This document shows, piece after piece, positions 1 to 64,000 of a DNA stretch of 64,000 nucleotides (its first letter is position 1; every line of letters begins with the position of its first letter). A program made the position numbers and the translations under genes. The DNA lies in NCBI GenBank assembly GCA_950097015.1, contig CATNEN010000038.1, positions 21,576,001 through 21,640,000 on the forward strand. Reading direction: 5' to 3'. A model generated the notes under the pieces. The model searched no databases. It was not told where the DNA came from and saw only the letters and a program-made list of their open reading frames with translations. The stretch is from Macrostomum hystrix (lineage: Eukaryota > Animalia > Platyhelminthes).

Positions 1-229
1 CTAGGCACTCCGATTGGCTCAGGTCTAGATGACCGCCGTACATCTGGTCGTCCAGTGGCCGATCCATGAGCTCGCTGATGCCTTGACCGCCGTCGACATT
101 GGCCGTGTGCTCGCTATAGACTAAGTCCATATCTAATTCGCTATTCTCGGGTATAGTTGGCAGATTAGCTGGTTCGCGTTGTAGAAATATTCTATAACTA
201 TCAGCGCTGGCATTGCTTAACTCGCTGTC
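1..229 (-). CDS. Internal exon of SLC16/MCT-like transporter (large cytoplasmic loop); gene continues beyond window start
   Basis: Acceptor ...ccgcag|GAC on minus strand; open frame DSELSNASADSYRIFLQ... to position 1; joins the 1721-2110 exon in phase 0. Confidence 0.65.
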
Positions 230-919
230 CTGCGGTGTGAGAGAAACAACTCTATTGTGAAACATTTTACACACCTAGAGCACACCAATACTAGGTTTAT
301 ACTTTATTGATATATTTTATTTTATATATTCTATTTTATAAATCTGAAAAACTGAGTAACAGTATAATAACTGTACCGAAGATCAATTGTTCAGTACTTT
401 CAGTAAGAACGAAGGATAAGTCAAAGAGAACAGATAAACTGAAACTGAAATTCTATGTATTTTACCTCCGCAGTACGAATGCCGTGCTATAGTCTGGGAA
501 CTAAGATGTGTTTTCGATACTTCTTTAGTTTTAACGAATGCTACAGGCTGAAATCTGATAATTATTCACACGAAATAAGACGTATCCGATGTCTTTTGCC
601 GAATGCAATACAAACTTCTATGAAGAATCATTCTTAACAGGACTAGAACGGAGAGATCTTCTAGAAGAAGGCACAGCCGACAGGAACTAGTTTCGGGTGT
701 GGCTTAGCTGCATGTATAGGCGAGAGGCGCGGAATAATTTTGAGAGGGTGATTTTTAGATTGTGTATTTTTTTAAATATATACTGAATATACTTTTATGC
801 TTGAAAACACTATTTATTAACTAGGCTATCACTATTAATTTACAATTGGTCGACAATAACTGCATGCGGCATGCGGTGTGCCGTGAGTCTGCCGCATGTA
901 ATTATATGCGAGTAATTAT

Positions 920-1510
920 CTCCCTGGGTAATTATCTCTGTTGGGTAATTATCTCTGTGGGTAATCATCTGTGGGTATTTACCTCAGTAAGTAAATTTTC
1001 TCCGTGGGATATTACCTCCCTAAGTAATTATCTCTGTGGGTGTTACCTCCCTAAGTAATTATCTCTGCGGGTGTTACCTCCCTAAGTAATTATCTCTGTG
1101 GGTGTTACCTCCCTAAGTAATTATCTCTGCGGGTGTTACCTCCCTAAGTAATTATCTCTGTGGGTGTTACCTCCCTAAGTTATTATCTCTGTGGGTGTTA
1201 CCTCCCTAAGTAATTATCTCTGTGGGTGTTACCTCCCTAAGTAATTATCTCTGTGGGTGTTACCTCCCTAAGTAATTATCTCTGCGGGTGTTACATCTCT
1301 AAGTAATTATCTCTGTGGGTGTTACCTCCCTAAGTAATTATCTCTGCGGGTGTTACCTCCCAAAGTAATTATCTCTGCGGGTGTTACCTCCCAAAGTAAT
1401 TATCTCTGTGGGTGTTAACTCCCTAAGTAATTAATTATCTCTGTGGGTGTTAACTCCCTAAGTAATTAATTATCTCTGTGGGTGTTAACTCCCTAAGTAA
1501 TTAATTATCT
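920..1510. repeat. 31-bp minisatellite (ctaagtaattatctctgtgggtgttacctcc), intronic
   Basis: Direct tandem periodicity of 31. Confidence 0.95.
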
Positions 1511-1720
1511 TCGGGGATAATTAGTCGCTTTACGCAATTTTATCGACATAAATGAATCTGGATGCTATCGTCTTTTAATTATCTTTATCTTCGTCTTATT
1601 GGCATAATACTACATATAACACACATAATAATTCTAGTTAACGACTGAACGTCCCATTTTAGGTGAAAATTCCTCAAAATACATAGATTTCTCGTTAAAA
1701 AACAGACTAGCTGTCCTTAC

Positions 1721-2110
1721 CTGTCCAAAATTTGTTGGAAAGTAGGCAAAAAATGAAGATTCTTTGTCATTGCCACCATCTGTTTCGGCTTTATCTTTGA
1801 TCAGTTCAAATCGGACAACAACACCGCTGCCGCTCGCTACTGCTGGCGAACCAATCAGCGACACGGGTGGAGGCGTCCCAGGCGGCAGCAGCGACTGCGG
1901 CTCGTTTTGTTCAGTTTCGTCAGGTAAAACGGCCACCTCGTCGGCGTCTTCTTCGGCATCTTCGACCTCGCCGACGTCTAGGAAGACGTCATCGGAGCCG
2001 CCTAGACGACGATCGGCTGATAGGCGAACAAGATTTCGGTTGGAAGAGAACAACAAATCATCATCGTCATTTTCGGCGGCTTGGCCAGCATCGACGGAGC
2101 CGGGCGATTC
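1721..2110 (-). CDS. Internal exon of SLC16/MCT-like transporter (acidic loop)
   Basis: tttcag|GAA acceptor, CAG|gtaagg donor, 390 nt, phase 0/0, in frame with ORF 1634-2056. Confidence 0.7.
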
Positions 2111-2324
2111 CTGAAATTGACAGTAAAAATGCTAACTGACGTTGGTTTTTTAAATTAAATTTCAGACCAAAGTACTTTCAAAGTAAATTTCAAATGAAAT
2201 TACTTTGAAAGTACTTTTCAGATCAAAATACTCCGCATGCACTTTTCGGATTAAAGTACTTTGTATGTACTTTTCGGATTAAAGTACTCCGCATGTACTT
2301 TTCAGATTAAAGTACTCCGCATCA

Positions 2325-2925
2325 GTTAGGATCAGTTAGGATCAGTTAGGATCTTGGTAGATGGTAGTTGGGATCTTGGTAGATGATAGTTAGGATCTTG
2401 ATAGATGGTAGTTTGATCATGGGATCTTGGTAGATGGTAGTTGGATCATAAGATTCTGGTAGATGGTAGTTGGATCATGGGATCTTGGTAGATGGTAGTA
2501 GGATCATAAGATTCTGGTAGATGGTAGTTGGATCATAAGATCTTGGTTGGTAGATGGTAGTTAGGATCTTGGTAGATGATAGGTAGGATCTTGATAGATG
2601 GTAGTTGGATCATGGGATCTTGGTAGATGGTAGTTGGATCATGGGATCTTGGTAGATGGTAGTTGGATCATGGGATCTTGGTAGATGGTAGTTGGATCAT
2701 GGGATCTTGGTAGATGGTAGTTGGATCATGGGATCTTGGTAGATGGTAGTTGGATCATAAGATCATGGTAGTTGGATCATGGGATCTTGGTAGATGGTAG
2801 TTGGATCATAAGATCATGGTAGTTGGATCATGGGATCTTGGTAGATGGTAGTTGGATCATAAGATCATGGTAGATGGTAGTTGGGATATTGGTAGATGGT
2901 AGTTGGGATCTTGGTAGATGGTAGC
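2325..2925. repeat. ~29-bp minisatellite (atgggatcttggtagatggtagttggatc), intronic
   Basis: Tandem periodicity with variants. Confidence 0.9.
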
Positions 2926-2962
2926 TGGATTATTGTACAAAAATTTAACACAAAAAGTTTAC

Positions 2963-3949
2963 TGGGCTCGCTTGTTTCATTTCGGCGGATTCCTCTTCGT
3001 CCGATTCCTCCAGACGATGCCTTGGAGACGTCGATTCTACGACATCGGCTACTGTTGCTATGGTTGCTAATGACAACGGTGGTGGTACACCCTGGCGAGC
3101 ATTACTCAGATTCATCGAGTCGCCAAGGCCGCTGTCACACGACTGCTGTTTACGCTTGGCACCGTTTGCGTCGCCGCCTGCTGCATGCGCGTTTCCATGA
3201 CAACGGAGGCCGTCGCTAGTACTCATCAAACAATCGCGTCCCTCGCAACTATAATAATAATGCCAAGAATAGATATAGCTACCATCTATTGATACGGCGC
3301 CGGGCGTGGAAAACTTCACCGGCCTCGGCGGCGACATCAAAGCCCCGGCAACTAGCCAATTTAATAACCAGCCGGCCAATGCTAGACACGCGCCGCGCCA
3401 GCTAAGCCAATCGCAGAGCAGACGAAACGCTGGCGGAGCTACAATGGCGCCTAAACTGGCGCCTGCGCCACTGGAGCACACAGCTAATAGCAGCAGCTGC
3501 TGATGCCGACTCTGGCGAACTGATGCGGAAGAAGATCCCGCCTGGGTTATTGGCAACAATAGGAATATAGTAGGCGCCGAGCCGGCGTACCGACTAAGGG
3601 ATAATCCGAGACAGCCGGCGCACAGAGCCAGCGCGCAGAGCCAAGCGCCGTCTCCGCCGACAACAAGCGGCCCGGCGATGCAGATTGCCGCAAATAGGCC
3701 ACCAAGCCAAAGGCTGCAGCGAGGGCCGATGCGACCCGCGGTTAGCCAGCCGGGCAGGCAGAGTAGCAGGGGGCTGGCTACAAGCAAGCTGGCACCTAGG
3801 CTAGCTGATAATTGGTTGACGCCATCTTGACCACTCTCTAAGCCAATTATTGGCCAGGTGAATAGTAAGCTTGTTTGTAGGCAGCCTGCCAGCGACAAGC
3901 CGGCCAAGTGGCGATAAAAATCTCCAGTTGTTGGACCACTGGCGTACAT
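2963..3949 (-). CDS. MFS monocarboxylate-transporter (SLC16)-like N-terminal TM exon
   Basis: Hydrophobic helices with RIGPR..LWLGG and LSWRGACLALAG..LN..VAGALM.P, typical of MCT TM2-TM6. Donor is CCA|gtaaac (2963) or the GC-type CAA|gcgagc (2972). Confidence 0.7.
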
Positions 3950-5518
3950 ATTTATAAATGAATATGTATGTTAGCCAACTTCAATAAATAGTCTCATTTT
4001 GGCAGCTTCAGTTTCTGAGCTGAAATTATTTTAAAAAAAAGTCCAAGTTTAGACACAAATTGTGAAAATCGGTTAAGCCGTTCGGGAGCTAGTTGATTGC
4101 AAACAAGCAAGATTTTCAGTTTTAGTATATTAGATAGAAATAATATTAGATAGAGAATAACACTCAAGCAAAATTTCTACCACAGCTAGAGATAAACGCT
4201 AGAAACAATTTCAACCCACCACTAGGTTTGAAACACCTAGTTTTATACTAAGTGTATAAGTTAACATACCTAACATAATAAGATTATTTATTTAAAGGAC
4301 AAAACCACTTTTTCTCTTAAATTCTGCTTAAATTAAAAAGTTTTGTAGTTTAAAAAGTTTTTTAAAACACACTAGAACATCATATTTTACATCAAAACAA
4401 CTATACGTCTACAACAACATCAAAGAAATCTAGCCTAAACTAAATATATTTTATAACATATAATTGCTGCATAGAGAGTTCAGAACATGGTTTTATAAGC
4501 AGCTCTTAAAACTTAAAAGCTAAAAATTTTAAGTTTTGAAACTTAATTTGTTTTAATATAATTAATTGATCTTAATATTTGTTAATGACACAATTAAAAC
4601 TATAGTAAAAGCTCAGTTCTGTATTATAACTAAAACTACAAGTAATTACAAAACATTACATTTCTAATGCACTATGGATACACACTAGCTGAAAACATTA
4701 TTAAAACTAAAACATTTACTTATTACTTATTTACAACACCTATCATTACCCATGTAATTTAGTGCAGTGAAGCACATTTAATTTATAATCCCTACCTAAG
4801 CTTTAAATGATAAGATGATTCATTCATTCACCATGACATATAGAAAGTAAAAGTAAATATTTAAGAGGAATTTGAAGTGTAATTTAACATTTTTGAAAGA
4901 ATATTTGTAAGCCAAAAGTTTGGATAAAACAAGTAAACAATGTAATCAGCTAGAGTATAATACTCGTAGTAAGCATTAGCCTTGCTATATGTACACAGTA
5001 ATAACTCCAGAGTTCACACAGAGAACTACCAATTAAGACCAAAAGCTTTGCTTAATATCTTCTGAATAGTAGCTTGACAAAGAAAAAGTAACACTCTATA
5101 TTGTTTTCATTTTTATTAAAATCATAACCAACCTACCAAAGGCAAATTAGGTAGGACTAGCTATATTTTGAAAATATTTTGATATCTATAATTTAATGAT
5201 AATTGTAAACACTGAAAAAAGGATGAACACAAAGGTATAGAACTGAAAAATATTCAAAATATTCAAAAAGAATATTTTTGCTTTTTTTAAGAATTAAGGA
5301 AACAACTGTTGCACAACTAGGCCTATTCACATTTTTGTAGATAGATAAAGTAATAGCACACTAAGCCCCCTTGGTGGGCACTATTCAGGCACTGTTTAGA
5401 CAAAAAAATCTTGTGTAATGCAGAAGGACAAAACACATCTGAATGTAAATTAAAACGAAAACTCTTTTCGTCAGTATGAATTTGTCTGATTGTCTATATA
5501 TGTGATTGCGATACAATG

Positions 5519-5850
5519 AGAGAACTATGCCCCCTCAGCAGTAGAGAACTATGCCCCCTCAGCAGTAGAGAACTATGCCCCCTCAGCAGTAGAGAACTAT
5601 GCCCCCTCAGCAGCAGAGAACTAATGTCCCCTCAGTAGCAGAGAACTAATGTCCGCCAGCAGCAGAGAACTAATGTCCCCACAGCAGCAAAGAACCAATT
5701 TCCCCCCAGCACTAAGAGAACTATGCCCCCCTAGCAGCAGTCCAGCAGAGAACCGATTTCCCCCTAGCACCAGAGAACTAATGTCCCCCTAACAGCAAAG
5801 AACCAATTTCCCCTAGCACCAGAGAACTAATGTTCCCCCAGTAGCAGATA
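5519..5850. repeat. ~24-bp degenerate minisatellite (agagaactatgccccctcagcagt)
   Basis: Tandem periodicity, decaying rightwards. Confidence 0.85.
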
Positions 5851-6164
5851 ACAAATTTTCCCCAAACAGAAGAGAACCTCCATAATACCAGGCTAGGCCT
5901 ATCAAACCACCAGCAAGAAATATTTGCCCTCTTTCTTTGACAGAAAACCATTGCCTCCATATAGCAGAGAAACAATTTTACTCAGCCCAGCAGGCAACAA
6001 ATATCTCCCAACAGTCAACCCATATTCCTTCGCAGCATTTAATCAATGCCTCCCTTTAGCACAGAACCAATGACCCCTAAAGCAGGTAACCAATAACACC
6101 CTTTAGCAGAAAAGAATGTCCTCTTTTAGCAGAAAGTCAATTTTCCAATAACACTTTTTCTGAA

Positions 6165-6475
6165 AAAAAAATTTTTATTACACCTGCCCCAATTGGGTCA
6201 GATGTGCAGCCGACAGCACAGCCGCAGCTAGGGGCCTAATGCGCGGCGCATCTGAAGGCTGCGTTCAGCTGTTCAGTCCACGGACTGGGGAGACGCCACA
6301 CCCACCTTCAATTATCCCAGCTGATGCTGGTACCCATTTAACAGCTGGGTGAACTGAAGCAATGCAGAGTTAATTGTCTTGCTAAAGGACGCAAATTGTT
6401 CCAGTGGAGTCGGGAATCGAACGCCCAACCTTCAAGTCGTGAGTCCAACGCCCCAACCACTAGGCTACAACCTCT
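6165..6475 (-). mobile_element. tRNA-derived SINE with CORE-like domain
   Basis: Minus strand: A box TAGCCTAGTGG, B box GTTCGATTCC, then GTCCTTTAGCAAGACAATTAACTC (CORE-like) and an A/T tail; the 3' part recurs at 56080-56230 and 63408-63480. Confidence 0.8.
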
Positions 6476-6980
6476 ACTTTTAGATTTTATAATAAATTTT
6501 AAAATGACGTCTATACTTCCAGTACCAGAACCAGTACCAGAACCAGTACCAGAAAAAATTTATGTTATAGCCAATAAAAAATCGACAAGCAACTAATAAA
6601 AAGAATTCTAACAGATGAAATACTTATATATCGGTCCGAAAATATCATTATTGCGAATAAAATTAATAAATATCGACGGACTTGCGCACAACACACAAAA
6701 AAATCGTTTACTTTCACAAAACGTTTTCTAATATATATTTTTCATAGAATAAAACAAATTTGCTCATCCAACTGAGTAAACGAATACAAAAGGCGGTTTA
6801 CTAAATATCGCAACTACTAAAATCACAACTCAAAACTCACCTCACCGAATGTGTTTGTATAATTTCTTATTTTTATAATCATCGTAAACTTCATTGAAAA
6901 AACTAAAAATATAAGTCCTCACTTTTGCGCTTCGCAGGATTATTACTCGTACATCATATACAGCTGAGAGCAAAGATAAG

Positions 6981-7603
6981 GAAGGAAACATTATCTGTGA
7001 ACACGGCTGTAAAATTTCAGAGCCCTGACTAGTCGCGTCTCGGAGTTATAGACCCTCGAGTCCCCCCCACTCTGATATCTCCCATTTTAAAAGTACTTTT
7101 CGTCACCTCACTGAATCTGGTGGTCATACGAGGCTGAAAACTCAGATCTGGAAGGAAACATTATCTGTGAACACGGCTGTAAAATTTCAGAGCCCTGACT
7201 AGTCGCATCTGGGAGTTGTAGACCCTCGAGTCCCCACCACTCTGATATCTCCCATTTTAAAAGTACTTTTCGTCACCTCACTGAATCTGGTGGTCAGACG
7301 AGGCTGAAAACTCAGATCTGGAAGGAAACATTATCTGTGAACACGGCTGTAAAATTTCAGAGCCCTGACTAGTCGCGTCTCGGAGTTGTAGACCCTCGAG
7401 TCCCCCCCACTCTGATATCTCCCATTTTAAAAGTACTTTTCGTCACCTCACTGAATCTGGTGGTCAGAGGAGGCTGAAAACTCAGATCTGGAAGGAAACA
7501 TTATCTGTGAACACGGCTGTAAAATTTCAGAGCCCTGACTAGTCGCGTCTCGGAGTTGTAGACCCTCGAGTCCCCCCCACTCTGATATCTCCCATTTTAA
7601 AAG
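6981..7603. repeat. 170-bp tandem units (x3.7) inside the left TIR; about 1.3 inverted copies in the right TIR
   Basis: Units start at 6981, 7151, 7321, 7491. Confidence 0.9.
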
Positions 7604-8491
7604 TGGGCACAACACAACACCCTCTCTCTGAGACGCCTGCGTATTTTTAGCGTTGAGTTGCGTAACATGTAGGGATGTAATGCGCAATTGGTAATACAGG
7701 GTAATATTTTTGCCTTGTCGTGCACATGGGTCCCAATTTTTGCATGTTGGATCTGATTTTTACGACTTGTTTTTTTATTATTTGAAGTACTAATGCCCTC
7801 TTATGTTTGTCGGCTTTTGAGGCTTTAGCGTTTGAAGTTGAGTGTTGAGATTTCAAGCCTCGTGTTTTATAGTCTTCGCATTATAAAAAGCCTTCGCGTT
7901 TTATAGTGACGATTGCGTATCCTCTATTGCATTTAGTTCTTAGTGCTTTGTCCTTACGTTTTATCGCTAATGCCTGACAAAATAAGTGTTCTGGGGTGTG
8001 TACCGTGCTCTGTTTTACACTAGTAGCTGGAATATCCAATCAGCTGCTTTATCTGCTTCTTGCTTGCTATCTCATATCCCTATCCGAACAACCCATGCAT
8101 AAATTTTCGAGTATAAAGCCTTGAGGAAAGCAGATTTCAATCGTCTGCTCGTATATTCATATATTTTTAACCATGATTTTCAGTCTTCGCATCATCGCTT
8201 TACTTTCAATTTTCTTTATTTGCTAAGCAACCCACAATCGACGCATTTCTTTTTTTGAACTGTCGCCTGAATATTTTGAAGACTATAGTGATGAGTGCCT
8301 TGGCAAATCATTTCGCTGTCCCTATGGTGCTTGCGGGCAAATTCTGAGCAAGCTTTCAGCAAAGAACACTATTGAAAACCGTCGAGTTGTCTGGCTTTAT
8401 TATCAGCGTAAAATTGTCGGTAAGTCAAAATCTTCTGTTTCGAAAAGTAAGAAAACAGCTTTTCATAAATCTGCTGTTGTAAGATCCACTC

Positions 8492-9365
8492 GAGGTGCTG
8501 TTGCTGCTTCTGTTGTGCCTGCCCGTGGTGCTGTTGCTGCTTCTGTTGTGCCTGCCCGTCGTGCTGTTGCTGCTTCTGTTGTGCCTGCCCGTGGTGCTGT
8601 TGCTGCTTCTGTTGTGCCTGCCCGTCGTGCTGTTTCTGCTTCTGTTGTGCCTGCCCGTGGTGCTGTTGCTGCTTTTGTTGTGCCTGCTCGTCGTGCTGTT
8701 TCTGCTTCTGTTGTGCCTGCCCGTCGTGCTGTTGCTGCTTCTGTTTTGCCTGCTCGTCGTGCTGTTGCTGCTTCTGTTTTGCCTGCCCGTCGTGCTGTTG
8801 CTGCTTCTGTTTTGCTTCCTCGTCATGCTGTCGCTGCTTCTGTTGTGCCTGCCCGTCGTGCTGTTGCTGCTTCTGTTGTGCCTGCCCGTCGTGCTGTTGC
8901 TGCTTCTGTTGTGCCTGCCCGTGGTGCTGTTGCTGCTTCTGTTGTGCCTGGCCGTGGAGCTGTTGCTGCTTCTGTTTTGCCTGCTCGTCGTGCTGTTGCT
9001 GCTTCTGTTGTGCCTGCCCGGGGTGCTGTTGCTGCTTCTGTTGTGCCTGCTCGTCGTGCTGTTGCCGCTTATGTGGGGCCTGCTCATGGAAGTGATGATG
9101 CTGGTGGTGATGATGCTGGGAGTGATGATGTTGGGAGTGATGATATGAGTGTTTCTGGGAGTAATAATGCTGGCAGTGATGATGCTGGGAGTGATGATGC
9201 TGGGAGTGATGATGTTGGGAGTGATGATATGAGTGTTTCTGGGAGTAATAATGCTGGCAGTGATGATGCTGGGAGTGATGATGCTGGGAGTGATGATGTT
9301 GGGAGTGATGATATGAGTGTTTCTGGGAGTAATAAGGCTGGCAGTGATGATGCTGGGAGTGACGA
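8492..9365. repeat. 33-bp repeat (~8492-9070) and 15-bp repeat (~9090-9365) within the MULE, possibly coding
   Basis: ARGAVAASVVP and SDDAG periodicities. Confidence 0.85.
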
Positions 9366-9589
9366 TTCAGAAGTAAGGGATTGTACTAATGCTGAAGTTG
9401 CTGTTGATTTCGAGAGTGGTGCAAGCGGATCAATAACAAATTTAGTTTTTCATTTTCGAATAGCTTGGAGCCAGTGGAAAAATAACTTTTTTATCAGGCG
9501 GGGAGAAAAAATGCATTCGCTATGTCAGAGAAACGCTTTTTGGTTGCTAAAGCATTCGTGAAAATTATCGACAATATTGTTCTTCGAAT

Positions 9590-10969
9590 GTGGAAGCAAG
9601 TAACTGTGTTCTTAAATTTAAGAATCGATATGTGAACTTTCCAAATCTCAGAGCACAAAAGCCAAAATATTTCGTAAAACAGGTCGCATTATGCCAGCAT
9701 CCCGCATGCAAAATAGTACACGATTTTAGAATTATAGATTTTCCAACTGAAAATGAGCCTGTGGAGGTAGTTGTTAATTCTAAAGGTGAGAAGAATCATA
9801 ATCATCCAACGATGTCTAGAATGACGCCATTAGAATCAGAAAGGATAGTAAAACTAGTTGAAACTGAAGCACCAACTGATGTACATGATAGACTACTCTC
9901 GGAAATGACAGATAAAGAGATAAAGGAAATTGATTTTTCTCGATCAAAAAATTTGGATGCCATTCGGCGGGTAAACGCGAAGCGGTTGGTTGCCGCAGAA
10001 GAACGGCTGCATAAAAATGTTGAAGTCGAAATTGCTGCTTTGCAACGAATACTGAGCGAAACAGACACAGAGAGTAAGAGTATACGCGGATACATTCAAG
10101 CTGTGTCTCGCCATCCATTTCATGTACATCTGTTCCTCGAAAGACAGCTTAGACTTGTTACAAGTAGGCCGCAGTGTGTTTTACATCTAGATGCCACTGG
10201 AAGCATTTTCAAGAGAATGAATTTCGCAGGTAGCCAAATATTTCTTTACTCGCTGACAATGCCCTCCGATAACGGTCAGACGCGTGGTGTGCCTGTGGCC
10301 GAAATGATAACAAGTGAGCATAGGACCAAATCAATCCAACACTTTTTGTTTTCTGTCCGCGCAGATTTGGCCACACTAGCAAGCAGTACTATTATGTCGC
10401 ATGACTATTTACCCGCTGTCATCGTCACGGACTTCTCTTGGGCTATGTTACATTCGGTATGCCAGTCATTTGGCACCAGCTTAGAGCAATACCTTATTGA
10501 TACGCATTGTGCGTTACGCATGGGGAAACAAATCAAGTACACGATTCCATTCATTTGCACAAATCACGTAATCCGTGCGTTCATTAATGGCATACAACTA
10601 AAGTCTAAAACTGCGGAAGGTAAAGCTATGCGGGAATTATTTATTAGCGCATTTGTCTTTTTATTGCATCAGGAGACTTTTGAAGCGTTTGAAACTACCT
10701 TGAGTCTCACTGTAGATACATTTTTAGGGCAGCGAGATCCGAAAGAATTAAGATCAGCGATTAACAATTGGGAAACTGAGCCCGTGGACGAAGAATATTC
10801 GCTCTACAACGACGATGAAATAAATAACGATAAGGAAGAGCAGGCCGAAAGTTCTCGATTTGCTTCTCTGCGCGAAGGCTCTCCGTACATTTTTCTTTTC
10901 AAGTCCCGACAGGCAAGTATTGACATGCTAAGAGCGACAGTTTCAAACAAATTAATCTGTCCCGTTTAA
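9590..10969 (+). pseudogene. MULE (NOF-FB-like) transposase, broken at both ends
   Basis: HLDATGS, VPVAEMIT, VTDFSWA and CTNH (CxxH) motifs; frame ends at a short ttaatctgtcc duplication near 10950-10975. Confidence 0.8.
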
Positions 10970-11172
10970 TCTGTCCGATTCTTCAGAACGACCACTTCTA
11001 CTTAGTCTATATTGACACAACACGCAAAGAACTAGCTGTCCTAGACACAAAACCTATCTCAGATAAGTCGATACCAAAACATTTTATAAAACTATGGCAA
11101 AACTTAATCAAAAGCACCACCAGTATTCGCGAAGACAAGCCAGAAATTTTAAGTACGTATAAAAATAAATTA

Positions 11173-11523
11173 ATGTTGAGATCATTGCAGTCTGATGGTC
11201 TGTGGTGTATTTGCTGTCTGTACGCGAAAGTTCTAGTAACATCCGTTGATACCGAGTTCCGAGCTTTGTGCTTTCCAACAACGGAGGGATTTCTTAACAG
11301 AGCTCGAATCTGCATCTGGAAAGACTTGGAAAGAGAAAATGAAGAATCCACCAACTCGTGCGTTCGCTGTCATGAAGCTGAACCCAGTGCGACTGGAACT
11401 TGGGTGCAATGTGATCTTTGTGATTCCTGGCTGCACCATGAGTGTGCATCGAAAGATATGCACCAGCGCCAAGCGTCCAACGGCTACATCTGCTGCTGTG
11501 CCGAGTACGCAGCAACGCGATAG
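11173..11523 (+). pseudogene. PHD finger, probably the C-terminus of the MULE transposase
   Basis: CVRC...WVQCDLCDSWLHHEC...YICCC. Confidence 0.7.
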
Positions 11524-12659
11524 CTGGATGGATGCACCAAGAAGTGCAGCGAAAAAATAAACTAATTACTAAGAGCTACCTGCTTAAAAATAAAATGTCA
11601 ATTCTGTAGATTTTGTTATAACAACAAGTCAATTCTGTGAAAAATTATAGCACCGCTTTGCAATGCAAAACTGTGAATAATCTAAGCTGCAAAATATTGT
11701 AAGGCTTATGTAAAATAGTGGCCTTTGTGTGACACAGAAACACTAAAACGAACAAAAAGCATAAAAAATAAACAAAAATCTTCTAAAAAACGAACTAAAA
11801 ATATATTAAAGACTTTGTGAAAAACTCTGCCTCAGCCAGTCCCAAGCCTGGTTTCAAAAAGAGGAGGGCTCACGAAAAATATACCAGAAGCAAATCTTAA
11901 ATTATATTTAGTAAAATCAAACACAAAATACTACAAAAAATACAGACTACAGAAACAATAGCTCCTTCTAAACCTCATTTTTCAGCTTCTTCAGAAAACT
12001 TCAGAAATTTTAGAGCCGTGTTCACAGATAATGTTTCCTTCCAGATCTGAGTTTTCAGCTTCTTTTGACGACCAGATTCAGTGAGGTGACGAAAAGTACT
12101 TTTAAAATGGGAGATATCAGAGTGGGGGGACTCGAGGGTCTTCAACTCCGAGACGCGACTAGTCAGGGCTCTGAAATTTTACAGCCGTGTTCACAGATAA
12201 TGTTTCCTTCTTTATCTTTGCTCTCAGCTGTATATGTTGTACGAGTAATAATCCTGCGAAGCGCAAAAGTGAGGTTATATTTTTAGTTTTATTTGCTGAA
12301 CTTTACGATGATTATAAAAAAAAGAAATTATACAAACATACTCAGTGAGGTGAGTTTTGAGTTGTGATTTTAGTAGTTGCGATTTTCATTAAAACGGATT
12401 TTGTGTTCGTTTACTTAGTTGGATGAGCAAATTTGTTTTATTCTATGAAAAAAAATATATTTGTAAAGTTAACGTTTTTGTGTGTGTTGTGCGCAAGTCC
12501 GTCGATATTAATTAATTTTATTCGCAATAATAATATTTTCGGACCGATATATAAGTATTTCATCGGTTAGAAGTCTTTTTATTGGTTGCTTGTCTATTTT
12601 TTGTTGGCTATAACATAAATTTTTTCTGGTACTGGTTCTGGTACTGGTTCTGGTACTGG

Positions 12660-13430
12660 CCGATCCCTTATGAGAGAAGGCTGAGTCAGCGAAACAGCGA
12701 CATATGACGGTATGGCAGTACTGGCAGCGCAGCTTTTCCTTGCTGTGCTGTTGAGCTAGGCATGTCTCAGAGCACGTGGCGGTCGTGCTAACGAATGCGC
12801 ATAGGCTGGACATGTTTGTGGATCACAGGCGGGTACGTAGGCAGGCTTGTAACCACGCTCTGCTACCAAATTGTCAGGCAGTGATGCTGCTGCTGTGGTA
12901 AGGTAGAAAGTTTCTCTTTTGGAGCAAAGCCCCGCGCTAGCTTTATTGATAATACGAGTTATAGAGTACAGTGGATCCTTAGAGTTTGTCTATGGTTCAA
13001 ACGTAGCGAACGAGAATTGGAGAAGACTAATGTAAATGAATATCTATGAATATATAAAGATTGCGTACTTGTAATAGCATATGGAGGATTCGGGAATCCG
13101 ACAGGCTGGGGGCGGAACGATTAACAGTTGGAGGATTCGGGAATCCGACAGAAGGGTTGCGACCCACAAATCTTTGGACTGAACAACAGTCATCAGATGC
13201 GTCGCGTGATCTGCAGCTATGCTGTCGGTTGCAAATCTCGCATAGAGGCCAGGTGTAGAACATTATCGTAATCAATATTATTGTTATTAGTCGAACAGGC
13301 AATCGATAGTGAACTTTTCTCTTTAACTGTAATTGTTTGGGGTCACTTTCTACTCAAAAGTACTGTAGAATGGCACCAATGTCAGCTTTCTACTCAAAAG
13401 TACTGTAGAATGGCACCAATGTCAGACAAA
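12660..13430 (-). mobile_element. LTR retrotransposon fragment (5' LTR, tRNA-iMet PBS, start of internal region)
   Basis: Minus strand ...CCTGACA-att-TGGTAGCAGAGCGTGGTT (PBS 12851-12868); AATAAA within the LTR; far LTR edge uncertain. Confidence 0.7.
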
Positions 13431-13525
13431 GTGAACTGACGCGAACAGCCCGAGAAAACTACAAGTTGGCTATCAGCTCATTAGAACATAAATTTATCTG
13501 AATACATTGCTGCTTTAATTATCAC

Positions 13526-14896
13526 ATGACTTTGGGCTCTAAGCCTACTTTATTATTTTGCACTATAAGGATCCAATTGTTTCCAAAATTTTCCTTCCAG
13601 AGCAGCAGCACGCGGCAGGAGCTTCACCTCCAGCAGCAGCTGAGCGCAGGATGGAGCGCCAACTCCAGCGGCAGCGAAGCAGCGCGCGGCAGCAGCTTCA
13701 CCTTCGATCTCTGTGATGCCTGGATTCACAGTCGATGCGCCGATTCCGAATTATTGATTCGTCATCAATCTGGTGCCTTTGTGTCTTGCTGCACTAATTG
13801 ATCGAGTCTTCGGCGTTTTGGCTCAGGCCTCAGCACCGCGAGTCACATTCGCTTTCGTATCAATAGCTTTTCCTAATCAATTTTTTGTTGAAGTGCCACA
13901 GATTAAAACCGTTGCATATTGAGTGGTACCATGCTAAACTATACTTAGTAGTATATAGATTTCATTTCTTATGCACAAATGTATTTTCTTATTTTGCAAG
14001 CTTGCTCACCAAGAAGGTTAATGGCTCATCAGTTATTGTACCTGTATTTTGCCGTTTATTCGCTGTTTCTCATTCCATTTTTATATGTGTGCATCATATA
14101 GCTTCAGTAGTAACAGTTGCTCATTTTGCTTACATAGCTAAAAAACAATTATTTTCGAATTGGTCTGTATAGGACTCAACTCACCAACAGCTTTGACATT
14201 CTCCAGTCATAGCCAACAGATCCCTGACCAAGCATGTGTTGAATGAAAATAGATTATTAGGCAGGCAGTTTCCAACAAAGAAAACTACCATGCTAGTCAT
14301 AGAAGGTAGCTTTTTATGATTAGCGTAGTCGACTAGAATATGTAAATTTTCTACTTAGCAAATTAAACTTTAGCGAAATATGAAAAAAAAATTTTTTTTT
14401 CATTTCAGTTCACAACTAAAAATGAGCAAACTATTGTTAATAAATGTGTTTAAAACTCTAAGCAGCTATGCTTTGTGATCATAGCATAATACGAATAAAA
14501 AACTTTGTGAGTAACTTCGCCAAAGTCGGTCCCAAGCCAGATTGAAAAAGAAGGAGGGTGCACATATGCCTAAATTACTGCAATTACCAATAATTAACTC
14601 TGCCAACAAAATACTTCCAAACCCTTCTGCACCATTCACAAACCTTCAGAACCCTGACACATCTTTGTCCCGGCATTTTCAACGAACCTTTCACACTTTT
14701 TAAAGGGTCGTCATGGCTGGGGTGGGGAGACACACTTTAAGGGTCCACTGCTCCGGCGCTGGATGCTGTAGGAAGCTGAAATTGCACGTGCTTCATCTAC
14801 AGCCATGGCAGTTAATATTTTTCTTTGTTACGACCCTTTGTTTTAACTTTTTTTTCCGGTACTGGTACTGTTACTGGTACTGGAAAATAGGACGTG
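13526..14896 (+). mobile_element. 3' remnant of a related MULE (degenerate PHD plus right terminus)
   Basis: FDLCDAWIHSRC...FVSCC; 14500-14560 resembles 11815-11870; ends ggtactggtactg...ggacgtg. Confidence 0.6.
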
Positions 14897-15550
14897 TCGC
14901 ACGTATATATTTTCATTACTAGTACCAGTTACCAGGATCAGTACCAGCGAACTGTAATCAATTAATTGCTTCAATTTACTAGTGAACTAAACTATTTCAA
15001 CAGAGGGTCTCAATAAAAAACACAAAATGGCCATACATAATTCAAAAATATCCACAAAAATATAATAAACAAAACAAAAAATCCGGAAACGAAAACATCT
15101 TTAAATCAGAGATCATACAAGCAAAAGAATAAAATACTCGGTGCGTAGGCCTAACTCTGCGAAAACTTTGATTTACAGCTTTGAAATTAAAATCACTGGG
15201 AGTAAAAATGTGAGCCATTATTCCGACATGGACAAGCTTGTGAGGTCTAATTCTCTACTTGAAACGACTAAGATATATTCTTAAAACTTGTTCTGAAGTC
15301 CTCGTCGAATGAGATGATCATGATGCTTCTTGGATCGCAAAGCTTTATTGTTCATTTGAAGAAATTCATTTGCAGACGCTTAATCCTTTATTTTATCCCC
15401 CACAAATCTTGGGGACTGCCTAGTCTGTTGCTAATCCACATGGTGTCATTGTGACGTAAGTCTTTGTTCAGAGATCTTAAAGACAATAGGCTTTAAACTA
15501 GGGTGGTGCGATAGTATACGCCTTGTTGGACCCGAGAAGTCAACTTTCTA

Positions 15551-16888
15551 CGAGGGCTATCCCAAAAATAAGTTTCGCTGCATTATAAACTTTCTTAAGT
15601 ACATTTTTGGCAAACGCGGTTAGTCATTCCTGAATCTATATGTCTATGGCAAAAGGCACCAAAAGTTTTAAAGCAAATGCAGTCTCACAAGCTGCAGGGC
15701 ATCAAGTTAAACACAGCTTCGTTTGCAAAGATGGCCACTTCGGCTTCGTTCACACGATACGACGCCAGAAACATCATCAATTTTTCAGTTTTGGCTGGCA
15801 AATCAACATCAGAGATTCATGAAGAGCTTAGACAAGTTCTGAAAGAAGATGCCCCATCAATTCAAACGGTTCGGAAATGGGTCCGTGAAGTTCAAGGAGG
15901 CAGGCTGTCGATGGAAGACAAAGAGCGGTCTGGAAGGCCAAGAACAGCCACCACTGATGCAAATGCAGAGCGTGTCAAAGCTCTGTTGACAGCAGATTGA
16001 CTTGCAATGAGATCGAGGACCTCCTGGACATTCCTCACAGCACAGTGCATCGCATTCTTACCGAGCAGCTGAACATGCAGAAGATCTTCGCAAAGTGGGT
16101 GCCTCATCTCCTGACTGAGGACCAAATGAAGGAGAGGGTGACCCTGGCGCAAGAGCACATTCGACGGTTTAATCGAGAGGGAATTGCAACTTTCTCAGCA
16201 GAATTGTGACAGGAGACGAGACATGGGTCTACGAGTGGGATCCTGAGCTCAAGCGCCAGTCAGCACAGTGGCTTCCAAGGGGATCAGCGAGTCCTGAGAA
16301 GGTTCAACGGAAGCAGAGCTCCTTGAAGGTGATGCACATAGTCTTCTTTGACATCCATGGGGTCCTGGTGGACTGGCCAGTGCCAATCGGCACCAAGGTG
16401 AATGCAGAATATTACCGATGGGTACTGCAAGAAAAATTGAGGCGAGCCATCAGGAAAAAGCGGCCTGGTTTGCTGGAGAGAGGCGTGATTTTCACCACGA
16501 CAACACACTGTGCACCGCGCCAGAAGAGTGAAGGAGCTCCTGGAGTCCTGGAACTGGGAGGTCCTGGCACAGCCACGCTATTCACCTGATTTGGCTCCAG
16601 CGGACTTCTGTATATTTCCCAGAATGAAGGAGAGCCTTCGTGGACAACGTTTTGCCTCTGTGGAGCAGATAAACAACAATGCTTCATCAGCTTTGCGGCA
16701 TCTGGCAACCGGCGGCTGCGATGCTGCCTTTCAAGCGTGGGTACGGCGCTGGCAAAAGTGCGTGTACATTGGCGGCAAATTTGTGGAGTAACTATGAACT
16801 GTTTTTGACTACTGTTAAAGTTTTAAGACTTTCCTTCAAACTGTTCGCTTTTTATTGTTGACCGAAACTCACTTTTGGGATAGCCGTA
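15551..16888 (+). mobile_element. mariner (DD34D) transposon, frameshifted
   Basis: TA|CGAGGGCTATCCCAAAAATAAGTTTCG left TIR with an inverted copy at 16863-16885; WVPHLL, TGDETW and YSPDLAPADF motifs split over four ORFs (15677-16791). Confidence 0.92.
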
Positions 16889-17278
16889 GCCTGTAGGTAG
16901 GGGGCCGTAGCCGTAGCCTGTAGGTAGGGGGCCGTAGCCGTAGCCTGTAGGTAGGGGGCCGTAGCCGTAGCCTGTAGGTAGGGGGCCGTAGCCGTAGCCT
17001 GTAGGTAGGGGGCCGTAGCCGTAGCCTGTAGGTAGGGGGCCGTAGCCGTAGCCTGTAGGTAGGGGGCCGTAGCCGTAGCCTGTAGGTAGGGGGCCGTAGC
17101 CGTAGCCTGTAGGTAGGGGGCCGTAGCCGTAGCCTGTAGGTAGGGGGCCGTAGCCGTAGCCTGTAGGTAGGGGGCCGTAGCCGTAGCCTGTAGGTAGGGG
17201 GCCGTAGCCGTAGCCTGTAGGTAGGGGGCCGTAGCCGTAGCCTGTAGGTAGGGGGCCGTAGCCGTAGCCTGTAGGTAG
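16881..17278. repeat. 27-bp perfect tandem array (~15 copies) starting at the mariner right TIR
   Basis: tagccgtagcctgtaggtagggggccg units. Confidence 0.95.
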
Positions 17279-18118
17279 ATGCTCCAACATTTCTCAAAGC
17301 CACCCAAATATTAATTCAATTAATTTTGCTTCGATCCATGGCTTCTGTGCAGTTTACTATTCTCTTGCCCACTCGCAAACTGTGACCACTTAAGAAAAAT
17401 TTCACTTTTCGAACTTTCACCTTAGCTGTTCGAAGAAATTGACGCAACGGATTTGCGTCTTGGGTGAAATACTTCATCGCATCTGAGAATGCTATACTCC
17501 TTACACAACTGTCTTGAAGGGCCGGGTGCAGTATTGTAGGCCTAAGGGCACTATTGAAGGGTTTGACGCAGACAAAGGGCGAAATTTGGCAGTGAAAACA
17601 ACGTTCCGACTTAAGCCCTGATTAGGCGTAAATCTATATATTCTGGGCCGGCCGAGACACCCACCTCAACCCGCTCATTTGGACTTAGCAGCCAGGTGCA
17701 CATAGCCAGGTTTACAATCAGTGATACGAGATAATATACATTGAAAACCCAAGTTCACTCCTGGAATGTACCAGGAATAATTCAAAAGCACCAAAATATG
17801 GGCAAAACTAAATCAGAAACAGTGAAAACTGAGAGCTAAAAATGTAACAATATAATTCAGTGTCATTATTTTGGAAAGCACATAGTCTTCTTATATGCAT
17901 TTAAAACTACGAATTTCATATCGTAAAAAACGGCATATAATGTGCGGCGCACTACAGTTGCTATTGATAATCAGCAGGTGCTGCTAAGTAAGTTTGCTCA
18001 CATTTTTTGCTAGGTACAGTTGAGTAGGGTGAGTGCTTTGAATACATTTGAATAGGGAAAAACTGCACATAAAATATTATTTGCGCTACAGTCAGTAGAG
18101 TTTCGTAGAGTATTGTAG

Positions 18119-19780
18119 ATTCCGCTTTAAATTTCTGCATTTGATGAGGAGTGACCCATTGAACTCATGCTTCTGGTTAGAGTGTATTTTAATATATTTA
18201 TTAAGCAATACTTGAGAACAGTAATTAGAACAGTTTATGACGCATTTTCGCATGCTTGAATGGCAGTCAGTCTGGGTGCAAAAAGCAGAGAAAATTCAGA
18301 AAAAATCGTCTAAGGAAACTGGGCTTCTACGAGCTATGATATGATAAGAACATTTTTGGGACTGTCTGCCCAGCTACTGTAATAAATTGGCTGAGGTGAC
18401 AACCAGATAGACATATTTGAGTCTTGAACATATTCTGCATGGATAATTGATCAGCCACTAGTGAGAGCAAAAACTAATGAACGAACAGTTCTTTTATTAT
18501 TTATTGATTATGATAAATTAATTCACAGAAAATGAAATTCAAATTCATCTACTCCAGCTTAATAATCAGAATTGCGAAGCTATGCAAGAATTTCGAGCTC
18601 TAAAATGTGCAGTTGTGATGAATCTCTGGCTTATCACGAAAGAAATTGGCTTACAGCAACAATCTCAATGTAGTCAGTGCAGCAGTCGCTGTCTGTGTCC
18701 TGCCCCTTCACAGCAGCACCAGCAGCAGCAGTCGCTGGTATGCTAACAATCAAGTAGCAGCACTCGGACTCGAAGCCGATAGTTTTCTGAAATCAGAGCA
18801 GCCTTGAGCACTCATTCAATTTCGGAAATGAAACGGAAACACTACTGACAAGTAGCATTGTAGCCAAGTAGCCATTGTAGCCAAGTAGCCACTGTAGCCA
18901 AGTAGCCATTGTAGCCAAGTAGCCACTGTAGCCAAGTAGTCACTGTAGCCAAGTAGCCATTGTAGCTAAAGTAGCCACAAGTAGCCACTGTAGCCTAGTA
19001 GCCACTGTAGCCAAGTAGCTACTGTAGCGAAGTAGCCATTGTAGCCAAGTAGCCACTGTAGCCAAGTAGCCACTGTAGTCGAGTAGCCACTGTAGCCGAG
19101 TAGCCACTGTAGCCGAGTAGCCACTGTAGCCGAGTAGCCACTGTAGCCAAGTAGCCATTGTAGCCGAGTAGCCATTGTAGCCAAGTAGCCAAGTAGCCAC
19201 TGTAGCCAAGTAGCCACTGTAGCCAAGTAGCCATTGTAGCCTAGTAGCCACTGTAGCCAAGTAGCCACTGTAGCCAAGTAGCCACTGTAGCCACGTAGCC
19301 ATTGTAGCCAAGTAGCCACTGTAGCCAAGTAGCCACTGTAGCCAAGTAGCCACTGTAGCGAAGTAGCCATTGTAGCCAAGTAGCCATTGTAGCCGAGTAG
19401 CCATTGTAGCGGAGTAGCCACTGTAGCGGAGTAGCCACTGTAGCCGAGTAGCCACTGTAGCCGAGTAGCCACTGTAGCCGAGTAGCCACTGTAGCCAAGT
19501 AGCCAAGTAGCCATTGTAGCCAAGTAGCCATTGTAGCCAAGTAGCCATTGTAGCCAAGTAGCCACTGTAGCCAAGTAGCCACTGTAGCCAAGTAGCCATT
19601 GTAGCCAAGTAGCCATTGTAGCCAAGTAGCCATTGTTGCCAAGTTCTCATCGAGATTAATGGATAAGCAACGTGGCATTTCTCGGACAGGACTGTCCCTG
19701 TTTGCTCGCTGAAGTCTAAGTGACTCGTTGACTCACCTAATTAGCAGGATGAGACACATCAGGTGACACTTTAGATTCCT
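18119..19780 (+). repeat. Segmental duplication copy 1 (3' end of the Ig receptor gene plus 17-bp satellite)
   Basis: Near-identical, co-directional copy at 49671-51657. Confidence 0.9.
18858..19643. repeat. 17-bp satellite (agccaagtagccattgt)
   Basis: Tandem periodicity. Confidence 0.95.
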
Positions 19781-22700
19781 CCTGAATGCCTGAGCTTAGG
19801 TTGAGCCCGGCTGCTGAAGGCTCAGTTGACGGCACTCGGAGCTGCAATGGAAAGATTCAGAGCCGTCAGCTGCTGAAGGGCACGATCGCCACATTTTCCT
19901 GCACTGACCTTCGAGATGAGCAGAAAGCATGCAGCGCAGACGACTGACACAACAACGAAAACGATGGTGGCTGAGACAGCAATCGTGAAAGTCGTGAGCC
20001 CAGCCCGAGGGCAGACGAGTCGAGCCGTGGTGTAAACAGGTGAGCCGAAAGTCATGTTCTCAGGGAGGTTCTGTGCCGCACTGCAGTTGACAAAGACTTC
20101 GCTCCTGCTCATGTAATGCTCAAAATCGCTGTCGAGCGACCACGTGCTAAGGAGGCCCCTGTTGTCTGGCACCTGCAGTTTCATATAGTACAGTGTGTTG
20201 CAACCATGTCTTTCCTGAATCATACGGAATGCAACTCACATGTGAAAGCAGAGAGGCATTTTCTCCTTTGAGTTCGCCAGCTTGAAAGTTGCACGTGTGC
20301 TCAGGCATTGGGTGAGAAGCCGATGATCTGAATTGTACCTTTATTTTTGCCATGTTTTTGCAGCTTTCCAGGAATTTTATCGATAGACTCGATGGCGGGT
20401 CTGGCGGGAATTTTGAGGTGCTTTCATAAATTGCTGCTGAAGTATTTTTTATGAGGAGCAAATATTAGAAATATTCTGGATGCTCACTCACACAGCACGT
20501 TGACTGGGGTCTGGGTCTGCACAGAGCCAAGGCTGCAAGAGTAATTTCCTGAGTGCTCAGGGAGTGCTCGAGCCACTGCAGTCTTGTGATCTTTAATGCA
20601 GGTACCGTTTGGAAGGCAGAGGTGGAGTCCGCTTGAATTTGAGCACAGCATTGAGCTGTTGCAGTGCAGCTCGCATCTCACAGCGAAACTCGAGTTGACG
20701 GCCACAACCTGATCCTCGGAGGCCGCTGAAAAATATTTTGACCAGCTTGTATGATAAACAGATAAACAAATAGCGATCGAATGCATTTTATGTGACTGAA
20801 GTCTCTGTGACGAGTAAATGGTACGGATGCACTCAAAGGCATTGGAATCTAGTATCTATTATTGTTGATGTGGAGCGTGTTTATCAACGAGTTCATGAGT
20901 TCCATGAGTCATAGTTGATGGTCAAATTGGCTATTGGCGTTTCAATTGACTTGGCTTTTAGCCAACATGCACGTGGACATTGTGTCAGTTGAGGTTTTGT
21001 GCTGTGGTCATTGTGTCAGTTGAGGTTTTGTGCTGTGGTCATTGTGTCAGTTGAGGTTCTGTGCTGTGGTCATTGTGTCATTTGAGGTTTTGCGCTGTGG
21101 GCATTGTGTCATTTGAGGTTTTGTGCTGTGGTCATTGTGTCAGTTGAGGTTTTGTGCTGTGGTCATTGTGTCAGTTGAGGTTTTGTGCTGTGGTCATTGT
21201 GTCAGTTGAGGTTTTGTGCTGTGGTCATTGTGTCAGTTGAGGTTTTGTGCTGTGGTCATTGTGTCACAAGTGTCACTCTTTCAGCGCAATCGACATCACG
21301 AAGCACCCTCTTGGTGTCACTGTTTCGTGGATTGAGGAGAATCGTAAGCAGTGCTCCAATGCAATCGCAGGTGCAGTTCTTCTAAATAAGCTGCTCTGCA
21401 TCCATGGTGCCATTGTTGAGAGCAACGGAGAAAGCTTCTCTTGCTGGGCTGCAATTCTCTGCCGAGGTTTTTGGGAGCTGCTTCACAATGCTCGTCTGTT
21501 TCCAAAATCAAGGTTATATAGCAGCGTAATTTACTTTTGACCTATTTAAAGTTATATTGTAGCTTACTAAATCAGTCCTTTTTGTTTTAGTGTTTTTACA
21601 CCATTGACACCTTTGCTTATACCATTGAATATGATTATTTCTCTAAAATTCATTATTGTGTTGCAATTCAGCCTTCAGCATTCAGCCTTCGGCCTTCGTC
21701 ATTTGATGAATTTCTAATGACCATGCAGTTTCTGCTTTATGAATTTCATTGTTTCACTAATGAAAGCGACGATTTGAAGCGATTTGTCCGAGCTACGATA
21801 TGAAGTGTAAAAATTTCTCAATTTCAGGCCCTTATTACTCTTTAAAAGTTATAAACAATGTAGAAAATCTGCTCACAGAGCACGGCGACTGAGGTCTGCT
21901 TGCTGACAGAGCCAAGTCTGCAAGAGTACATTCCAGAGTGATGAGGCAGAGCTTGAGCCACTGCTGTCTCATGTTCTGCAATGCAGGTACCGTTCGGAAG
22001 GCAGATCTGGAGCCCGCTAGAGTTGAAGCACCTCCATGAGTTGTTGCAGTGAAGCTCGCAGCTCACAGCGAAACTCGAGTTGACGGCCACAAACTGATCC
22101 GCGGAAGCCGCTGAAAAAATATTTTGACCAGTTTGTATGATAAACAGATAAACAAATTGCGATCGAATGCATTTTATGTGACTGAAGTCTCTGTGACGAG
22201 GTAAAGGCAGGATAGGAATCAAGTATCGATTTTCGTTGATGAGGAGCTAATTTCTCAACGAGTTCATGAGTTCCATTAATCAGGATAAAATGATCGTTAA
22301 ATTGGCTATTGGCGTTTCAATTGGCTTTGGGTGTTTGCTACCCTGTCCTGTCTGTTTTGCTGTCTGCTTACCTTTGACTCTTCACAGTCAGTTCTGACTT
22401 CGCTCTAATTCTATCTAATTCTCTACATTTTCCGCCTTCTGATTGGTCCGCCTCTCACTTTCTAGCCTCCTCTCTTACCCTCAGTCGCGCACTCTCTTGT
22501 TATCGCCACGCCAACCCCCTCCAGTCTGTCCAACTTAACCATGCGCATATTCGAGTCGTGTATAGCCAAGGACACAGCGCCGTCACTTTCGCTTCTCTTC
22601 TCTCCATTGGCTACCCGCAGGCCAGCTAAAAAATTATTGCTTCTCTTAATTTCTCGACACTCCTTCCAAGCAAATCGGAAAATAACTCGAGCAATTCTCA

Positions 22701-24648
22701 ATTATTCCTTCTTGTGTTTAAATTGGCTTTCGGCTTTTCTAATTTAACTAATTTCCCCAGGCTAACTTCTGCATTGTGCTTTTTTTGACCGTTTGTCTAA
22801 TTTGTCCGAGCTACGATTTGAAGGGTAAAAATGTCCCGCTTTCAGGCCCTTATAATTCTTGAAAAGAAAGTGGTAAATCTGCTCACAGAGCACGGCGACT
22901 GATGTCTGCTTGCTGACAGAGCCAAGTCTGCAAGAGTACATTCCAGAGCTTGAGCCACTGCTGTCTCATGTTCTGCAATGCAGGTACCGTTCGGAAGGCA
23001 GAGCTGGAGTCCGCTTGAGTTTGAGCACAGCATTGAGCTGTTGCAGTGCAGCTCGCATCTCACAGTGAAACTCGAGTTGACGGCCACAACCTGATCCTCG
23101 GAGGCCGCTGAAAAAATGTTTTGACCAGGTTGTATGATAAACAGATAAACAAATAGCCCTTTCATGCCCTTGTTATTCTTTAAAAGTTATTAACAGTTAT
23201 AAAAGTTCTTTAAATGTTATAAAATTGTAGAAAATCTGCTCACAGAGCACGGCGACTGAGGTCTGCTTGCTGACAGAGCCAAGTCTGCAAGAGTACATTC
23301 CAGAGTGATGAGGCAGAGCTTGAGCCACTGCTGTCTCATGTTCTGCAATGCAGGTACCGTTCGGAAGGCAGATCTGGAGCCCGCTAGAGTTGAAGCACCT
23401 CCATGAGTTGTTGCAGTGCATCTCGCAGCTCACAGAGAATCTCGACCTGAGGGCCACCACCTGATCTACTGAGGTGGCTGGAATATAAGTTACCATTGAA
23501 ATTTCAAGCTCAACTTGTGCGTTTCCTGCTTGAGAAATTACTTTTAAATTGAACTCACTCAGCACACTGACAGTGAATGTTCCTGCAATCGATCCGAATC
23601 TGCACCAGTAGACACCTGAGTGCTCAGGCTGAGCACTGCCAATGTGCAGCTCATGGCCATTTATGCAGCTGCCGTTGGGAGAGCACAGCTGCAGCTCGCT
23701 TGAGCTCGAGTTGAGCTTTACTCCAGCGCAGTCCAGCAAGCAGCTCACACTGAACTTTGAGCTCTGAGACACCAGCTGAGGCGCTGAGGATTCTGGAGAT
23801 TTACAAATCATCCAATCAACATTGCTAAATCAAGGAAATTATAGAATTTCCCTTTCACAACAATAGGTCCATAGTAAAAGACCCGAACTCACTCAGCTGC
23901 ACAGTCTGAAGACTGAGATCTGCGAAGCTCATGTAGTCCTCATTATTAGGCGACACAGAAATGTTCCTTCGCAGCAGCAAGTACCTCACCTGGAGTTCAG
24001 ATGAAATCTCAGTGGGATCCAGAACTCAACAGAGCACAACTCAAGGCACAGAGCAGGTCTCACCTCCGCTAAGCAGTTCACGGTGAAGATCTCACCAGCC
24101 TCGATACGCGCCTGCTTGCTCACCGTCAGGCCGCACCGTCTCCAGAGCTGCTGAGACTCTCTGAACTGGCTGCTCATGTTTCTTGAGCTGCAGTGATCAC
24201 CTGAGAACAGCTGACTGCTGCTGCTCGATGTCCAGATCTCGATGTCTCTGGCTCTCGGGTAGACATGTGTAGCGCCATCTAAAAGTGAGTACTTCACGAC
24301 TAAGCAGTGGAAGCTGATTGCATGGAAAAAATTGAGTAGTCACTTACCCTCTCTGCCCTTCACAGTAACTGATCTTATGAGCACTGACTCATACAGCTTC
24401 ACTGCGAACCAATGAAATCCTCCGTCTGCTTGGCTTCTGTCTTTGCTGTGGAAGAACACGTATCTGGGGATAACATTCCTTTCAATATTTTCCTCTTCGG
24501 CAGAGCTTCTGCTGTTGAAGCAAGACCTTACTCCGTGGATAATCTCAAAGGACGACTGCCAGGAGTTATAGACATAGTACTTGCGAATCGGCAACTCACA
24601 GGCTGCAGTTGCCATGGAAACTTGCAGTGCCAGGATCAGCAGAAGCAT
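19738..24648 (-). CDS. Multi-exon type I membrane protein: signal peptide, discoidin/FA58C-like domain, five Ig-like exons, stalk, TM helix, short tail (span includes introns)
   Basis: MLLLILALQVSMATA signal; WFAVKL..VLIRSVTVKGR (FA58C-like); Ig exons with C...GxYxC at 23559-23792, 23244-23477, 22887-23107, 21877-22110, 20492-20725; TM TIAVSATIVFVVVSVVCAACFLLI. Confidence 0.7.
20978..21265. repeat. 31-bp intronic minisatellite (ttgtgtcagttgaggttttgtgctgtggtca)
   Basis: Tandem periodicity. Confidence 0.95.
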
Positions 24649-25796
24649 GACCTTGGCCACTTTGAGAATTTCAAAATCAGTAAAAATTTGTGCTGCTGAA
24701 ATCAACCCAGAAATTATAGCGGATTTTCCTATGGTGTCCTATTTGAATGAATCGGCACCTGCGATATGATTTGATGATCCAGGGAGTAAAACTGTTCACA
24801 GCAAATCAAATAAAGGCACAATCTGCTTTATTTCGAAGCTTGGACCAAGTTGTGTTGCTGCCAGTTCATTTATCTGCACTTGTTCTTTCTTGTTCTTTCT
24901 TTTTCTTGCTCGATAATATAGCTTTTTCAATCCTTTTTGGTTCTTTCTGCGTTTAAATTGGTGCGTGGCTGTCAGCAGTATGACGTGGCAGCGGTGTCGG
25001 GATGTACCATAGAAGACAGAATCAATTCGGTAAAAACTGCGAGCACTTTAGATCACATGGGGGACGCATAGCCGAGACGAAGAATTGCGCAGAGGGGATG
25101 ATACGCTAAGGGTCGGTCAGTCAGGCAAGCAGAAAGTGTTATCTACGATTGATTTTTACTATCGGATTAAAACCCTTGCAACAGACTGACAGATGCACGA
25201 CATGTTTACGATGAGTGCATAAAAATAAACGTGAATGACCAATACGGCTAACAATTTGGTGACTTGTGGTACCAATTTTTAAGGCCCCGGTGTATTTCAT
25301 GTTTGAAATGTCAGTCATGACATCAGTTGCTTTTGATCCAGCACCACATTTTTGCACCAGCCGGATTATCGAAGCTGTCAAAGAAATGTTGCCTCCATTT
25401 GCACTGCTTCAGTGTTAGGATGCCAATAACGCACGCTTCTATTTCGTAAACTTCGTGGACACGGATTATGTCTACGTCTTCTGGCACATTATTATTATTA
25501 TTATTATTGAAATGCACACGCCGATTCGGGCAGGCTTTTTTGATTATTTAATGTTGGTTTCACCTTCATGCGAAACCCAAGATATGTCCACTGCTGTACG
25601 GATTCAACCAGTTGACCATGTAAAAACAGTCTATGTGTTGCCCTTGAGTGGAGATTGCAGCTCAGAAGCTTTGTCTTCTCAGTGTTTATTTCTAATTTGT
25701 GAATATTGCTAAAATCTGCTACTTTGTGGAGGCTATCTTGTAATTCTGTCAGGTCTTCACCAAAAATGACCGAGCCGTCACAATCAAGCAGGTTTT

Positions 25797-26112
25797 TTAA
25801 AATACTTCTTCATTCAATATGGAGGTATGGCTTTGAAATGAGTTTTTTAGAATTGTGCTTAGCGGGTCGATGTATAGGGAGACTAGCAGTGGAGATAGGG
25901 GGCATCCTTGTCTGGCGCCATTAGTGATTCGACACGCCTCAGCAGCTGTGCTTTCTGACATCTTGAGGTGAAATTTCGCGCTTGAGTACATACTCTCAAT
26001 GATACTTATTATTGCTGGGTTCACGCCCAACTGATTTAATCGTGTGACCAGGGATGGGTGGTGAACCATGCCAAAGGCGCTTTTTAAATCAAAGAAAACT
26101 AAATGGAAAGGT
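25797..26112 (-). pseudogene. Non-LTR retrotransposon reverse transcriptase fragment
   Basis: FFDLKSAF and GARQGCPLSPLL RT motifs. Confidence 0.85.
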
Positions 26113-26499
26113 TTTTTCTTTTTCTTCTTTTTATGAATTAATGGCAATAGGGTTGCGATGTGATCGTAACCCTAATGTGAGATAAACAAAGCTACACAAA
26201 ATTATAACATGGTTAAGTAAAAATAGCAGATTTTAGGTAGCACTGTAAGAAAAAATAGCGAAAGTAGCGACCGATATTATGTTTTAGGTAATCTTTCATT
26301 ACCCGATTTTCCGTTACCAGATGGTCAGTTTCGATCGGTACCGCCATCACCGTTAATTTTTTGGTAACGCGCCTAACCCTGATTGCACCTTTGGGAGCTC
26401 ATATCTGTTCGTAAAAACGAGTATATGAGACTTGTTTCCCCAGACAGTTTCACGCAGATGTTTTTCCCGCGGATTCTCTCCCGCCGTGGAAAATCAGGA

Positions 26500-26785
26500 A
26501 AAGCTCGTCGGGAAAAGCTACTGCCCGAAAAGCTCCTGCGGGAAAACCTAGTTGTGGGAAAAGCTCCTGCGGGAAAACCTAGTTGTGGGAAAAGCTCCTG
26601 CGGGAAAACCTCGTGGGAAAAGCTCCTGCAGGAAAGCTCCCTCACTCTCCCTCCCTTTCCCTCCCTCTCCCTCACTCTCCCTCACTCTTCCTCCCTCTCC
26701 CTCCCTCTCCCTCACACTTCCTCACTCTCCCTCCCTTTCCCCACTCTCGCTCACTCTCCCCCACTCTCCCTCACTCTCCCTCACT
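26500..26785. repeat. gggaaaagctcctgc repeats followed by a (ctctccctca)n pyrimidine tract
   Basis: Low-complexity tandem units. Confidence 0.8.
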
Positions 26786-27840
26786 GCAAACACCTGCTCC
26801 ATCTACTAGGACACAATGGCAAACACTTGCTCCATCTACTAGGACAAAATTGCAAACACTTTGCTCCATCTACTAGGACACAATGGCAAACACTTTGCTC
26901 CATCTACTAGGACACAATTGAAAAGACTTTGCTCCATTTACTAGGACACAATGGCAAACACTTTGCTCCATCTACTAGGACACAATGGCAAACACTTTGC
27001 TCCATCTACTAGGACACAATTGAAAAGACTTTGCTCCATTTACTAGGACACAATGGCAAACACTTTGCTCCATCTACTAGGACACAATGGCAAACACTTT
27101 GCTCCATCTACTAGGACACAATTGAAAAGACTTTGCTCCATTTACTAGGACACAATGGCAAACACTTTGCTCCATCTACTAGGACACAATGGCAAACACT
27201 TTGCTCCATCTACTAGGACACAATTGCAAACGCTTTGCTCCATCTACTAGGACACAATGGCAAACACTTTGCTCCATCTACTAGGACACAATTGCAAACA
27301 CTTTGCTCCATCTACTAGGACACAATTGCAAACGCTTTGCTCCATCTACTAGGACACAATGGCAGACACTTTGCTCCATCTACTAGGACACAATTGAAAA
27401 GACTTTGCTCCATTTACTAGGACACAATGGCAAACACTTTGCTCCATCTACTAGGACACAATGGCAAACACTTTGCTGCATCTACTAGGACACAATTGAA
27501 AAGACTTTGCTCCATTTACTAGGACACAATGGCAAACACTTTGCTCCATCTACTAGGACACAATTGCAAACACTTTGCTCCATCTACTAGGACACAATGG
27601 CAAACACTTTGCTCCATCTACTAGGACACAATGGCAAACACTTTGCTCCATCTACTAGGACACAATGGCAAACACTTTGCTCCATCTACTAGGACACAAT
27701 TGCAAACGCTTTGCTCCATCTACTAGGACACAATGGCAAACACTTTGCTCCATCTACTAGGACACAATTGCAAACACTTTGCTCCATCTACTAGGACACA
27801 ATGGCAAACACTTTGCTCCATCTAGAAGTACTAGGACACA
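26785..27840. repeat. 34-bp minisatellite (~30 copies)
   Basis: gcaaacactttgctccatctactaggacacaatg units, no spacers. Confidence 0.95.
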
Positions 27841-29207
27841 TCGAAAAAATATCTAGCAGACACAATATGCGGAAGTTGGAAAAGTTTAAGACGAAACTTG
27901 AAGGCGAATATAAAAGTCTAGAGAAGTAGCTTTTTTAGCCGATCTTCTGGCGTCCATTAGATCATTTTTGAGTGTGGCGGCCGCGAATTTGAAGTCTTCG
28001 TTGCCGCCAACAATATTGTTTGTCTCCTCTACGATGCGATATTTCTCGATTCAGCCTCTGCTAGGCTTTTCCCCTAGAAACTGTACGTGGACTGCACGGC
28101 CTCGCTTATAGGCCTTGCTTTTTGGTGGTAAACAAACGATTGCAGGCCACAGATAATTCTCACCGGGCCAGTATGCGGAAACAAGACTTACCTAATTTAA
28201 TTTTGGCGCTCAGCGGCTTGTCGGCGGCCGCGCTGACCAGCTGCCGCTTGCGGCTGTTGTCGGAGCCTGCAGCGCTCTGTGACTTTTTAGCCGTTTTAGG
28301 CGTAGCCTGGGCAATTGTCAAATTTAGAAGTGATAGAAAAAATGCCTGCTAGTTCTAAAACTGTAGGTTCATGACTAATATTAGAATTAGTAGGCTTTGA
28401 TAAAGTTTAACAGATAAAGTCTACTTTTCATCGTTCACACTACAATGCTCCTATGCCCACTGTATAAGCACTAGCTGTCTTTCTATATTATACACTTGTA
28501 GTACGCGTAAATTTCGAAAAAAGTCTAAAATTTTATAATGCAATCAAACTCACTCTTTTATTGCGGCCGAAATTATTTTTTATACAATCGACGCCCGGCA
28601 CGCCGGTACGCCTCGGTATGGACCTGGTAGTGGGGCCATAGCCACATCGGTACTGTGATTTAGTCTGTCGCCCAGGACTTTGAGATCATGGCCTTCCATT
28701 AAACCCTGTAAATTATAATTGTTTTTTTAAGTAAACCTAATATAGAAGATAGGGAATTTCCCAAAATACGGAAAGGAGAACAATTACTCAAGATAATTGG
28801 CATTAGCAAATGCTAAATAAACTAAATTAGCAACAGGAGTTTTGGCTGATTTGAAAAATTGACCTGAAAACTCGAAAATGTGACTGACATGCTGAATGGG
28901 TGAGCAGTTGAATGTGAATGTGATGGAGAATACTGAAGCTTTGAACAAAGACTGTAACCAAGTCAATGAATAAGCAAATTAATGTTAAGACGAATTTCAA
29001 CTTACCCGAGTTTCAACAAACTTGCGAAAATCTGTGTTTGTCATGCCACTGAGAATCGGATTAAACTTTCTCGGTAGGCGGCAAATAACCTGCCAAAATG
29101 GCCATATGGAATTTTGAGCAAAGGCTTGTAGCTGCAGCCCCTTCGTTAATTCGCTCTGTAACAACGCGCTGTAGAAGCTGGCGGCACTCCATGACGTTAA
29201 TTTTTGC

Positions 29208-29893
29208 AGTAGTATGCAAGAGGGGGCTTCTAGGACAAAAATAATCGCAGCCTCCATTATCCACAAACCATTACTTTTATTATTCCCGAAGAGATCAGGA
29301 AAATAGGGTCCCCGCCTCTCTCTAAAAAACTCCGTCTCCATATTCTAAATTCTATACTTCCCATATCATTTTGTGAGTTGAATATCTAGGACAAAAATTA
29401 TCGCAGCCTCCTTAATAAACAAACCATTACCTTTATTCTTCCCGAAGGTTCCCCGCCAATAAAAAATCTGTCTCTACAGTTTGTGAACTTGGACAAAAAA
29501 AATTATCGCTGCCACTCCCTAAAAGATCATGCCCAAAATAGTGAACCTGCAAAAAGCGTGCCAAGACAATCAAATTAGCACTAAAATCCCAATCCCCAAA
29601 CTCAAGACCCCAAACTTAGGGTGCTCATCCTCCGAAAAAAAAATTTAATTCTCATTAAAAATGCTCCCAATCGTCTCTCCAGGATCTTATTACAAAAGTC
29701 ATGAGCCTAATTACAAGAGTAAATACCGATGCAAACAAGAATGCAGCGAGTACATGAGAAAATATTGGCCCAACGTCGATATCAATGTCCCTAATATTAA
29801 TCAAGCTCTCCAAAGACACTGGTTTCATAAGTATGGAGTAACCATAAAGGACTATGACAGCTACTATAACTTTGCAGAAATCATTAAGCAGCT
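29208..29893 (+). repeat. Polinton left TIR (686 bp)
   Basis: Reverse complement of 43947-44553 apart from one extra subrepeat and scattered differences. Confidence 0.93.
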
Positions 29894-29897
29894 ATAG
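29661..29897 (+). CDS. Small TIR-embedded ORF (78 aa), unknown function
   Basis: AAAAATG start like the other viral genes; the right-TIR copy carries CAA>TAA. Confidence 0.55.
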   Translation: MLPIVSPGSYYKSHEPNYKSKYRCKQECSEYMRKYWPNVDINVPNINQALQRHWFHKYGVTIKDYDSYYNFAEIIKQL

Positions 29898-30128
29898 ACT
29901 TTCGATACGCTTTAAGACTTCTAGACTGCATTAAAATCGATATTTTTACGTACAAGCGTATGATATTTTGCTGTGTGGTGGGTGGTGTTGAGCGGATTGG
30001 GTACGGCAGCTGTTTCTTGCCATAGTTCATTGCGCGAGCGGCGTTGGTAGTCACTCCCAGTTGGCTCTAGCCCCCCCCCAATACGCTACTTAAAGGAAGG
30101 TGTTGAATAGCCGCATGAGAACTCCACC

Positions 30129-30932
30129 ATGAGTCAAACCGGAACTTTTTTTTCAATAAACGGAATACGGTTTATCATGGCCTTGTCAAAAGAGACAAGA
30201 ATTGCAACGATTGCCGAACTGGCGGTCTCACTGTCATCTAAAGAAAGGTCGGCAATGGGAAGCAGACTGAGCAGCTGGAAAGAAGAAGAGTTGGTAAGGT
30301 TTCAGGCGAGCTTGGAAAAGCTTGAAGGTGTTCCGGTTAAGAAGAGGGCGCTTCCCAAGAAAAAGGAAGAGAGCGAGCGAGAGAGAGTTATTGCAAGGAT
30401 ATACGCGAAGCTGGAAGAGAATGAGAGTCGCGGTGTAAAGTTGTCTCTGGGTGCAATTTCCGATGGTCTCAACTTGGTCGCCACGAATTTGAATGGAACG
30501 ACAAAGGAAGACTTGGAAGCGAGGTTTAAGAAGCTGACCTATTCTATCGAGAACCTGTCAACTGCTAAGGCCATGATGCAGTTTGAACAGGGGCGCTTAA
30601 TTCAAGTTTTGGTTTACAAGCACAAAATGAATTTGGAAGAGCTCGCCACCACTTTCAACATCAGCAAGCGAACAGTGGGAGACTACGACAAATTTTACTC
30701 TCTCTGTATCACGTACCCAGGTCTAATATTTTCAAGCTACACAATGGGAACCCTGCTTCGCTATAAATCAGTGATTGAAGAGAAGGCAAAAATTGATGAA
30801 CGCTTTGCTGATATATTGAAGATGCAAATCGAGGGTATTTCCCTGGATGATCAATATGAGAAGGATATCAAGTGCTGGTATGAAGAAAGTAAGTACATAA
30901 CATTTTTGTTGCAAATTCTGAAAGAAAATTAG
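30129..30932 (+). CDS. Polinton accessory protein with coiled coil and HTH-like segment, possibly spliced to 30975-31024
   Basis: LEELATTFNISKRTVGDY helix-turn-helix pattern; CCACCATG start. Confidence 0.7.
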   Translation: MSQTGTFFSINGIRFIMALSKETRIATIAELAVSLSSKERSAMGSRLSSWKEEELVRFQASLEKLEGVPVKKRALPKKKEESERERVIARIYAKLEENESRGVKLSLGAISDGLNLVATNLNGTTKEDLEARFKKLTYSIENLSTAKAMMQFEQGRLIQVLVYKHKMNLEELATTFNISKRTVGDYDKFYSLCITYPGLIFSSYTMGTLLRYKSVIEEKAKIDERFADILKMQIEGISLDDQYEKDIKCWYEESKYITFLLQILKEN

Positions 30933-31200
30933 TATAAAACAAACAAAACAAGTCGAACAAACAAACAAATTTAGGCATAGGAGAAGAAGAAGACGAAGCG
31001 GCCACAGTGGAGGTCTTGAACTGATCAAGACGAAGTACTGACTTTTGAATGACTATTATCTATGTTAAACAGTGTTGGCTTTTTTTCTCATTATTCAGTG
31101 TGTTAAAAACTTAATATGCTCTTATTTGTACTGGCATTTTTTCGCCTTCAGTAGTCCTTTATCTATTGGTGGAAGCATGTATATCTTTCAAAGCGCACGA

Positions 31201-31380
31201 AAGAGGCTCTCATTGGTTGCATTAATTTGACGAAAGTTCGTAAAAATCATGCGCAGCATAAAGCGGCTCTCATTGGTTGCATTAATTTGACGAAAGTTCG
31301 TAAAAATCATGCGCAGCATAAAGCGGCTCTCATTGGTTGCATTAATTTGACGAACGTTCGTAAAAATCATGCGCAGCACG
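31201..31380. repeat. Three 60-bp direct repeats with CCAAT-like and palindromic cores
   Basis: Period 60; ACGAACGTTCGT palindrome at 31350-31361. Confidence 0.9.
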
Positions 31381-31446
31381 GGGAAAAAGCTTGCCCAGCT
31401 CAAGGATCCCCTGCCTAGCTTCAAAAGCACCCATTTAGTTCCTTGA

Positions 31447-31893
31447 TTAAACCCCTGCCTTATCAACCCCCAGCTCTTTCAGCAGTCCTCCTAGTTCCTT
31501 ACTTGGCGCATGCAACACAAAACCCACCCCACCAATCCCCAACCCCAACTTTGTCTTACCAAAAATAACAGCTTTAACTAGCTTCCGAGCGATCGATTCC
31601 CTCCACCCGCTTGAAGCCCCTATATTGTCTAGCATTCTGAGCATTTCTTTGTCCCAGCGAGTCTTCTCCTCTGGAAAATCCCTATACTTAATATCATGCC
31701 ACATACAGACAGAGTCTAGCTCGTTCACAGGCTCATGCCCAGGATTTGGATTATTGTTTTTATCTAGCTGTATTTCAAGCGGATTCAAAGGCCCGCAATA
31801 TTTGTAGCCGGGAATTGTCCAGCCTTTGTTTGCTTTTCGAAGCTTTTCTACCAGTCCATGTGAATCTAGTTTACCACCAAAGCGTTGCATCAT
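31447..31893 (-). CDS. Parvovirus VP1u-type phospholipase A2 protein
   Basis: PGYKYCGPLN Ca-loop and PVNELDSVCMWHDIKY catalytic HD motif. Confidence 0.88.
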   Translation of the reverse strand: MMQRFGGKLDSHGLVEKLRKANKGWTIPGYKYCGPLNPLEIQLDKNNNPNPGHEPVNELDSVCMWHDIKYRDFPEEKTRWDKEMLRMLDNIGASSGWRESIARKLVKAVIFGKTKLGLGIGGVGFVLHAPSKELGGLLKELGVDKAGV

Positions 31894-31919
31894 TTTTATA
31901 AAAAATTAAATAAAAAATA

Positions 31920-32909
31920 ATGGCAGATCAGAAACTTCAAAAGCTCTACTACAGCGACAAAGGATTCTTTGTAGGAAAAAATGCAGTCACCAAACTCGCA
32001 GAACTAAGTAATGAATCAAAACAAACAGTTGAAAGATGGCTCTCTAAGCAAGCAGTTTACCAAGTCTATTTCCCACCTGTTAAATTTACAAGACCTCACT
32101 TTAACATCTATAAACCTAATGAAGCGCACCAAGCAGATCTTCTGTTTCTCCCCAATGACTCAGGCTACAAGTATGCGCTCACAGTTATAGACATTGCCTC
32201 CAGATATAAAGAAGCCAGACCGCTTAAAACTAAGAAGTCAGAAGCAGTTGCAGCTGCCCTCCAAGACATTTACAAAAACTCACCGCTCACATACCCACAA
32301 ACCTTTATGACTGATCCTGGCAAAGAATTCATGGGTGCAGTCAAATCCCTTATGGAAAAGAACAATACGAAAATGCGCTACGGAAGAACTGAGCTTCATA
32401 GAGACCAGGCTTTTGTTGAAAGATTCAATCTAACTCTAGCAAAGAGACTTTTCACAAAGCAGACAGCTGAAGAGCTGAAACTAAAAAGTGGCCAATACTA
32501 TACCAAGTGGACAGAAAGACTCCCCGCAGTAATAAGTCAACTGAACAATGAAGTATCTCGAATGACAAACCTGAAACCAAATACTGCCATCAAACAAGAC
32601 ACAGTTGAATCAAAACATCCGATCTCCCAATTCCCATTTCCAAAGCTCCCCGGCGTTTATTCTCCGGAAGTTCTTACTAACTCTGAATTCGTTCGCTTCC
32701 TTTACTTACCAGGAGAGCTGGAGAAGGACACAAAGAGAAGAGCAACAGACCCATACTTTAGTCTTGATGTACATAAGATAAACAGGCATTTCACATCAGC
32801 ATCCGGTGATTACTATTTTCTATCCCAAGACTTTAATTCAAAAGCCCCCACACGATCATTCACAAGGGCTGAGCTTCTAGTGATTCCACATGACACAGAA
32901 ATAAATTAA
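31920..32909 (+). CDS. int: Retroviral-like DDE (rve) integrase
   Basis: HQADL, TVIDIASRY, TDPGKEF, VERFNLTL; intact, 329 aa. Confidence 0.95.
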   Translation: MADQKLQKLYYSDKGFFVGKNAVTKLAELSNESKQTVERWLSKQAVYQVYFPPVKFTRPHFNIYKPNEAHQADLLFLPNDSGYKYALTVIDIASRYKEARPLKTKKSEAVAAALQDIYKNSPLTYPQTFMTDPGKEFMGAVKSLMEKNNTKMRYGRTELHRDQAFVERFNLTLAKRLFTKQTAEELKLKSGQYYTKWTERLPAVISQLNNEVSRMTNLKPNTAIKQDTVESKHPISQFPFPKLPGVYSPEVLTNSEFVRFLYLPGELEKDTKRRATDPYFSLDVHKINRHFTSASGDYYFLSQDFNSKAPTRSFTRAELLVIPHDTEIN

Positions 32910-32928
32910 AAAAATTTTTTTAAATAAA

Positions 32929-33360
32929 ATGATTGAAACCAGAACCGTGAATAAAATTAGCCGAATTATCGACTCTAAGAAGCCAGGAGTTGTATCAATT
33001 AAAGGTGTCAGAGTCAAAGTAGATCCAATCCAGCATATGATCCATTGTAACAATCAAACACACAATATCACTGATGAGAAGACAGGCGGGATTCTTCCTT
33101 TGCTAACTCTTATCCCCATCATCGCAGGTGCTCTTGGTGCAGCAGGAGGTGTAGCCGGCGGAGTTGCATCAGCCGTGAAGGCTGGCAATGACAGAGCACA
33201 TCAACGAGAGATGGAGAATATCGCTAGAGAAAAAGGAGTCAGAATCGGAATGGGTAGTTGTGAATCTGATGAATCAGCTGATGAATCAGTCAGCAAATCA
33301 GAAATCGTTAAAGCCATCATGACACTGCATAAAGCAGGATTTACAATACTCCGGATGTGA
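32929..33360 (+). CDS. Adenovirus pX (pre-mu)-like virion protein
   Basis: KTGG|ILPLLTLIPIIAGALGAAGGVA resembles adenoviral pX (xRGG|ILPLLIPLIAAAIGA). Confidence 0.75.
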   Translation: MIETRTVNKISRIIDSKKPGVVSIKGVRVKVDPIQHMIHCNNQTHNITDEKTGGILPLLTLIPIIAGALGAAGGVAGGVASAVKAGNDRAHQREMENIAREKGVRIGMGSCESDESADESVSKSEIVKAIMTLHKAGFTILRM

Positions 33361-33483
33361 AAACAGAACAGAACAGAATCTGCTCTAATAACTATATTTA
33401 GTACTGTTGGTAGTAGTTTGCCATACTTTACACTTTACTTGAGGGTGACTACCCTAAATTTTTTTTATAAGTTTTCATTAAAA

Positions 33484-36400
33484 ATGCCTAAAGCAATTCC
33501 AGAAAAAAAAATTGTCGAATCTTTCTTTCAAAATAATTGTCCTCAAGCTCAATCGTTTCAACAAAAAAGTCAAGTCCTGCAAGAGCTTTGCAGGCAGAAA
33601 TTCAATCAAGATCCAGGCTACCTCGGGAGCTATGCAATACAGCATGAAATTATTAATCAGCTTCTGCATTCAGAGCAGTACACACCAGTGAAGAAGCCGG
33701 CGACTGAGCATCAACAAAAGAGCCGCAGCTTAGTCAATAAGTATGAGACAGTCACAGGTCAAAATGTGTCGAAATACCCACAGAATAAGCAAGAGCAAGA
33801 AGATCTAGAACGTACAATCCACCAGGTTGAAGCAGAGCTACAAACTGAAGACATTAAATTTGCACAGAGAAAATTCACAGAGTATTATATTGAGTATACA
33901 ATCCAGGAAGACACCACAAATTCCCAATCCGACATTTACGACTTCAAAGACAGAATTCAATCAGTAATTGATCACACACTGAAGTCACGTAAGACCTTCA
34001 AGCTTCAGTTATCATTCAAGATTGAATTTTACATGCCTGCAAAACCCACTGAGCGTCTTGAATACTACATGACTACTAAAGCTCTACCCTTTACTCCCAC
34101 TGACACACAGGATCCTTTTCTTCAAGAGATCAGTAAAAAGATTGACGCCTTTACTTCCAGAGGATCAGGTTGGGTTGTCAATGGCATTCAAAAAGCTACA
34201 GTAATGATCATGAAATATGACCCTCTCAAAGCTTCATCATATATTGAGCTCCCGAAAAAGCTAGCGAGTAAAAAGGCTTGCATCAATGTGCAAAATTATG
34301 ACCAATGCTGCGCACTATGGGTAGTTTGGTCTGCAATATTGTATGAGAAAGATCGAGCCCATACAGAGAGAACTTCTCATTATAAAATGTATTTTGACGC
34401 AAAACTTTTAGAATGCCATGCTAAAGGAATTTCCTTCAATAGAGGCGGCTTGGCAATCGATCAAATCCCAAAGCTAGAGGAAGTCTTTAACAATAAAATC
34501 AGAATCACAGTCTTTGAATGGAATGAGAAGAGCGAAAAAGTACAATTAGTCAGAGCCAGCAAAAACACGCTAGATCCTGAAGGTAGGCGTCGCATAGATG
34601 TCGATCTTCTAATCATAGGTGATTTGCGAGAAAATGCCCACTACGTTTGGATTAAAGATCTTTCCAGGCTCCTCCACAAGCAAATGAACAATCATCATGA
34701 ATCGGTAGCAATCTGCCGTCTTTGTCTGAAGCATTATAGTGGACCCGATCGTGATGAAAAACTTAAAGAGCATGAACTGACCTGTGAAGATCATCCAACC
34801 AACTGCACACTTCCAACGGATAAGCATCTCAGATTTAAGAGTTATCACAAGATGGAGAAGCTCCCGTTTATAGTATACGCTGACTTTGAATGCACTATAA
34901 ACCCTGAAACCAATAAGCATGTCCCAAATTCTGTTGCGTATCTCTTTATTGGAAGAGACTCTTTTATTTGCTCAAACTATTTCTTAGGTGACCAGTGTGT
35001 TGAACAATTCATTTACTCGATGATGGAATTACAGAAAAATGTTGCTGCCATTCAGCCTGTTCCAATAACTATGTCCGATCAAGATGAAATCGACTTCGGA
35101 TCTGCAACTTATTGTCACATTTGCCGAAAGCTATTAACACCCTGCGACGCCAAAAACCACACAGTCAGAGACCACGATCACTTCACAGGAAAATTTAGAG
35201 GGGCAGCTCATAACACCTGTAATCTGAAACTACAGAAAAACATCCACGACCTTACCATTTTCTTCCATAACGGAAGGGGATATGATTATCACTTATTGGT
35301 TGAGAAGCTGGGTATGATACCAGGCATTAAACTAGATTGCATCGCAGAGAACAAAGAAAAGTTCAAGTGCATCGATATTAAGCAAGATTCAGGCAAGATT
35401 AAGATCAAAGATTCATTCCAGTTTCTGGCCGCCAGTCTCGATGCTTTGAGTAAAAATCTCACCGATGACCAATGTACTTATACCAAGATGCTGGCAGATT
35501 CCCTCAATCCTACCCCAGATTCATTTAAGCTTCTTAGAAAGAAAGGTGTCTACCCTTATGAATGTAATCGTGTCTTTGCAGAACCACTACCACCCAAGGA
35601 CAAGTTCTTTTCAAAGCTAACAAACTCTGGGATTTCTGATGAAGATTATGAGCATGCTCAGACTGTTTACAAACATTTTAACTGTCGAAACTTTCTTGAT
35701 TATCACATGCTTTACCTTTGGACTGATGTCTTTCTTCTAGCTGATGTATTTGAAACCTTTAGAAAGACCTGGTACTCTGCTTATGGTCTTGACCCCGCTC
35801 ATTATGTGTCTTTGCCTGCTACCAGTTGGGAATCATTGCTTAAAATGAAATGGGATCAAAATCCCAACTGGTACATCGAGCTGCTTACAGACATAGACAT
35901 GTACAACTTTATAGATTCATCTAAGAGAGGTGGCATCTCTATTTGTGTCCATAGGTATGCAAAGGCAAACAATCCGTATCTAGAAGACTATGATAAAGAA
36001 AAGCCTTCAAACTACATCCTTTACCTGGATGCCAACAACCTCTATGGTTGGGCTATGAGCCAAGATTTACCTGTTAGAGATTTTAGGTGGCTAACAGAAT
36101 GTAACACAGACTTTTCAATACCTGCGATCTATGAAGTTGATGTTGAAATCCCATGGGAACTTCACGACTATTTCTCTGACTTTGCCCCCTTCCCTGAGAA
36201 CATTAACTGTCCAAAGATAATCCAGTACAATGATGGAAGCTGGCAGCTATCTGAAAAAGAAAAAGAGCGTGTGAAAAAGTTAACACAAAATCTCATGAAC
36301 AAGACACGCTATAAAATCCACTACAAGCTGTTGCAGTATTTTATCTCCCTAGGTTGTAGGGTCACGAAAGTTCACAGAGCTCTCGCATTCACAGAAGAAG

Positions 36401-37275
36401 CGTGGATGAAGCCATACATAGAAAAAAACACCCAGTTTACAACTAAAGCAACAAACAGCTTTGACAAGGACCTGTTCAAGCTTGCAAACAACTCTGTCTA
36501 TGGCAAGACCCTAGAAAACGAACGCAACCGCACGAACCTGAAGCTCGTTACCTGTTATGAGCCTGGTGTCATTCAGAAAAGTTTATCAAAGCCCACTTTC
36601 AAAGAGCTTCATATCTTTAATGATTACTTGGGTGCCATACTGTTCTATAAGACTAAAGTTACCCTATGCAAGCCGATATTCACAGGTGTGACTGTACTTG
36701 ACGAATCGAAGCGCCTGATGTATGAAGTCTTCTATGACATGAAGCGGCAATATGGTGAACAACTGAAACTTCTATATACTGACACAGACTCCCTAATTCT
36801 AAACATACAGACTGAGGATGTCTATCAGGACATGTTGAATCAAAAACATCTGTATGACCTATCCGAATATCCAGAGTCCTTCAAGACTTTGAAAGGCGAT
36901 CAAGTACGCGACACTGGAAATCAAAAAGTTGTAGGAAAAATGAAGGATGAAACGGCTGGCACCCTCATTACAGAGTTTATCGGTTTGAGGGCAAAGTCCT
37001 ATTTTGTAAAAAGTTGTAAGTCTACCATTAAAAAATCAAAAGGAATCCCAAAACATGTTGTTAAAAACGATCTCCATGAAGCTTCATACAAGGACGCATT
37101 GATCAATAATAAAAGTACTACTCATGAATTTATGAAACTGCAGTCTAAGAACCACAATATTCACACAATTCAACAGAAAAAGATAGGCCTCTCAGGTGCC
37201 GATAACAAACGACATATCTTTGATGACAACATTAACAGCCTACCATTTGGACACTATAGATTAAATAATTTGTAA
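33484..37275 (+). CDS. polB: Protein-primed family B DNA polymerase (1263 aa from ATG 33484) with N-terminal TP/vOTU-like region and HNH/EndoVII insert
   Basis: Exo YADFE, HNGRGYD, YLWTDV; Pol LDANNLYG, KLANNSVYGK, YTDTDS; CHIC..RDHDH..GAAHNTCN insert. Confidence 0.96.
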   Translation: MPKAIPEKKIVESFFQNNCPQAQSFQQKSQVLQELCRQKFNQDPGYLGSYAIQHEIINQLLHSEQYTPVKKPATEHQQKSRSLVNKYETVTGQNVSKYPQNKQEQEDLERTIHQVEAELQTEDIKFAQRKFTEYYIEYTIQEDTTNSQSDIYDFKDRIQSVIDHTLKSRKTFKLQLSFKIEFYMPAKPTERLEYYMTTKALPFTPTDTQDPFLQEISKKIDAFTSRGSGWVVNGIQKATVMIMKYDPLKASSYIELPKKLASKKACINVQNYDQCCALWVVWSAILYEKDRAHTERTSHYKMYFDAKLLECHAKGISFNRGGLAIDQIPKLEEVFNNKIRITVFEWNEKSEKVQLVRASKNTLDPEGRRRIDVDLLIIGDLRENAHYVWIKDLSRLLHKQMNNHHESVAICRLCLKHYSGPDRDEKLKEHELTCEDHPTNCTLPTDKHLRFKSYHKMEKLPFIVYADFECTINPETNKHVPNSVAYLFIGRDSFICSNYFLGDQCVEQFIYSMMELQKNVAAIQPVPITMSDQDEIDFGSATYCHICRKLLTPCDAKNHTVRDHDHFTGKFRGAAHNTCNLKLQKNIHDLTIFFHNGRGYDYHLLVEKLGMIPGIKLDCIAENKEKFKCIDIKQDSGKIKIKDSFQFLAASLDALSKNLTDDQCTYTKMLADSLNPTPDSFKLLRKKGVYPYECNRVFAEPLPPKDKFFSKLTNSGISDEDYEHAQTVYKHFNCRNFLDYHMLYLWTDVFLLADVFETFRKTWYSAYGLDPAHYVSLPATSWESLLKMKWDQNPNWYIELLTDIDMYNFIDSSKRGGISICVHRYAKANNPYLEDYDKEKPSNYILYLDANNLYGWAMSQDLPVRDFRWLTECNTDFSIPAIYEVDVEIPWELHDYFSDFAPFPENINCPKIIQYNDGSWQLSEKEKERVKKLTQNLMNKTRYKIHYKLLQYFISLGCRVTKVHRALAFTEEAWMKPYIEKNTQFTTKATNSFDKDLFKLANNSVYGKTLENERNRTNLKLVTCYEPGVIQKSLSKPTFKELHIFNDYLGAILFYKTKVTLCKPIFTGVTVLDESKRLMYEVFYDMKRQYGEQLKLLYTDTDSLILNIQTEDVYQDMLNQKHLYDLSEYPESFKTLKGDQVRDTGNQKVVGKMKDETAGTLITEFIGLRAKSYFVKSCKSTIKKSKGIPKHVVKNDLHEASYKDALINNKSTTHEFMKLQSKNHNIHTIQQKKIGLSGADNKRHIFDDNINSLPFGHYRLNNL

Positions 37276-37291
37276 CATAATTTGTAAAAAA

Positions 37292-37690
37292 ATGACAACC
37301 AATATTTATTTAGAAGAGCTAGCTCAGCAATTAAAAATCCCAAACTTCCGAGGCGTCTTTATGAAGGATACACTGCCAGAAACCCCACTAGAAAAAGAAT
37401 GTGGAGTCATGAACTTTGACCCTGCAGAAAAGCCAGGTTCTCATTGGGTTTGTTGGGTAATTGATCCAATCCGTAAACACAAGTACTATTACTTTGATAG
37501 CTATGGAACTGCTGTACCTGAACAACTGAGAAATTATATGACTCATATGAGACATAAAATATACCGCTCAGACTTCATACTTCAGGGTATTAACAGTGAT
37601 ATTTGTGGTGAGCTATGTATGACTGTTTTGTATGCAATGACCCACACCCGAAAGAGTTACAAAGAAATCATTTTAGGGCTGAAAAAATAA
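37292..37690 (+). CDS. Adenain-like cysteine maturation protease
   Basis: GSHWV, YFDSYG, Q..SDICG (H/D/Q/C). Confidence 0.93.
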   Translation: MTTNIYLEELAQQLKIPNFRGVFMKDTLPETPLEKECGVMNFDPAEKPGSHWVCWVIDPIRKHKYYYFDSYGTAVPEQLRNYMTHMRHKIYRSDFILQGINSDICGELCMTVLYAMTHTRKSYKEIILGLKK

Positions 37691-37696
37691 TTTTTT

Positions 37697-37753
37697 TTAG
37701 GTCCTGTTAGGTCCTGTTAGGTCCTGTTAGGTCCTGTTAGGTCCTGTTAGGTC
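37697..37753. repeat. 10-bp repeat (ttaggtcctg) x5 between convergent genes
   Basis: Direct reading. Confidence 0.9.
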
Positions 37754-38373
37754 TTGTTCATTTTCGCTACTTTCGCCACATGCTGTTTGAACACATTCTC
37801 CAGATCATTTCTTAGCTGGCTCATTTCATCAATGGTATTTAGATTAAGCCTAACTCGCTGCTCATAGAGGTCTTGAATGTTTTTAAACTCATCCTCTGAA
37901 ATGAACTTGTCCTCAATCGCCTTTGAGATGTACCCGATGATAGAGTTTTGAACTGATTTCTCGTTTGTTTGCTTCGCATGTAGATGCTTTAGCTTTTGTC
38001 GTCTGTTCCTTGATAGTACTCCTGTAACTGCTGAAATCAGACCACATGCGGCGCCAGCAACTCCGAGTGGAATGGCGGCGATTGGCGCAGTGATTACAGG
38101 AAGTGTTGAAACAGCAGCTGCTGATCCCGATAGAACAGATACAGATCCAAGAAACATATTAAGGTAATCGAAGACCTTGCACTGGCTATTATAGCGCTTC
38201 AGTTTCTTAGTATTATGATCAATTTGCCGTTCAATATCATCTCGCATCTTTTGAATCTCCACCAATCTGAATTGCTGCGAGTTGCAAGTGAAAGTTGGGT
38301 AAAGGGGTTGTTGTGGGCTTGGGTTGTTTGGAGGCGCACTAGGTTCATATAGAGAGTTAATTTTTTCAGACAT
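37747..38373 (-). CDS. Membrane-hairpin protein with N-terminal PSAP/LYP motifs (possibly the adintovirus 'GasderminX' class)
   Basis: LYEPSAPP..PLYPTF, coiled coil, ~45-aa Gly/Ala-rich hydrophobic hairpin, basic stretch. Confidence 0.7.
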   Translation of the reverse strand: MSEKINSLYEPSAPPNNPSPQQPLYPTFTCNSQQFRLVEIQKMRDDIERQIDHNTKKLKRYNSQCKVFDYLNMFLGSVSVLSGSAAAVSTLPVITAPIAAIPLGVAGAACGLISAVTGVLSRNRRQKLKHLHAKQTNEKSVQNSIIGYISKAIEDKFISEDEFKNIQDLYEQRVRLNLNTIDEMSQLRNDLENVFKQHVAKVAKMNKT

Positions 38374-38407
38374 TTTTTTTCAAACAAAAAAAAATTATAT
38401 AAATTTT

Positions 38408-39136
38408 TTATGACCTTTCTCGCAAATCTGTTGCACGCCTTGCCGCCTCCCTTGATGCCTCTTCTGATGGTCCATCAGATACTCTTGCTTCTTCAATGTC
38501 AATGTCTGGCAGATTGTGCAGTCTCTCTAGTCGGCCGAGTCTTCTTTTCGTTTTCCCCCAGTCGTTGTATATCCTATTCAAATACTCAGTGTGTCTTGTT
38601 ACGTTTAGCCCCATGGGTCTTATTGTTTCCTTTGTTTCATTTGCTAGTCTCTGAAGAGTTGTTATATCTGACTCTGCTGCTGTGAGTCGCGAACTCAATC
38701 TATCATGCACAGTGCTTGATCTTAGCATAAAGGCTTCTAAATTTCGAACTTTATTTGAATTTTCTGTTACTCTTTCTTCCACCAAGTTTGCTCGATTATT
38801 AATGGCAGTTCTCAGAGTGGCGATGTCTGATCTTAGAGTGGCGATGTCTGATCTCAGAGTAGGTATCGCTGCAACAAGAGTATCCCGATCATGAACAAAC
38901 TGTACATATAGTATGTCAATCTCTTCCTTCCGCTTTGCTACGCTCAACCGCAGGTCTTCCATGTTTATTTGTCGTTGGTGTGTTGCCCGTTCTAGGGCTT
39001 TCAATCGATCTTTAATGAGTTTGATTTCTGGAATTTTTTCGTCAACATTTATATAACGCCTGTCAAGGTAAGAAACTTGAGCACTAGTGAGTGTGCTTCC
39101 GCGATCCAACGATTCACCTGCAAAATTAATAGACAT
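38408..39136 (-). CDS. Coiled-coil protein (fibre/stalk-like?), unknown function
   Basis: Heptad pattern, TLRSDIA repeated; AAAAATG start. Confidence 0.7.
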   Translation of the reverse strand: MSINFAGESLDRGSTLTSAQVSYLDRRYINVDEKIPEIKLIKDRLKALERATHQRQINMEDLRLSVAKRKEEIDILYVQFVHDRDTLVAAIPTLRSDIATLRSDIATLRTAINNRANLVEERVTENSNKVRNLEAFMLRSSTVHDRLSSRLTAAESDITTLQRLANETKETIRPMGLNVTRHTEYLNRIYNDWGKTKRRLGRLERLHNLPDIDIEEARVSDGPSEEASREAARRATDLRERS

Positions 39137-39161
39137 TTTTTAATAGAAATTTTAAATTAAT

Positions 39162-39962
39162 TTAAAATACAGTTCTGTTTTCTTTGTTGATCATCACAAA
39201 CTGGTAAGGTTGATTCCACTTGTCATAGCAAAGATTAACGAATTACTCCTGTGAAATCTTTCTGTTGGAGTTTTTTGTTGGATTTACAAAATAGGCAGAC
39301 GCAATGACCTCATTGTAAAATCTTTTTAGCCTGTCCTGTGGAATTGTTGGAAACAGGAGGATCAGATTGCAGCTCCCACGAATTGTTTTGTTCGGGAGCT
39401 CGAACCAGTTCTGGGCAATGTAAATTACGTTACAATTGTTGTGCCGTCCTCTTGTAAAATAGTTTTCTATCTGCTTCTGTGGGCCTGTCATGCAATCATC
39501 AAAGACAATCAAATGTTTTCTCCCCTTTTCTAGCTCATCTGGTTGGGGTAGAAGTTTGGTCTTAGGATCAACCTGCGGATCTCCATAGGTGAACACTTTA
39601 ATGTTCTGCCATTTTTCATTGTCTTTGAGGTACTTTGCATATTCGGCAGCTACAATTTCTGGGTTACTGTGAAGGCTCATTTGGTTATTAAAACATTGAA
39701 TAATGTGTTCTTTGTGCAGTCTGTTTTGAAGTCCAGAGATCAACATTTTATACTCATCTTGATACAGGGTGGGAGAGTAGATGTGCAGAGTGTCATAGTC
39801 GATAAAGCCAGGTCTAAGAAGCATGTTAAAGACTCTGAATGTTTTACCTGAACCTGATGAACCAACAACAATGCATCTGAAGTGACCCGGGATTGACTCA
39901 TGATGAGAAAACTTAATCTGATTACGTGTCCAGTGAGGATTGAAGTCATTTGAAAATTCCAT
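39162..39962 (-). pseudogene. A32/FtsK-like packaging ATPase with an in-frame TAA at 39243-39245
   Basis: GSSGSGKT, LIVFDD, RGRH..IYIAQ; the frame continues after the stop as FVNLCYDKWNQPYQFVMIN. Confidence 0.88.
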
Positions 39963-40005
39963 TTTTCTATGATGAAAAAAAATTAAAAAAAAGTAAATCA
40001 TTTAT

Positions 40006-40132
40006 AAGATGTGTCTTTTTGGGACTTAGATGTGTCTATTTGGGACTTAGATGTGTCTTTTTGGGACTTAGATGTGTCTTTCTGGGACTTAGATGTGTCT
40101 TTTTGGGACTTAGATGTGTCTTTTTGGGACTA
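40006..40132. repeat. 21-bp repeat x6 (agatgtgtctttttgggactt) upstream of the ATPase
   Basis: Direct reading. Confidence 0.9.
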
Positions 40133-40174
40133 GTCTTGTACCCTTACATGTCTTGTACCCTCGAAAAGTACCCT

Positions 40175-40576
40175 TTAGTCAAATTTGAAACCACTTCCTT
40201 TTTTAATGCTAGCTATGCTAGCTCTCATCTTCTCGTAGATTGCGGGGTCCACACTGTCTGGATTCGGGGCCAGCGGAGCCAATGGTGCCAATGGGGCCAA
40301 GGGTGGCTGAATATCTTGTGTTACAGTATCCTTTATCTTTTTAGCCGCAGTGACAACGCTTCCCACTGATTCAGCCACGTTCTTAATATTATCTTTGTTC
40401 TCACTAATGACTTTAAAGACCCGAGCACCCTGTGCAATCATGTCAGCAAGACCATTCCCGGAGCGTTCTTTCCTCGGATAGTGGCCTGCTGGGAAAAGTC
40501 CGGATCCACGCTTAATTAGATTAAGTTCCTCCTTGTCATAGTATTTGTCCACGTCTTTTTCGAAAATAATCAGCAT
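40175..40576 (-). CDS. Putative virion core/membrane-active precursor with G-x-G cleavage motifs
   Basis: KRGSG|LF, RSGNG|LA, KKGSG|FK; amphipathic helix after GNG. Confidence 0.65.
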   Translation of the reverse strand: MLIIFEKDVDKYYDKEELNLIKRGSGLFPAGHYPRKERSGNGLADMIAQGARVFKVISENKDNIKNVAESVGSVVTAAKKIKDTVTQDIQPPLAPLAPLAPLAPNPDSVDPAIYEKMRASIASIKKGSGFKFD

Positions 40577-40593
40577 TTTTATTAGGGAAGAAA

Positions 40594-41787
40594 TTATTTT
40601 TTGTTAAAACGTGAAAGCAGAAGCTCTCTTGCCCGTTTGTCGATATACTTCTTTTCCATCATTTTGTCCAGGATGTTGACAAATTCTTTTCTATTTTCGT
40701 CTCTCATGCCAGTCTTTGCAGCTCCAAGAAGAACAGCCACTCGCTTATAGATGTCAGAAATTCCTGTTCCAGATTTGGATCCTGTTCCAGGTGGGGTTGG
40801 CTGTTGTTGAAATGGGCTTTCAAATGACTGGTCAGTTCCGGATGAAGCTGAAGTGTCAGGTAGGGGTGTGTGCTGGGGTGTGAAAACTTTTTGCTTGATT
40901 CTATTCATTCGGTCTGGGGCGAATTGCTCCAAGTGATGCCACTCTGTTGGGTATTGTTCCTTATATTGAGCTACTTTCATGGGGTCGGACTGCTCGAGTT
41001 GACTCAGCACTTGTTCTTCTGTAAAATGTTGCTGTTGTTGTGGTGGTTGTTCTGGTGATTCGGGTTGTTGTTGTGGTGGTTGCTGTTCTAGATATTTTAT
41101 GGCATCTTCTTGATCTGGCAAACCGAACCATTGTTTAAAATGCTTGTACTTTTTGAATCTAGTCAGGATGACACTTTTGTCATGCATTATTTTCAGAACT
41201 TGTGGGACCTTTAGTATTTCTATATCTCTAGCAAGAGCAAAACTCACTAGATCTCTATAGTTCTTTAGCTGCTTGTCCGAAATTTTCTCTTGGTTCTTAG
41301 TCATAAAATTCAGTAAGGTTTCTGTGTAAATTATTATCTTAGTTTCTGAGCCTTTGACAACAGAAATATGGTTCTTGTTTATGTCGATATAATATTCCAC
41401 TGGTTCATTATAAATGTTTTTTCTCCACATACTTATTCCAAATACATATTTCCCATCATGTTCTACACGTTCTACTGGTCCAAAAATGTTATCCGTTACT
41501 TTTAGTGATTGTGATTGATGCGATTCTGCAGATTGCTGTATCTGCGGTGCTTCTGGAATTTTGTCCAAAGCCTTTTGCACCTGGGTTTCCTGTATGTCGT
41601 CAATAGTTTCTTTGACTTGATCAATATTTTTCTTAGCTTCTCCATACCCGGGTTTATGAAACTCTGTGGCTGCTTGGACAAACTCATTGTAGGATTGTTG
41701 CTCCTTATTGATTAGCCCGGTAACTCTCTTTTCTGCTTGTGCTAGCTTCTCCAATTCAGATATTTGGTGCGCATTTTTTCGCTTCAT
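40594..41787 (-). CDS. Conserved Polinton-type uncharacterised protein (397 aa)
   Basis: C-terminal GTG|ISDIYKRVAVLLGAAKTG..EFVNILD resembles the Polinton 'RL.LL.A...AGN' domain. Confidence 0.7.
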   Translation of the reverse strand: MKRKNAHQISELEKLAQAEKRVTGLINKEQQSYNEFVQAATEFHKPGYGEAKKNIDQVKETIDDIQETQVQKALDKIPEAPQIQQSAESHQSQSLKVTDNIFGPVERVEHDGKYVFGISMWRKNIYNEPVEYYIDINKNHISVVKGSETKIIIYTETLLNFMTKNQEKISDKQLKNYRDLVSFALARDIEILKVPQVLKIMHDKSVILTRFKKYKHFKQWFGLPDQEDAIKYLEQQPPQQQPESPEQPPQQQQHFTEEQVLSQLEQSDPMKVAQYKEQYPTEWHHLEQFAPDRMNRIKQKVFTPQHTPLPDTSASSGTDQSFESPFQQQPTPPGTGSKSGTGISDIYKRVAVLLGAAKTGMRDENRKEFVNILDKMMEKKYIDKRARELLLSRFNKK

Positions 41788-41819
41788 TTTTTATTATATT
41801 TTTTTTTAGTTTAAAAAAA

Positions 41820-43106
41820 ATGAACGACCCACTGACACCAGTTTTCTACAAAATTAACAAGCCTATTTTGAGTGATGATAGCACAATCAAAGCGACTCAA
41901 GTAAGAGTTCCCAGTCAGGAAAATCAGAATGAAACTAATATTGGTCCTGGTCAAACACTGACATTCACCTACAATGGATGTTCGTCTCTGGTTAGTGTGC
42001 ACAGTCTTAAGAGCGGCTTCCATATGACATTTCAATTCAAGACAAAGGGAGGTGCGGATGCAGCTCATGCTAACGTTGACAAGCATGATGCAGATGTGGC
42101 TCTGATTAGTAACTTTTGGGCGTACATGTTCAAGGAGTTTAGTGTATCGAATGGGAGCACAGAGTTGGAGCGAATCGCCAACTTTGGAATTGTCTATGAC
42201 GCTCATTGTTTGATCGAGAATCCAGATTTTATTCAGTTGGGGAGTGGTGCAGGTTTCATTGCAGATGAAAAAGAAGGAGGTATCAATGACAGTGGCTATA
42301 AAAAGAGGAAGAAGAGATACAACTATGCATTGCAAGGTGCTGATGATGCTGCTAAGAACCCGCTGTATCGGTCTGTTGATGTATTCGTACCACTGAGATT
42401 CATGAGTGGATTCTGTAATACATTTAATCGACTGACTAGTAACTTCAGCTACACCTTTAAGATGACTAGAGATGATCGCAGTAGAGTGTTGTGGACTGGG
42501 GCGGACCACACTGGGATGGAAGTGAAGCTAACCGGAATCGAGCTGTATTTGGAAGTCATTGAGCCAAAGACCGCACTAAAAGCAGATTATCTCAAGGCAA
42601 TAGAGAAGGACATTGATGTCGCCTACACGGCCTACATGTGTCGAGATGAGCGAAACGAAACCAGAACAAACATCTGCATTAAAGAGGGATCATGCAGCAA
42701 TCCAAGGTATATTATTATTAACCTGAGAAACCCAAATAACATTATACGCTACATGCATGGAGACGTGCGGTCCATTCAGCATGAAATCAGTGATAATCTT
42801 TACCCTGCACTGCCACAAAATGGAAATTTCAGTCAGAACAAGATTAGCAAATTTTACAGCGAGTTGGTCGACTTGGCTGTGAAAGAGAACAATGGAATTG
42901 CTATCACTGCTCTTCAATATGGAACTCTTTATCCGATGTTTGGCGCTGATGTGTCTGCCAGACAAATGCCTACTGATAACAGCCCTGTGAATATCGTGAC
43001 TAACATTGAGAGGACTGCCGCAACTGCTGTTGACCTGTACATTATCTATGCGTTCGAGAGGAAGGTGAAGCTTAACATGATCAACAATTCATCCAGTAAA
43101 GTTTAA
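41820..43106 (+). CDS. Double jelly-roll major capsid protein (428 aa from ATG 41820)
   Basis: DDSTI N-terminus, VPLRFMSGFC, YPMFGADVS motifs, size, and position next to mCP. Confidence 0.85.
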   Translation: MNDPLTPVFYKINKPILSDDSTIKATQVRVPSQENQNETNIGPGQTLTFTYNGCSSLVSVHSLKSGFHMTFQFKTKGGADAAHANVDKHDADVALISNFWAYMFKEFSVSNGSTELERIANFGIVYDAHCLIENPDFIQLGSGAGFIADEKEGGINDSGYKKRKKRYNYALQGADDAAKNPLYRSVDVFVPLRFMSGFCNTFNRLTSNFSYTFKMTRDDRSRVLWTGADHTGMEVKLTGIELYLEVIEPKTALKADYLKAIEKDIDVAYTAYMCRDERNETRTNICIKEGSCSNPRYIIINLRNPNNIIRYMHGDVRSIQHEISDNLYPALPQNGNFSQNKISKFYSELVDLAVKENNGIAITALQYGTLYPMFGADVSARQMPTDNSPVNIVTNIERTAATAVDLYIIYAFERKVKLNMINNSSSKV

Positions 43107-43131
43107 ATTTTTTTTTTTCGGGGCTAAAAAA

Positions 43132-43947
43132 ATGGAAGCGATTGCTGAAAGACTAAATAATATTATTTCTCACTCTAAGGAGAGCATTCCTATTACAATA
43201 GCTGGGCGAATTAATGACTCAAACGGGATATTTGTTGAAAAATTAGAGCAGGCGATTCGCCTGGATCCAAGTGCTAATTACCATGTATATCTTAACGACT
43301 TCACTGGTTGGTCAAACGTTCCCAATGTGACGGCAGCAAATAATAAGTTTCATTACAAATGGAAAGGTGTAGCAGCAGCAGAAGCTGTGGTATTCCCTGT
43401 GAGCACGCAAAGTGTGGATACCTACAATTACTTTCTAGAAAGTGTTTTTACTAAAAGAGGCCATTTTAAGACACCCAATGCGAGTAAGCCAGAGCAGAAA
43501 CTGTTCCCTGTCAAACTATCCTATGATCTCACTGTAATGAGAGTGGTCATGCAAGTTCACAAAGATGCTGAGGTTGAATTTAAAGATGACACTTGGTATA
43601 GGGAATTGGGATTCGAGAAGAAAGTGTATAAGGCAGAATCCGGGGAAAGCGGCTTGTTCTTAGCACCCAATATCGCAGACATTGTAAAGGGTTTGAATAT
43701 TCTAATCAGAAGTAATCTCAGTCTTGATTGGGTGTTTAAGGGAAAGCGAACGAATATTTTGTACAACATCTCAAACTCTGTTGCTGGAGGACAGATGCTG
43801 GTAGAGAAACCAAATCCAGTGAAAAGAGTTGTGCTAAGTAATAAGGAGATTCACGAGATTGTGCTGCAGTTTGAGACGGAAGATGGTGTTGGCGTTGATT
43901 TCAACGGTGAAGAGTTTGTATTGACGTTGGTCATTGAGAGAATGTAA
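43132..43947 (+). CDS. Minor capsid (penton) protein
   Basis: IRLD...Y.VYL...SNVPNVT..NNKFHY and C-terminal VDFNGE.F.LTL.I patterns. Confidence 0.85.
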   Translation: MEAIAERLNNIISHSKESIPITIAGRINDSNGIFVEKLEQAIRLDPSANYHVYLNDFTGWSNVPNVTAANNKFHYKWKGVAAAEAVVFPVSTQSVDTYNYFLESVFTKRGHFKTPNASKPEQKLFPVKLSYDLTVMRVVMQVHKDAEVEFKDDTWYRELGFEKKVYKAESGESGLFLAPNIADIVKGLNILIRSNLSLDWVFKGKRTNILYNISNSVAGGQMLVEKPNPVKRVVLSNKEIHEIVLQFETEDGVGVDFNGEEFVLTLVIERM

Positions 43948-44553
43948 GCTGCTTAATGATTTCTGCAAAGTTATAGTAGCTGTCATAGTCCTTTATGGTT
44001 ACTCCATACTTATGAAACCAGTGTCTTTAGAGAGCTAGATTAATATTAGGGACGTTGATATCGACGTTGGGCCAATATTTTCTCATGTACTCGCTGCATT
44101 CTTGTTTGCATCGGTATTTACTCTTGTAATTAGGCTCATGACTTTTGTAATAAGATCCTGGAGAGACGATTGGGAGCATTTTTAATGAGAATTAAATTTT
44201 TTTTCGGAGGATGAGCACCCTAAGTTTGGGGTCTTGAGTTTGGGGATTGGGATTTTAGTGCTAATTTGATTGTCTTGGCACGCTTTTTGCAGGTTCACTA
44301 TTTTGGGCATGATCTCTTAGGGAGTGGTTTGTGCATTATGGAGGCTGCGATAATTTTTTTTGTCCCAGATATGCAACTCACAAACTGATGAGGGATGTTA
44401 AAAGTAGAGAATTTAGAATATAGAGACGGAGTTTTTTAGAGAGAGGCGGGGACCCTTTTTTCCTGATCTCTTCGGGAATAATAAAAGTAATGGTTTGTGG
44501 ATAATGGAGGCTGCGATTATTTTTGTCCTAGAAGCCCCCTCATGCATACTACT
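43947..44553 (-). repeat. Polinton right TIR (607 bp)
   Basis: Inverted copy of 29208-29893; begins at the last base of the penton stop codon. Confidence 0.93.
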
Positions 44554-45106
44554 TTTTGCGGATCCATATTCTGAATCCGTATTGTGGCATTCCACCTGAA
44601 GGTAAAGTTAGGTTGCTCTTGTCTTTTGAATTTGTTGTGACGCAGCCCTCACCTCTGTCCTATCATTTTCATCTCTTTCTCATTCCCTGCCCCGCCAGTC
44701 AGCTAGCGTGCCCCCCACCCCAGTTCATATGTATCGATCGCCCCAGCCTACCCCTAATTGTTGAATGTACATCTCACCCGCCTTGCGCGCTCTCTTACCC
44801 CACCCCCTGTTTGCTTTGTCGCTAAAGCCCGGAGTTCTGTGGTGCCAACCTAGCTATATAGTTGTGCCCAGTTAATTAGAGCCTGCTAACCTCGTCTGCC
44901 CACCTGTTACGAGACTGTCTATTTTAGTGCAAACAAAACCGACCGGCTACTAACTGTTGCATCAGCCGAGATACTGTTATTCTGTTGTTGTTTCTCTGTC
45001 ATTCCTCCGGACGCGGGTCGAGCGGCGCTTTTCTGGGGACCTGGGGAGTCGCAGCTTACCCAACCTAGCTGTAGGCCTACCTGCACATTTAGTGAACCAC
45101 AACAAC

Positions 45107-45125
45107 TGGTGCCGTGACCAGGATT
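45107..45125 (+). promoter_or_regulatory. Primer-binding site complementary to tRNA-His
   Basis: TGGTGCCGTGACCAGGATT just after the LTR. Confidence 0.85.
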
Positions 45126-45213
45126 TCAGTTAGTGTCGCCCCGTGTCGAGATTCTGTCTTCGTCTAGTCCGTTTGGTACATTAACTCTATTAGTTACTTA
45201 GAAGTACGTTATC

Positions 45214-46146
45214 ATGGCTTTAGACAATCTGATCGATGCCCTGACGGCAAGGATCCAGGAGCAGCTGCATGTTGCCCAGCGTGTTCCCCGTCCTAACAAG
45301 TATGTCCCAACTCAGGACTTTGCCCTGTGGAGGCAGCAATTTGACACTTATTGTGAGGCCGCCCGGATCCCCGAGGATCAGCGGAAGCAAAACTTGCTCG
45401 ATTTGCTTGACTTTGGCACGGCATTTAAGGCAGTGGCCAACCTCGAGCTAGACGAAGATTTAGAGTACGATGACTTCGTTGCTCAGCTCGAGGCTCGCTT
45501 TACTCAGAATCGCACAGCCCAGGACTACAAGACAGAGTTTCAGGGCAGGAATCAGGGAGATGGGGAAGCTCTGGAGGATTACGCTGACGCTCTCAGAGAG
45601 CTCATGCGCAAGTCTTATCCAACCCAACGCGTCGAACAGAGAGATGAGCTGGCGAAGGACCGATTTTTGAAGGGCATCCGGGTTCCAGAGAGGGTGCTTG
45701 AAAATGTCTTGCTGCAGGACCCCGGCACGCTGCAGGCTGCTGTCCAGCGTGTGCGCCAGACCCTGGCTTCAATGAAACTGCTGGACGGAAAGCGCTCTGT
45801 CCACGCTGTGAACAGTCAGGCAGAGAGCCAAGTAGCTAGCATGGCTGCTGAGATTGCTGGCTTGAAGGAGGAGCTTGCGCAGCTGAAGCGGGGAGGGGCA
45901 TTGACCCAAACAGCTCAGTCGGACCCGCCGCCGAGACAAGCCGCAGCTGCTCGCACCGACAGGTCGTGCGGTCGGTGCCTTCAGTCGGGACACTCGACTG
46001 CGGAATGCAGAAACTCGGTGGTTTGCCTCGCCTGCGGTCAGTCAGGTCACACTCGCGCCCGGTGCCAGGGTCGTCAGGCTGGACCGGTGCAGGGAAACGG
46101 GATGAGGGCCCGGCCGGGCCAGCGTCCTGGGCCCTACCGACAGTAA
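45214..46146 (+). CDS. gag: Gag with two CCHC zinc knuckles
   Basis: CGRCLQSGHSTAEC and CLACGQSGHTRARC; intact, 310 aa. Confidence 0.9.
   Translation: MALDNLIDALTARIQEQLHVAQRVPRPNKYVPTQDFALWRQQFDTYCEAARIPEDQRKQNLLDLLDFGTAFKAVANLELDEDLEYDDFVAQLEARFTQNRTAQDYKTEFQGRNQGDGEALEDYADALRELMRKSYPTQRVEQRDELAKDRFLKGIRVPERVLENVLLQDPGTLQAAVQRVRQTLASMKLLDGKRSVHAVNSQAESQVASMAAEIAGLKEELAQLKRGGALTQTAQSDPPPRQAAAARTDRSCGRCLQSGHSTAECRNSVVCLACGQSGHTRARCQGRQAGPVQGNGMRARPGQRPGPYRQ
46092..46135 (+). promoter_or_regulatory. -1 ribosomal frameshift signal
   Basis: G GGA AAC heptamer in the gag frame, 6-nt spacer, AGGGCCCGG/CTGGGCCCT stem; the -1 frame is the protease ORF. Confidence 0.8.
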
Positions 46147-48743
46147 CTGGAGAAGCACCAGGGCCCGCAACCCAGACCCACAATGTTCTCGGTCGAAGTG
46201 GGTTGGGCTACATTGATGCAAAACTTGAATCAGGGCCCTTGCTTGCTTGCTTGCTTGATAGTGGTTCTACCGTGTCTCTACTAAATACTCGTTTCTTAGA
46301 ATCTATGAAAGCCAAAAGTCACATTCAACAAAGCATTCTTGATTTTACCATTTCTACTGCTAATGGTAAGCCTATTTCTATTCACGGCCATGTAGTCCTA
46401 AAATTCTCCATTGGTGATGTCAAATTTGAACATGAATTTCTAGTTGTTTGCGACATTTTGCAGCCCTGCATTCTGGAAACAGATTTTTTCATTAAAAATA
46501 GCATGGTCATCGACTTCTCAAAGCATTGTCTGCAGACAGAGACATGTGTCTTTCCTTTTCGCTAGTCTGCTGACTGACCACTTCTGTGCCGCATTGTGTT
46601 GTGTCAGACTGTTCGAATGGATGCCGGTGAGGTGAAGCTGATCCCAGCCCGCCTTCAGCGGAGGGGAGCGAGAGGATTTCAGTTTCCTAGCTGGAATGGT
46701 TGAATCAGAGCGGCGCAGTGACAGTGACTACTTGCTGGCCAGGTCTGTTCAGCTGCCCAGTGAAGAGGGTCAGCTGTCCTTCAGAATCCTCAATACATCC
46801 GAGTCCAGCTTGTCCATGAAGAAGGGGACGCGAGTCGGCTGGTTCTCTCCGATCTCTGGACAGCAACCAGCTGAGCGGCAGGTGAATTCCATGCAGCCAG
46901 AGGCCGCACCGTGGAACCCCCTAAGTGAAGTCAGGGAGTGGGGAACCTGCGGCTTGTCAGATGCCGAATCCAAGGAGTTGTCCACTCTAATCGCGATGAA
47001 TCGGGATGTCTTCGCAAAGGACAGCTCGGAACTCGGGCAAACGGATCTGATGACGCACGAAATCGACACGGGCAACGCTAAGCCTGTGAGCGAGCCCTTG
47101 CGCAGGATTCCGCCGCACTGGAGAGAGGAAGTCAATAAGCAGGTCGACCAGCTTCTGGCTGAAGGTCGTATCTATCCCTGCCAGTCGCCGTGGTCTAGCC
47201 TGATTAAGTGCCAGTTCGAAAGTCGGATGGCACCCTTCGAATATGCTTGGACTATCGGCGTTTGAACAGCGTAACAGTTCCGGATCCACTGCCTCCGCCA
47301 AGGATGGATGAGACTCTAGATGCTCTTGGTGGGAACTGCATATTCTCTACCATGGACCTCGCCTCGGGTTATCATCAATGTCCACTAGAGCCGAAGGATC
47401 AGCTGAAGACTGCCTTCGTGGTGCCGAATAGAGGGCAATTTGCTTGGAAGTGCATGAGCTTCGGGCTCAAGAATGCCCCAGCAACCTTCACGAGGCTAAT
47501 GTCTATGGCACTTTCCGAAGTGAACTGGAAGGAGTGCCTAGTCTACTTCGACGATATCGTTGTTTTCTCCACGACTGTTGAGCAACACTTTGAGCGACTC
47601 GCTCACGTCTTCCGATCTGCGAATAACAGGCTAAAACCAGCGAAGTGCGTCTTCCTGGCAGACAAGATTAAGTTTTTAGGCCACGTGATTTCAAAAGACG
47701 GAATTGCAACGAATCCTGAAAAGTGTGCCGAAATCCAGAATTGGCAAAAGCCATGCAGCGGAGCGAAGGTCCAATCGTTCTTAGGATTGTGTGCCTACTA
47801 CGAAGCGTTCATTCCTAATTTTTCCGAGTTGGCCGCTCCTCTTTATAAACTGGTTTCCAAGGACGCCGAATTTAAGTGGGGCCCAGCCCAGGAGCTGTCG
47901 TTCAACAACTTGAAGGCAGCCCTTTGCTCACCAAATGTGATGGCGTTCCCCGAGTTCTCTTCAGACGCTGGTGATTTTATTCTTGATACGGACGCAAGCT
48001 CCCGAATCGGGATTGGGGCAGTGCTGTCTCAATGTCAGGCCGATGGAACCGAAAAAGTAATCGCCTACGGTTCTCGCATGATCCAGCCTAGTGAGAAAAA
48101 CTATTACACAACCCGACTAGAGTTACTGGCCATCGTGTAATTCATTAAACAGTACCGCTACTACCTGTTAGGACGGCAGTTTAGAGTCAGATCAGACCAC
48201 AAGGCGCTGCAGCGGCTCACGAATCTCCGTGATGTCGAGGGCCAAAGCGCTCGCTGGCTGCAGACGCTTCAGAACTACGATTTTACCATAGAACATCGAG
48301 CAGGAAAGAACCATAATATTGCTGACTCATTATCGCGCAAATATCGCAAACATAGTGGGCACGAAAGCTGTCCAAGCTGTTACCGCTGAACACAGTGGTG
48401 TCAACGCGGTGTTTCAAGGTGTGCTCGGACTCGATGATATTCAGCAGGCCCAGGAGGCCGAGCCAAAACTGGCCCTCGTCCACAGCTTTGCCAGCAACAT
48501 GAGCGGTGTGCCAACTGCCCCCCCTGTGATGACTTGGGAAGAGAGATGTCTATGGTCGCAACGTCAGCTGATCAAGCGGGAGGCCCGAGTTCTTGTCTTC
48601 CAGGACCCAGGATCCGACGTAAAAAAATTGTCCTACCGCCGAGTCTGTTCAGGAGAGTCTTCAACGACTTACACGATGGGGTTGCTGGTGGTCATCTGGG
48701 AGTGAAAAAGACCCAGGAAAAGATCAAAGCTAGGTTTTGGTGG
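46098..48743 (+). pseudogene. pol: gypsy pol (protease, RT, RNase H, integrase N-terminus), disrupted
   Basis: LLDSGS, YFDD, DTDAS, H..GHLG; split over several ORFs. Confidence 0.9.
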
Positions 48744-49141
48744 CCTCCCTCGCTCTCCCTCACTCTTCCTCACTCTTCCTCACTCTCCCTCCCTCTCCCT
48801 CCCTCTCCCCCACTCTCCCTCACTATCGCTCTCTCTCACCCAATGTGAGTGTAGATCAAATTTTATTTCTTTTCGCCGTAAATAATATAGATCTCACCGA
48901 TTAAAAAGTGCCAATCTCTGGCAGTACCAGGTCCAATATTTTAGCAGCCTGAAGCCAATTATTAAGTAAAAATTTAGTAAGTATAGTCATCTCTTAAGTA
49001 AGTAGTGCCATAGCGTTTTTCTAATTTCTGGCTAAACATGGTTCTGATAACTTCTGATCGGGCTCAGAAAAGGACTACGAAAGAAAATGATCATTAAGTA
49101 AAGATTGCTGTTTAAAAGCTACTTCTTGGATATTTCTTGGA

Positions 49142-49540
49142 TTGCCTCATTCTGGTGTTCCGTTGCTATTAGGCCCGGTAACTTCGGTGCTGACTGATCG
49201 ATACGGATGTCGATCTGTCACAATAGCCGGAGGCCTCATCTCCGGCTTGGGCTTTGTTTTAACCTTCTTTTTGCCGCGGACCACTTTGCTGTTTATATTC
49301 TCGGCCGGATTATTGACTGGCTTAGGACTCGGCTTAGCCTTCATGCCAGCTGTTGTGGCCGTGTCCTATTATTTCTTAGAAAGACGCGCTTTAGCCACAG
49401 GCCTAGCAATGTCCGGGTCTGGCGTTGGCACCGTTGTATTCGCCTACGTCACCCGAGCTTGCATTGAAGAGTACACGTGGCAGGGCGGCTTCTTAATAAT
49501 TGGCGGCATGCTGTTGAATCTATGCGTCTGCGGTGCTGTA
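49142..49540 (+). CDS. Isolated SLC16/MCT exon (TM2-TM6)
   Basis: LTDRYGCR, YFLERRALATGLAMSGSGVG, YTWQGGFLIIGG..LN.CVCGA; no partner exons found in the window. Confidence 0.75.
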
Positions 49541-49670
49541 GGCGAATAAATTTATTAGCTCTAAAATTCAGTATTCAGTATTAGCTTCTGAAATGACAGT
49601 CAGTAGAGTTCTGTAGATTGTCGAGCAGGTGATGGAAGAGGTGACTTGTATGAGGTGGGTTTTATCGTCC

Positions 49671-51657
49671 ATTCCGTTTTAAATTTCTGCATTTCATGAG
49701 GAGTGGCACATTGAACTCATGCTTCTGGTTAGAGTGTATTTTAATATATTTATTTAGCAATACTTGAGAACAGTAATTAGAACAGTTTATGACGCATTTT
49801 CGCATGCTTGAATGGCAGTCAGTCTGGGTGCAAAAAGCTGAGAAAATTCAAACAGAATCGTCTAAGGAAACTGGGCTTCTACGAGCTATGATATGATAAG
49901 AACATTTTTGGGACTGTCTGCCCAGCTACTGTAATAAATTGGCTGAGGTGACAACCAGATAGACATATTTGAGTCTTGAACATATTCTGCATGGATAATT
50001 GATCAGCCACTAGTGAGAGCAAAAACTAATGAACGAACAGTTTCTTTTATTATTTATTGATTATGATAAATTAATTCACAGAATATGAAATTCAAATTCA
50101 TCTACTCGAGCTTAATAATCAGAATTGCGAAGCTATGCAAGAATTTCGAGCTCTAAAATCACTCAAAAATGTGCAGTTTGATGAATCTCTGGCTGATCAC
50201 GAAAGAAATTGGCTTACAGCAACAATCTCAATGTAGTCAGTGCAGCAGTCGCTGTCTGTGTCCTGCCCCTCCACAGCAGCACCAGCAGCAGCAGTCGCTG
50301 GTATGCTAAAAATCAAGTAGCAGCACTCGGACTCGAAGCCGTTAGTTTTCTGAAATCAGAGCAGCCTTGAGCACTCATTCAGTTTCGGAAATGAAACGGA
50401 AACACTACTGACAAGTAGCATTATTGCCAAGTAGCCATTGTAGCTAAGTAGCCATTGTAGCCAAGTAGCCATTGTAGCCAAGTAGCCATTGTAGCCAAGT
50501 AGCCATTGTAGCCAAGTAGCCATTGTAGCCAAGTAGCCATTGTAGCCAAGTAGCCATTGTAGCCAAGTAGCCATTGTAGCCAAGTAGCCATTGTAGCCAA
50601 GTAGCCATTGTAGCCAAGTAGCCATTGTAGCCAAGTAGCCATTGTAGCCAAGTAGCCATTGTAGCCAAGTAGCCATTGTGGCCAAGTAGCCACTGTAGCC
50701 AAGTAGCCATTGTAGCCAAGTAGCCACAAGTAGCCATTGTAGCCAAGTAGCCATTGTGGCCAAGTAGCCACTGTAACCAAGTAGCTACTGTAGCCAAGTA
50801 GCCATTGTAGCCAAGTAGCCATTGTAACCAAGTAGCCATTGTAGCGAAGTAGCCATTGTAGCTAAGAGCCACTGTAGCCAAGTAGCCAAGTAGCCATTGT
50901 AGCCAAGTAGCCATTGTAGCCAAGTAGCCATTGTAGCCAAGTAGCCATTGTAGCCAAGTAGCCATTGTAGCCAAGTAGCCATTGTAGCCAAGTAGCCATT
51001 GTAGCCAAGTAGCCATTGTAGCCAAGTAGCCATTGTAGCCAAGTAGCCATTGTAGCCAAGTAGCCATTGTAGCCAAGTAGCCATTGTAGCCAAGTAGCCA
51101 TTGTAGCCAAGTAGCCATTGTAGCCAAGTAGCCATTGTAGCCAAGTAGCCATTGTAGCCAAGTAGCCATTGTAGCCAAGTAGCCATTGTAGCCAAGTAGC
51201 CATTGTAGCCAAGTAGCCATTGTAGCCAAGTAGCCATTGTAGCCAAGTAGCCACTGTAGCCAAGTAGCCATTGTAGCCAAGTAGCCACAAGTAGCCATTG
51301 TAGCCAAGTAGCCATTGTGGCCAAGTAGCCACTGTAACCAAGTAGCTACTGTAGCCAAGTAGCCATTGTAGCCAAGTAGCCATTGTAACCAAGTAGCCAT
51401 TGTAGCGAAGTAGCCATTGTAGCTAAGAGCCACTGTAGCCAAGTAGCCAAGTAGCCATTGTAGCCAAGTAGCCATTGTAGCCAAGTAGCCATTGTAGCCA
51501 AGTAGCCATTGTAGCCAAGTGGCCATCGAGATTAATGGATTAAGCAACGTGGCATTTCTCGGACAGGACTGTCCCTGTTTGCTCGCTGAAGTCTAAGTGA
51601 CTCGTTGACTCACCTAATTAGCAGGATGAGACACCTCAGGTGACACTTTAGATTCCT
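49671..51657 (+). repeat. Segmental duplication copy 2, with expanded 17-bp satellite (50426-51525)
   Basis: Matches 18119-19780. Confidence 0.9.
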
Positions 51658-52329
51658 TTAGATGCAGTACTTCCAATGCAGTACGTCTCTGGTCGCGACT
51701 AGAAGGCGCTTGGTCGTATGATGGGAATCACAAAGCAGTCAGTTCGAGACATCGTGACTTACGTACGAAGAGACCGGGAGAACGCACACCCTGCCAAAAG
51801 GAGATAAAAGGAGGATACAAAAGATCACGCAAGCTTTGGTGAACAGTTTGATCGATTTCTCAGCGACTACACATTTTTTCGTTCAATTTTAAGCAAACGC
51901 TCATTCAATTTCAGCAAGCTTGCAATCAAACTCATCAATTTATTTTTGACCAGTCAGACCAGCATCAAAATTCTGCAACCTTGCATTCGATTTCAACAAA
52001 AGAAATTCATTTTAGAAAAGTGCAATTATCAACAAGGGCTCATCCCGGGAGGCTCGCCTGCTGCGGCGGCTTTTACAGACCGTGGCGCTGCTTTGCCTGC
52101 GGCAGAATGTGCATGGTTTGTCACTGCCTACCACGTGCCGGGCCGTTACCAGCAGTTTGCGGATGCCGCGTCCAGGCTGCATTGCCGCCAGGAGTTACTT
52201 GCTGTTATCTTCTTCTAGTGGACCTTGAGTGTTACAACACTGCGGAGCACAAAAGTTGAGTTTATATTTTTCTCTTTGTTCGCTCATGATAAGGAAGATT
52301 ATAAAAATAATGAATAATGCATGAGTTGT

Positions 52330-53238
52330 GTTTTTTAAAATACGGCTTTTTTATTCGTTTATTTGCTTGGATCAGCAAATTTGTTTTATTTTAAAAAATA
52401 TTTAGAATATTAACGATTCATGTTTGTATGTTGTGCGCATGGTCGTCGATATTTATTAATTTTATTGGCAGAGCTTATTCCCACGGTCCCGTGCCAATAA
52501 TTTCAATTTTATCCACACGGATCCGTGCCGATAATTTTCTGCTTATCCACACGGCAGCTTGTATGAATAGGTCTACAACTCTTTATATAAATATGCCGTG
52601 CCGTTAATTTCAATTTTATCCACACGGTTCTGTTCTTTGAAACGAGGCCCTTTCGGGTTTGAACGTTTTATTGAACCCTCGAGCCAATAGATCGACAAAG
52701 GGGCCAGTGTGTTACGACAGTGTTCTACATTTCGACCTACACATTTATTATAAACTTATATTCATTATATATTGACTTAAAAAAGTAAGAAGTCTATCAA
52801 AGAAAATCATACAAGTCAACCAGCAGAATTCTAGGCCTAGTCAGCACCAAACTCATCACATATATTATACATCATTGCTATTCTTTTACAACTTTGCATT
52901 GATAGTGTACACTATTATACACTATACTCTGAAGCAAAAGCCTTATGCTCAGAGAATAATAGGCAGGGACTTGAAAGTAGACCTATTCATACAAGCTTCC
53001 ATGTGGATAAGCAGAAAATTATCGGCACAGATCCGTGTGGATAAAATTGAAATTATTGGCATGGGACCGTGGGAATAAGCACTTCCAATTTTATTAGCAA
53101 TTCTGATATTTTCGGACCGATAGATAACTATTTCATCTGTTAAAAGTCTTCTTGTTAGTTGCTAGTCAATTTATTGTTGGCTATAACAATTTTTCGGTTA
53201 ACTGGTTCTGGTACTGGAGGTGGAAGTATATAAACGTG
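52330..53238 (+). mobile_element. Right TIR remnant of the Foldback-MULE family
   Basis: Similar to 12410-12659 once the nested MITE is removed; ends ggaagtatataaacgtg. Confidence 0.7.
52467..53086. mobile_element. MULE-type MITE with ~90-bp TIRs and 9-bp TSD
   Basis: GG...CC ends; AATTTTATT at 52458-52466 and 53087-53095. Confidence 0.88.
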
Positions 53239-54437
53239 TACAATGGTCTTATTGCTGCTATGGATTTTGTTGTCATTTTCTTGCTATTTAGCTAACATTA
53301 TGTAGCTAGGGCCTAGTCTCATGTTGACATTTTGCTGCATTTTATGCTAAACTTTTTTTAGGTTAAGGGCTAAGGCTGAATTTTGCATCCAAATTGTCAG
53401 AGCAGCAATGTTCTACTTCCATTCGTTCGTTATATTATTTTTTGTTTGCAAACTACAGATAATGCCAAAAAGCAAGTTTAATGGTAACAAAAAGTCAGTA
53501 GTTTGGTCAGACAGTTCTGAAAAGTCTTGGTCAGTCTTTCCTCTTTCAAACTGGGTAATAGTGCCTAATCCAGTAGAGGAGGGCACCAAAGCTAGGGCCT
53601 ATTCACGGAAGCCGATGTGGATTGGCTGGGTCCACAAAATTTCCACAGTCAGGTTCAGCAGCTCCGCAGCATTCAGTATTCAATTTGGCTCATGCTTTTA
53701 ATGCTCACATGCTTTAAGTCAACTTGCTGCTATTGCCTGCTAAGCATATTTTGTTAGCCCCCTATTGGCTAGGCCCTATGTATAGGGCCTAGCTACACGA
53801 AAGTTAATTGATCTGATAATTTTTTCTCTGGTTAGGCTAGCAACAAAAAAACGAGAAAAATAGTATGCCATATAAACGACAACAATACTTTAGGCCTATG
53901 CCTTTTTGTTAGGCCCCATGATTAACACTGCAATTTATCAACACTAGGGCCTACCTATAGATTGCATGCTCCATCTGGTTGTCGAAACCAAATACTGCTT
54001 GGCATTGAGCTCAACAGTAGAGAATATTTTGTGAAATATTCAAGATTTTTCAGCAGCAATTTTTTACTAATATGTCTAGAGGTTAGACAGATGTGAATTT
54101 TTTGTCGTGCATGAAATTTGGTGACTTTTTAAGGCCGGGCGTGATTGTGATTGTGATTGTGTTCACAAATTTATTATTCATCAACAAGGCAGCAGCATTG
54201 CAGGGCACTTCATTGCAACAGCACAAGCTAACTTAACTGCTCTGCAAAAGCAGCTTGACCTTCTTGTCCACTGCCTGGAGCAGGATGTAGACACTGTAGA
54301 ATTCCACATTTGCCATGCTCAAGAAGATCAATTAGCAGTAGAGCTAGCCCTAAGCGTCTACAGGACCCAGCATTGTCCTATTGATGTGCTCTGTGACAAT
54401 AATTAGGCCCTACCTGGTGTCATGGAAGGCTGTTAAG

Positions 54438-54670
54438 CAGTTGACGGTCGTTTCGTCTGTTTCTATTTCGTAGAAATTTAAATAACATCAAAACGTTTAA
54501 ATATAATTACAAAAATATACTTAAAACTTGCATATACTGATTTATTTTGATACCTTAAATTAAATATAAAGAAAGGAAGTTTATTTCTGAACACTATGGA
54601 AAATGGTCATTTTGTCTGCAAAAATACTACGGCAGACAAAATGGCGGCAGATGAAACGACCGGGCACCTG
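54438..54670. mobile_element. Small MITE-like element
   Basis: CAG..GGTCGTTTC / GAAACGACC..CTG imperfect TIRs flanked by TTAAG on both sides. Confidence 0.55.
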
Positions 54671-55815
54671 TTAAGCTGCTAGAAGTTTTTGAGCTTTTCA
54701 TTCGAGAGTTAAGCAAAGAAAATGCCAGTCTTGCTTGTGTGCTGCTATTTGTCAAGATCTCACTGGATGATCAAATGCAACAGGTAGACACCTTCGGCAT
54801 TAGTTATCTTTGAGAGTTTTTAACCGAGGCATTTTAAGTTTGTTTTGCAGATTAGAAAAAGAGCGCAAAGCATTGTGTAGCCAATGTGATAGATCCACAA
54901 TTCAAGTTTGCCTTTGTTTCTTAATACTTTTTTAAATATCAGAATTACATAGAGGAAGTTAGCCATCAAATTATTTCACAAAGAAAGAAAGCAAACTTCA
55001 TGAATCTTAAGTCAGTTCTTAGAAATCAGGTCCATGAAAAAAGTACATGAATTCACAAAATCATGACAATGTTTGTGATTATGTCCGACCTCTACTAATA
55101 TAATACTAAAATAAGTGTAGGGGCCTAATTTTCTCAAATATAGGCCTAGTTAGCTAGTGTTATTAAATTTTGGACCTTTGATAAAAATATTGTTTTAGCC
55201 ATTTAAGTATTAAAATAGTAAAAATTACACTTATACTATCATTTAGTCATATGACGGCAAACTATTGGTTAATATAAATAGACCCTTTTTACCTAAATCG
55301 AGTTATAACCTGTTGATTTCAGACAAAATTGTCTATAAACAAGTACTTTAGTGATATTGCTATCTCACAAGGTTTTAGGGCTTTGTATCATCAGGTTTTT
55401 AGAACATAGAAATTTGGTTTGTAATCCTTAGCTTACAAATCTAGAAATTCTAACTTTAAGCTTGGCCTGTTTTATAATAAAATGTTTTTTATAGTTAATA
55501 TTTGTATACAGTATAGCTATGTGGCTAAGTAATTCTGAAAGCAAAACATTTTTTTACTTTTTTACTTTTTACTTATATCATTTTTTATCCCTTATGCCTT
55601 GACTATTTTTACAAATTTCAGTGACAAATATGATACTGACAGCTAAGTAAAAAACTAGTTCATAGAAAATGAATTCTAGCTTTCCGCTCTGTTCTACCCC
55701 TGTCTGGGTAAGTTTAGTAAACTTTTATTTATAGTTTTTGTTAAAATATACACTAGACTAGTGTAGCATTTGTTTACTGTTTGCTCAATTGCTCAAATAC
55801 AATATTGACATGCAG

Positions 55816-58800
55816 GATGTGTCCTTGTCTTGGGACACATATCGACCAGACCTGACAGCCTGCTTCTATTATGTGGTGATGCCATCGGGTCTCATTGGCT
55901 ACTGTCTACTAATGTTTCTGCCAACTGTAGCCTTTCTTGCCACTGTGCTCATCCGTGGCCGAGTTAATCCAAGGGCTTCAGTTCGCCAGGTCAACTGGGT
56001 CATGCTGACTCGACTGGTGAGTTGTGGACCAGATGGGTGTTGGGTTCTGACAGCTAACATAGTTATGGGTACAATCATTGAGGGTGGTTGTCGTATCCCC
56101 CAGTCCATGGACTGAACAGCTGTTTGCATCCTTCAGATGCTCTGTGCTATGGCTGCGGCTGTGCTGTCGGCTGCACATCTGACCCAATTGGGGCAGGTGT
56201 AATGAACAAAAATTACTATTATTACTATAGTTATATATTACGGTCCTGTGTGTTACTATTAATAATGCAGTGCAGCGGTGTCATCATTTGTATATATGTC
56301 CCTTTCTACCCGTCTCCCTCCCTCCCTGGGTCTCCTTTCTGTCTCTTTGTCTATTTAATGCCTCGTTATTTATTTCTTGACTCTTCCTGTTTCCTGTTTC
56401 TCTCCCTCTCTGTCTCTCTCCATCTGTCTCCGTCCCTCTGTCTCTGTCCCTATGTCTCTGTCCCTCTATCTCCTTCCCTCTGTCTCTGTCCATCTGTCTC
56501 TGTCCATCTGTCTCTGTCCATCTGTCTCTGTCCCTCTGTCTCTGTCCCTCTGTCTCTGTCCCTCTGTCTCTGTCCCTCTGTCTCTGTCCCTCTGTCTCTG
56601 TCCCTCTGTCTCTGTCCCTCTGTCTCTCTTTATCTGTCTGTCCCCCTGTCTCTGTCCCCCTGTCTCTCTTTATCTGTCTCACCCGATCTGTCACTCTTCA
56701 TCTGTCTCTCTCCCCCTGTCTCTGTCCCTCTGCCTTTTTCCCTGTCTCTGTCCCTCTATCTCCTTCCCTCTGTCTCTGTCCCTCTGTCTCTGTCCATCTG
56801 TCTCTGTCCATCTGTCTCTGTCCATCTGTCTCTGTCCCTCTGTCTCTGTCCCTCTGTCTCTGTCCCTCTGTCTCTGTCCCTCTGTCTCTGTCCCTCTGTC
56901 TCTCTTTATCTGTCTGTCCCCCTGTCTCTGTCCCCCTGTCTCTCTTTATCTGTCTCACCCGATCTGTCACTCTTCATCTGTCTCTCTCCCCCTGTCTCTG
57001 TCCCTCTGCCTTTTTCCCTGTCTCTGTCCCCCTGTCTCTCTTTATCTGTCTCACCCGATCTGTCACTCTTCATCTGTCTCTCTCCCCCTGTCTCTGTCCC
57101 TCTGCCTTTTTCCCTGTCTCTGTCCCCCTGTCTCTCTTTATCTGTCTCACCCGATCTGTCACTCTTCATCTGTCTCTCTCCCCCTGTCTCTGTCCCTCTG
57201 CCTTTTTCCCTGTCTCTGTCCCCCTGTCTCTCTTTATCTGTCTCACCCGATCTGTCACTCTTCATCTGTCTCTCTCCCCCTGTCTCTGTCCCTCTGCCTT
57301 TTTCCCTGTCTCTTTCCATATTTTCCTATCCGTCAACTCTTCCTCGTTCTCTTCCACAGTATCTCTCATTTTTAGTGCCCGTCACATATTTGACATGTCG
57401 GAGTTTTTCAAAGTTGGGAGCATTTTATGCAGCAGATTAAAAAAACATGTTTCTTTAATTTTTATGTGCAGCTACTGTCGCTGATGTTCAGCCTGATAAC
57501 ACTGATCGAATTTGTCAGCTCAATCATGCTAACGGAGAAGCATTTGGAATTGCGCCTGCACTCCGCCTTCTTGTTCGTTGCTATGGTAATTAAAAAATCC
57601 ATTTTACAATTTATTCACTATATATGTTTTAGTTTTTCTAAAGATTTTTTTTGTTACACTTTTTTAGCGTCCAATGTAGCAATTTTTATCTTGCTACATT
57701 TTTTGGCACTTTTTTAATCAGCTTTATTTTGATTAGCCAAATAGTTTTGTTCGCAGTTTTTTTATATATATAGAGGCGTGTATACTAGACTTCTAGCTAC
57801 TGAAGTTTTATACGCGTGTGCGCTGTCCCAGTTCATTATGTAATTCACAATTTAAGTGTAGCTTTTAATCGTTTATTATCGCTGTCTTGTGTGTTTTTAA
57901 CAAACAATTGCTATTTTTTTCCACTGCAGTGGCGTTAGCGTAGAGACTGCCAAATTGAATCTTATACGAGCGTATGCTCCTCCGTGCAGGTCTTAGGCCA
58001 GGACCAACGCATTTTGTCAAGGGAAACACGGAAATTCTTCTCAGCCCTTCAGGACCAGTTCTTCTCAGCCTCAGCCCTTCAGGACCAGTTCTTCTCAGCC
58101 TCAGCCCTTCAGGACCAGTTCTTCTCAGCCCTTCAGGACCAGTTCTTCTCAGCCTCAGCCCTTCAGGACCAGTTCTTCTCAGCCCTTCAGGACCAGTTCT
58201 TCTCAGCCTCAGCCCTTCAGGACCAGTTCTTCTCAGCCTCAGCCCTTCAGGACCAGTTCTTCTCAGCCCTTCAGGACCAGTTCTTCTCAGCCCTTCAGGA
58301 CCAGTTCTTCTCAGCCCTTCAGGACCATTCCTTTTGACCTTCAGGACCATTCCTTGTGATCCTTAGGACCATTCCTTATGATCTTCAGGATCATTCCTTG
58401 TGACCTTCAGGACCATTCCTTGTGATCCTTAGGACCATTCCTTATGATCTTCAGGATCATTCCTTGTGACCTTCAGGACCATTCCTTGTGATCCTTAGGA
58501 CCATTCCTTATGATCTTCAGGACCATTCCTTGTGACCTTCAGGACCATTCCTTGTGATCTTTAGAGCCAATTCTTGCGTGATCTTATTGTAGTTATTTTT
58601 CTGATTTTCAATATCTTTCCTTCCTAGTGCTTCTACTTGTTCTACTTGTTCAACCTAGTTGTTGCTGATCTAAGCAAGAAATAATATTAGTCTACTTACG
58701 ATAATACAACATATATAATTAATCCAGCAAACTATATATAATTTCTAAGAGTTGTTTAAAAATGGCACGTAATTTCTGCAGGCATCCGTTTGTGGCGTTC

Positions 58801-61800
58801 ATGCGCTTGAAATTAGAAAACAGCGAGCCACATCTGGTGCCACATTTCTATTCTGGCTGCTGGCTCTAACACACTTCTGTCTGGCCTTACAATCCGAGGC
58901 TAGGACTCTATATGTAAGTTATAATTTAATTAGCGTTAATAATAGTAGCAAAAACTGCTCAATGTAAATAGAATCCTCGGGAAATTCTCGATTGACTGCT
59001 TGAAAATTAAATAAACTGCTCAAACAATTTAAAGTGGACTTCTCAAATAATTCCAAAAGGACTGCTCAAAAGTTAAAACAACACTGCTCAGATAGTTCCC
59101 AAACTAATGCTCAGAAAATAATTCAAAGTAGACTGCTCAAATAGTTGCAAATTGACTACTCAAATAGTTGTAAATAGACCTGCTCAAAAAGACTGCTCAG
59201 AAAATTCAAATTACACTGCTTACCTTGTTCCAAACAGACTGCTTAAATATATACAGACTGCTCAAATATATATTAATAGACTGCTCAAATATATATTAAT
59301 AGACTGCTCAAATATATATTAATAGACTGCTCAAATATATATTAATAGACTGCTCAAATATATATTAATAGACTGCTTAAATATATGTTAATAGACTGCT
59401 CAAATATATGTTAATAGACTGCTCAAATATATATTAATAGACTGCTTAAATATATGTTAATAGACTGCTCAAATATATGTTAATAGACTGCTCAAATATA
59501 TATTAATAGACTGCTTAAATATATATTAATAGACTGCTTAAATATATACAGACTGCTCAAATATATACAGACTGCTCAAATATATATTAATAGACTGCTT
59601 AAATATATATTAATAGACTGCTTAAATATATACAGACTGCTTAAATATATACAGACTGCTTAAATATATATTAATAGACTGCTCAAATATATATTAATAG
59701 ACTGCTTAAATATATGTTAATAGACTGCTTAAATATATGTTAATAGACTGCTTAAAATATGTTAATAGACTGCTTAAATATATGTTAATAGACTGCTTAA
59801 ATATATGTTTATAGACTGCTCAAATATATGTTAATAGACTGCTTAAATATATGTTAATAGACTGCTTAAAATATGTTAATAGACTGCTCAAATATATACA
59901 GACTGCTTAAATATATATTAATAGACTGCTCAAATATATATTAATAGACTGCTTAAATATATGTTAATAGACTGCTCAAATATATATTAATAGACTGCTT
60001 AAATATATGTTAATAGACTGCTCAAATATATATTAATAGACTGCTTAAATATATGTTAATAGACTGCTTAAAATATGTTAATAGACAGCTCAAATAGTTG
60101 TAAATAGACTGCTCAAATAGTTGTAAATAGACTGCTCAAATAGTTGTAAATAGACTGCTCAAATAGTTGTAAATAGACTGCTCAAATAGTTGTAAATAGA
60201 CTGCTCAAATAGTTGTAAATAGACCTGCTCAAATAGTTGTAAATAGACTGCTCAAATAGTTGTAAATAGACTGCTCAAATATTTGTAAATAGACTGCTCA
60301 AATAGTTGTAAATAGACTGCTCAAATAGTTGTAAATAGACTGCTCAAATAGTTGTAAATAGACTGCTCAAATAGTTGTAAATAGACTGCTCAAATATTTG
60401 TAAATAGACTGCTCAAATAGTTGTAAATAGACTGCTCAAATAGTTGTAAATAGACTGCTCAAATAGTTGTAAATAGACTGCTCAAATAGTTGTAAATAGA
60501 CTGCTCAAATAGTTGTAAATAGACTGCTCAAATAGTTGTCAATAGACCTGCTCAAATAGTTGTAAATAGACTGCTCAAATAGTTGTAAATAGACTGCTCA
60601 AATAATTCTAAAAGAGTGCTCAATTTGTTGATAAAGACAGCTCAAATAGTAAGTCGAAACAGTTGCTCATTATTTATTTGTCTTCCCATTTCGTTGCAGC
60701 TGTACCAAACCTGGCCGCAAAAGTTTGCCCTGCTGATCGCCTACACAGTCTTATCCTTCGTTGGCCTAATTGCGTCCACCGCCTCTGGCTTGGCGCCGGA
60801 CACTTCGACGAAGATCAGTTCAACAGCGTCTGGTTCAGTTGCCGCTGTCTGTCCCGAGTTGACAGCCAACTACCTGTCCCGCCTGTCATTCTGGTGGATG
60901 ACGCCGCTAATTATCAGGGGCTATAAGAAGCCGTTAACCTACGCCTCTCTGTTTCAATTGAATTCGCGCGACGATTGCGTCAATCTGTTTCCTAGATTTA
61001 AACAGGCCTGGAATGCTTGCGTTCGAGTAGCGGCCGAGGATAAACAAAAGACTGCAGCGAAGGAGTCTGTCAACGGACCTGGCAAGGCTAATAGGATTCG
61101 TTTCATTAATCGACTCATCTCTGAAGATAGCAGCGGGGGTGGTCCTGTTGATGAGTTTGTTAGTATGAAATCCATTGCCTGCGAAAATCCAGAATTAGAA
61201 AGGTTTGATGAACAGCCGATTAAAGACCCTACAGTTACTACTGATGCCAAGGCAGATACTACTGCCGCTGCCGCTGGTGCAGACGATGCCGCTGCTGAAC
61301 GACCGCCACCAACTGACGGCACCAAGCTCTGTCCCGACCAGAAGGAGAAGCAGACTGAAAAGGTAAAAATTTAGAAATCTAAGGAGGATTTAAAAAAAAC
61401 TCCTAGGGAGGTTTAAAAATAGAAATTCCAGGTGGATTTAAAAATAGTGATCCCACGTGGATTTCAGAATATAAATCCCAGGTGGATTTCAGAATAGTGA
61501 TCCCACGTGGATTTCAGAATATAAATCCCAGGTGGATTTCAAAATAGAAATCCCAAGTGGATTTCAGAATATAAATCCCAGGTGGATTTCAAAATATAAA
61601 TCCCAGGTGGATTTCAAAATATAAATCCCAGTTGGATTTCAGAATATAAATCCCAGGTGGATTTCACAATAGTGATCCCACGTGGATTTCAGAATATAAA
61701 TCCCAGGTGGATTTCAAAATAGAAATCCCAAGTGGATTTCAGAATATAAATCCCAGGTGGATTTCAAAATATAAATCCTAGGTGGATTTCAGAATAGTGA

Positions 61801-63361
61801 TCCCACGTGGATTTCAGAATATAAATCCCAGGTGGATTTCAAAATATAAATCCCAGGTGGATTTCAGAATAGTGATCCCAATTGGATTTCAGAATAGCAA
61901 TCCCAAGTGGATTTCAGAATGGCAATCCCAGGTGGATTTCAAAATGGCAATCCCAGGTGGATTTCAGAATAGCAATCCCAATTGGATTTCAGAATAGCAA
62001 TCCCAAGTGGATTTCAGAATGGCAATCCCAGGTGGATTTCAAAATGGCAATCCCAGGTGGATTTCAGAATAGCAATCCCAATTGGATTTCAGAATAGCAA
62101 TCCCAAGTGGATTTCAGAATGGCAATCCCAGGTGGATTTCAAAATGGCAATCCCAGGTGGATTTCAGAATAGCAATCCCAATTGGATTTCAGAATAGCAA
62201 TCCCAATTGGATTTCAGAATAGCAATCCCAAGTGGATTTCAGAATGGCAATCCCAGGTGGATTTCAAAATGGCAATCCCAGGTGGATTTCAGAATAGCAA
62301 TCCCAATTGGATTTCAGAATAGCAATCCCAAGTGGATTTCAGAATGGCAATCCCAGGTGGATTTCAAAATGGCAATCCCAGGTGGATTTCAGAATAGCAA
62401 TCCCAATTGGATTTCAGAATAGCAATCCCAATTGGATTTCAGAATAGCAATCCAAAGTGGATTTCAGAATAGCAATCCCAAGTGAATTAAAAATAGAAAT
62501 TCCTGAGATAATTTGAAGTATAAATTTCTGGGAAAATTAAAAATAAAAATCCCAGGTGGATTTCAGAATATAAATTCCTGGGATAATTTAAAATTGAAAT
62601 CCCAAGAGCATGGCAAAAATTTCGTAAAAAATGATTTACACACAGAAGGAATTAAATATAATCTCCATCTCTTACAACCCATTAATTTTTAGCCCGACGA
62701 TATCTTCAATCCCATCGTACTCAAAGTACTATTTAGAATGTTTGCTCCCAGCATCCTATTGAGTGTGTCGTTAAAATTCTTCTACGATCTATTAAACTTT
62801 GCTGGCACTCTAATACTGAAAGCAATTCTGAAATATCTGCAATCCGGCGCATTGTTCGAATGGCGCGGCTATTTGTATGTCGGATTAATCTTCCTAGCCG
62901 GCATATTACAGACGGCCATACTTCATCAGTACTTTCACATTGTATTCGTACTGGGAATGCAGATAAGAACTAGCTTAGTCTGCGCTGTCTATAACAAATC
63001 GTTGAGGCTGTCAAATCAGGCTAGAAAAGCGACTACAACTGGATCCATTGTTAACCTGATGTCTGTCGATTCCTTCAAGTTTCAAGAGCTAATGTCCTAC
63101 ATTAACATTCTATGGTCTGGACCGCTGCAAATTATCATCTGTCTGGTATTGCTCTATCAAGAACTGGGTCCTTCCATATTTGCCGGCGTTGCTGTGCTAA
63201 TCATTCTAATACCGTTTAACGGCATACTAGCCAAGTATATGAAAAAGTTTCAAGTGCAACAGATGGAACTAAAAGATACTAGGATTAAAATGATTAGCGA
63301 AATTCTTGCCGGTATTCGAGTTATCAAACTGTACGCCTGGGAGCTGGCTTTCGCTCAACAG
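55816..63361 (+). CDS. ABCC1: ABCC/MRP1-like transporter, TMD0-L0-TMD1 exons: 55816-56016, 57472-57585, 58782-58913, 60700-61362, 62693-63361; continues beyond window
   Basis: W.T..PDLT.CF, CPE..A..LSRLSFWWMT, GSIVNLMSVD, IRVIKLYAWE; all exons AG/GT-bounded, phase 0. Confidence 0.88.
56080..56230 (+). mobile_element. 3' part of the tRNA/CORE SINE family
   Basis: Reverse complement of ~6175-6310. Confidence 0.8.
56390..57315. repeat. (tgtctc/tgtccc)n microsatellite with ~70-bp higher-order repeat
   Basis: Direct reading. Confidence 0.9.
58036..58560. repeat. ttcaggacca-core minisatellites (24/30-bp units, then 21-bp units)
   Basis: Direct reading. Confidence 0.9.
59250..60605. repeat. ~23-bp agactgctcaaat-core minisatellite, two variant blocks
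   Basis: Direct reading. Confidence 0.92.
61425..62485. repeat. 25-bp minisatellite with 100-bp higher-order unit
   Basis: ggatttcagaatagcaatcccaagt units. Confidence 0.92.
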
Positions 63362-63480
63362 GTAAGTTATGTACTTTCACCCTTTTTAATGTTAAAATGA
63401 ACTCTTAAATCGGGTAATTGAGGGTGGTTGTGGCGTCCCCCCCAGTCCATGGACTGATCAGCCGTACGCAGCCTTCAGAT

Positions 63481-64000
63481 CCCTGTAAGAAATTCGGCTG
63501 CTTCTTCGGCGGGTTTTTTGTGCAAAATAGGAGTGGAATCTACCGAAATCCCCCCTATCTCGCAAGAGTTAAAGAAACCACTCAGGAAGCAGCCGATGTG
63601 ATCGAAAATTTTGCGGAAACCGCCGAATAATCACCCGAACCAGTGGCCCATGGGACAACCAGAGAATTATTTACGGTCGATTCCTCGGCGTTTTCTGAGC
63701 AAGGAATCTTCCGAACTAGAGGATTCTTCGGTTGATTCCATTTCGCCACTAAGAAGCACCGAGAAACCGCCCACCCGCTAAAAAATAGGGATGTTTCTTT
63801 GGGTGATTCCAGTTGGAATCTGCGGTGTTTCCAGAAAAAGAAACAGCCGAACGCTGAAAACATATCAATCGGATGATTCCATGCTTAGAATCTACCCAAC
63901 TGGGTGATTCTTTGGTGGTTTCCGCACAATTTACGGTTACATCGGCTGCTTCCTGGGTGGTTTCTTTAACTCTTGCGAGATAGAGGGGGTTTTGGTAGAT
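63481..64000. mobile_element. Palindromic MITE-like element interrupting a SINE copy (63408-63480); runs off the window
   Basis: 63538-63640 is inverted at ~63900-64000. Confidence 0.7.

Follow-up and report, generated by a model that had tools for sequence, protein, structure and literature searches.

A recently inserted, likely packaging-defective Polinton copy from a young and likely mobile family in Macrostomum hystrix

The window, a 64,000-nt stretch of the Macrostomum hystrix genome, holds an element of 15,346 bp that lies between two copies of a 6-bp target-site duplication (TSD) (Table 1). The TSDs, the AGTAGT and ACTACT termini and the terminal inverted repeats (TIRs) are all where the initial annotation had placed them, and by a hand estimate (0.26^6) the 6 bp flanking the two TIRs would agree perfectly by chance roughly once in 3,000 cases. 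The left and right TIRs are 97% identical over the outer 152 nt and 99% identical over the inner 382 nt (377/382), and the 79-nt gap in their sizes is located in the subterminal repeat block. Fourteen ORFs occupy 84% of the element (12,876/15,346 nt) and no frameshifts were seen in the core genes, as expected from the earlier description of packed, uninterrupted frames. The ATPase gene and the 78-aa ORF of the right TIR carry one nonsense change each, presumably the pair counted before. Rfam families, group I intron included, gave 0 matches across 28000-46000.

Table 1. Features of the element, with positions in the window, strand and basis of each call
Feature	Position	Strand	Basis
Left target-site duplication, TTTTGC	29202..29207	+	read from letters
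Left TIR, 686 nt, starts AGTAGT; contains subterminal repeat x3 and 78-aa ORF	29208..29893	+	
78-aa ORF in left TIR; start context almost the same as for pPolB	29661..29897	+	one weak homolog, E 0.004
ORF2, helix-turn-helix-like protein, CCACC-ATG start	30129..31024	+	HTH matches faint, below cutoff
60-nt tandem repeats x3, between ORF2 and PLA2 gene	31200..31378	.	
Phospholipase A2-like protein (PLA2), parvovirus VP1 type, 148 aa	31447..31893	-	PF08398, E 1.5e-14
rve integrase, 329 aa, D-D-E motifs	31920..32909	+	PF00665, E 2.2e-9, 37.9 bits vs cutoff 32.6
Adenovirus protein X-like core protein, 143 aa	32929..33360	+	PF05829, 25.4 bits, cutoff 25
Protein-primed DNA polymerase B (pPolB), 1263 aa	33484..37275	+	homologs, motifs, PF02945
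Adenain-type maturation protease, 132 aa, H-D-Q-C motifs	37292..37690	+	PF00770, 22.7 bits, cutoff 21.3
208-aa protein, central hydrophobic hairpin, SLATT-like	37747..38373	-	5 homologs in related Polinton loci
242-aa coiled-coil protein	38408..39136	-	noise matches of coiled-coil type
A32/FtsK-type packaging ATPase, premature stop 39243-39245	39162..39962	-	PF04665, above cutoff
133-aa Gly-rich protein	40175..40576	-	weak profile match, E 0.005
397-aa protein	40594..41787	-	ORF call
Major capsid protein (MCP), double jelly roll, 428 aa	41820..43106	+	AlphaFold2, Foldseek
Probable minor capsid protein (penton), 271 aa	43132..43947	+	homologs in 8 Polinton-like loci, best E 4.9e-13
Right TIR, 607 nt, closes with ACTACT; 78-aa ORF copy interrupted by stop 44027-44029	43947..44553	-	
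Right target-site duplication, TTTTGC	44554..44559	+	read from letters

Among the proteins for replication and integration, the integrase gave no chromodomain match in Pfam. The pPolB has 6644 homologs at E<=1e-50, the best of them at 38-46% identity, and it carries an endonuclease VII-like insert (PF02945). Exonuclease, palm and vOTU-type Cys/His motifs were located in pPolB. The N-terminal Cys (276) and His (386) motifs are present without a Pfam OTU match, and we take them to mark a putative vOTU domain. Reading the Cys/His motifs as vOTU partly follows PMC11161782.

The initial annotation had proposed that the frame at 41820-43106 encodes a double jelly roll, and the protein was modelled as such with high confidence (AlphaFold2, 105-sequence alignment, pLDDT 93.7, pTM 0.91), with Foldseek matches to PBCV-1 Vp54, Sputnik and mavirus; a shallower alignment, of 10 sequences, had given a poor model (pLDDT 52.5) that was set aside. 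The capsid protein scores 23 bits against PF21738, beneath the cutoff of 27, its closest sequence match is 78% identical, and full length is kept in relatives at 71-78% and 43-45% identity. In the capsid tree it falls within a long-branch clade of 9 sequences (support 1.0), and capsid-based locus scans of viral and metagenome contigs turned up no related locus (0/14 and 0/210 pattern matches). The 271-aa protein is probably the penton, judging from homology and position. It had no match in Pfam, NCBIfam or PHROGs, none in the PDB by profile search, and none when its profile was compared with that of the capsid protein.

The remaining ORFs are less defined. SLATT matches of the 208-aa protein were faint and below cutoff, the 242-aa coiled-coil protein may, as a guess, be a fibre or spike, and the Gly-rich protein is possibly a core protein processed by the protease. 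The 397-aa protein has no significant homolog in Pfam, NCBIfam, PHROGs or the positional counterparts in relatives. Against those counterparts the 397-, 242- and 133-aa ORFs scored E values of 0.35, 0.83 and 0.005 (14 targets), none of them significant, and the proposed homology was dropped. Neither TBP nor TFIIB was matched in Pfam by the element's ORFs, and gasdermin had no match among the 14.

The ends, the scar, the gene set and the capsid fold agree in identifying the element as a full-length integrated Polinton/Maverick of the adintovirus type, which upholds the original identification together with the 6-bp integrase scar. Adintoviruses are now placed in the family Eupolintoviridae, order Amphintovirales (PMC12451622). 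The element probably belongs to the Alpha class of Starrett et al. 2021 (PMC8502044), with which it shares a pPolB (its OTU domain being putative here), an rve integrase, adenain, an FtsK/A32 ATPase, a hexon, a penton candidate, a SLATT-like gene, TIRs and the virion module of PLA2 and protein X (PF08398, PF05829). GasderminX and Cupiennin are not expected in this class, in keeping with the lack of a gasdermin match. In addition, its named pPolB matches include Stylophora, Mytilus and snake, which are listed as Alpha hosts (PMC8502044). In contrast to the single PLA2X of Alpha adintoviruses, PLA2 and protein X are two ORFs here; the element also differs in its long-branch capsid below the Pfam cutoff, in a pPolB that gave no PF03175 match, and in ORF2, for which no homolog was found. 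Assignment to the Beta class was dropped, given the matches in Alpha hosts and a cutoff for PF03175, the pPolB type of the Alpha class, passed by 4/8 of the close pPolB homologs tested (46-71 bits).

Vertebrate Mavericks, as described by Barreat and Katzourakis 2021 (PMC8097293), have 5'-(AGT)2//(ACT)2-3' ends, a 6-bp TSD and intronless core genes, as does the element, which also fits their ranges of 12.7-24.6 kb in length and 46-1,447 bp in TIR size. The gene order differs, however, since the integrase here adjoins pPolB and the ATPase gene is on the opposite strand beside the capsid genes; moreover, PLA2 is present and PZ/PW/PM were not identified. Three metagenomic, Polinton-like IMG/VR contigs (L081, L082 and L088) likewise carry pPolB, protease, ATPase, PLA2, capsid and penton candidate genes with equally short AT-rich spacers, but identity is only 20-40%, gene order differs, and they hold no significant homolog of ORF2 or of the 242-aa or 397-aa ORF.

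How much of this is new? The gene set, ends and scar are those of a textbook Polinton/Maverick, and the element by itself is unsurprising because complete capsid-bearing Polintons are common in animal genomes: PMC8097293 gives 134 intact vertebrate Polintons with capsid genes, and some corals have >1,000 Polinton regions (PMC11131425). The suggestion that the lineage was undescribed holds at the level of sequence, where no near-identical described element was found and the lineage appears new (best match 78% for the capsid, 46% for pPolB). It does not hold for flatworm Polintons at large, which were already catalogued as 748 integrase-linked pPolB1 genes in 8/73 genomes (Jeong et al. 2023, PMC10748475). 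In some rows of that catalogue the integrase starts about 1.55 kb before pPolB, compared with 1,564 nt here; the rows are counts and coordinates in which capsids, ends and activity are undescribed. Two assemblies with such rows are, we assume, those of M. lignano. Planarian Polintons are targeted by piRNA according to PMC8532177. A literature search found no paper on Polintons or Mavericks of Macrostomum, and the portion of Starrett's supplement that was available contains no Macrostomum or flatworm term.

Further copies were examined as contigs of public sequencing runs (X1, X2, X3 and X5). Family copies in these runs are about 1-3% apart, and X5 contigs differ from the window at 17/1,135, 22/1,337 and ~24/1,680 letters. 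Flanks other than that of the window precede position 29208 in 4 contigs of X2 (agreement 0.57) and 2 contigs of X5, and multiple copies are therefore dispersed at different sites. In X1, depth, which is a rough guide, is 1,045-1,802 for the main body contigs compared with 84.5 for a flank contig that enters the element by 28 letters (the bridge threshold being 31). One possibility is that the 12- to 21-fold excess of the body over the flank reflects free replicating genomes, but many variant contigs have single-copy depth (60-90) and there are several different flanks, which argue for distinct integrated copies and make free genomes highly improbable. X1 itself may be the run that the window's sequence came from, and none of the contigs of the public runs showed an empty site.

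Coding differences fall at the third codon position in 32/55 cases (p 1.4e-4), and in 15/26 within core genes (p 0.009), the 55 being drawn from the best-supported rows (the best 40 of 490 plus the best 40 of 119) and so giving less than a full dN/dS. The excess is absent from the MCP taken alone (2/6), and the indels inside genes, among those listed, keep the frame. The family appears to be under purifying selection. The earlier claim of recent activity is borne out for the family by the closeness of the copies, the other flanks and the third-position excess, and this young multi-copy family likely still moves. A further run, X11 (RNA by guess), yielded 12 short pieces at low depth and was left out.

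The copy in the window is another matter. Its ATPase stop falls 26 codons short of the end of a conserved tail that is alignable beyond the stop in 4/4 relatives. Window-like letters at the stop codon make up ~75 of 1,220 in depth in X1 and are missing from X2 and X5; the stop belongs to this copy alone. The description of the provirus as nearly virion-competent was therefore too strong, because the packaging ATPase loses the end of its conserved tail here, and this copy is likely packaging-defective. Tolerance of the stop, and the statement of Barreat and Katzourakis (PMC8097293) that Maverick particles have not been observed, raise the possibility that the family is now a purely intracellular self-synthesizing transposon in which capsid, penton and ATPase have lately become relics and particles are not made. 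This is conceivable but not probable, since the stop is missing from other copies, the capsid frames are open with relatives of full length at both levels of identity, and there is a third-position excess overall, if not in the MCP. The family, known here from contigs and genes, may make virus particles. Taken together, the locus is very probably a recently inserted, likely packaging-defective Polinton copy of a young Macrostomum family that is likely still mobile.

ORF2 stands apart from the other genes. An 86-nt putative intron (30889-30974, GTAAGT...TTTAG) lies within it, and translation of exon 2 adds a short acidic tail. The intron joint occurs in one X3 contig, in 1/4 runs, and ORF2 probably has a canonical intron that the initial annotation overlooked. 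At low depth in X1, ORF2 is a minority cassette, absent from most copies. It was found in 0/20 viral contigs, had no match in the PDB and a single faint one in PHROGs, and gave weak leads only in an Atlas search (best 0.90). The Kozak start and probable canonical intron of this cassette are a new detail, and unlike the 13 other genes, which begin in 16-34-nt AT-rich spacers.

AAAA-ATG starts occur in 11/14 ORFs compared with 9/557 other ATGs, the 30 nt upstream are at least 80% AT in 13/14, and divergent gene starts are separated by merely 26 and 32 nt. These features would suit a virophage-like satellite whose nearly UTR-less starts act as promoters recognized by the viral RNA polymerase during co-infection with a large DNA virus. 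Poxvirus late promoters combine a T-rich core and a short spacer with TAAAT across the start (PMC5294985), and Mavpol-type elements co-occur with entomopoxviruses (PMC11296320). However, an exact TAAAT is not the rule in the element, which mostly has longer A runs, a helper virus is not in evidence, ORF2 resembles a nuclear, spliced gene, and the start style is a clade trait because it is common to 8/41 stretches scored (the window and 7/40 relatives); dependence on such a virus is very unlikely. The same count led us to drop the idea that AT-rich starts are peculiar to the element. They may be a plain A-rich start context in compact spacers. Reading the T-tracts as trans-splicing acceptors was also rejected, an AG following the tract in some genes only. 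It is likely, as a prediction, that host RNA polymerase II would transcribe the optional ORF2 into an RNA that is then spliced, and that the other 13 genes would use very short AT-rich promoters of a late class. A literature search found nothing on promoters of animal Polintons.

Because the biology of the family is known from other Polintons, a life cycle can be inferred in outline. The pPolB would copy the linear genome from the TIR ends, priming with its own terminal-protein domain, which the vOTU domain would release, and the rve integrase would insert the genome and leave the 6-bp duplication behind. Capsid and penton proteins would build an icosahedral shell, the ATPase would fill it, the protease would mature the particle, and PLA2 and protein X would travel in it to serve entry. 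Proteins could still be exchanged in trans by this copy, as donor or as recipient.

A bolder and rather unlikely reading is that an active Polinton virus family, with a two-tier programme of an optional spliced ORF2 regulator and 13 late-type genes, resides in a flatworm that can be cultivated in the laboratory. If that is the case, it would offer a tractable system for seeing animal Polinton particles and learning how Polintons are transcribed. The way in which ORF2 differs from the remaining genes is relevant to Polinton transcription. The practical value lies in a young multi-copy family in a genus kept in laboratories as a model, animal Polinton particles not having been observed in the literature covered, and a divergent capsid clade is added to the known Polintons. 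In the host sequence close by, one exon matches ABCC of M. lignano at 94% identity.

The Polinton/adintovirus provirus is real and well preserved, and the target-site duplication (TSD), AGTAGT/ACTACT termini, terminal inverted repeats (TIRs), 14 ORFs and two nonsense changes reported in the initial annotation are all borne out in the sequence. The TSD, TTTTGC, lies immediately outside the termini of a 15,346-bp element, 84% of which is occupied by the ORFs, and the stops interrupt the ATPase and a 78-aa ORF that lies in both TIRs, the latter in its right-hand copy. The left TIR (686 nt) has one subterminal repeat more than the right (607 nt), and the arms are 97% identical over the outer 152 nt and 99% identical over the inner 382 nt. 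The repeat (GGACAAAAA..ATCGC.GCC) may be where a protein binds at the origin. Three intergenic gaps hold tandem arrays, of which the 10-nt array is shorter in contigs from the public sequencing runs X1, X2 and X5 than in the window.

Positions of features in the window
Feature	Position	Strand
Mariner-type transposase pieces	15599-16586	
LINE-type RT pieces	25507-26171	
TSD copies	29202-29207; 44554-44559	
Element, AGTAGT to ACTACT	29208-44553	
Subterminal repeats, left TIR (3 copies)	29229-29513	
ORF2	30129-31024	+
ORF2 intron	30889-30974	
Tandem array, 60-nt unit	31200-31378	
PLA2 difference cluster	31833-31880	
Tandem array, 10-nt unit	37697-37758	
ATPase	39162-39962	-
ATPase stop	39243-39245	
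Tandem array, 21-nt unit	40007-40131	
MCP	41820-43106	+
271-aa ORF	43132-43947	+
Subterminal repeats, right TIR (2 copies)	44319-44532	
Ty3/gypsy element	44583-45104; 45202-48700	
MFS transporter exon	49091-49546	
ABCC transporter exon	62693-63400	

The Polinton/adintovirus identification is correct. In its termini, TSD, overall length and TIR length the element lies within the ranges of intact vertebrate Mavericks (PMC8097293), and its gene content matches that of adintoviruses (PMC8502044), which are now classed as Eupolintoviridae (PMC12451622). Pfam matches above cutoff include a parvovirus-type PLA2, an rve integrase, adenovirus protein X, an adenovirus-type protease and a poxvirus A32 ATPase. 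Of 7985 candidates scored against the 1263-aa pPolB, 6644 are homologous at E<=1e-50 (38-46% identity among the matches listed), and the protein contains, by motif location, exonuclease, palm and Cys/His motifs. The Cys/His motifs may have a vOTU role (PMC11161782). The PLA2, protein X, SLATT-like gene and named pPolB matches point to the Alpha class, an assignment that is only likely because a PF03175 search with the window pPolB gave no match, while four of eight homologs tested pass its cutoff. The same gene kit occurs in other orders in the related metagenomic Polinton-like contigs L081, L082 and L088 (IMG/VR). The element has neither a group I intron (no Rfam match in 28000-46000) nor a TBP gene (no Pfam match).

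Two assemblies among published flatworm genomes are, we presume, those of Macrostomum lignano. Jeong et al. (PMC10748475) tabulate 748 Polintons in 8 of 73 flatworm genomes, with 175 and 78 rows in these two, and some of the 15 rows examined per assembly share the element's integrase-to-pPolB spacing. Polintons are also known in planarians (PMC8532177) and are abundant and expressed in corals (PMC11131425). A literature search, with Repbase outside its scope, found no published description of a Macrostomum Polinton; the kind of element is known and this member is new.

The capsid candidate (MCP) scored 23 bits in Pfam against a cutoff of 27. An AlphaFold2 model from a 105-sequence alignment (built from a profile search that gave 537 representatives at E<=0.001) has a pLDDT of 93.7 and a pTM of 0.91, and Foldseek matched it to the capsids of PBCV-1 (Vp54, E 3e-19), Sputnik (TM 0.63), iridovirus, mavirus and PRD1, as well as to virophage, MELD and adintovirus entries. 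The initial annotation had made its interpretation depend on this ORF modelling as a double jelly roll, and it does: the protein is a double jelly roll. Nine capsid homologues among 4003 candidates, none of them named, are 66-78% and 43-44% identical and group as a long-branch clade. In the sister capsids P0157-P0168 and kin (470-500 aa), the profile matches in two stretches split at 156-157, which implies an insertion there. The 271-aa ORF directly behind MCP has homologs in eight fetched loci (best E 4.9e-13) and no match in domain/protein libraries or the PDB; it is a putative penton gene.

Polintons replicate by protein priming, insert by an integrase and form icosahedral particles. Alongside the anatomy, capsid fold and dispersed young copies observed here, we infer expression, replication that would be protein-primed and start at the TIR ends, and an icosahedral particle into which the ATPase would load DNA and which the protease would mature; insertion by the integrase would leave the 6-bp duplication. 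An alternative is that the capsid genes are relics of a purely intracellular transposon, which we consider possible, if unlikely.

Parts of the left two thirds of the element are present in 13 runs from seven studies, with eight runs at 0.42-0.65 of words. The main body contigs in X1 have depths of 1,045-1,802, and a left-flank contig identical to the window has a depth of 84.5 and stops 28 nt inside the element, an overlap below the bridging rule; X1 is possibly the window's own source. These depths, an inexact measure of copy number, fit a family with roughly 10-20 members, and it is very improbable that free genomes account for them. In X2 and X5 the element end is joined to other flanks. 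Contigs from X5 differ from the window by ~1.5% (17/1,135; 22/1,337), and by up to 2-3% elsewhere. Among the best-supported differences listed, third positions hold 32 of 55 in coding sequence (p 1.4e-4), 15 of 26 in core genes and 2 of 6 in MCP alone, and the intragenic indels listed preserve frame. Such divergence, third-position excess and in-frame indels form the picture given by a family that was recently active and is under selection, and the family is likely active. Near the PLA2 N-terminus, 11 clustered differences from the window, common to all four runs, adjoin the minority ORF2 cassette and suggest that the window copy is a recombinant or subfamily variant.

The description of the provirus as nearly virion-competent overstates the case for the window copy, which is crippled by the ATPase stop. 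This stop is premature, because the frame, read through with X at the break, runs on for 26 residues, and these can be aligned to the conserved tail of four of four related ATPases. It is also private to the window copy, since the window state makes up ~75 of 1,220 depth in X1 and is absent from X2 and X5. On its own, the window copy probably cannot package DNA; its truncated ATPase retains the Walker motifs, which precede the break, and may therefore have residual activity. Dependence of the element on a helper virus is improbable.

Start codons are preceded by AAAA in 11 of 14 ORFs (AAA in 12) versus 9 of 557 other ATGs, upstream AT is at least 80% in 13 of 14, and divergent ORF pairs are separated by 26 and 32 nt. 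Poxvirus late promoters resemble these AT-rich starts (PMC5294985). The style is a clade trait because L081, L082, L088 and others share it (among 41 stretches scored, 8 have it, one of these being the window). The exception is ORF2, which begins CCACC-ATG after an ordinary 231-nt spacer. With a depth of only 107-181 in X1, ORF2 is present in a minority of copies; it has faint HTH matches in Pfam, and no homologs were found among viral contigs, the PDB, PHROGs or Atlas. Its probable intron, of canonical form (GTAAGT...TTTAG) and followed by an exon 2 that translates as IGEEEDEAATVEVLN-stop, is kept in X1 and X2 and removed exactly in one X3 contig (depth 31). As the type of X3 is only guessed (as DNA), this contig may derive from a spliced transcript or from a DNA copy that lacks the intron. 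ORF2 may be read as a putative optional, host-transcribed regulator. The bolder reading, an animal Polinton virus that is tractable for study and follows a two-tier gene programme, is doubtful.

In the surrounding DNA, the ABCC exon is 94% identical at 62750-63397 to an M. lignano ABCC protein, versus 45-58% for the best matches outside that species. The host is thus probably a member of Macrostomum close to M. lignano. A Ty3/gypsy LTR retrotransposon begins 23 nt past the right TSD with a probable 5' LTR (TG...CA), multi-copy in X1, then a primer-binding-site-like TGGTGCCGTGACC and, downstream, fragmented gag, protease and RT-RNase H. The window is also rich in minisatellites (63 rows).

Follow-up and report, generated by a model that had tools for sequence, protein, structure and literature searches.

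PLA2 genes are an established part of the Polinton/Maverick repertoire. They were marked in Polintons by Yutin 2013 (PMC3671162), packaging of such lipases for entry was proposed by Yutin 2015 (PMC4642659), and the PLA2s of Sf Mavericks have been described (PMC5803895). Starrett 2021 (PMC8502044) presents PLA2X, in which a PLA2 ends in a C-terminal pX, as characteristic of Alpha virion modules, places the pX-bearing GasderminX in Beta modules, reports Alpha PolB with Beta modules, and mentions unpublished work in which DNA of the Spodoptera adintovirus co-purified with particles. Lipases and pX have also been grouped as 'Macc' core proteins (Buck 2024, 10.1101/2024.03.25.586562), and in group 2 Maverick-Polintons, Gosseviruses and VC35 a phospholipase is likewise a common capsid-associated gene (10.64898/2026.06.19.733378; PMC7805220), the available text dealing with neither its fusion state nor pX. 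An earlier note on the present DNA, which mentions PLA2 and pX-like domains in some adintoviruses, agrees with descriptions published in 2013-2021. Selection on Maverick capsid genes has been treated too (PMC8097293), and since the vertebrate Maverick gene modules in the available text of that paper list no PLA2, the enzyme is not essential to the Maverick group.

The nearest counterparts of the locus presented here are the PLA2X proteins found in Alpha (Mayetiola-class) adintoviruses and the 'CAP' protein known from Sf Mavericks (PMC8502044; PMC5803895), which combine the same two domains and have the same proposed role in entry. There the domains lie on one protein; here each has its own gene, the two on opposite strands, and the PLA2 comes from a usually free or integrase-linked lineage. 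Alpha-PolB adintoviruses with a Beta-class module (PMC8502044), whose genes carry the labels GasderminX, Cupiennin and SLATT, resemble the element in a separate pX, a SLATT-like gene and a cupiennin-like candidate, and the PolB of the element is 37-39% identical to those of PLA2X elements; but the same paper ties PLA2 to Alpha virion modules, and this element has it in the other gene set. The available text of three further sources (PMC11131425, PMC11161782, 10.64898/2026.10.13.758929) holds nothing on PLA2 architecture. We found no published description of a free PLA2 with a separate pX, or of a PLA2-integrase fusion, in the accessible parts of the literature; the maps of Starrett Fig. S1-S2, sequence files and preprint supplements may show them. 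Largely accounted for by known Polinton biology, the element combines known parts in a variant layout and does not amount to a new entry system. The published rule, by which PLA2 comes joined to pX and belongs to Alpha virion modules, proves too narrow, as PLA2 is often free or integrase-linked and occurs in elements whose pX lies on another protein.

Polinton/Maverick elements have long terminal inverted repeats, AG...CT ends and a 6-bp target duplication. All of these are found at 29208-44553 of the window (the whole 64,000-nucleotide stretch analysed), in an element of 15,346 bp that is 84% coding (Table 1). Its termini read AGTAGT...ACTACT with TTTTGC on either side, and the arms of the inverted ends, 0.6-0.7 kb long, are 97-99% complementary in three blocks (by blastn, 382 nt at 98.7% and 235 nt at 89.8%). 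The genes of a Polinton are likewise present: protein-primed PolB, rve integrase, DJR MCP, packaging ATPase and cysteine protease, with intact-looking frames for these and for the probable penton. The element is thus an integrated Polinton/Maverick, adintovirus-like, in an animal-like genome. Flanks at 44553-44554 differ in contigs of sequencing runs X5 and X11, so the family occupies several insertion sites.

Table 1. Features of the Polinton/Maverick element and its flanking duplications, numbered by position in the window
Feature	Position	Strand	Basis or remark
Left target-site duplication TTTTGC	29202..29207	.	Read directly; identical hexamer past right end
Left terminal inverted repeat, start AGTAGT	29208..29893	+	Contains 78-aa ORF 29661-29897
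Accessory ORF, 267 aa, weak helix-turn-helix signal	30129..30932	+	Pfam Sigma70_r4 E 0.0098, under cut-off
Stand-alone parvovirus-type (group XIII-like) PLA2, 148 aa	31447..31893	-	PF08398
All-AT spacer, 26 bp	31894..31919	.	Between head-to-head PLA2 and integrase start codons; read directly
rve integrase, 329 aa	31920..32909	+	PF00665 E 2.2e-9
pX-like core protein, 143 aa	32929..33360	+	PF05829
Protein-primed B-family DNA polymerase with endonuclease VII-like insert, 1263 aa	33484..37275	+	
Adenain-type maturation protease, 132 aa	37292..37690	+	Peptidase_C5 E 8.7e-5, over cut-off
SLATT-like two-transmembrane protein, 208 aa	37747..38373	-	NCBIfam SLATT_1 E 3.9e-6, under cut-off
Coiled-coil protein, 242 aa	38408..39136	-	Weak coiled-coil matches only; no specific family
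A32-like packaging ATPase	39243..40001	-	Pox_A32 E 4e-6
133-aa protein, candidate core protein	40175..40576	-	No Pfam match
397-aa protein, candidate core protein, no family	40594..41787	-	No specific Pfam match
Double jelly-roll (DJR) MCP	41820..43106	+	PF21738 E 5.5e-5, 23 bits vs cut-off 27
Probable minor capsid protein (penton), 271 aa	43132..43947	+	No Pfam match; penton identity inferred
Right terminal inverted repeat, terminus ACTACT	43947..44553	-	
Right target-site duplication TTTTGC	44554..44559	.	

Identification of the larger genes draws on several kinds of comparison, NCBIfam having no name for PLA2, pX, PolB, MCP or penton. PolB carries the motifs YLDANNLYG, KLANNSVYG and YTDTDS and an Endonuclease_7 domain (E 1e-4); it has no direct match to PF03175 in Pfam, is 37-39% identical to the PolBs of loci L020, L021 and L024 (39% over 861 aa to that of L024, which is PF03175-positive), and in a PDB search matched endonuclease VII only, at E 0.11. 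The MCP has an Atlas feature match of 0.97 to a DJR cluster and E 1e-17 to the PF21738-positive MCP of L021, and the penton candidate aligns with a like-sized L020 ORF (blastp E 7e-11) and more weakly in L021 and L023-L027. Adintoviruses have been defined by an integrase with a C-terminal chromodomain, a PolB bearing an OTU-like domain at its N-terminus, and a hexon reciprocal by BLASTP with the Mayetiola or Terrapene reference (10.1101/2024.03.25.586562). The element departs from the first of these: Pfam Chromo gave no match in its integrase at E<=1. Chromodomains are present in the integrases of L001, L005, L020 and L021.

The earlier note had placed a parvovirus-type PLA2 with an HD motif and a pX-like protein on either side of the integrase, and suggested profile searches for both. 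The three ORFs lie exactly there, and both profiles score over their cut-offs. For PLA2 the match to PF08398 is 54.5 bits against a cut-off of 23.9 (E 1.5e-14), with a YCGPLN loop at residues 32-37, DxxxxxHDxxY at 60-70, D81 and K113. D60, H66, D67, Y70, D81 and K113 do not vary across all 13 aligned sequences and by spacing correspond to D69, H75, D76, Y79 and probably D97 and K122 of AAV9 (positions from PMC12455919); D81, on the same spacing, would be the distal catalytic Asp. Loop, HDxxY and Asp pattern are those of parvoviral VP1u PLA2 (group XIII), as in AAV, but VP1u is part of a capsid protein, whereas this PLA2 is free, has no evident tether to one, and has a loop-to-HD spacing 11 residues longer than AAV.

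PLA2s rank first in three fold searches of the AlphaFold model (pLDDT averaging 68.8, and 79-93 by block across residues 31-110, where the model is confident), all with weak scores. The top solved match by Foldseek is rice PLA2 at E 0.08, for which VIA gave Z 8.3 (rmsd 4.1 over 94 residues) against Z 7.7 for an unrelated protein; among viral proteins, a PLA2-like protein of an entomopoxvirus and parvoviral VP1 rank highest, the best at E 2.6e-3 and none at E<=0.001.

The calcium loop had been singled out as a variant. Its sequence stands, YCGPL departing from strict YxGxG, but its special status does not: the AAV VP1 chain in the alignment reads YLGPFN, so that strict YxGxG is not required in the group XIII family. 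The third glycine is also missing from 29 of 52 PLA2 relatives, and among the best 150 of 1,564 relatives it is present in 63 and absent from 73 of the 136 with a readable loop, 14 being unreadable. An inactivating effect of the loop was rejected, as AAV carries a non-G third position too.

The pX-like protein scores 25.4 bits on PF05829 (E 1.3e-5, cut-off 25); the match takes in residues 52-82, which follow KTGG immediately, and bears out the hydrophobic segment noticed there. This Gly/Ala-rich stretch spans about 33091-33177, with a 19-residue mean of 2.06. Of three PDB matches to its alignment the best is a chain named PX (9lr9_E, E 0.049), and 148 relatives were matched, seven of them full-length at 46-64% identity. 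With adenovirus protein X (pre-mu) it has in common a GG site followed by the conserved hydrophobic C-terminal segment; the match covers this precursor fragment only and not the Arg-rich mu peptide. Residues 1-54 contain no mu-like Arg run (net charge +4), unlike the pX ORFs of L018 and L019, and P4 is Lys rather than hydrophobic. The ~200-aa pX type, which we take to be GasderminX, is longer, and hhalign against 16 such proteins aligned 41 pX columns only; like GasderminX, the protein has a pX-like segment without PLA2. In adenovirus the lytic factor is pVI and pX is a core protein (PMC7998265), so that the earlier idea of pX as escape machinery is not supported; for the pX-like protein a function in assembly or core linking is more probable than a lytic one.

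Relatives of the PLA2 show how it is usually arranged. Nine close ones, 113-180 aa long and 52-68% identical, are free proteins (81-259 aa having been searched) and keep all catalytic residues, and the longer ones (n=25) have rve in 23 by Pfam or 24 by BLAST, and pX in one. A length-free search returned 1,564 relatives at E<=0.001; among the best 150, no further domain follows PLA2 in 106 (some of which will be fragments), 24 run into integrase, 19 have other tails including one protease, and one has pX, in reverse order, with a pX profile that picked up 6 of 6 PLA2X controls. Fusion partners besides the integrase are the protease (P0218) and a pX protein (P0157, P0325), and the fusions recur, with several full-length members per cluster. 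In a tree of 53 rows the PLA2 belongs to a supported clade made up of 10 free proteins; the branching that joins this clade to the integrase-fused ones is an open fork, compatible with fission as well as fusion. The unfused state is therefore common, and the usual partner of the lineage is integrase, rarely pX.

Two loci, L020 and L021, have a gene set like that of the element: PLA2 directly upstream of the integrase, a SLATT-like gene, and a ~200-aa pX protein separate from PLA2. The boundary between PLA2 and integrase is a stop in L020 and a different frame in L021. Peculiar to the present element are the inverted PLA2, the shorter pX protein and the integrase without a chromodomain, which is 25-33% identical to PLA2-fused integrases. 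An assembly or frameshift artefact as the source of the split was rejected on the opposite strands, the full-length free relatives and a bridging contig of another run, which spans PLA2 and integrase in identical layout with 24 differences in 831 bases.

These relationships bear on the possibility that the PLA2 and pX-like proteins are a divided PLA2X acting as a membrane-breaching pair, as venom PLA2 does with melittin. In 6 of 14 loci retrieved by means of the fusion alignment (L023-L027, L029) both domains do form one protein, the hydrophobicity of the pX segment is high, and Starrett 2021 (PMC8502044) offered as speculation a pX-melittin likeness and PLA2-melittin synergy. We nevertheless regard such a pair as unlikely, given how seldom pX is joined to this PLA2 lineage, the absence of any PLA2 profile score in the 120 listed of the 148 pX relatives (78-251 aa searched), and adenovirus lysis by pVI. 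The element's ATPase and MCP are also nearer to L020/L021 than to PLA2X elements (for ATPase, E ~2e-37 against 1e-12 to 4e-14; its tree places it on a long branch and serves as weak support only). PF05829 has no match in the PLA2 ORF, and the C-terminal pX that defines PLA2X is missing, pX being encoded by its own gene on the opposite strand. These genes are not a PLA2X divided in two, since the lineage is mostly free or integrase-joined and rarely pX-joined, and, lying on opposite strands, they do not make one operon-like module; the 'hybrid entry module' of the earlier note is not supported. Co-operation of PLA2 and pX could occur without common origin.

A processing signal may connect these proteins with a particle. 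The motif [KR]xGG or [KR]xGxG, chosen post hoc after inspection of the proteins, occurs three times in the 133-aa protein against 0.16 expected, twice in the 397-aa protein against 0.15 and twice in the pX-like protein against 0.34. In PLA2 the count is two (RFGG and KLGLG) against 0.68 (p 0.14, not above chance), and integrase, ATPase and protease lack it. P4 is Lys in 102 of 119 motif-bearing pX relatives, and a KxGxG-type motif lies at PLA2-integrase and PLA2-protease junctions of relatives. The strict consensus of the adenovirus protease fits a single site in the whole element (IGGVG, in PLA2) and was discarded as a rule for processing. Mavirus offers a close parallel (PMC6048507), likewise combining a predicted lipolytic enzyme (MV13), an integrase (MV02) and a protease, which cuts GG↓X and GX↓G; its particles hold integrase, protease and the cleaved predicted hydrolase with a GK↓G site. 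MV13, however, is an alpha/beta hydrolase, not a PLA2, and was shown in particles, whereas the PLA2 here is a predicted particle protein.

Taken with these observations, the PLA2 and pX-like protein are probably packed in the predicted particle and trimmed by the protease, with PLA2 acting at entry. PLA2, pX-like, 133-aa and 397-aa proteins would be packaged as precursors and processed by the protease that the element encodes; during entry, lipid of the endosomal membrane would be hydrolysed by PLA2 through His66-Asp81 and calcium, as parvoviral VP1u does. This reading is favored by the full capsid gene set, the conserved catalytic residues, a synonymous excess among sister copies, the PLA2 fusions to integrase, protease and pX alongside the content of mavirus particles, and the recurrence of this gene set in L020 and L021, where pX again has a protein to itself; it is weakened by the weak fold matches, the post hoc motif, a change in the HD motif of one X5 copy and the missing capsid tether. 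Genes, motifs, conservation, arrangement and relatives are matters of observation, and activity, packaging, cleavage and particles matters of inference. An entry role for PLA2, which the earlier note had proposed as endosomal escape, survives as the most likely reading but was already published (PMC4642659, PMC8502044). Its step from there to an extracellular phase is not supported: the PLA2 and pX genes by themselves do not show one, and the case for it is already made by the genes for capsid, ATPase and protease. That animal Polintons produce infectious particles, and what these contain, is still mostly inferred, and the element adds no new kind of evidence.

PLA2 might instead work inside the producing cell, in membrane remodelling, exit or host-signalling, and not in an incoming particle. 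It is free of any capsid domain here, and stand-alone PLA2-like genes without a VP1-type tether are also found in an entomopoxvirus and a baculovirus. The repeated fusions, however, join PLA2 to integrase, protease and pX, which are particle proteins in mavirus or adenovirus, and its AT-rich start context (the 26-bp spacer) is that of most element genes, capsid genes included; a producing-cell role appears improbable on this evidence.

Copies of the element from other runs allow a further comparison. Among sister PLA2 copies from four runs, 20 of 36 listed differences are synonymous, and within codons 24-117 the figure is 9 of 12 against 21% expected (binomial p ~8e-5), where the differences are best-supported rows only, are non-independent, and include adjacent changes scored singly. 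In one X5 contig the codon for the HD-motif Asp is altered non-synonymously, which suggests that some copies may be decaying, and others have small indels. With the several insertion sites of the family, these altered copies are what might be cited for PLA2 as a functionless passenger, kept through the copying of an element whose movement is now confined to the genome. Such an account is very improbable in view of the synonymous excess and of nine relatives that retain every catalytic residue at 52-68% identity.

An extension of the entry reading can be offered tentatively. PLA2 may possibly be a detachable cargo module, shuffled among integrase, protease and pX and freed by the element's protease at basic-P4 KxGG/KxGxG sites, the present gene being a freed, inverted descendant of a PLA2-integrase polyprotein. 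In that case the particle would deliver lipase and integrase jointly to the new cell, which for a DNA virus would be a retrovirus-like strategy.

Among the smaller genes, the 267-aa accessory ORF is without the AT-rich start context found at most others, and the SLATT-like protein has relatives in L020 and L021. The 133-aa protein has three KxGSG/RxGNG motifs around a short, amphipathic-looking segment; its likeness to the 'cupiennin-like' class is by eye only, and an L020 ORF has a comparable layout without significant alignment. Scans of viral contigs returned zero relatives for the MCP and PolB of the element, and for pX two loci only, each a ~43-kb contig with adenovirus-like pX ORFs.

Among relatives of the phospholipase A2 (PLA2) encoded by this Polinton, the commonest long form is a PLA2-integrase fusion protein, with or without a chromodomain (P0133-P0156), and a KxGxG-type motif lies at the junction of these fusions. 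Besides the fusions, PLA2 and integrase also occur together in tandem unfused or frame-broken forms (see table). Other partners were seen as well: in the relative P0218 a PLA2 of this kind is fused to the adenain protease, and in P0325 it lies behind a pX protein of the approximately 200-aa type.

Coordinates of PLA2-integrase regions in related loci and of the ORF common to both terminal repeats
Feature	Locus	Position
PLA2-integrase region, fused or tandem/frame-broken	L020	9668-11247
PLA2-integrase region, fused or tandem/frame-broken	L021	7066-8477
PLA2-integrase region, fused or tandem/frame-broken	L002	89-1134
Short terminal-repeat ORF, left copy	window	29661-29897
Short terminal-repeat ORF, right copy	window	43947-44179

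Free PLA2s are found on further contigs. On two Polinton-like contigs, L001 and L005, one is accompanied by an rve-chromodomain integrase as well as by a TBP-like gene. PolB was seen in L001, and neither contig gave a pX match. Free PLA2s with an MGWF or MGFF start, which may be a myristoylation start, are present on L007, L008, L010-L013 and L016, and L007 and L016 also have matches to an A32 ATPase and a tyrosine recombinase.

Around the window gene itself, a 60-bp tandem repeat of about three copies (31186-31370) lies immediately downstream, and sister copies part from the window sequence at the PLA2 3' end, near 31455-31463. A GGNCC site is retained, without an intron, at the Gly-Pro codons of the loop (31789-31794).

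Most genes of the element (29661-43947) share an AT-rich start context ending in an A-run and ATG, with WAAAATG before 10 of the 14 listed starts; this context is absent at the 267-aa accessory ORF. The right copy of the terminal-repeat ORF is truncated at the junction between the repeat and the end of the probable penton gene.

Just past the right end of the Polinton begins a degraded Ty3/gypsy-like retrotransposon (44700-48850), in which gag-, protease- and reverse-transcriptase-like frames were recognized by eye. Elsewhere, window positions 6519-12659 have long inverted arms (6519-7577 versus 12001-12659), between which two frames were picked out by eye, one transposase-like and 472 aa long, the other resembling a PHD finger.

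Follow-up and report, generated by a model that had tools for sequence, protein, structure and literature searches.

The window, by which we mean the whole 64,000-nucleotide stretch of DNA analysed here, contains a complete 15.3 kb Polinton (29208-44553) flanked by a 6 bp target duplication (TTTTGC at 29202-29207 and 44554-44559), with terminal inverted repeats whose three longest blocks show 97-99% complementarity. The gene hallmarks of a Polinton/adintovirus are present: family B DNA polymerase (PolB), retroviral integrase, A32 ATPase, adenain and double jelly-roll capsid protein. The features of the element are as follows:

29208..29894, no strand, left terminal inverted repeat, starting AGTAGT (repeat comparison)
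31447..31893, minus strand, parvovirus-type phospholipase A2 (PF08398, E 1.5e-14)
31920..32909, plus strand, retroviral-type integrase (PF00665, E 2.2e-9)
32929..33360, plus strand, adenovirus protein X-like core protein (PF05829, E 1.3e-5)
33484..37275, plus strand, family B DNA polymerase, 1263 aa (assigned from polymerase motifs that can be read in its translation)
37292..37690, plus strand, adenain-type maturation protease (PF00770, E 8.7e-5)
37747..38373, minus strand, 208-aa open-reading frame of the adintovirus 'SLATT'-labelled family (family link and AlphaFold2 model)
38408..39136, minus strand, 242-aa coiled-coil protein directly upstream of the preceding frame and on the same strand (sub-threshold coiled-coil families only)
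39243..40001, minus strand, A32-type packaging ATPase (PF04665, E 4e-6)
41820..43106, plus strand, double jelly-roll major capsid protein (PF21738, E 5.5e-5; BLASTP E 4e-16 to the capsid protein of contig L001, described below)
43132..43947, plus strand, probable minor capsid protein (from size and place; no Pfam match)
43947..44553, no strand, right terminal inverted repeat (repeat comparison)

The Pfam match within the polymerase frame is limited to an endonuclease VII insert. Towards its 3' end the ATPase frame is interrupted by a stop, behind which ~26 further codons are open in the same frame, and this copy of the element may be defective for packaging, the other core genes being open. 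A 267-aa open-reading frame at 30129-30932 (plus strand) has a weak helix-turn-helix match, lacks the A/T-rich start context of the element's genes and is poorly covered in related sequencing runs; it is probably a variable accessory gene.

The 208-aa protein begins MSEKINSLYEPSAPPNNPSPQQPLYPTF, and the parts named by the first-pass annotation, PSAP and LYP motifs in an N-terminal tail followed by a long helix, two hydrophobic segments and a basic stretch, are all present in the sequence and in an AlphaFold2 model:

38332..38343, minus strand, PSAP, residues 11-14, TSG101-type late-domain motif (conserved in the family)
38290..38304, minus strand, LYPTF, residues 24-28, a form of the ALIX-type motif that the family has as [LI]YPx[LIV]
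38167..38286, minus strand, residues 30-69, first long helix, coiled-coil-like (alignment and model)
38011..38166, minus strand, residues 70-121, uncharged Gly/Ala/Ser-rich predicted hairpin (alignment and model)
37969..38010, minus strand, residues 122-135, basic segment following the hairpin (positive net charge in all 71 aligned sequences)
37885..37929, minus strand, residues 149-163, conserved IS..I.D..IS..EF helix-turn-helix (64 of 71 members)

The model, built on a 71-sequence alignment, has a mean pLDDT of 82.6 and a pTM of 0.62 (with 10 sequences the model had reached a pLDDT of only 62); it leaves residues 1-29 without regular structure and places helices at 30-89, 97-155 and 160-207, with a turn of ~7 residues between the two hairpin helices. 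The first long helix starts with a conserved [FY]RL..I and is basic at its membrane-proximal end, the turn of the hairpin is short and carries an almost invariant proline (P97), and the motif at residues 149-163 resembles an EF-hand loop in its latter half. Residues 70-121 contain zero charged residues in 52 and are 44% Gly/Ala/Ser, with a net charge of +4 before and +6 after them; across the 71 aligned sequences the hairpin spans 44-52 residues with a median of 3 charged, and 68 of them have a net positive flank ahead of it. On the Kyte-Doolittle scale, the first hydrophobic segment is marginal (1.51 here; 31 of 71 members reach 1.6) and the second clear (2.06; 69 of 71). The hairpin is predicted either to cross the membrane as two helices or to be re-entrant. 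Because the flanks are basic and a hydrophobic N-terminus or signal peptide was found in 0 of the 71 family sequences, both ends of the protein are predicted to face the cytosol, whether the hairpin crosses twice or dips in, and a non-cytosolic N-terminus, which the first-pass annotation had named as a refutation of its claim, appears unlikely. An A/T-rich run precedes the ATG and was considered as a late-gene promoter; we rejected this and take the run as support for the start codon only, because nearly all genes of the element share it. A further short sequence in the tail, NSLY[ED] at residues 6-10 (38344-38358, minus strand), is almost invariant in this protein's sub-clade only and may be a tyrosine-based signal.

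Relatives were collected in two ways. Word-indexed searches gave 10, 25 and 92 matches, comprising 98 distinct proteins, and a search without a word index gave 5,083 clusters (50% identity) at E <= 0.001, with 1,756 at 1e-10 and 335 at 1e-30. The sub-clade of our protein aligns to the main clade with an hhalign probability of 99.25. The only informative name among the relatives is 'TPA_asm: SLATT [Hydra adintovirus]' (DAC81555.1), which matches the family profile at E 1.5e-51 when excluded from the alignment and our protein at 27% identity pairwise (E 4e-12); like our protein it carries both motifs, as LYPDL and PSAP. By sequence, then, the protein is a member of the adintovirus 'SLATT'-labelled family. 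In the available part of PMC8502044 that name occurs in a figure legend and map only, and its main text nowhere uses the terms 'late domain', 'ESCRT', 'PSAP', 'egress' or 'envelope'. The protein scores below the cut-off of every Pfam family (SLATT_1 at 13.3 bits, against 26.3), and SLATT_1 matches 2 of 71 family members at E <= 0.1. Solved structures yielded no match by sequence or by Foldseek against the PDB, the phage collection held no family match, and PHROGs gave weak scattered matches only. An identity as GasderminX or Cupiennin was dropped on the names of the relatives, of which the only informative one is 'SLATT'.

To the bacterial dynamin-like LeoBC profile (PADLOC), 47 of 71 members show a match (best E 6.8e-9) via residues 40-203 of our protein, always at profile positions ~413-574 of 601 and at 16-22 bits in one comparison and for our protein itself. 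With no GTPase domain and a weak match to the C-terminal part of the profile, the protein does not qualify as a dynamin-like LeoB/C; the match could stem from a membrane paddle of the re-entrant kind, or from no more than a likeness in composition.

We counted [LIVM]YPx[LIVMF] and P[ST]AP in the tail and in the rest of each protein, against shuffles of the tail. The word-indexed set comprised our protein and the 98 matches, with cluster members P0026-P0061 omitted as near-copies; in it 86 of 99 tails carried the YP motif, which none of the 99 proteins had elsewhere (shuffle mean 0.73), and 68 of 99 tails carried P[ST]AP, which one of the 99 had elsewhere (shuffle mean 0.43). Thinning to <60% core identity left the YP motif in 25/29 and P[ST]AP in 17/29, and thinning to <45% left 13/15 and 8/15. 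Because a word-indexed set could favour shared motif words, the count was repeated on matches found without the word index, namely the 143 new representatives among the best 150 of the 5,083 matches (7 known ones were dropped). In this second set, drawn from the best 150 of 5,083, the YP motif was present in 101 of 143 tails (shuffle mean 0.86) and P[ST]AP in 49 (shuffle mean 0.72), with both motifs in 44 and either in 106; outside the tail each was found once in 143, the P[ST]AP case being a mis-parsed tail. Representatives that passed the score cut-off on the core alone retained the YP motif in 63 of 102 cases and P[ST]AP in 32 of 102. The strict form [LM]YPx[LI] was found in 51 of 143, about half of the family's YP motifs starting with I or V, and ASAP or ATAP variants occurred in 12 of 57 YP tails that had no strict PSAP. 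Neither motif was present in 37 of 143 representatives, which shows that the core can occur in their absence; in 29 of the 37 the tail is shorter than 12 residues, part of these being fragments and part apparently naturally short.

The motifs are also mobile. Their order varies (18 vs. 49 in the word-indexed set, 17 vs. 27 in the second set), at least three order changes are forced by well-supported branches of a core-only tree of 36 chosen rows, and P0017 carries its PSAP at the C-terminus instead. To be kept and yet to move is typical of short docking motifs. The two late-domain motifs are a real, family-wide feature of the tail, and their absence from homologues, named beforehand as a refutation of the egress claim, was not observed: both are strongly conserved, mobile and confined to the tail. 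The first-pass annotation had also called LYPTF an imperfect ALIX match, and rightly so. The last residue of the YP motif in the second set is L in 81, I in 12, V in 8, another residue in 4 and F in 0 of 105, and because terminal F is absent from those 105 motifs the LYPTF of our protein is atypical. PSAP and LYPTF arose jointly in 7 of 200,000 shuffles of its tail. PPxY, considered as a third late domain, was found in 9 of 143 (2.7 expected), mostly at the SAPP-LYP junction, and was not counted.

Independent loci were sought with DNA patterns drawn from the protein core only, not from the motifs, and these patterns found three, which we refer to as L001, L003 and L004; other core-only scans gave no further loci, one of them re-finding L001. 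The tail in L001 carries IYPDL and PTAP and that in L003 IYPKL and PSAP, so both motifs are present in 2 of 2 such loci with an intact start, L004 being cut before the tail. Among open-reading frames of >100 aa, the family gene is the sole one with either motif in L001 (1 of 17) and in L003 (1 of 16). In both it lies between the ATPase and capsid genes on the same strand, and L004 has the same downstream order. Phospholipase A2 is likewise encoded in L001 and, by eye, in L003. On L001:1-16818, an adintovirus-like contig, there are genes for PolB, capsid, ATPase and protease and one that is fibre-like, but integrase and inverted repeat were not found within 16.8 of 17.6 kb. L003:1-14689 and L004:1-3162 are Polinton contigs inside bacterial metagenome-assembled genomes, and are probably mis-binned.

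Sister copies of the reading frame were compared in the contigs of four of 10 runs. Synonymous changes made up 16 of 35 among the listed differences, against 22% expected (p 0.002), in a test that is crude in that it covers listed differences only, treats sites that are not independent and ignores transition bias. In the linker (codons 16-21) one sister contig differs at six sites and has gained three insertions of one base; one linker change reads as a stop when taken alone and sits within this indel cluster. No change falls in the motif codons among the listed differences.

Among the nearest functional likenesses that we found is NS3 of bluetongue virus, an orbivirus: like the protein predicted here, NS3 is a small membrane protein with two hydrophobic segments, N-terminal late domains, a coiled coil and basic motifs. 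As described in the available text of PMC7409164, NS3 of this non-enveloped virus drives non-lytic release and has viroporin-like activity. No homology to it was found (Orbi_NS3 matches 2 of 71 members, best E 0.053; Foldseek E 0.22), and the two differ in that NS3 pairs PSAP with PPRY whereas the Polinton family pairs P(S/T)AP with YPxL, in that NS3 has a 21-residue glycosylated loop whereas the Polinton family has a tight turn, and in that orbiviruses are RNA viruses whereas Polintons are integrating DNA viruses. Hepatitis E ORF3 is a further late-domain analogue. In Banna virus NSP4 a LYPNL is followed four residues on by PTAP, and the protein binds ALIX-V and TSG101-UEV in vitro, mutually exclusively, with an ALIX affinity >300-fold weaker than that of a syntenin-2 peptide (PMC10132805, available sections). 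Two family members, P0009 (LYPNLNPSAP) and P0001, have nearly this arrangement; Banna virus is unrelated and is likened here by motifs alone.

In overall architecture, the SLATT proteins of Polinton-like and giant viruses and the bacterial SLATT 2TM effectors, to whose superfamily our protein may belong, likewise consist of a helix, two hydrophobic segments and a helix, and SLATT-labelled giant-virus proteins match our model in Foldseek at E 0.007-0.09. The best Foldseek matches were to uncharacterised proteins of invertebrate iridoviruses (S6DF61, A0A068QKD3 and A0A5B8RH66; E 1e-6 to 1e-4), which align over the full length at 17-22% identity, and the neighbours in the Atlas were nucleocytovirus, Preplasmiviricota and mollusc clusters. 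A frog iridovirus buds via ESCRT with other proteins, in one of which ASAP bound TSG101, according to the accessible part of PMC4880917.

P(S/T)AP binds TSG101-UEV and YPx(n)L binds ALIX-V (PMC4880917 and PMC10159163, in the parts available), the latter motif being defined with n=1-3 (PMC4880917, same part) and its flanks being reported as tolerant (PMC8231873, available part). On these consensus sequences the family's [LI]YPxL probably binds the ALIX V domain and P(S/T)AP, with as much confidence, the TSG101 UEV domain; for the LYPTF of our protein, ALIX binding is slightly less likely than not. From the conserved, mobile, tail-confined motifs and the likely cytosolic N-terminus we therefore infer that the tail would recruit ESCRT, a reading that is well supported. 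By analogy with NS3, and without homology to it, we lean towards the view that the protein is a membrane adaptor likely to recruit ALIX and TSG101 for non-lytic release. Its predicted hairpin would insert in a host membrane with both ends cytosolic, and the disordered tail would bring ESCRT-I and ALIX to whichever membrane holds the protein. ESCRT-III would then cut a bud pointing away from the cytosol, at the plasma membrane, an endosome or the inner nuclear membrane, and new particles would leave wrapped in host membrane without lysis. The most speculative step is that the C-terminal helices might touch the capsid, a contact that orbivirus NS3 makes with its C-terminus. No fusion protein was matched by Pfam among the element's genes, and because the element appears to lack one, wrapped particles would need to lose their membrane. 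Two points weigh against release: a phospholipase A2 is already among the element's genes, and late domains could equip a protein for entry or turnover instead. More tentatively, animal-type Polintons, and perhaps invertebrate iridoviruses, may share a dedicated hairpin budding factor, docking on ALIX and TSG101, that couples capsids of the double jelly-roll type to ESCRT for a non-lytic release of quasi-enveloped particles.

A different, and in our judgement unlikely, function would be that of a viroporin- or holin-like pore that kills the cell or makes it permeable for lytic release, the motifs serving only to sort, time or clear the pore or to block ESCRT membrane repair. The Gly/Ala-rich, only moderately hydrophobic hairpin would suit a pore, as would the SLATT label, the weak matches to 2TM effectors and the existence of family members without the tail, and lytic egress or abortive infection has been proposed in print (10.64898/2026.10.13.758929, available portion); however, two ESCRT adaptor motifs kept over long distances and re-arranged exceed what a simple degron needs, Foldseek matched no pore-forming fold in the PDB, and the scores lie below the Pfam SLATT thresholds. 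Since NS3 is reported with both activities (PMC7409164, as above), which also speaks for a pore, this function is partly compatible with release. The motifs might otherwise act during entry, where a protein packaged in the virion would insert in the endosomal membrane and use or block ESCRT there. Adenovirus protein VI acts at entry with its PPxY motif, and the family gene lies among virion genes in L001, L003 and L004. Pore-based endosomal escape has been proposed for the SLATT proteins of cryptophyte Polinton-like viruses, which favours such a role, but the argument in the available text of that paper (PMC12220804) rested on the absence of lipases, whereas phospholipase A2, the usual entry candidate, is present in the window's element as well as in L001 and L003. 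Moreover, with 52 uncharged residues between basic flanks, the hairpin marks what looks like an integral membrane protein, which would be hard to pack in a lipid-free capsid, and we regard a role in entry as improbable.

A shade less probable still is control of the host, with the protein as an ESCRT adaptor or decoy that routes host membrane proteins such as immune receptors to multivesicular bodies, or that builds an assembly compartment. Toxoplasma GRA14, a membrane protein with both motifs, acts in this way (PMC10159163, available part), and the match to the part of LeoBC that inserts in membranes, weak but consistent, hints at membrane shaping; yet that match may be compositional, the ~7-residue turn of the AlphaFold2 model leaves the hairpin almost without a luminal loop with which to engage a target, and the position of the gene follows the capsid module. 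That the motifs are accidents of a Pro-rich tail, or bind partners other than ALIX and TSG101, is very improbable. The tail is indeed Pro-rich, LYPTF is imperfect and the major capsid protein also contains LYPAL and LYPMF, but shuffling gave <1 motif-bearing tail against 49-101 observed in the 143 representatives, and the listed sister-copy changes fall in linker codons 16-21 and not in the motif codons. The capsid motifs were themselves considered as late domains and rejected: they align to MFPVT and LFPIF in L001 and, on these equivalents, are structural.

The first-pass annotation had further held that an ESCRT-dependent or viroporin exit was not known to be described for Polintons, and of this one part stands: we did not find a late-domain tail in print, but the family is already labelled SLATT and pore and lytic-egress roles have been published. 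A link between Polintons and late domains or ESCRT was not found in the literature covered, including the available part of 10.1101/2025.02.07.637071, with subscription journals and preprint supplements outside that scope, and literature pairing 'Polinton' with 'ESCRT' consisted, in the parts available, of general papers only. The term 'ESCRT' is absent from the accessible text of PMC8502044, 10.64898/2026.06.19.733378, PMC12220804, 10.64898/2026.10.13.758929, PMC11161782, 10.1101/2022.07.12.499685, 10.1101/2025.10.09.676808 and PMC11071296. Polinton virions are barely observed, and ideas on their exit in the available parts of PMC12220804, 10.64898/2026.10.13.758929, PMC8097293 and 10.1101/2022.07.12.499685 are guesses at a pore or at lysis, or concern a fusogen specific to nematodes; the last of these sources reports that nematode Mavericks encode a fusogen and proposes enveloped particles, and the non-enveloped state that the first-pass annotation gave to this virus is an assumption. 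Pore roles for SLATT-domain viral proteins are also proposed in 10.1101/2025.10.09.676808 (available part). The family and the type of mechanism are known already; what we did not find described is the two together in Polintons, as a late-domain membrane protein of NS3-like type.

The conserved pair of ESCRT motifs predicts membrane-wrapped particles, which would shift the search for them to vesicle fractions. Insect cell lines are known to shed adintovirus particles (PMC8502044). If non-lytic release is correct, an NS3-like exit module would exist in integrating DNA viruses, across over a thousand sequence clusters, and Polintons would have a route into germ cells and other species. A very large family without annotation (5,083 clusters at E <= 0.001), along with the iridovirus proteins that resemble it, would then also acquire a function.

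Some further features of the DNA were recorded. Between the converging stops of the protease and SLATT-family genes lies a 10 bp tandem repeat of ~5.5 copies (37698-37752), 31 bases of which are skipped in the contigs of three runs. Contig depth in run X1 is greater in the element than in its left flank, a difference that is not a copy number. To the right of the Polinton, a broken Gypsy-like retroelement (45214-48848, plus strand) retains, by eye, pieces of gag, protease and reverse transcriptase.
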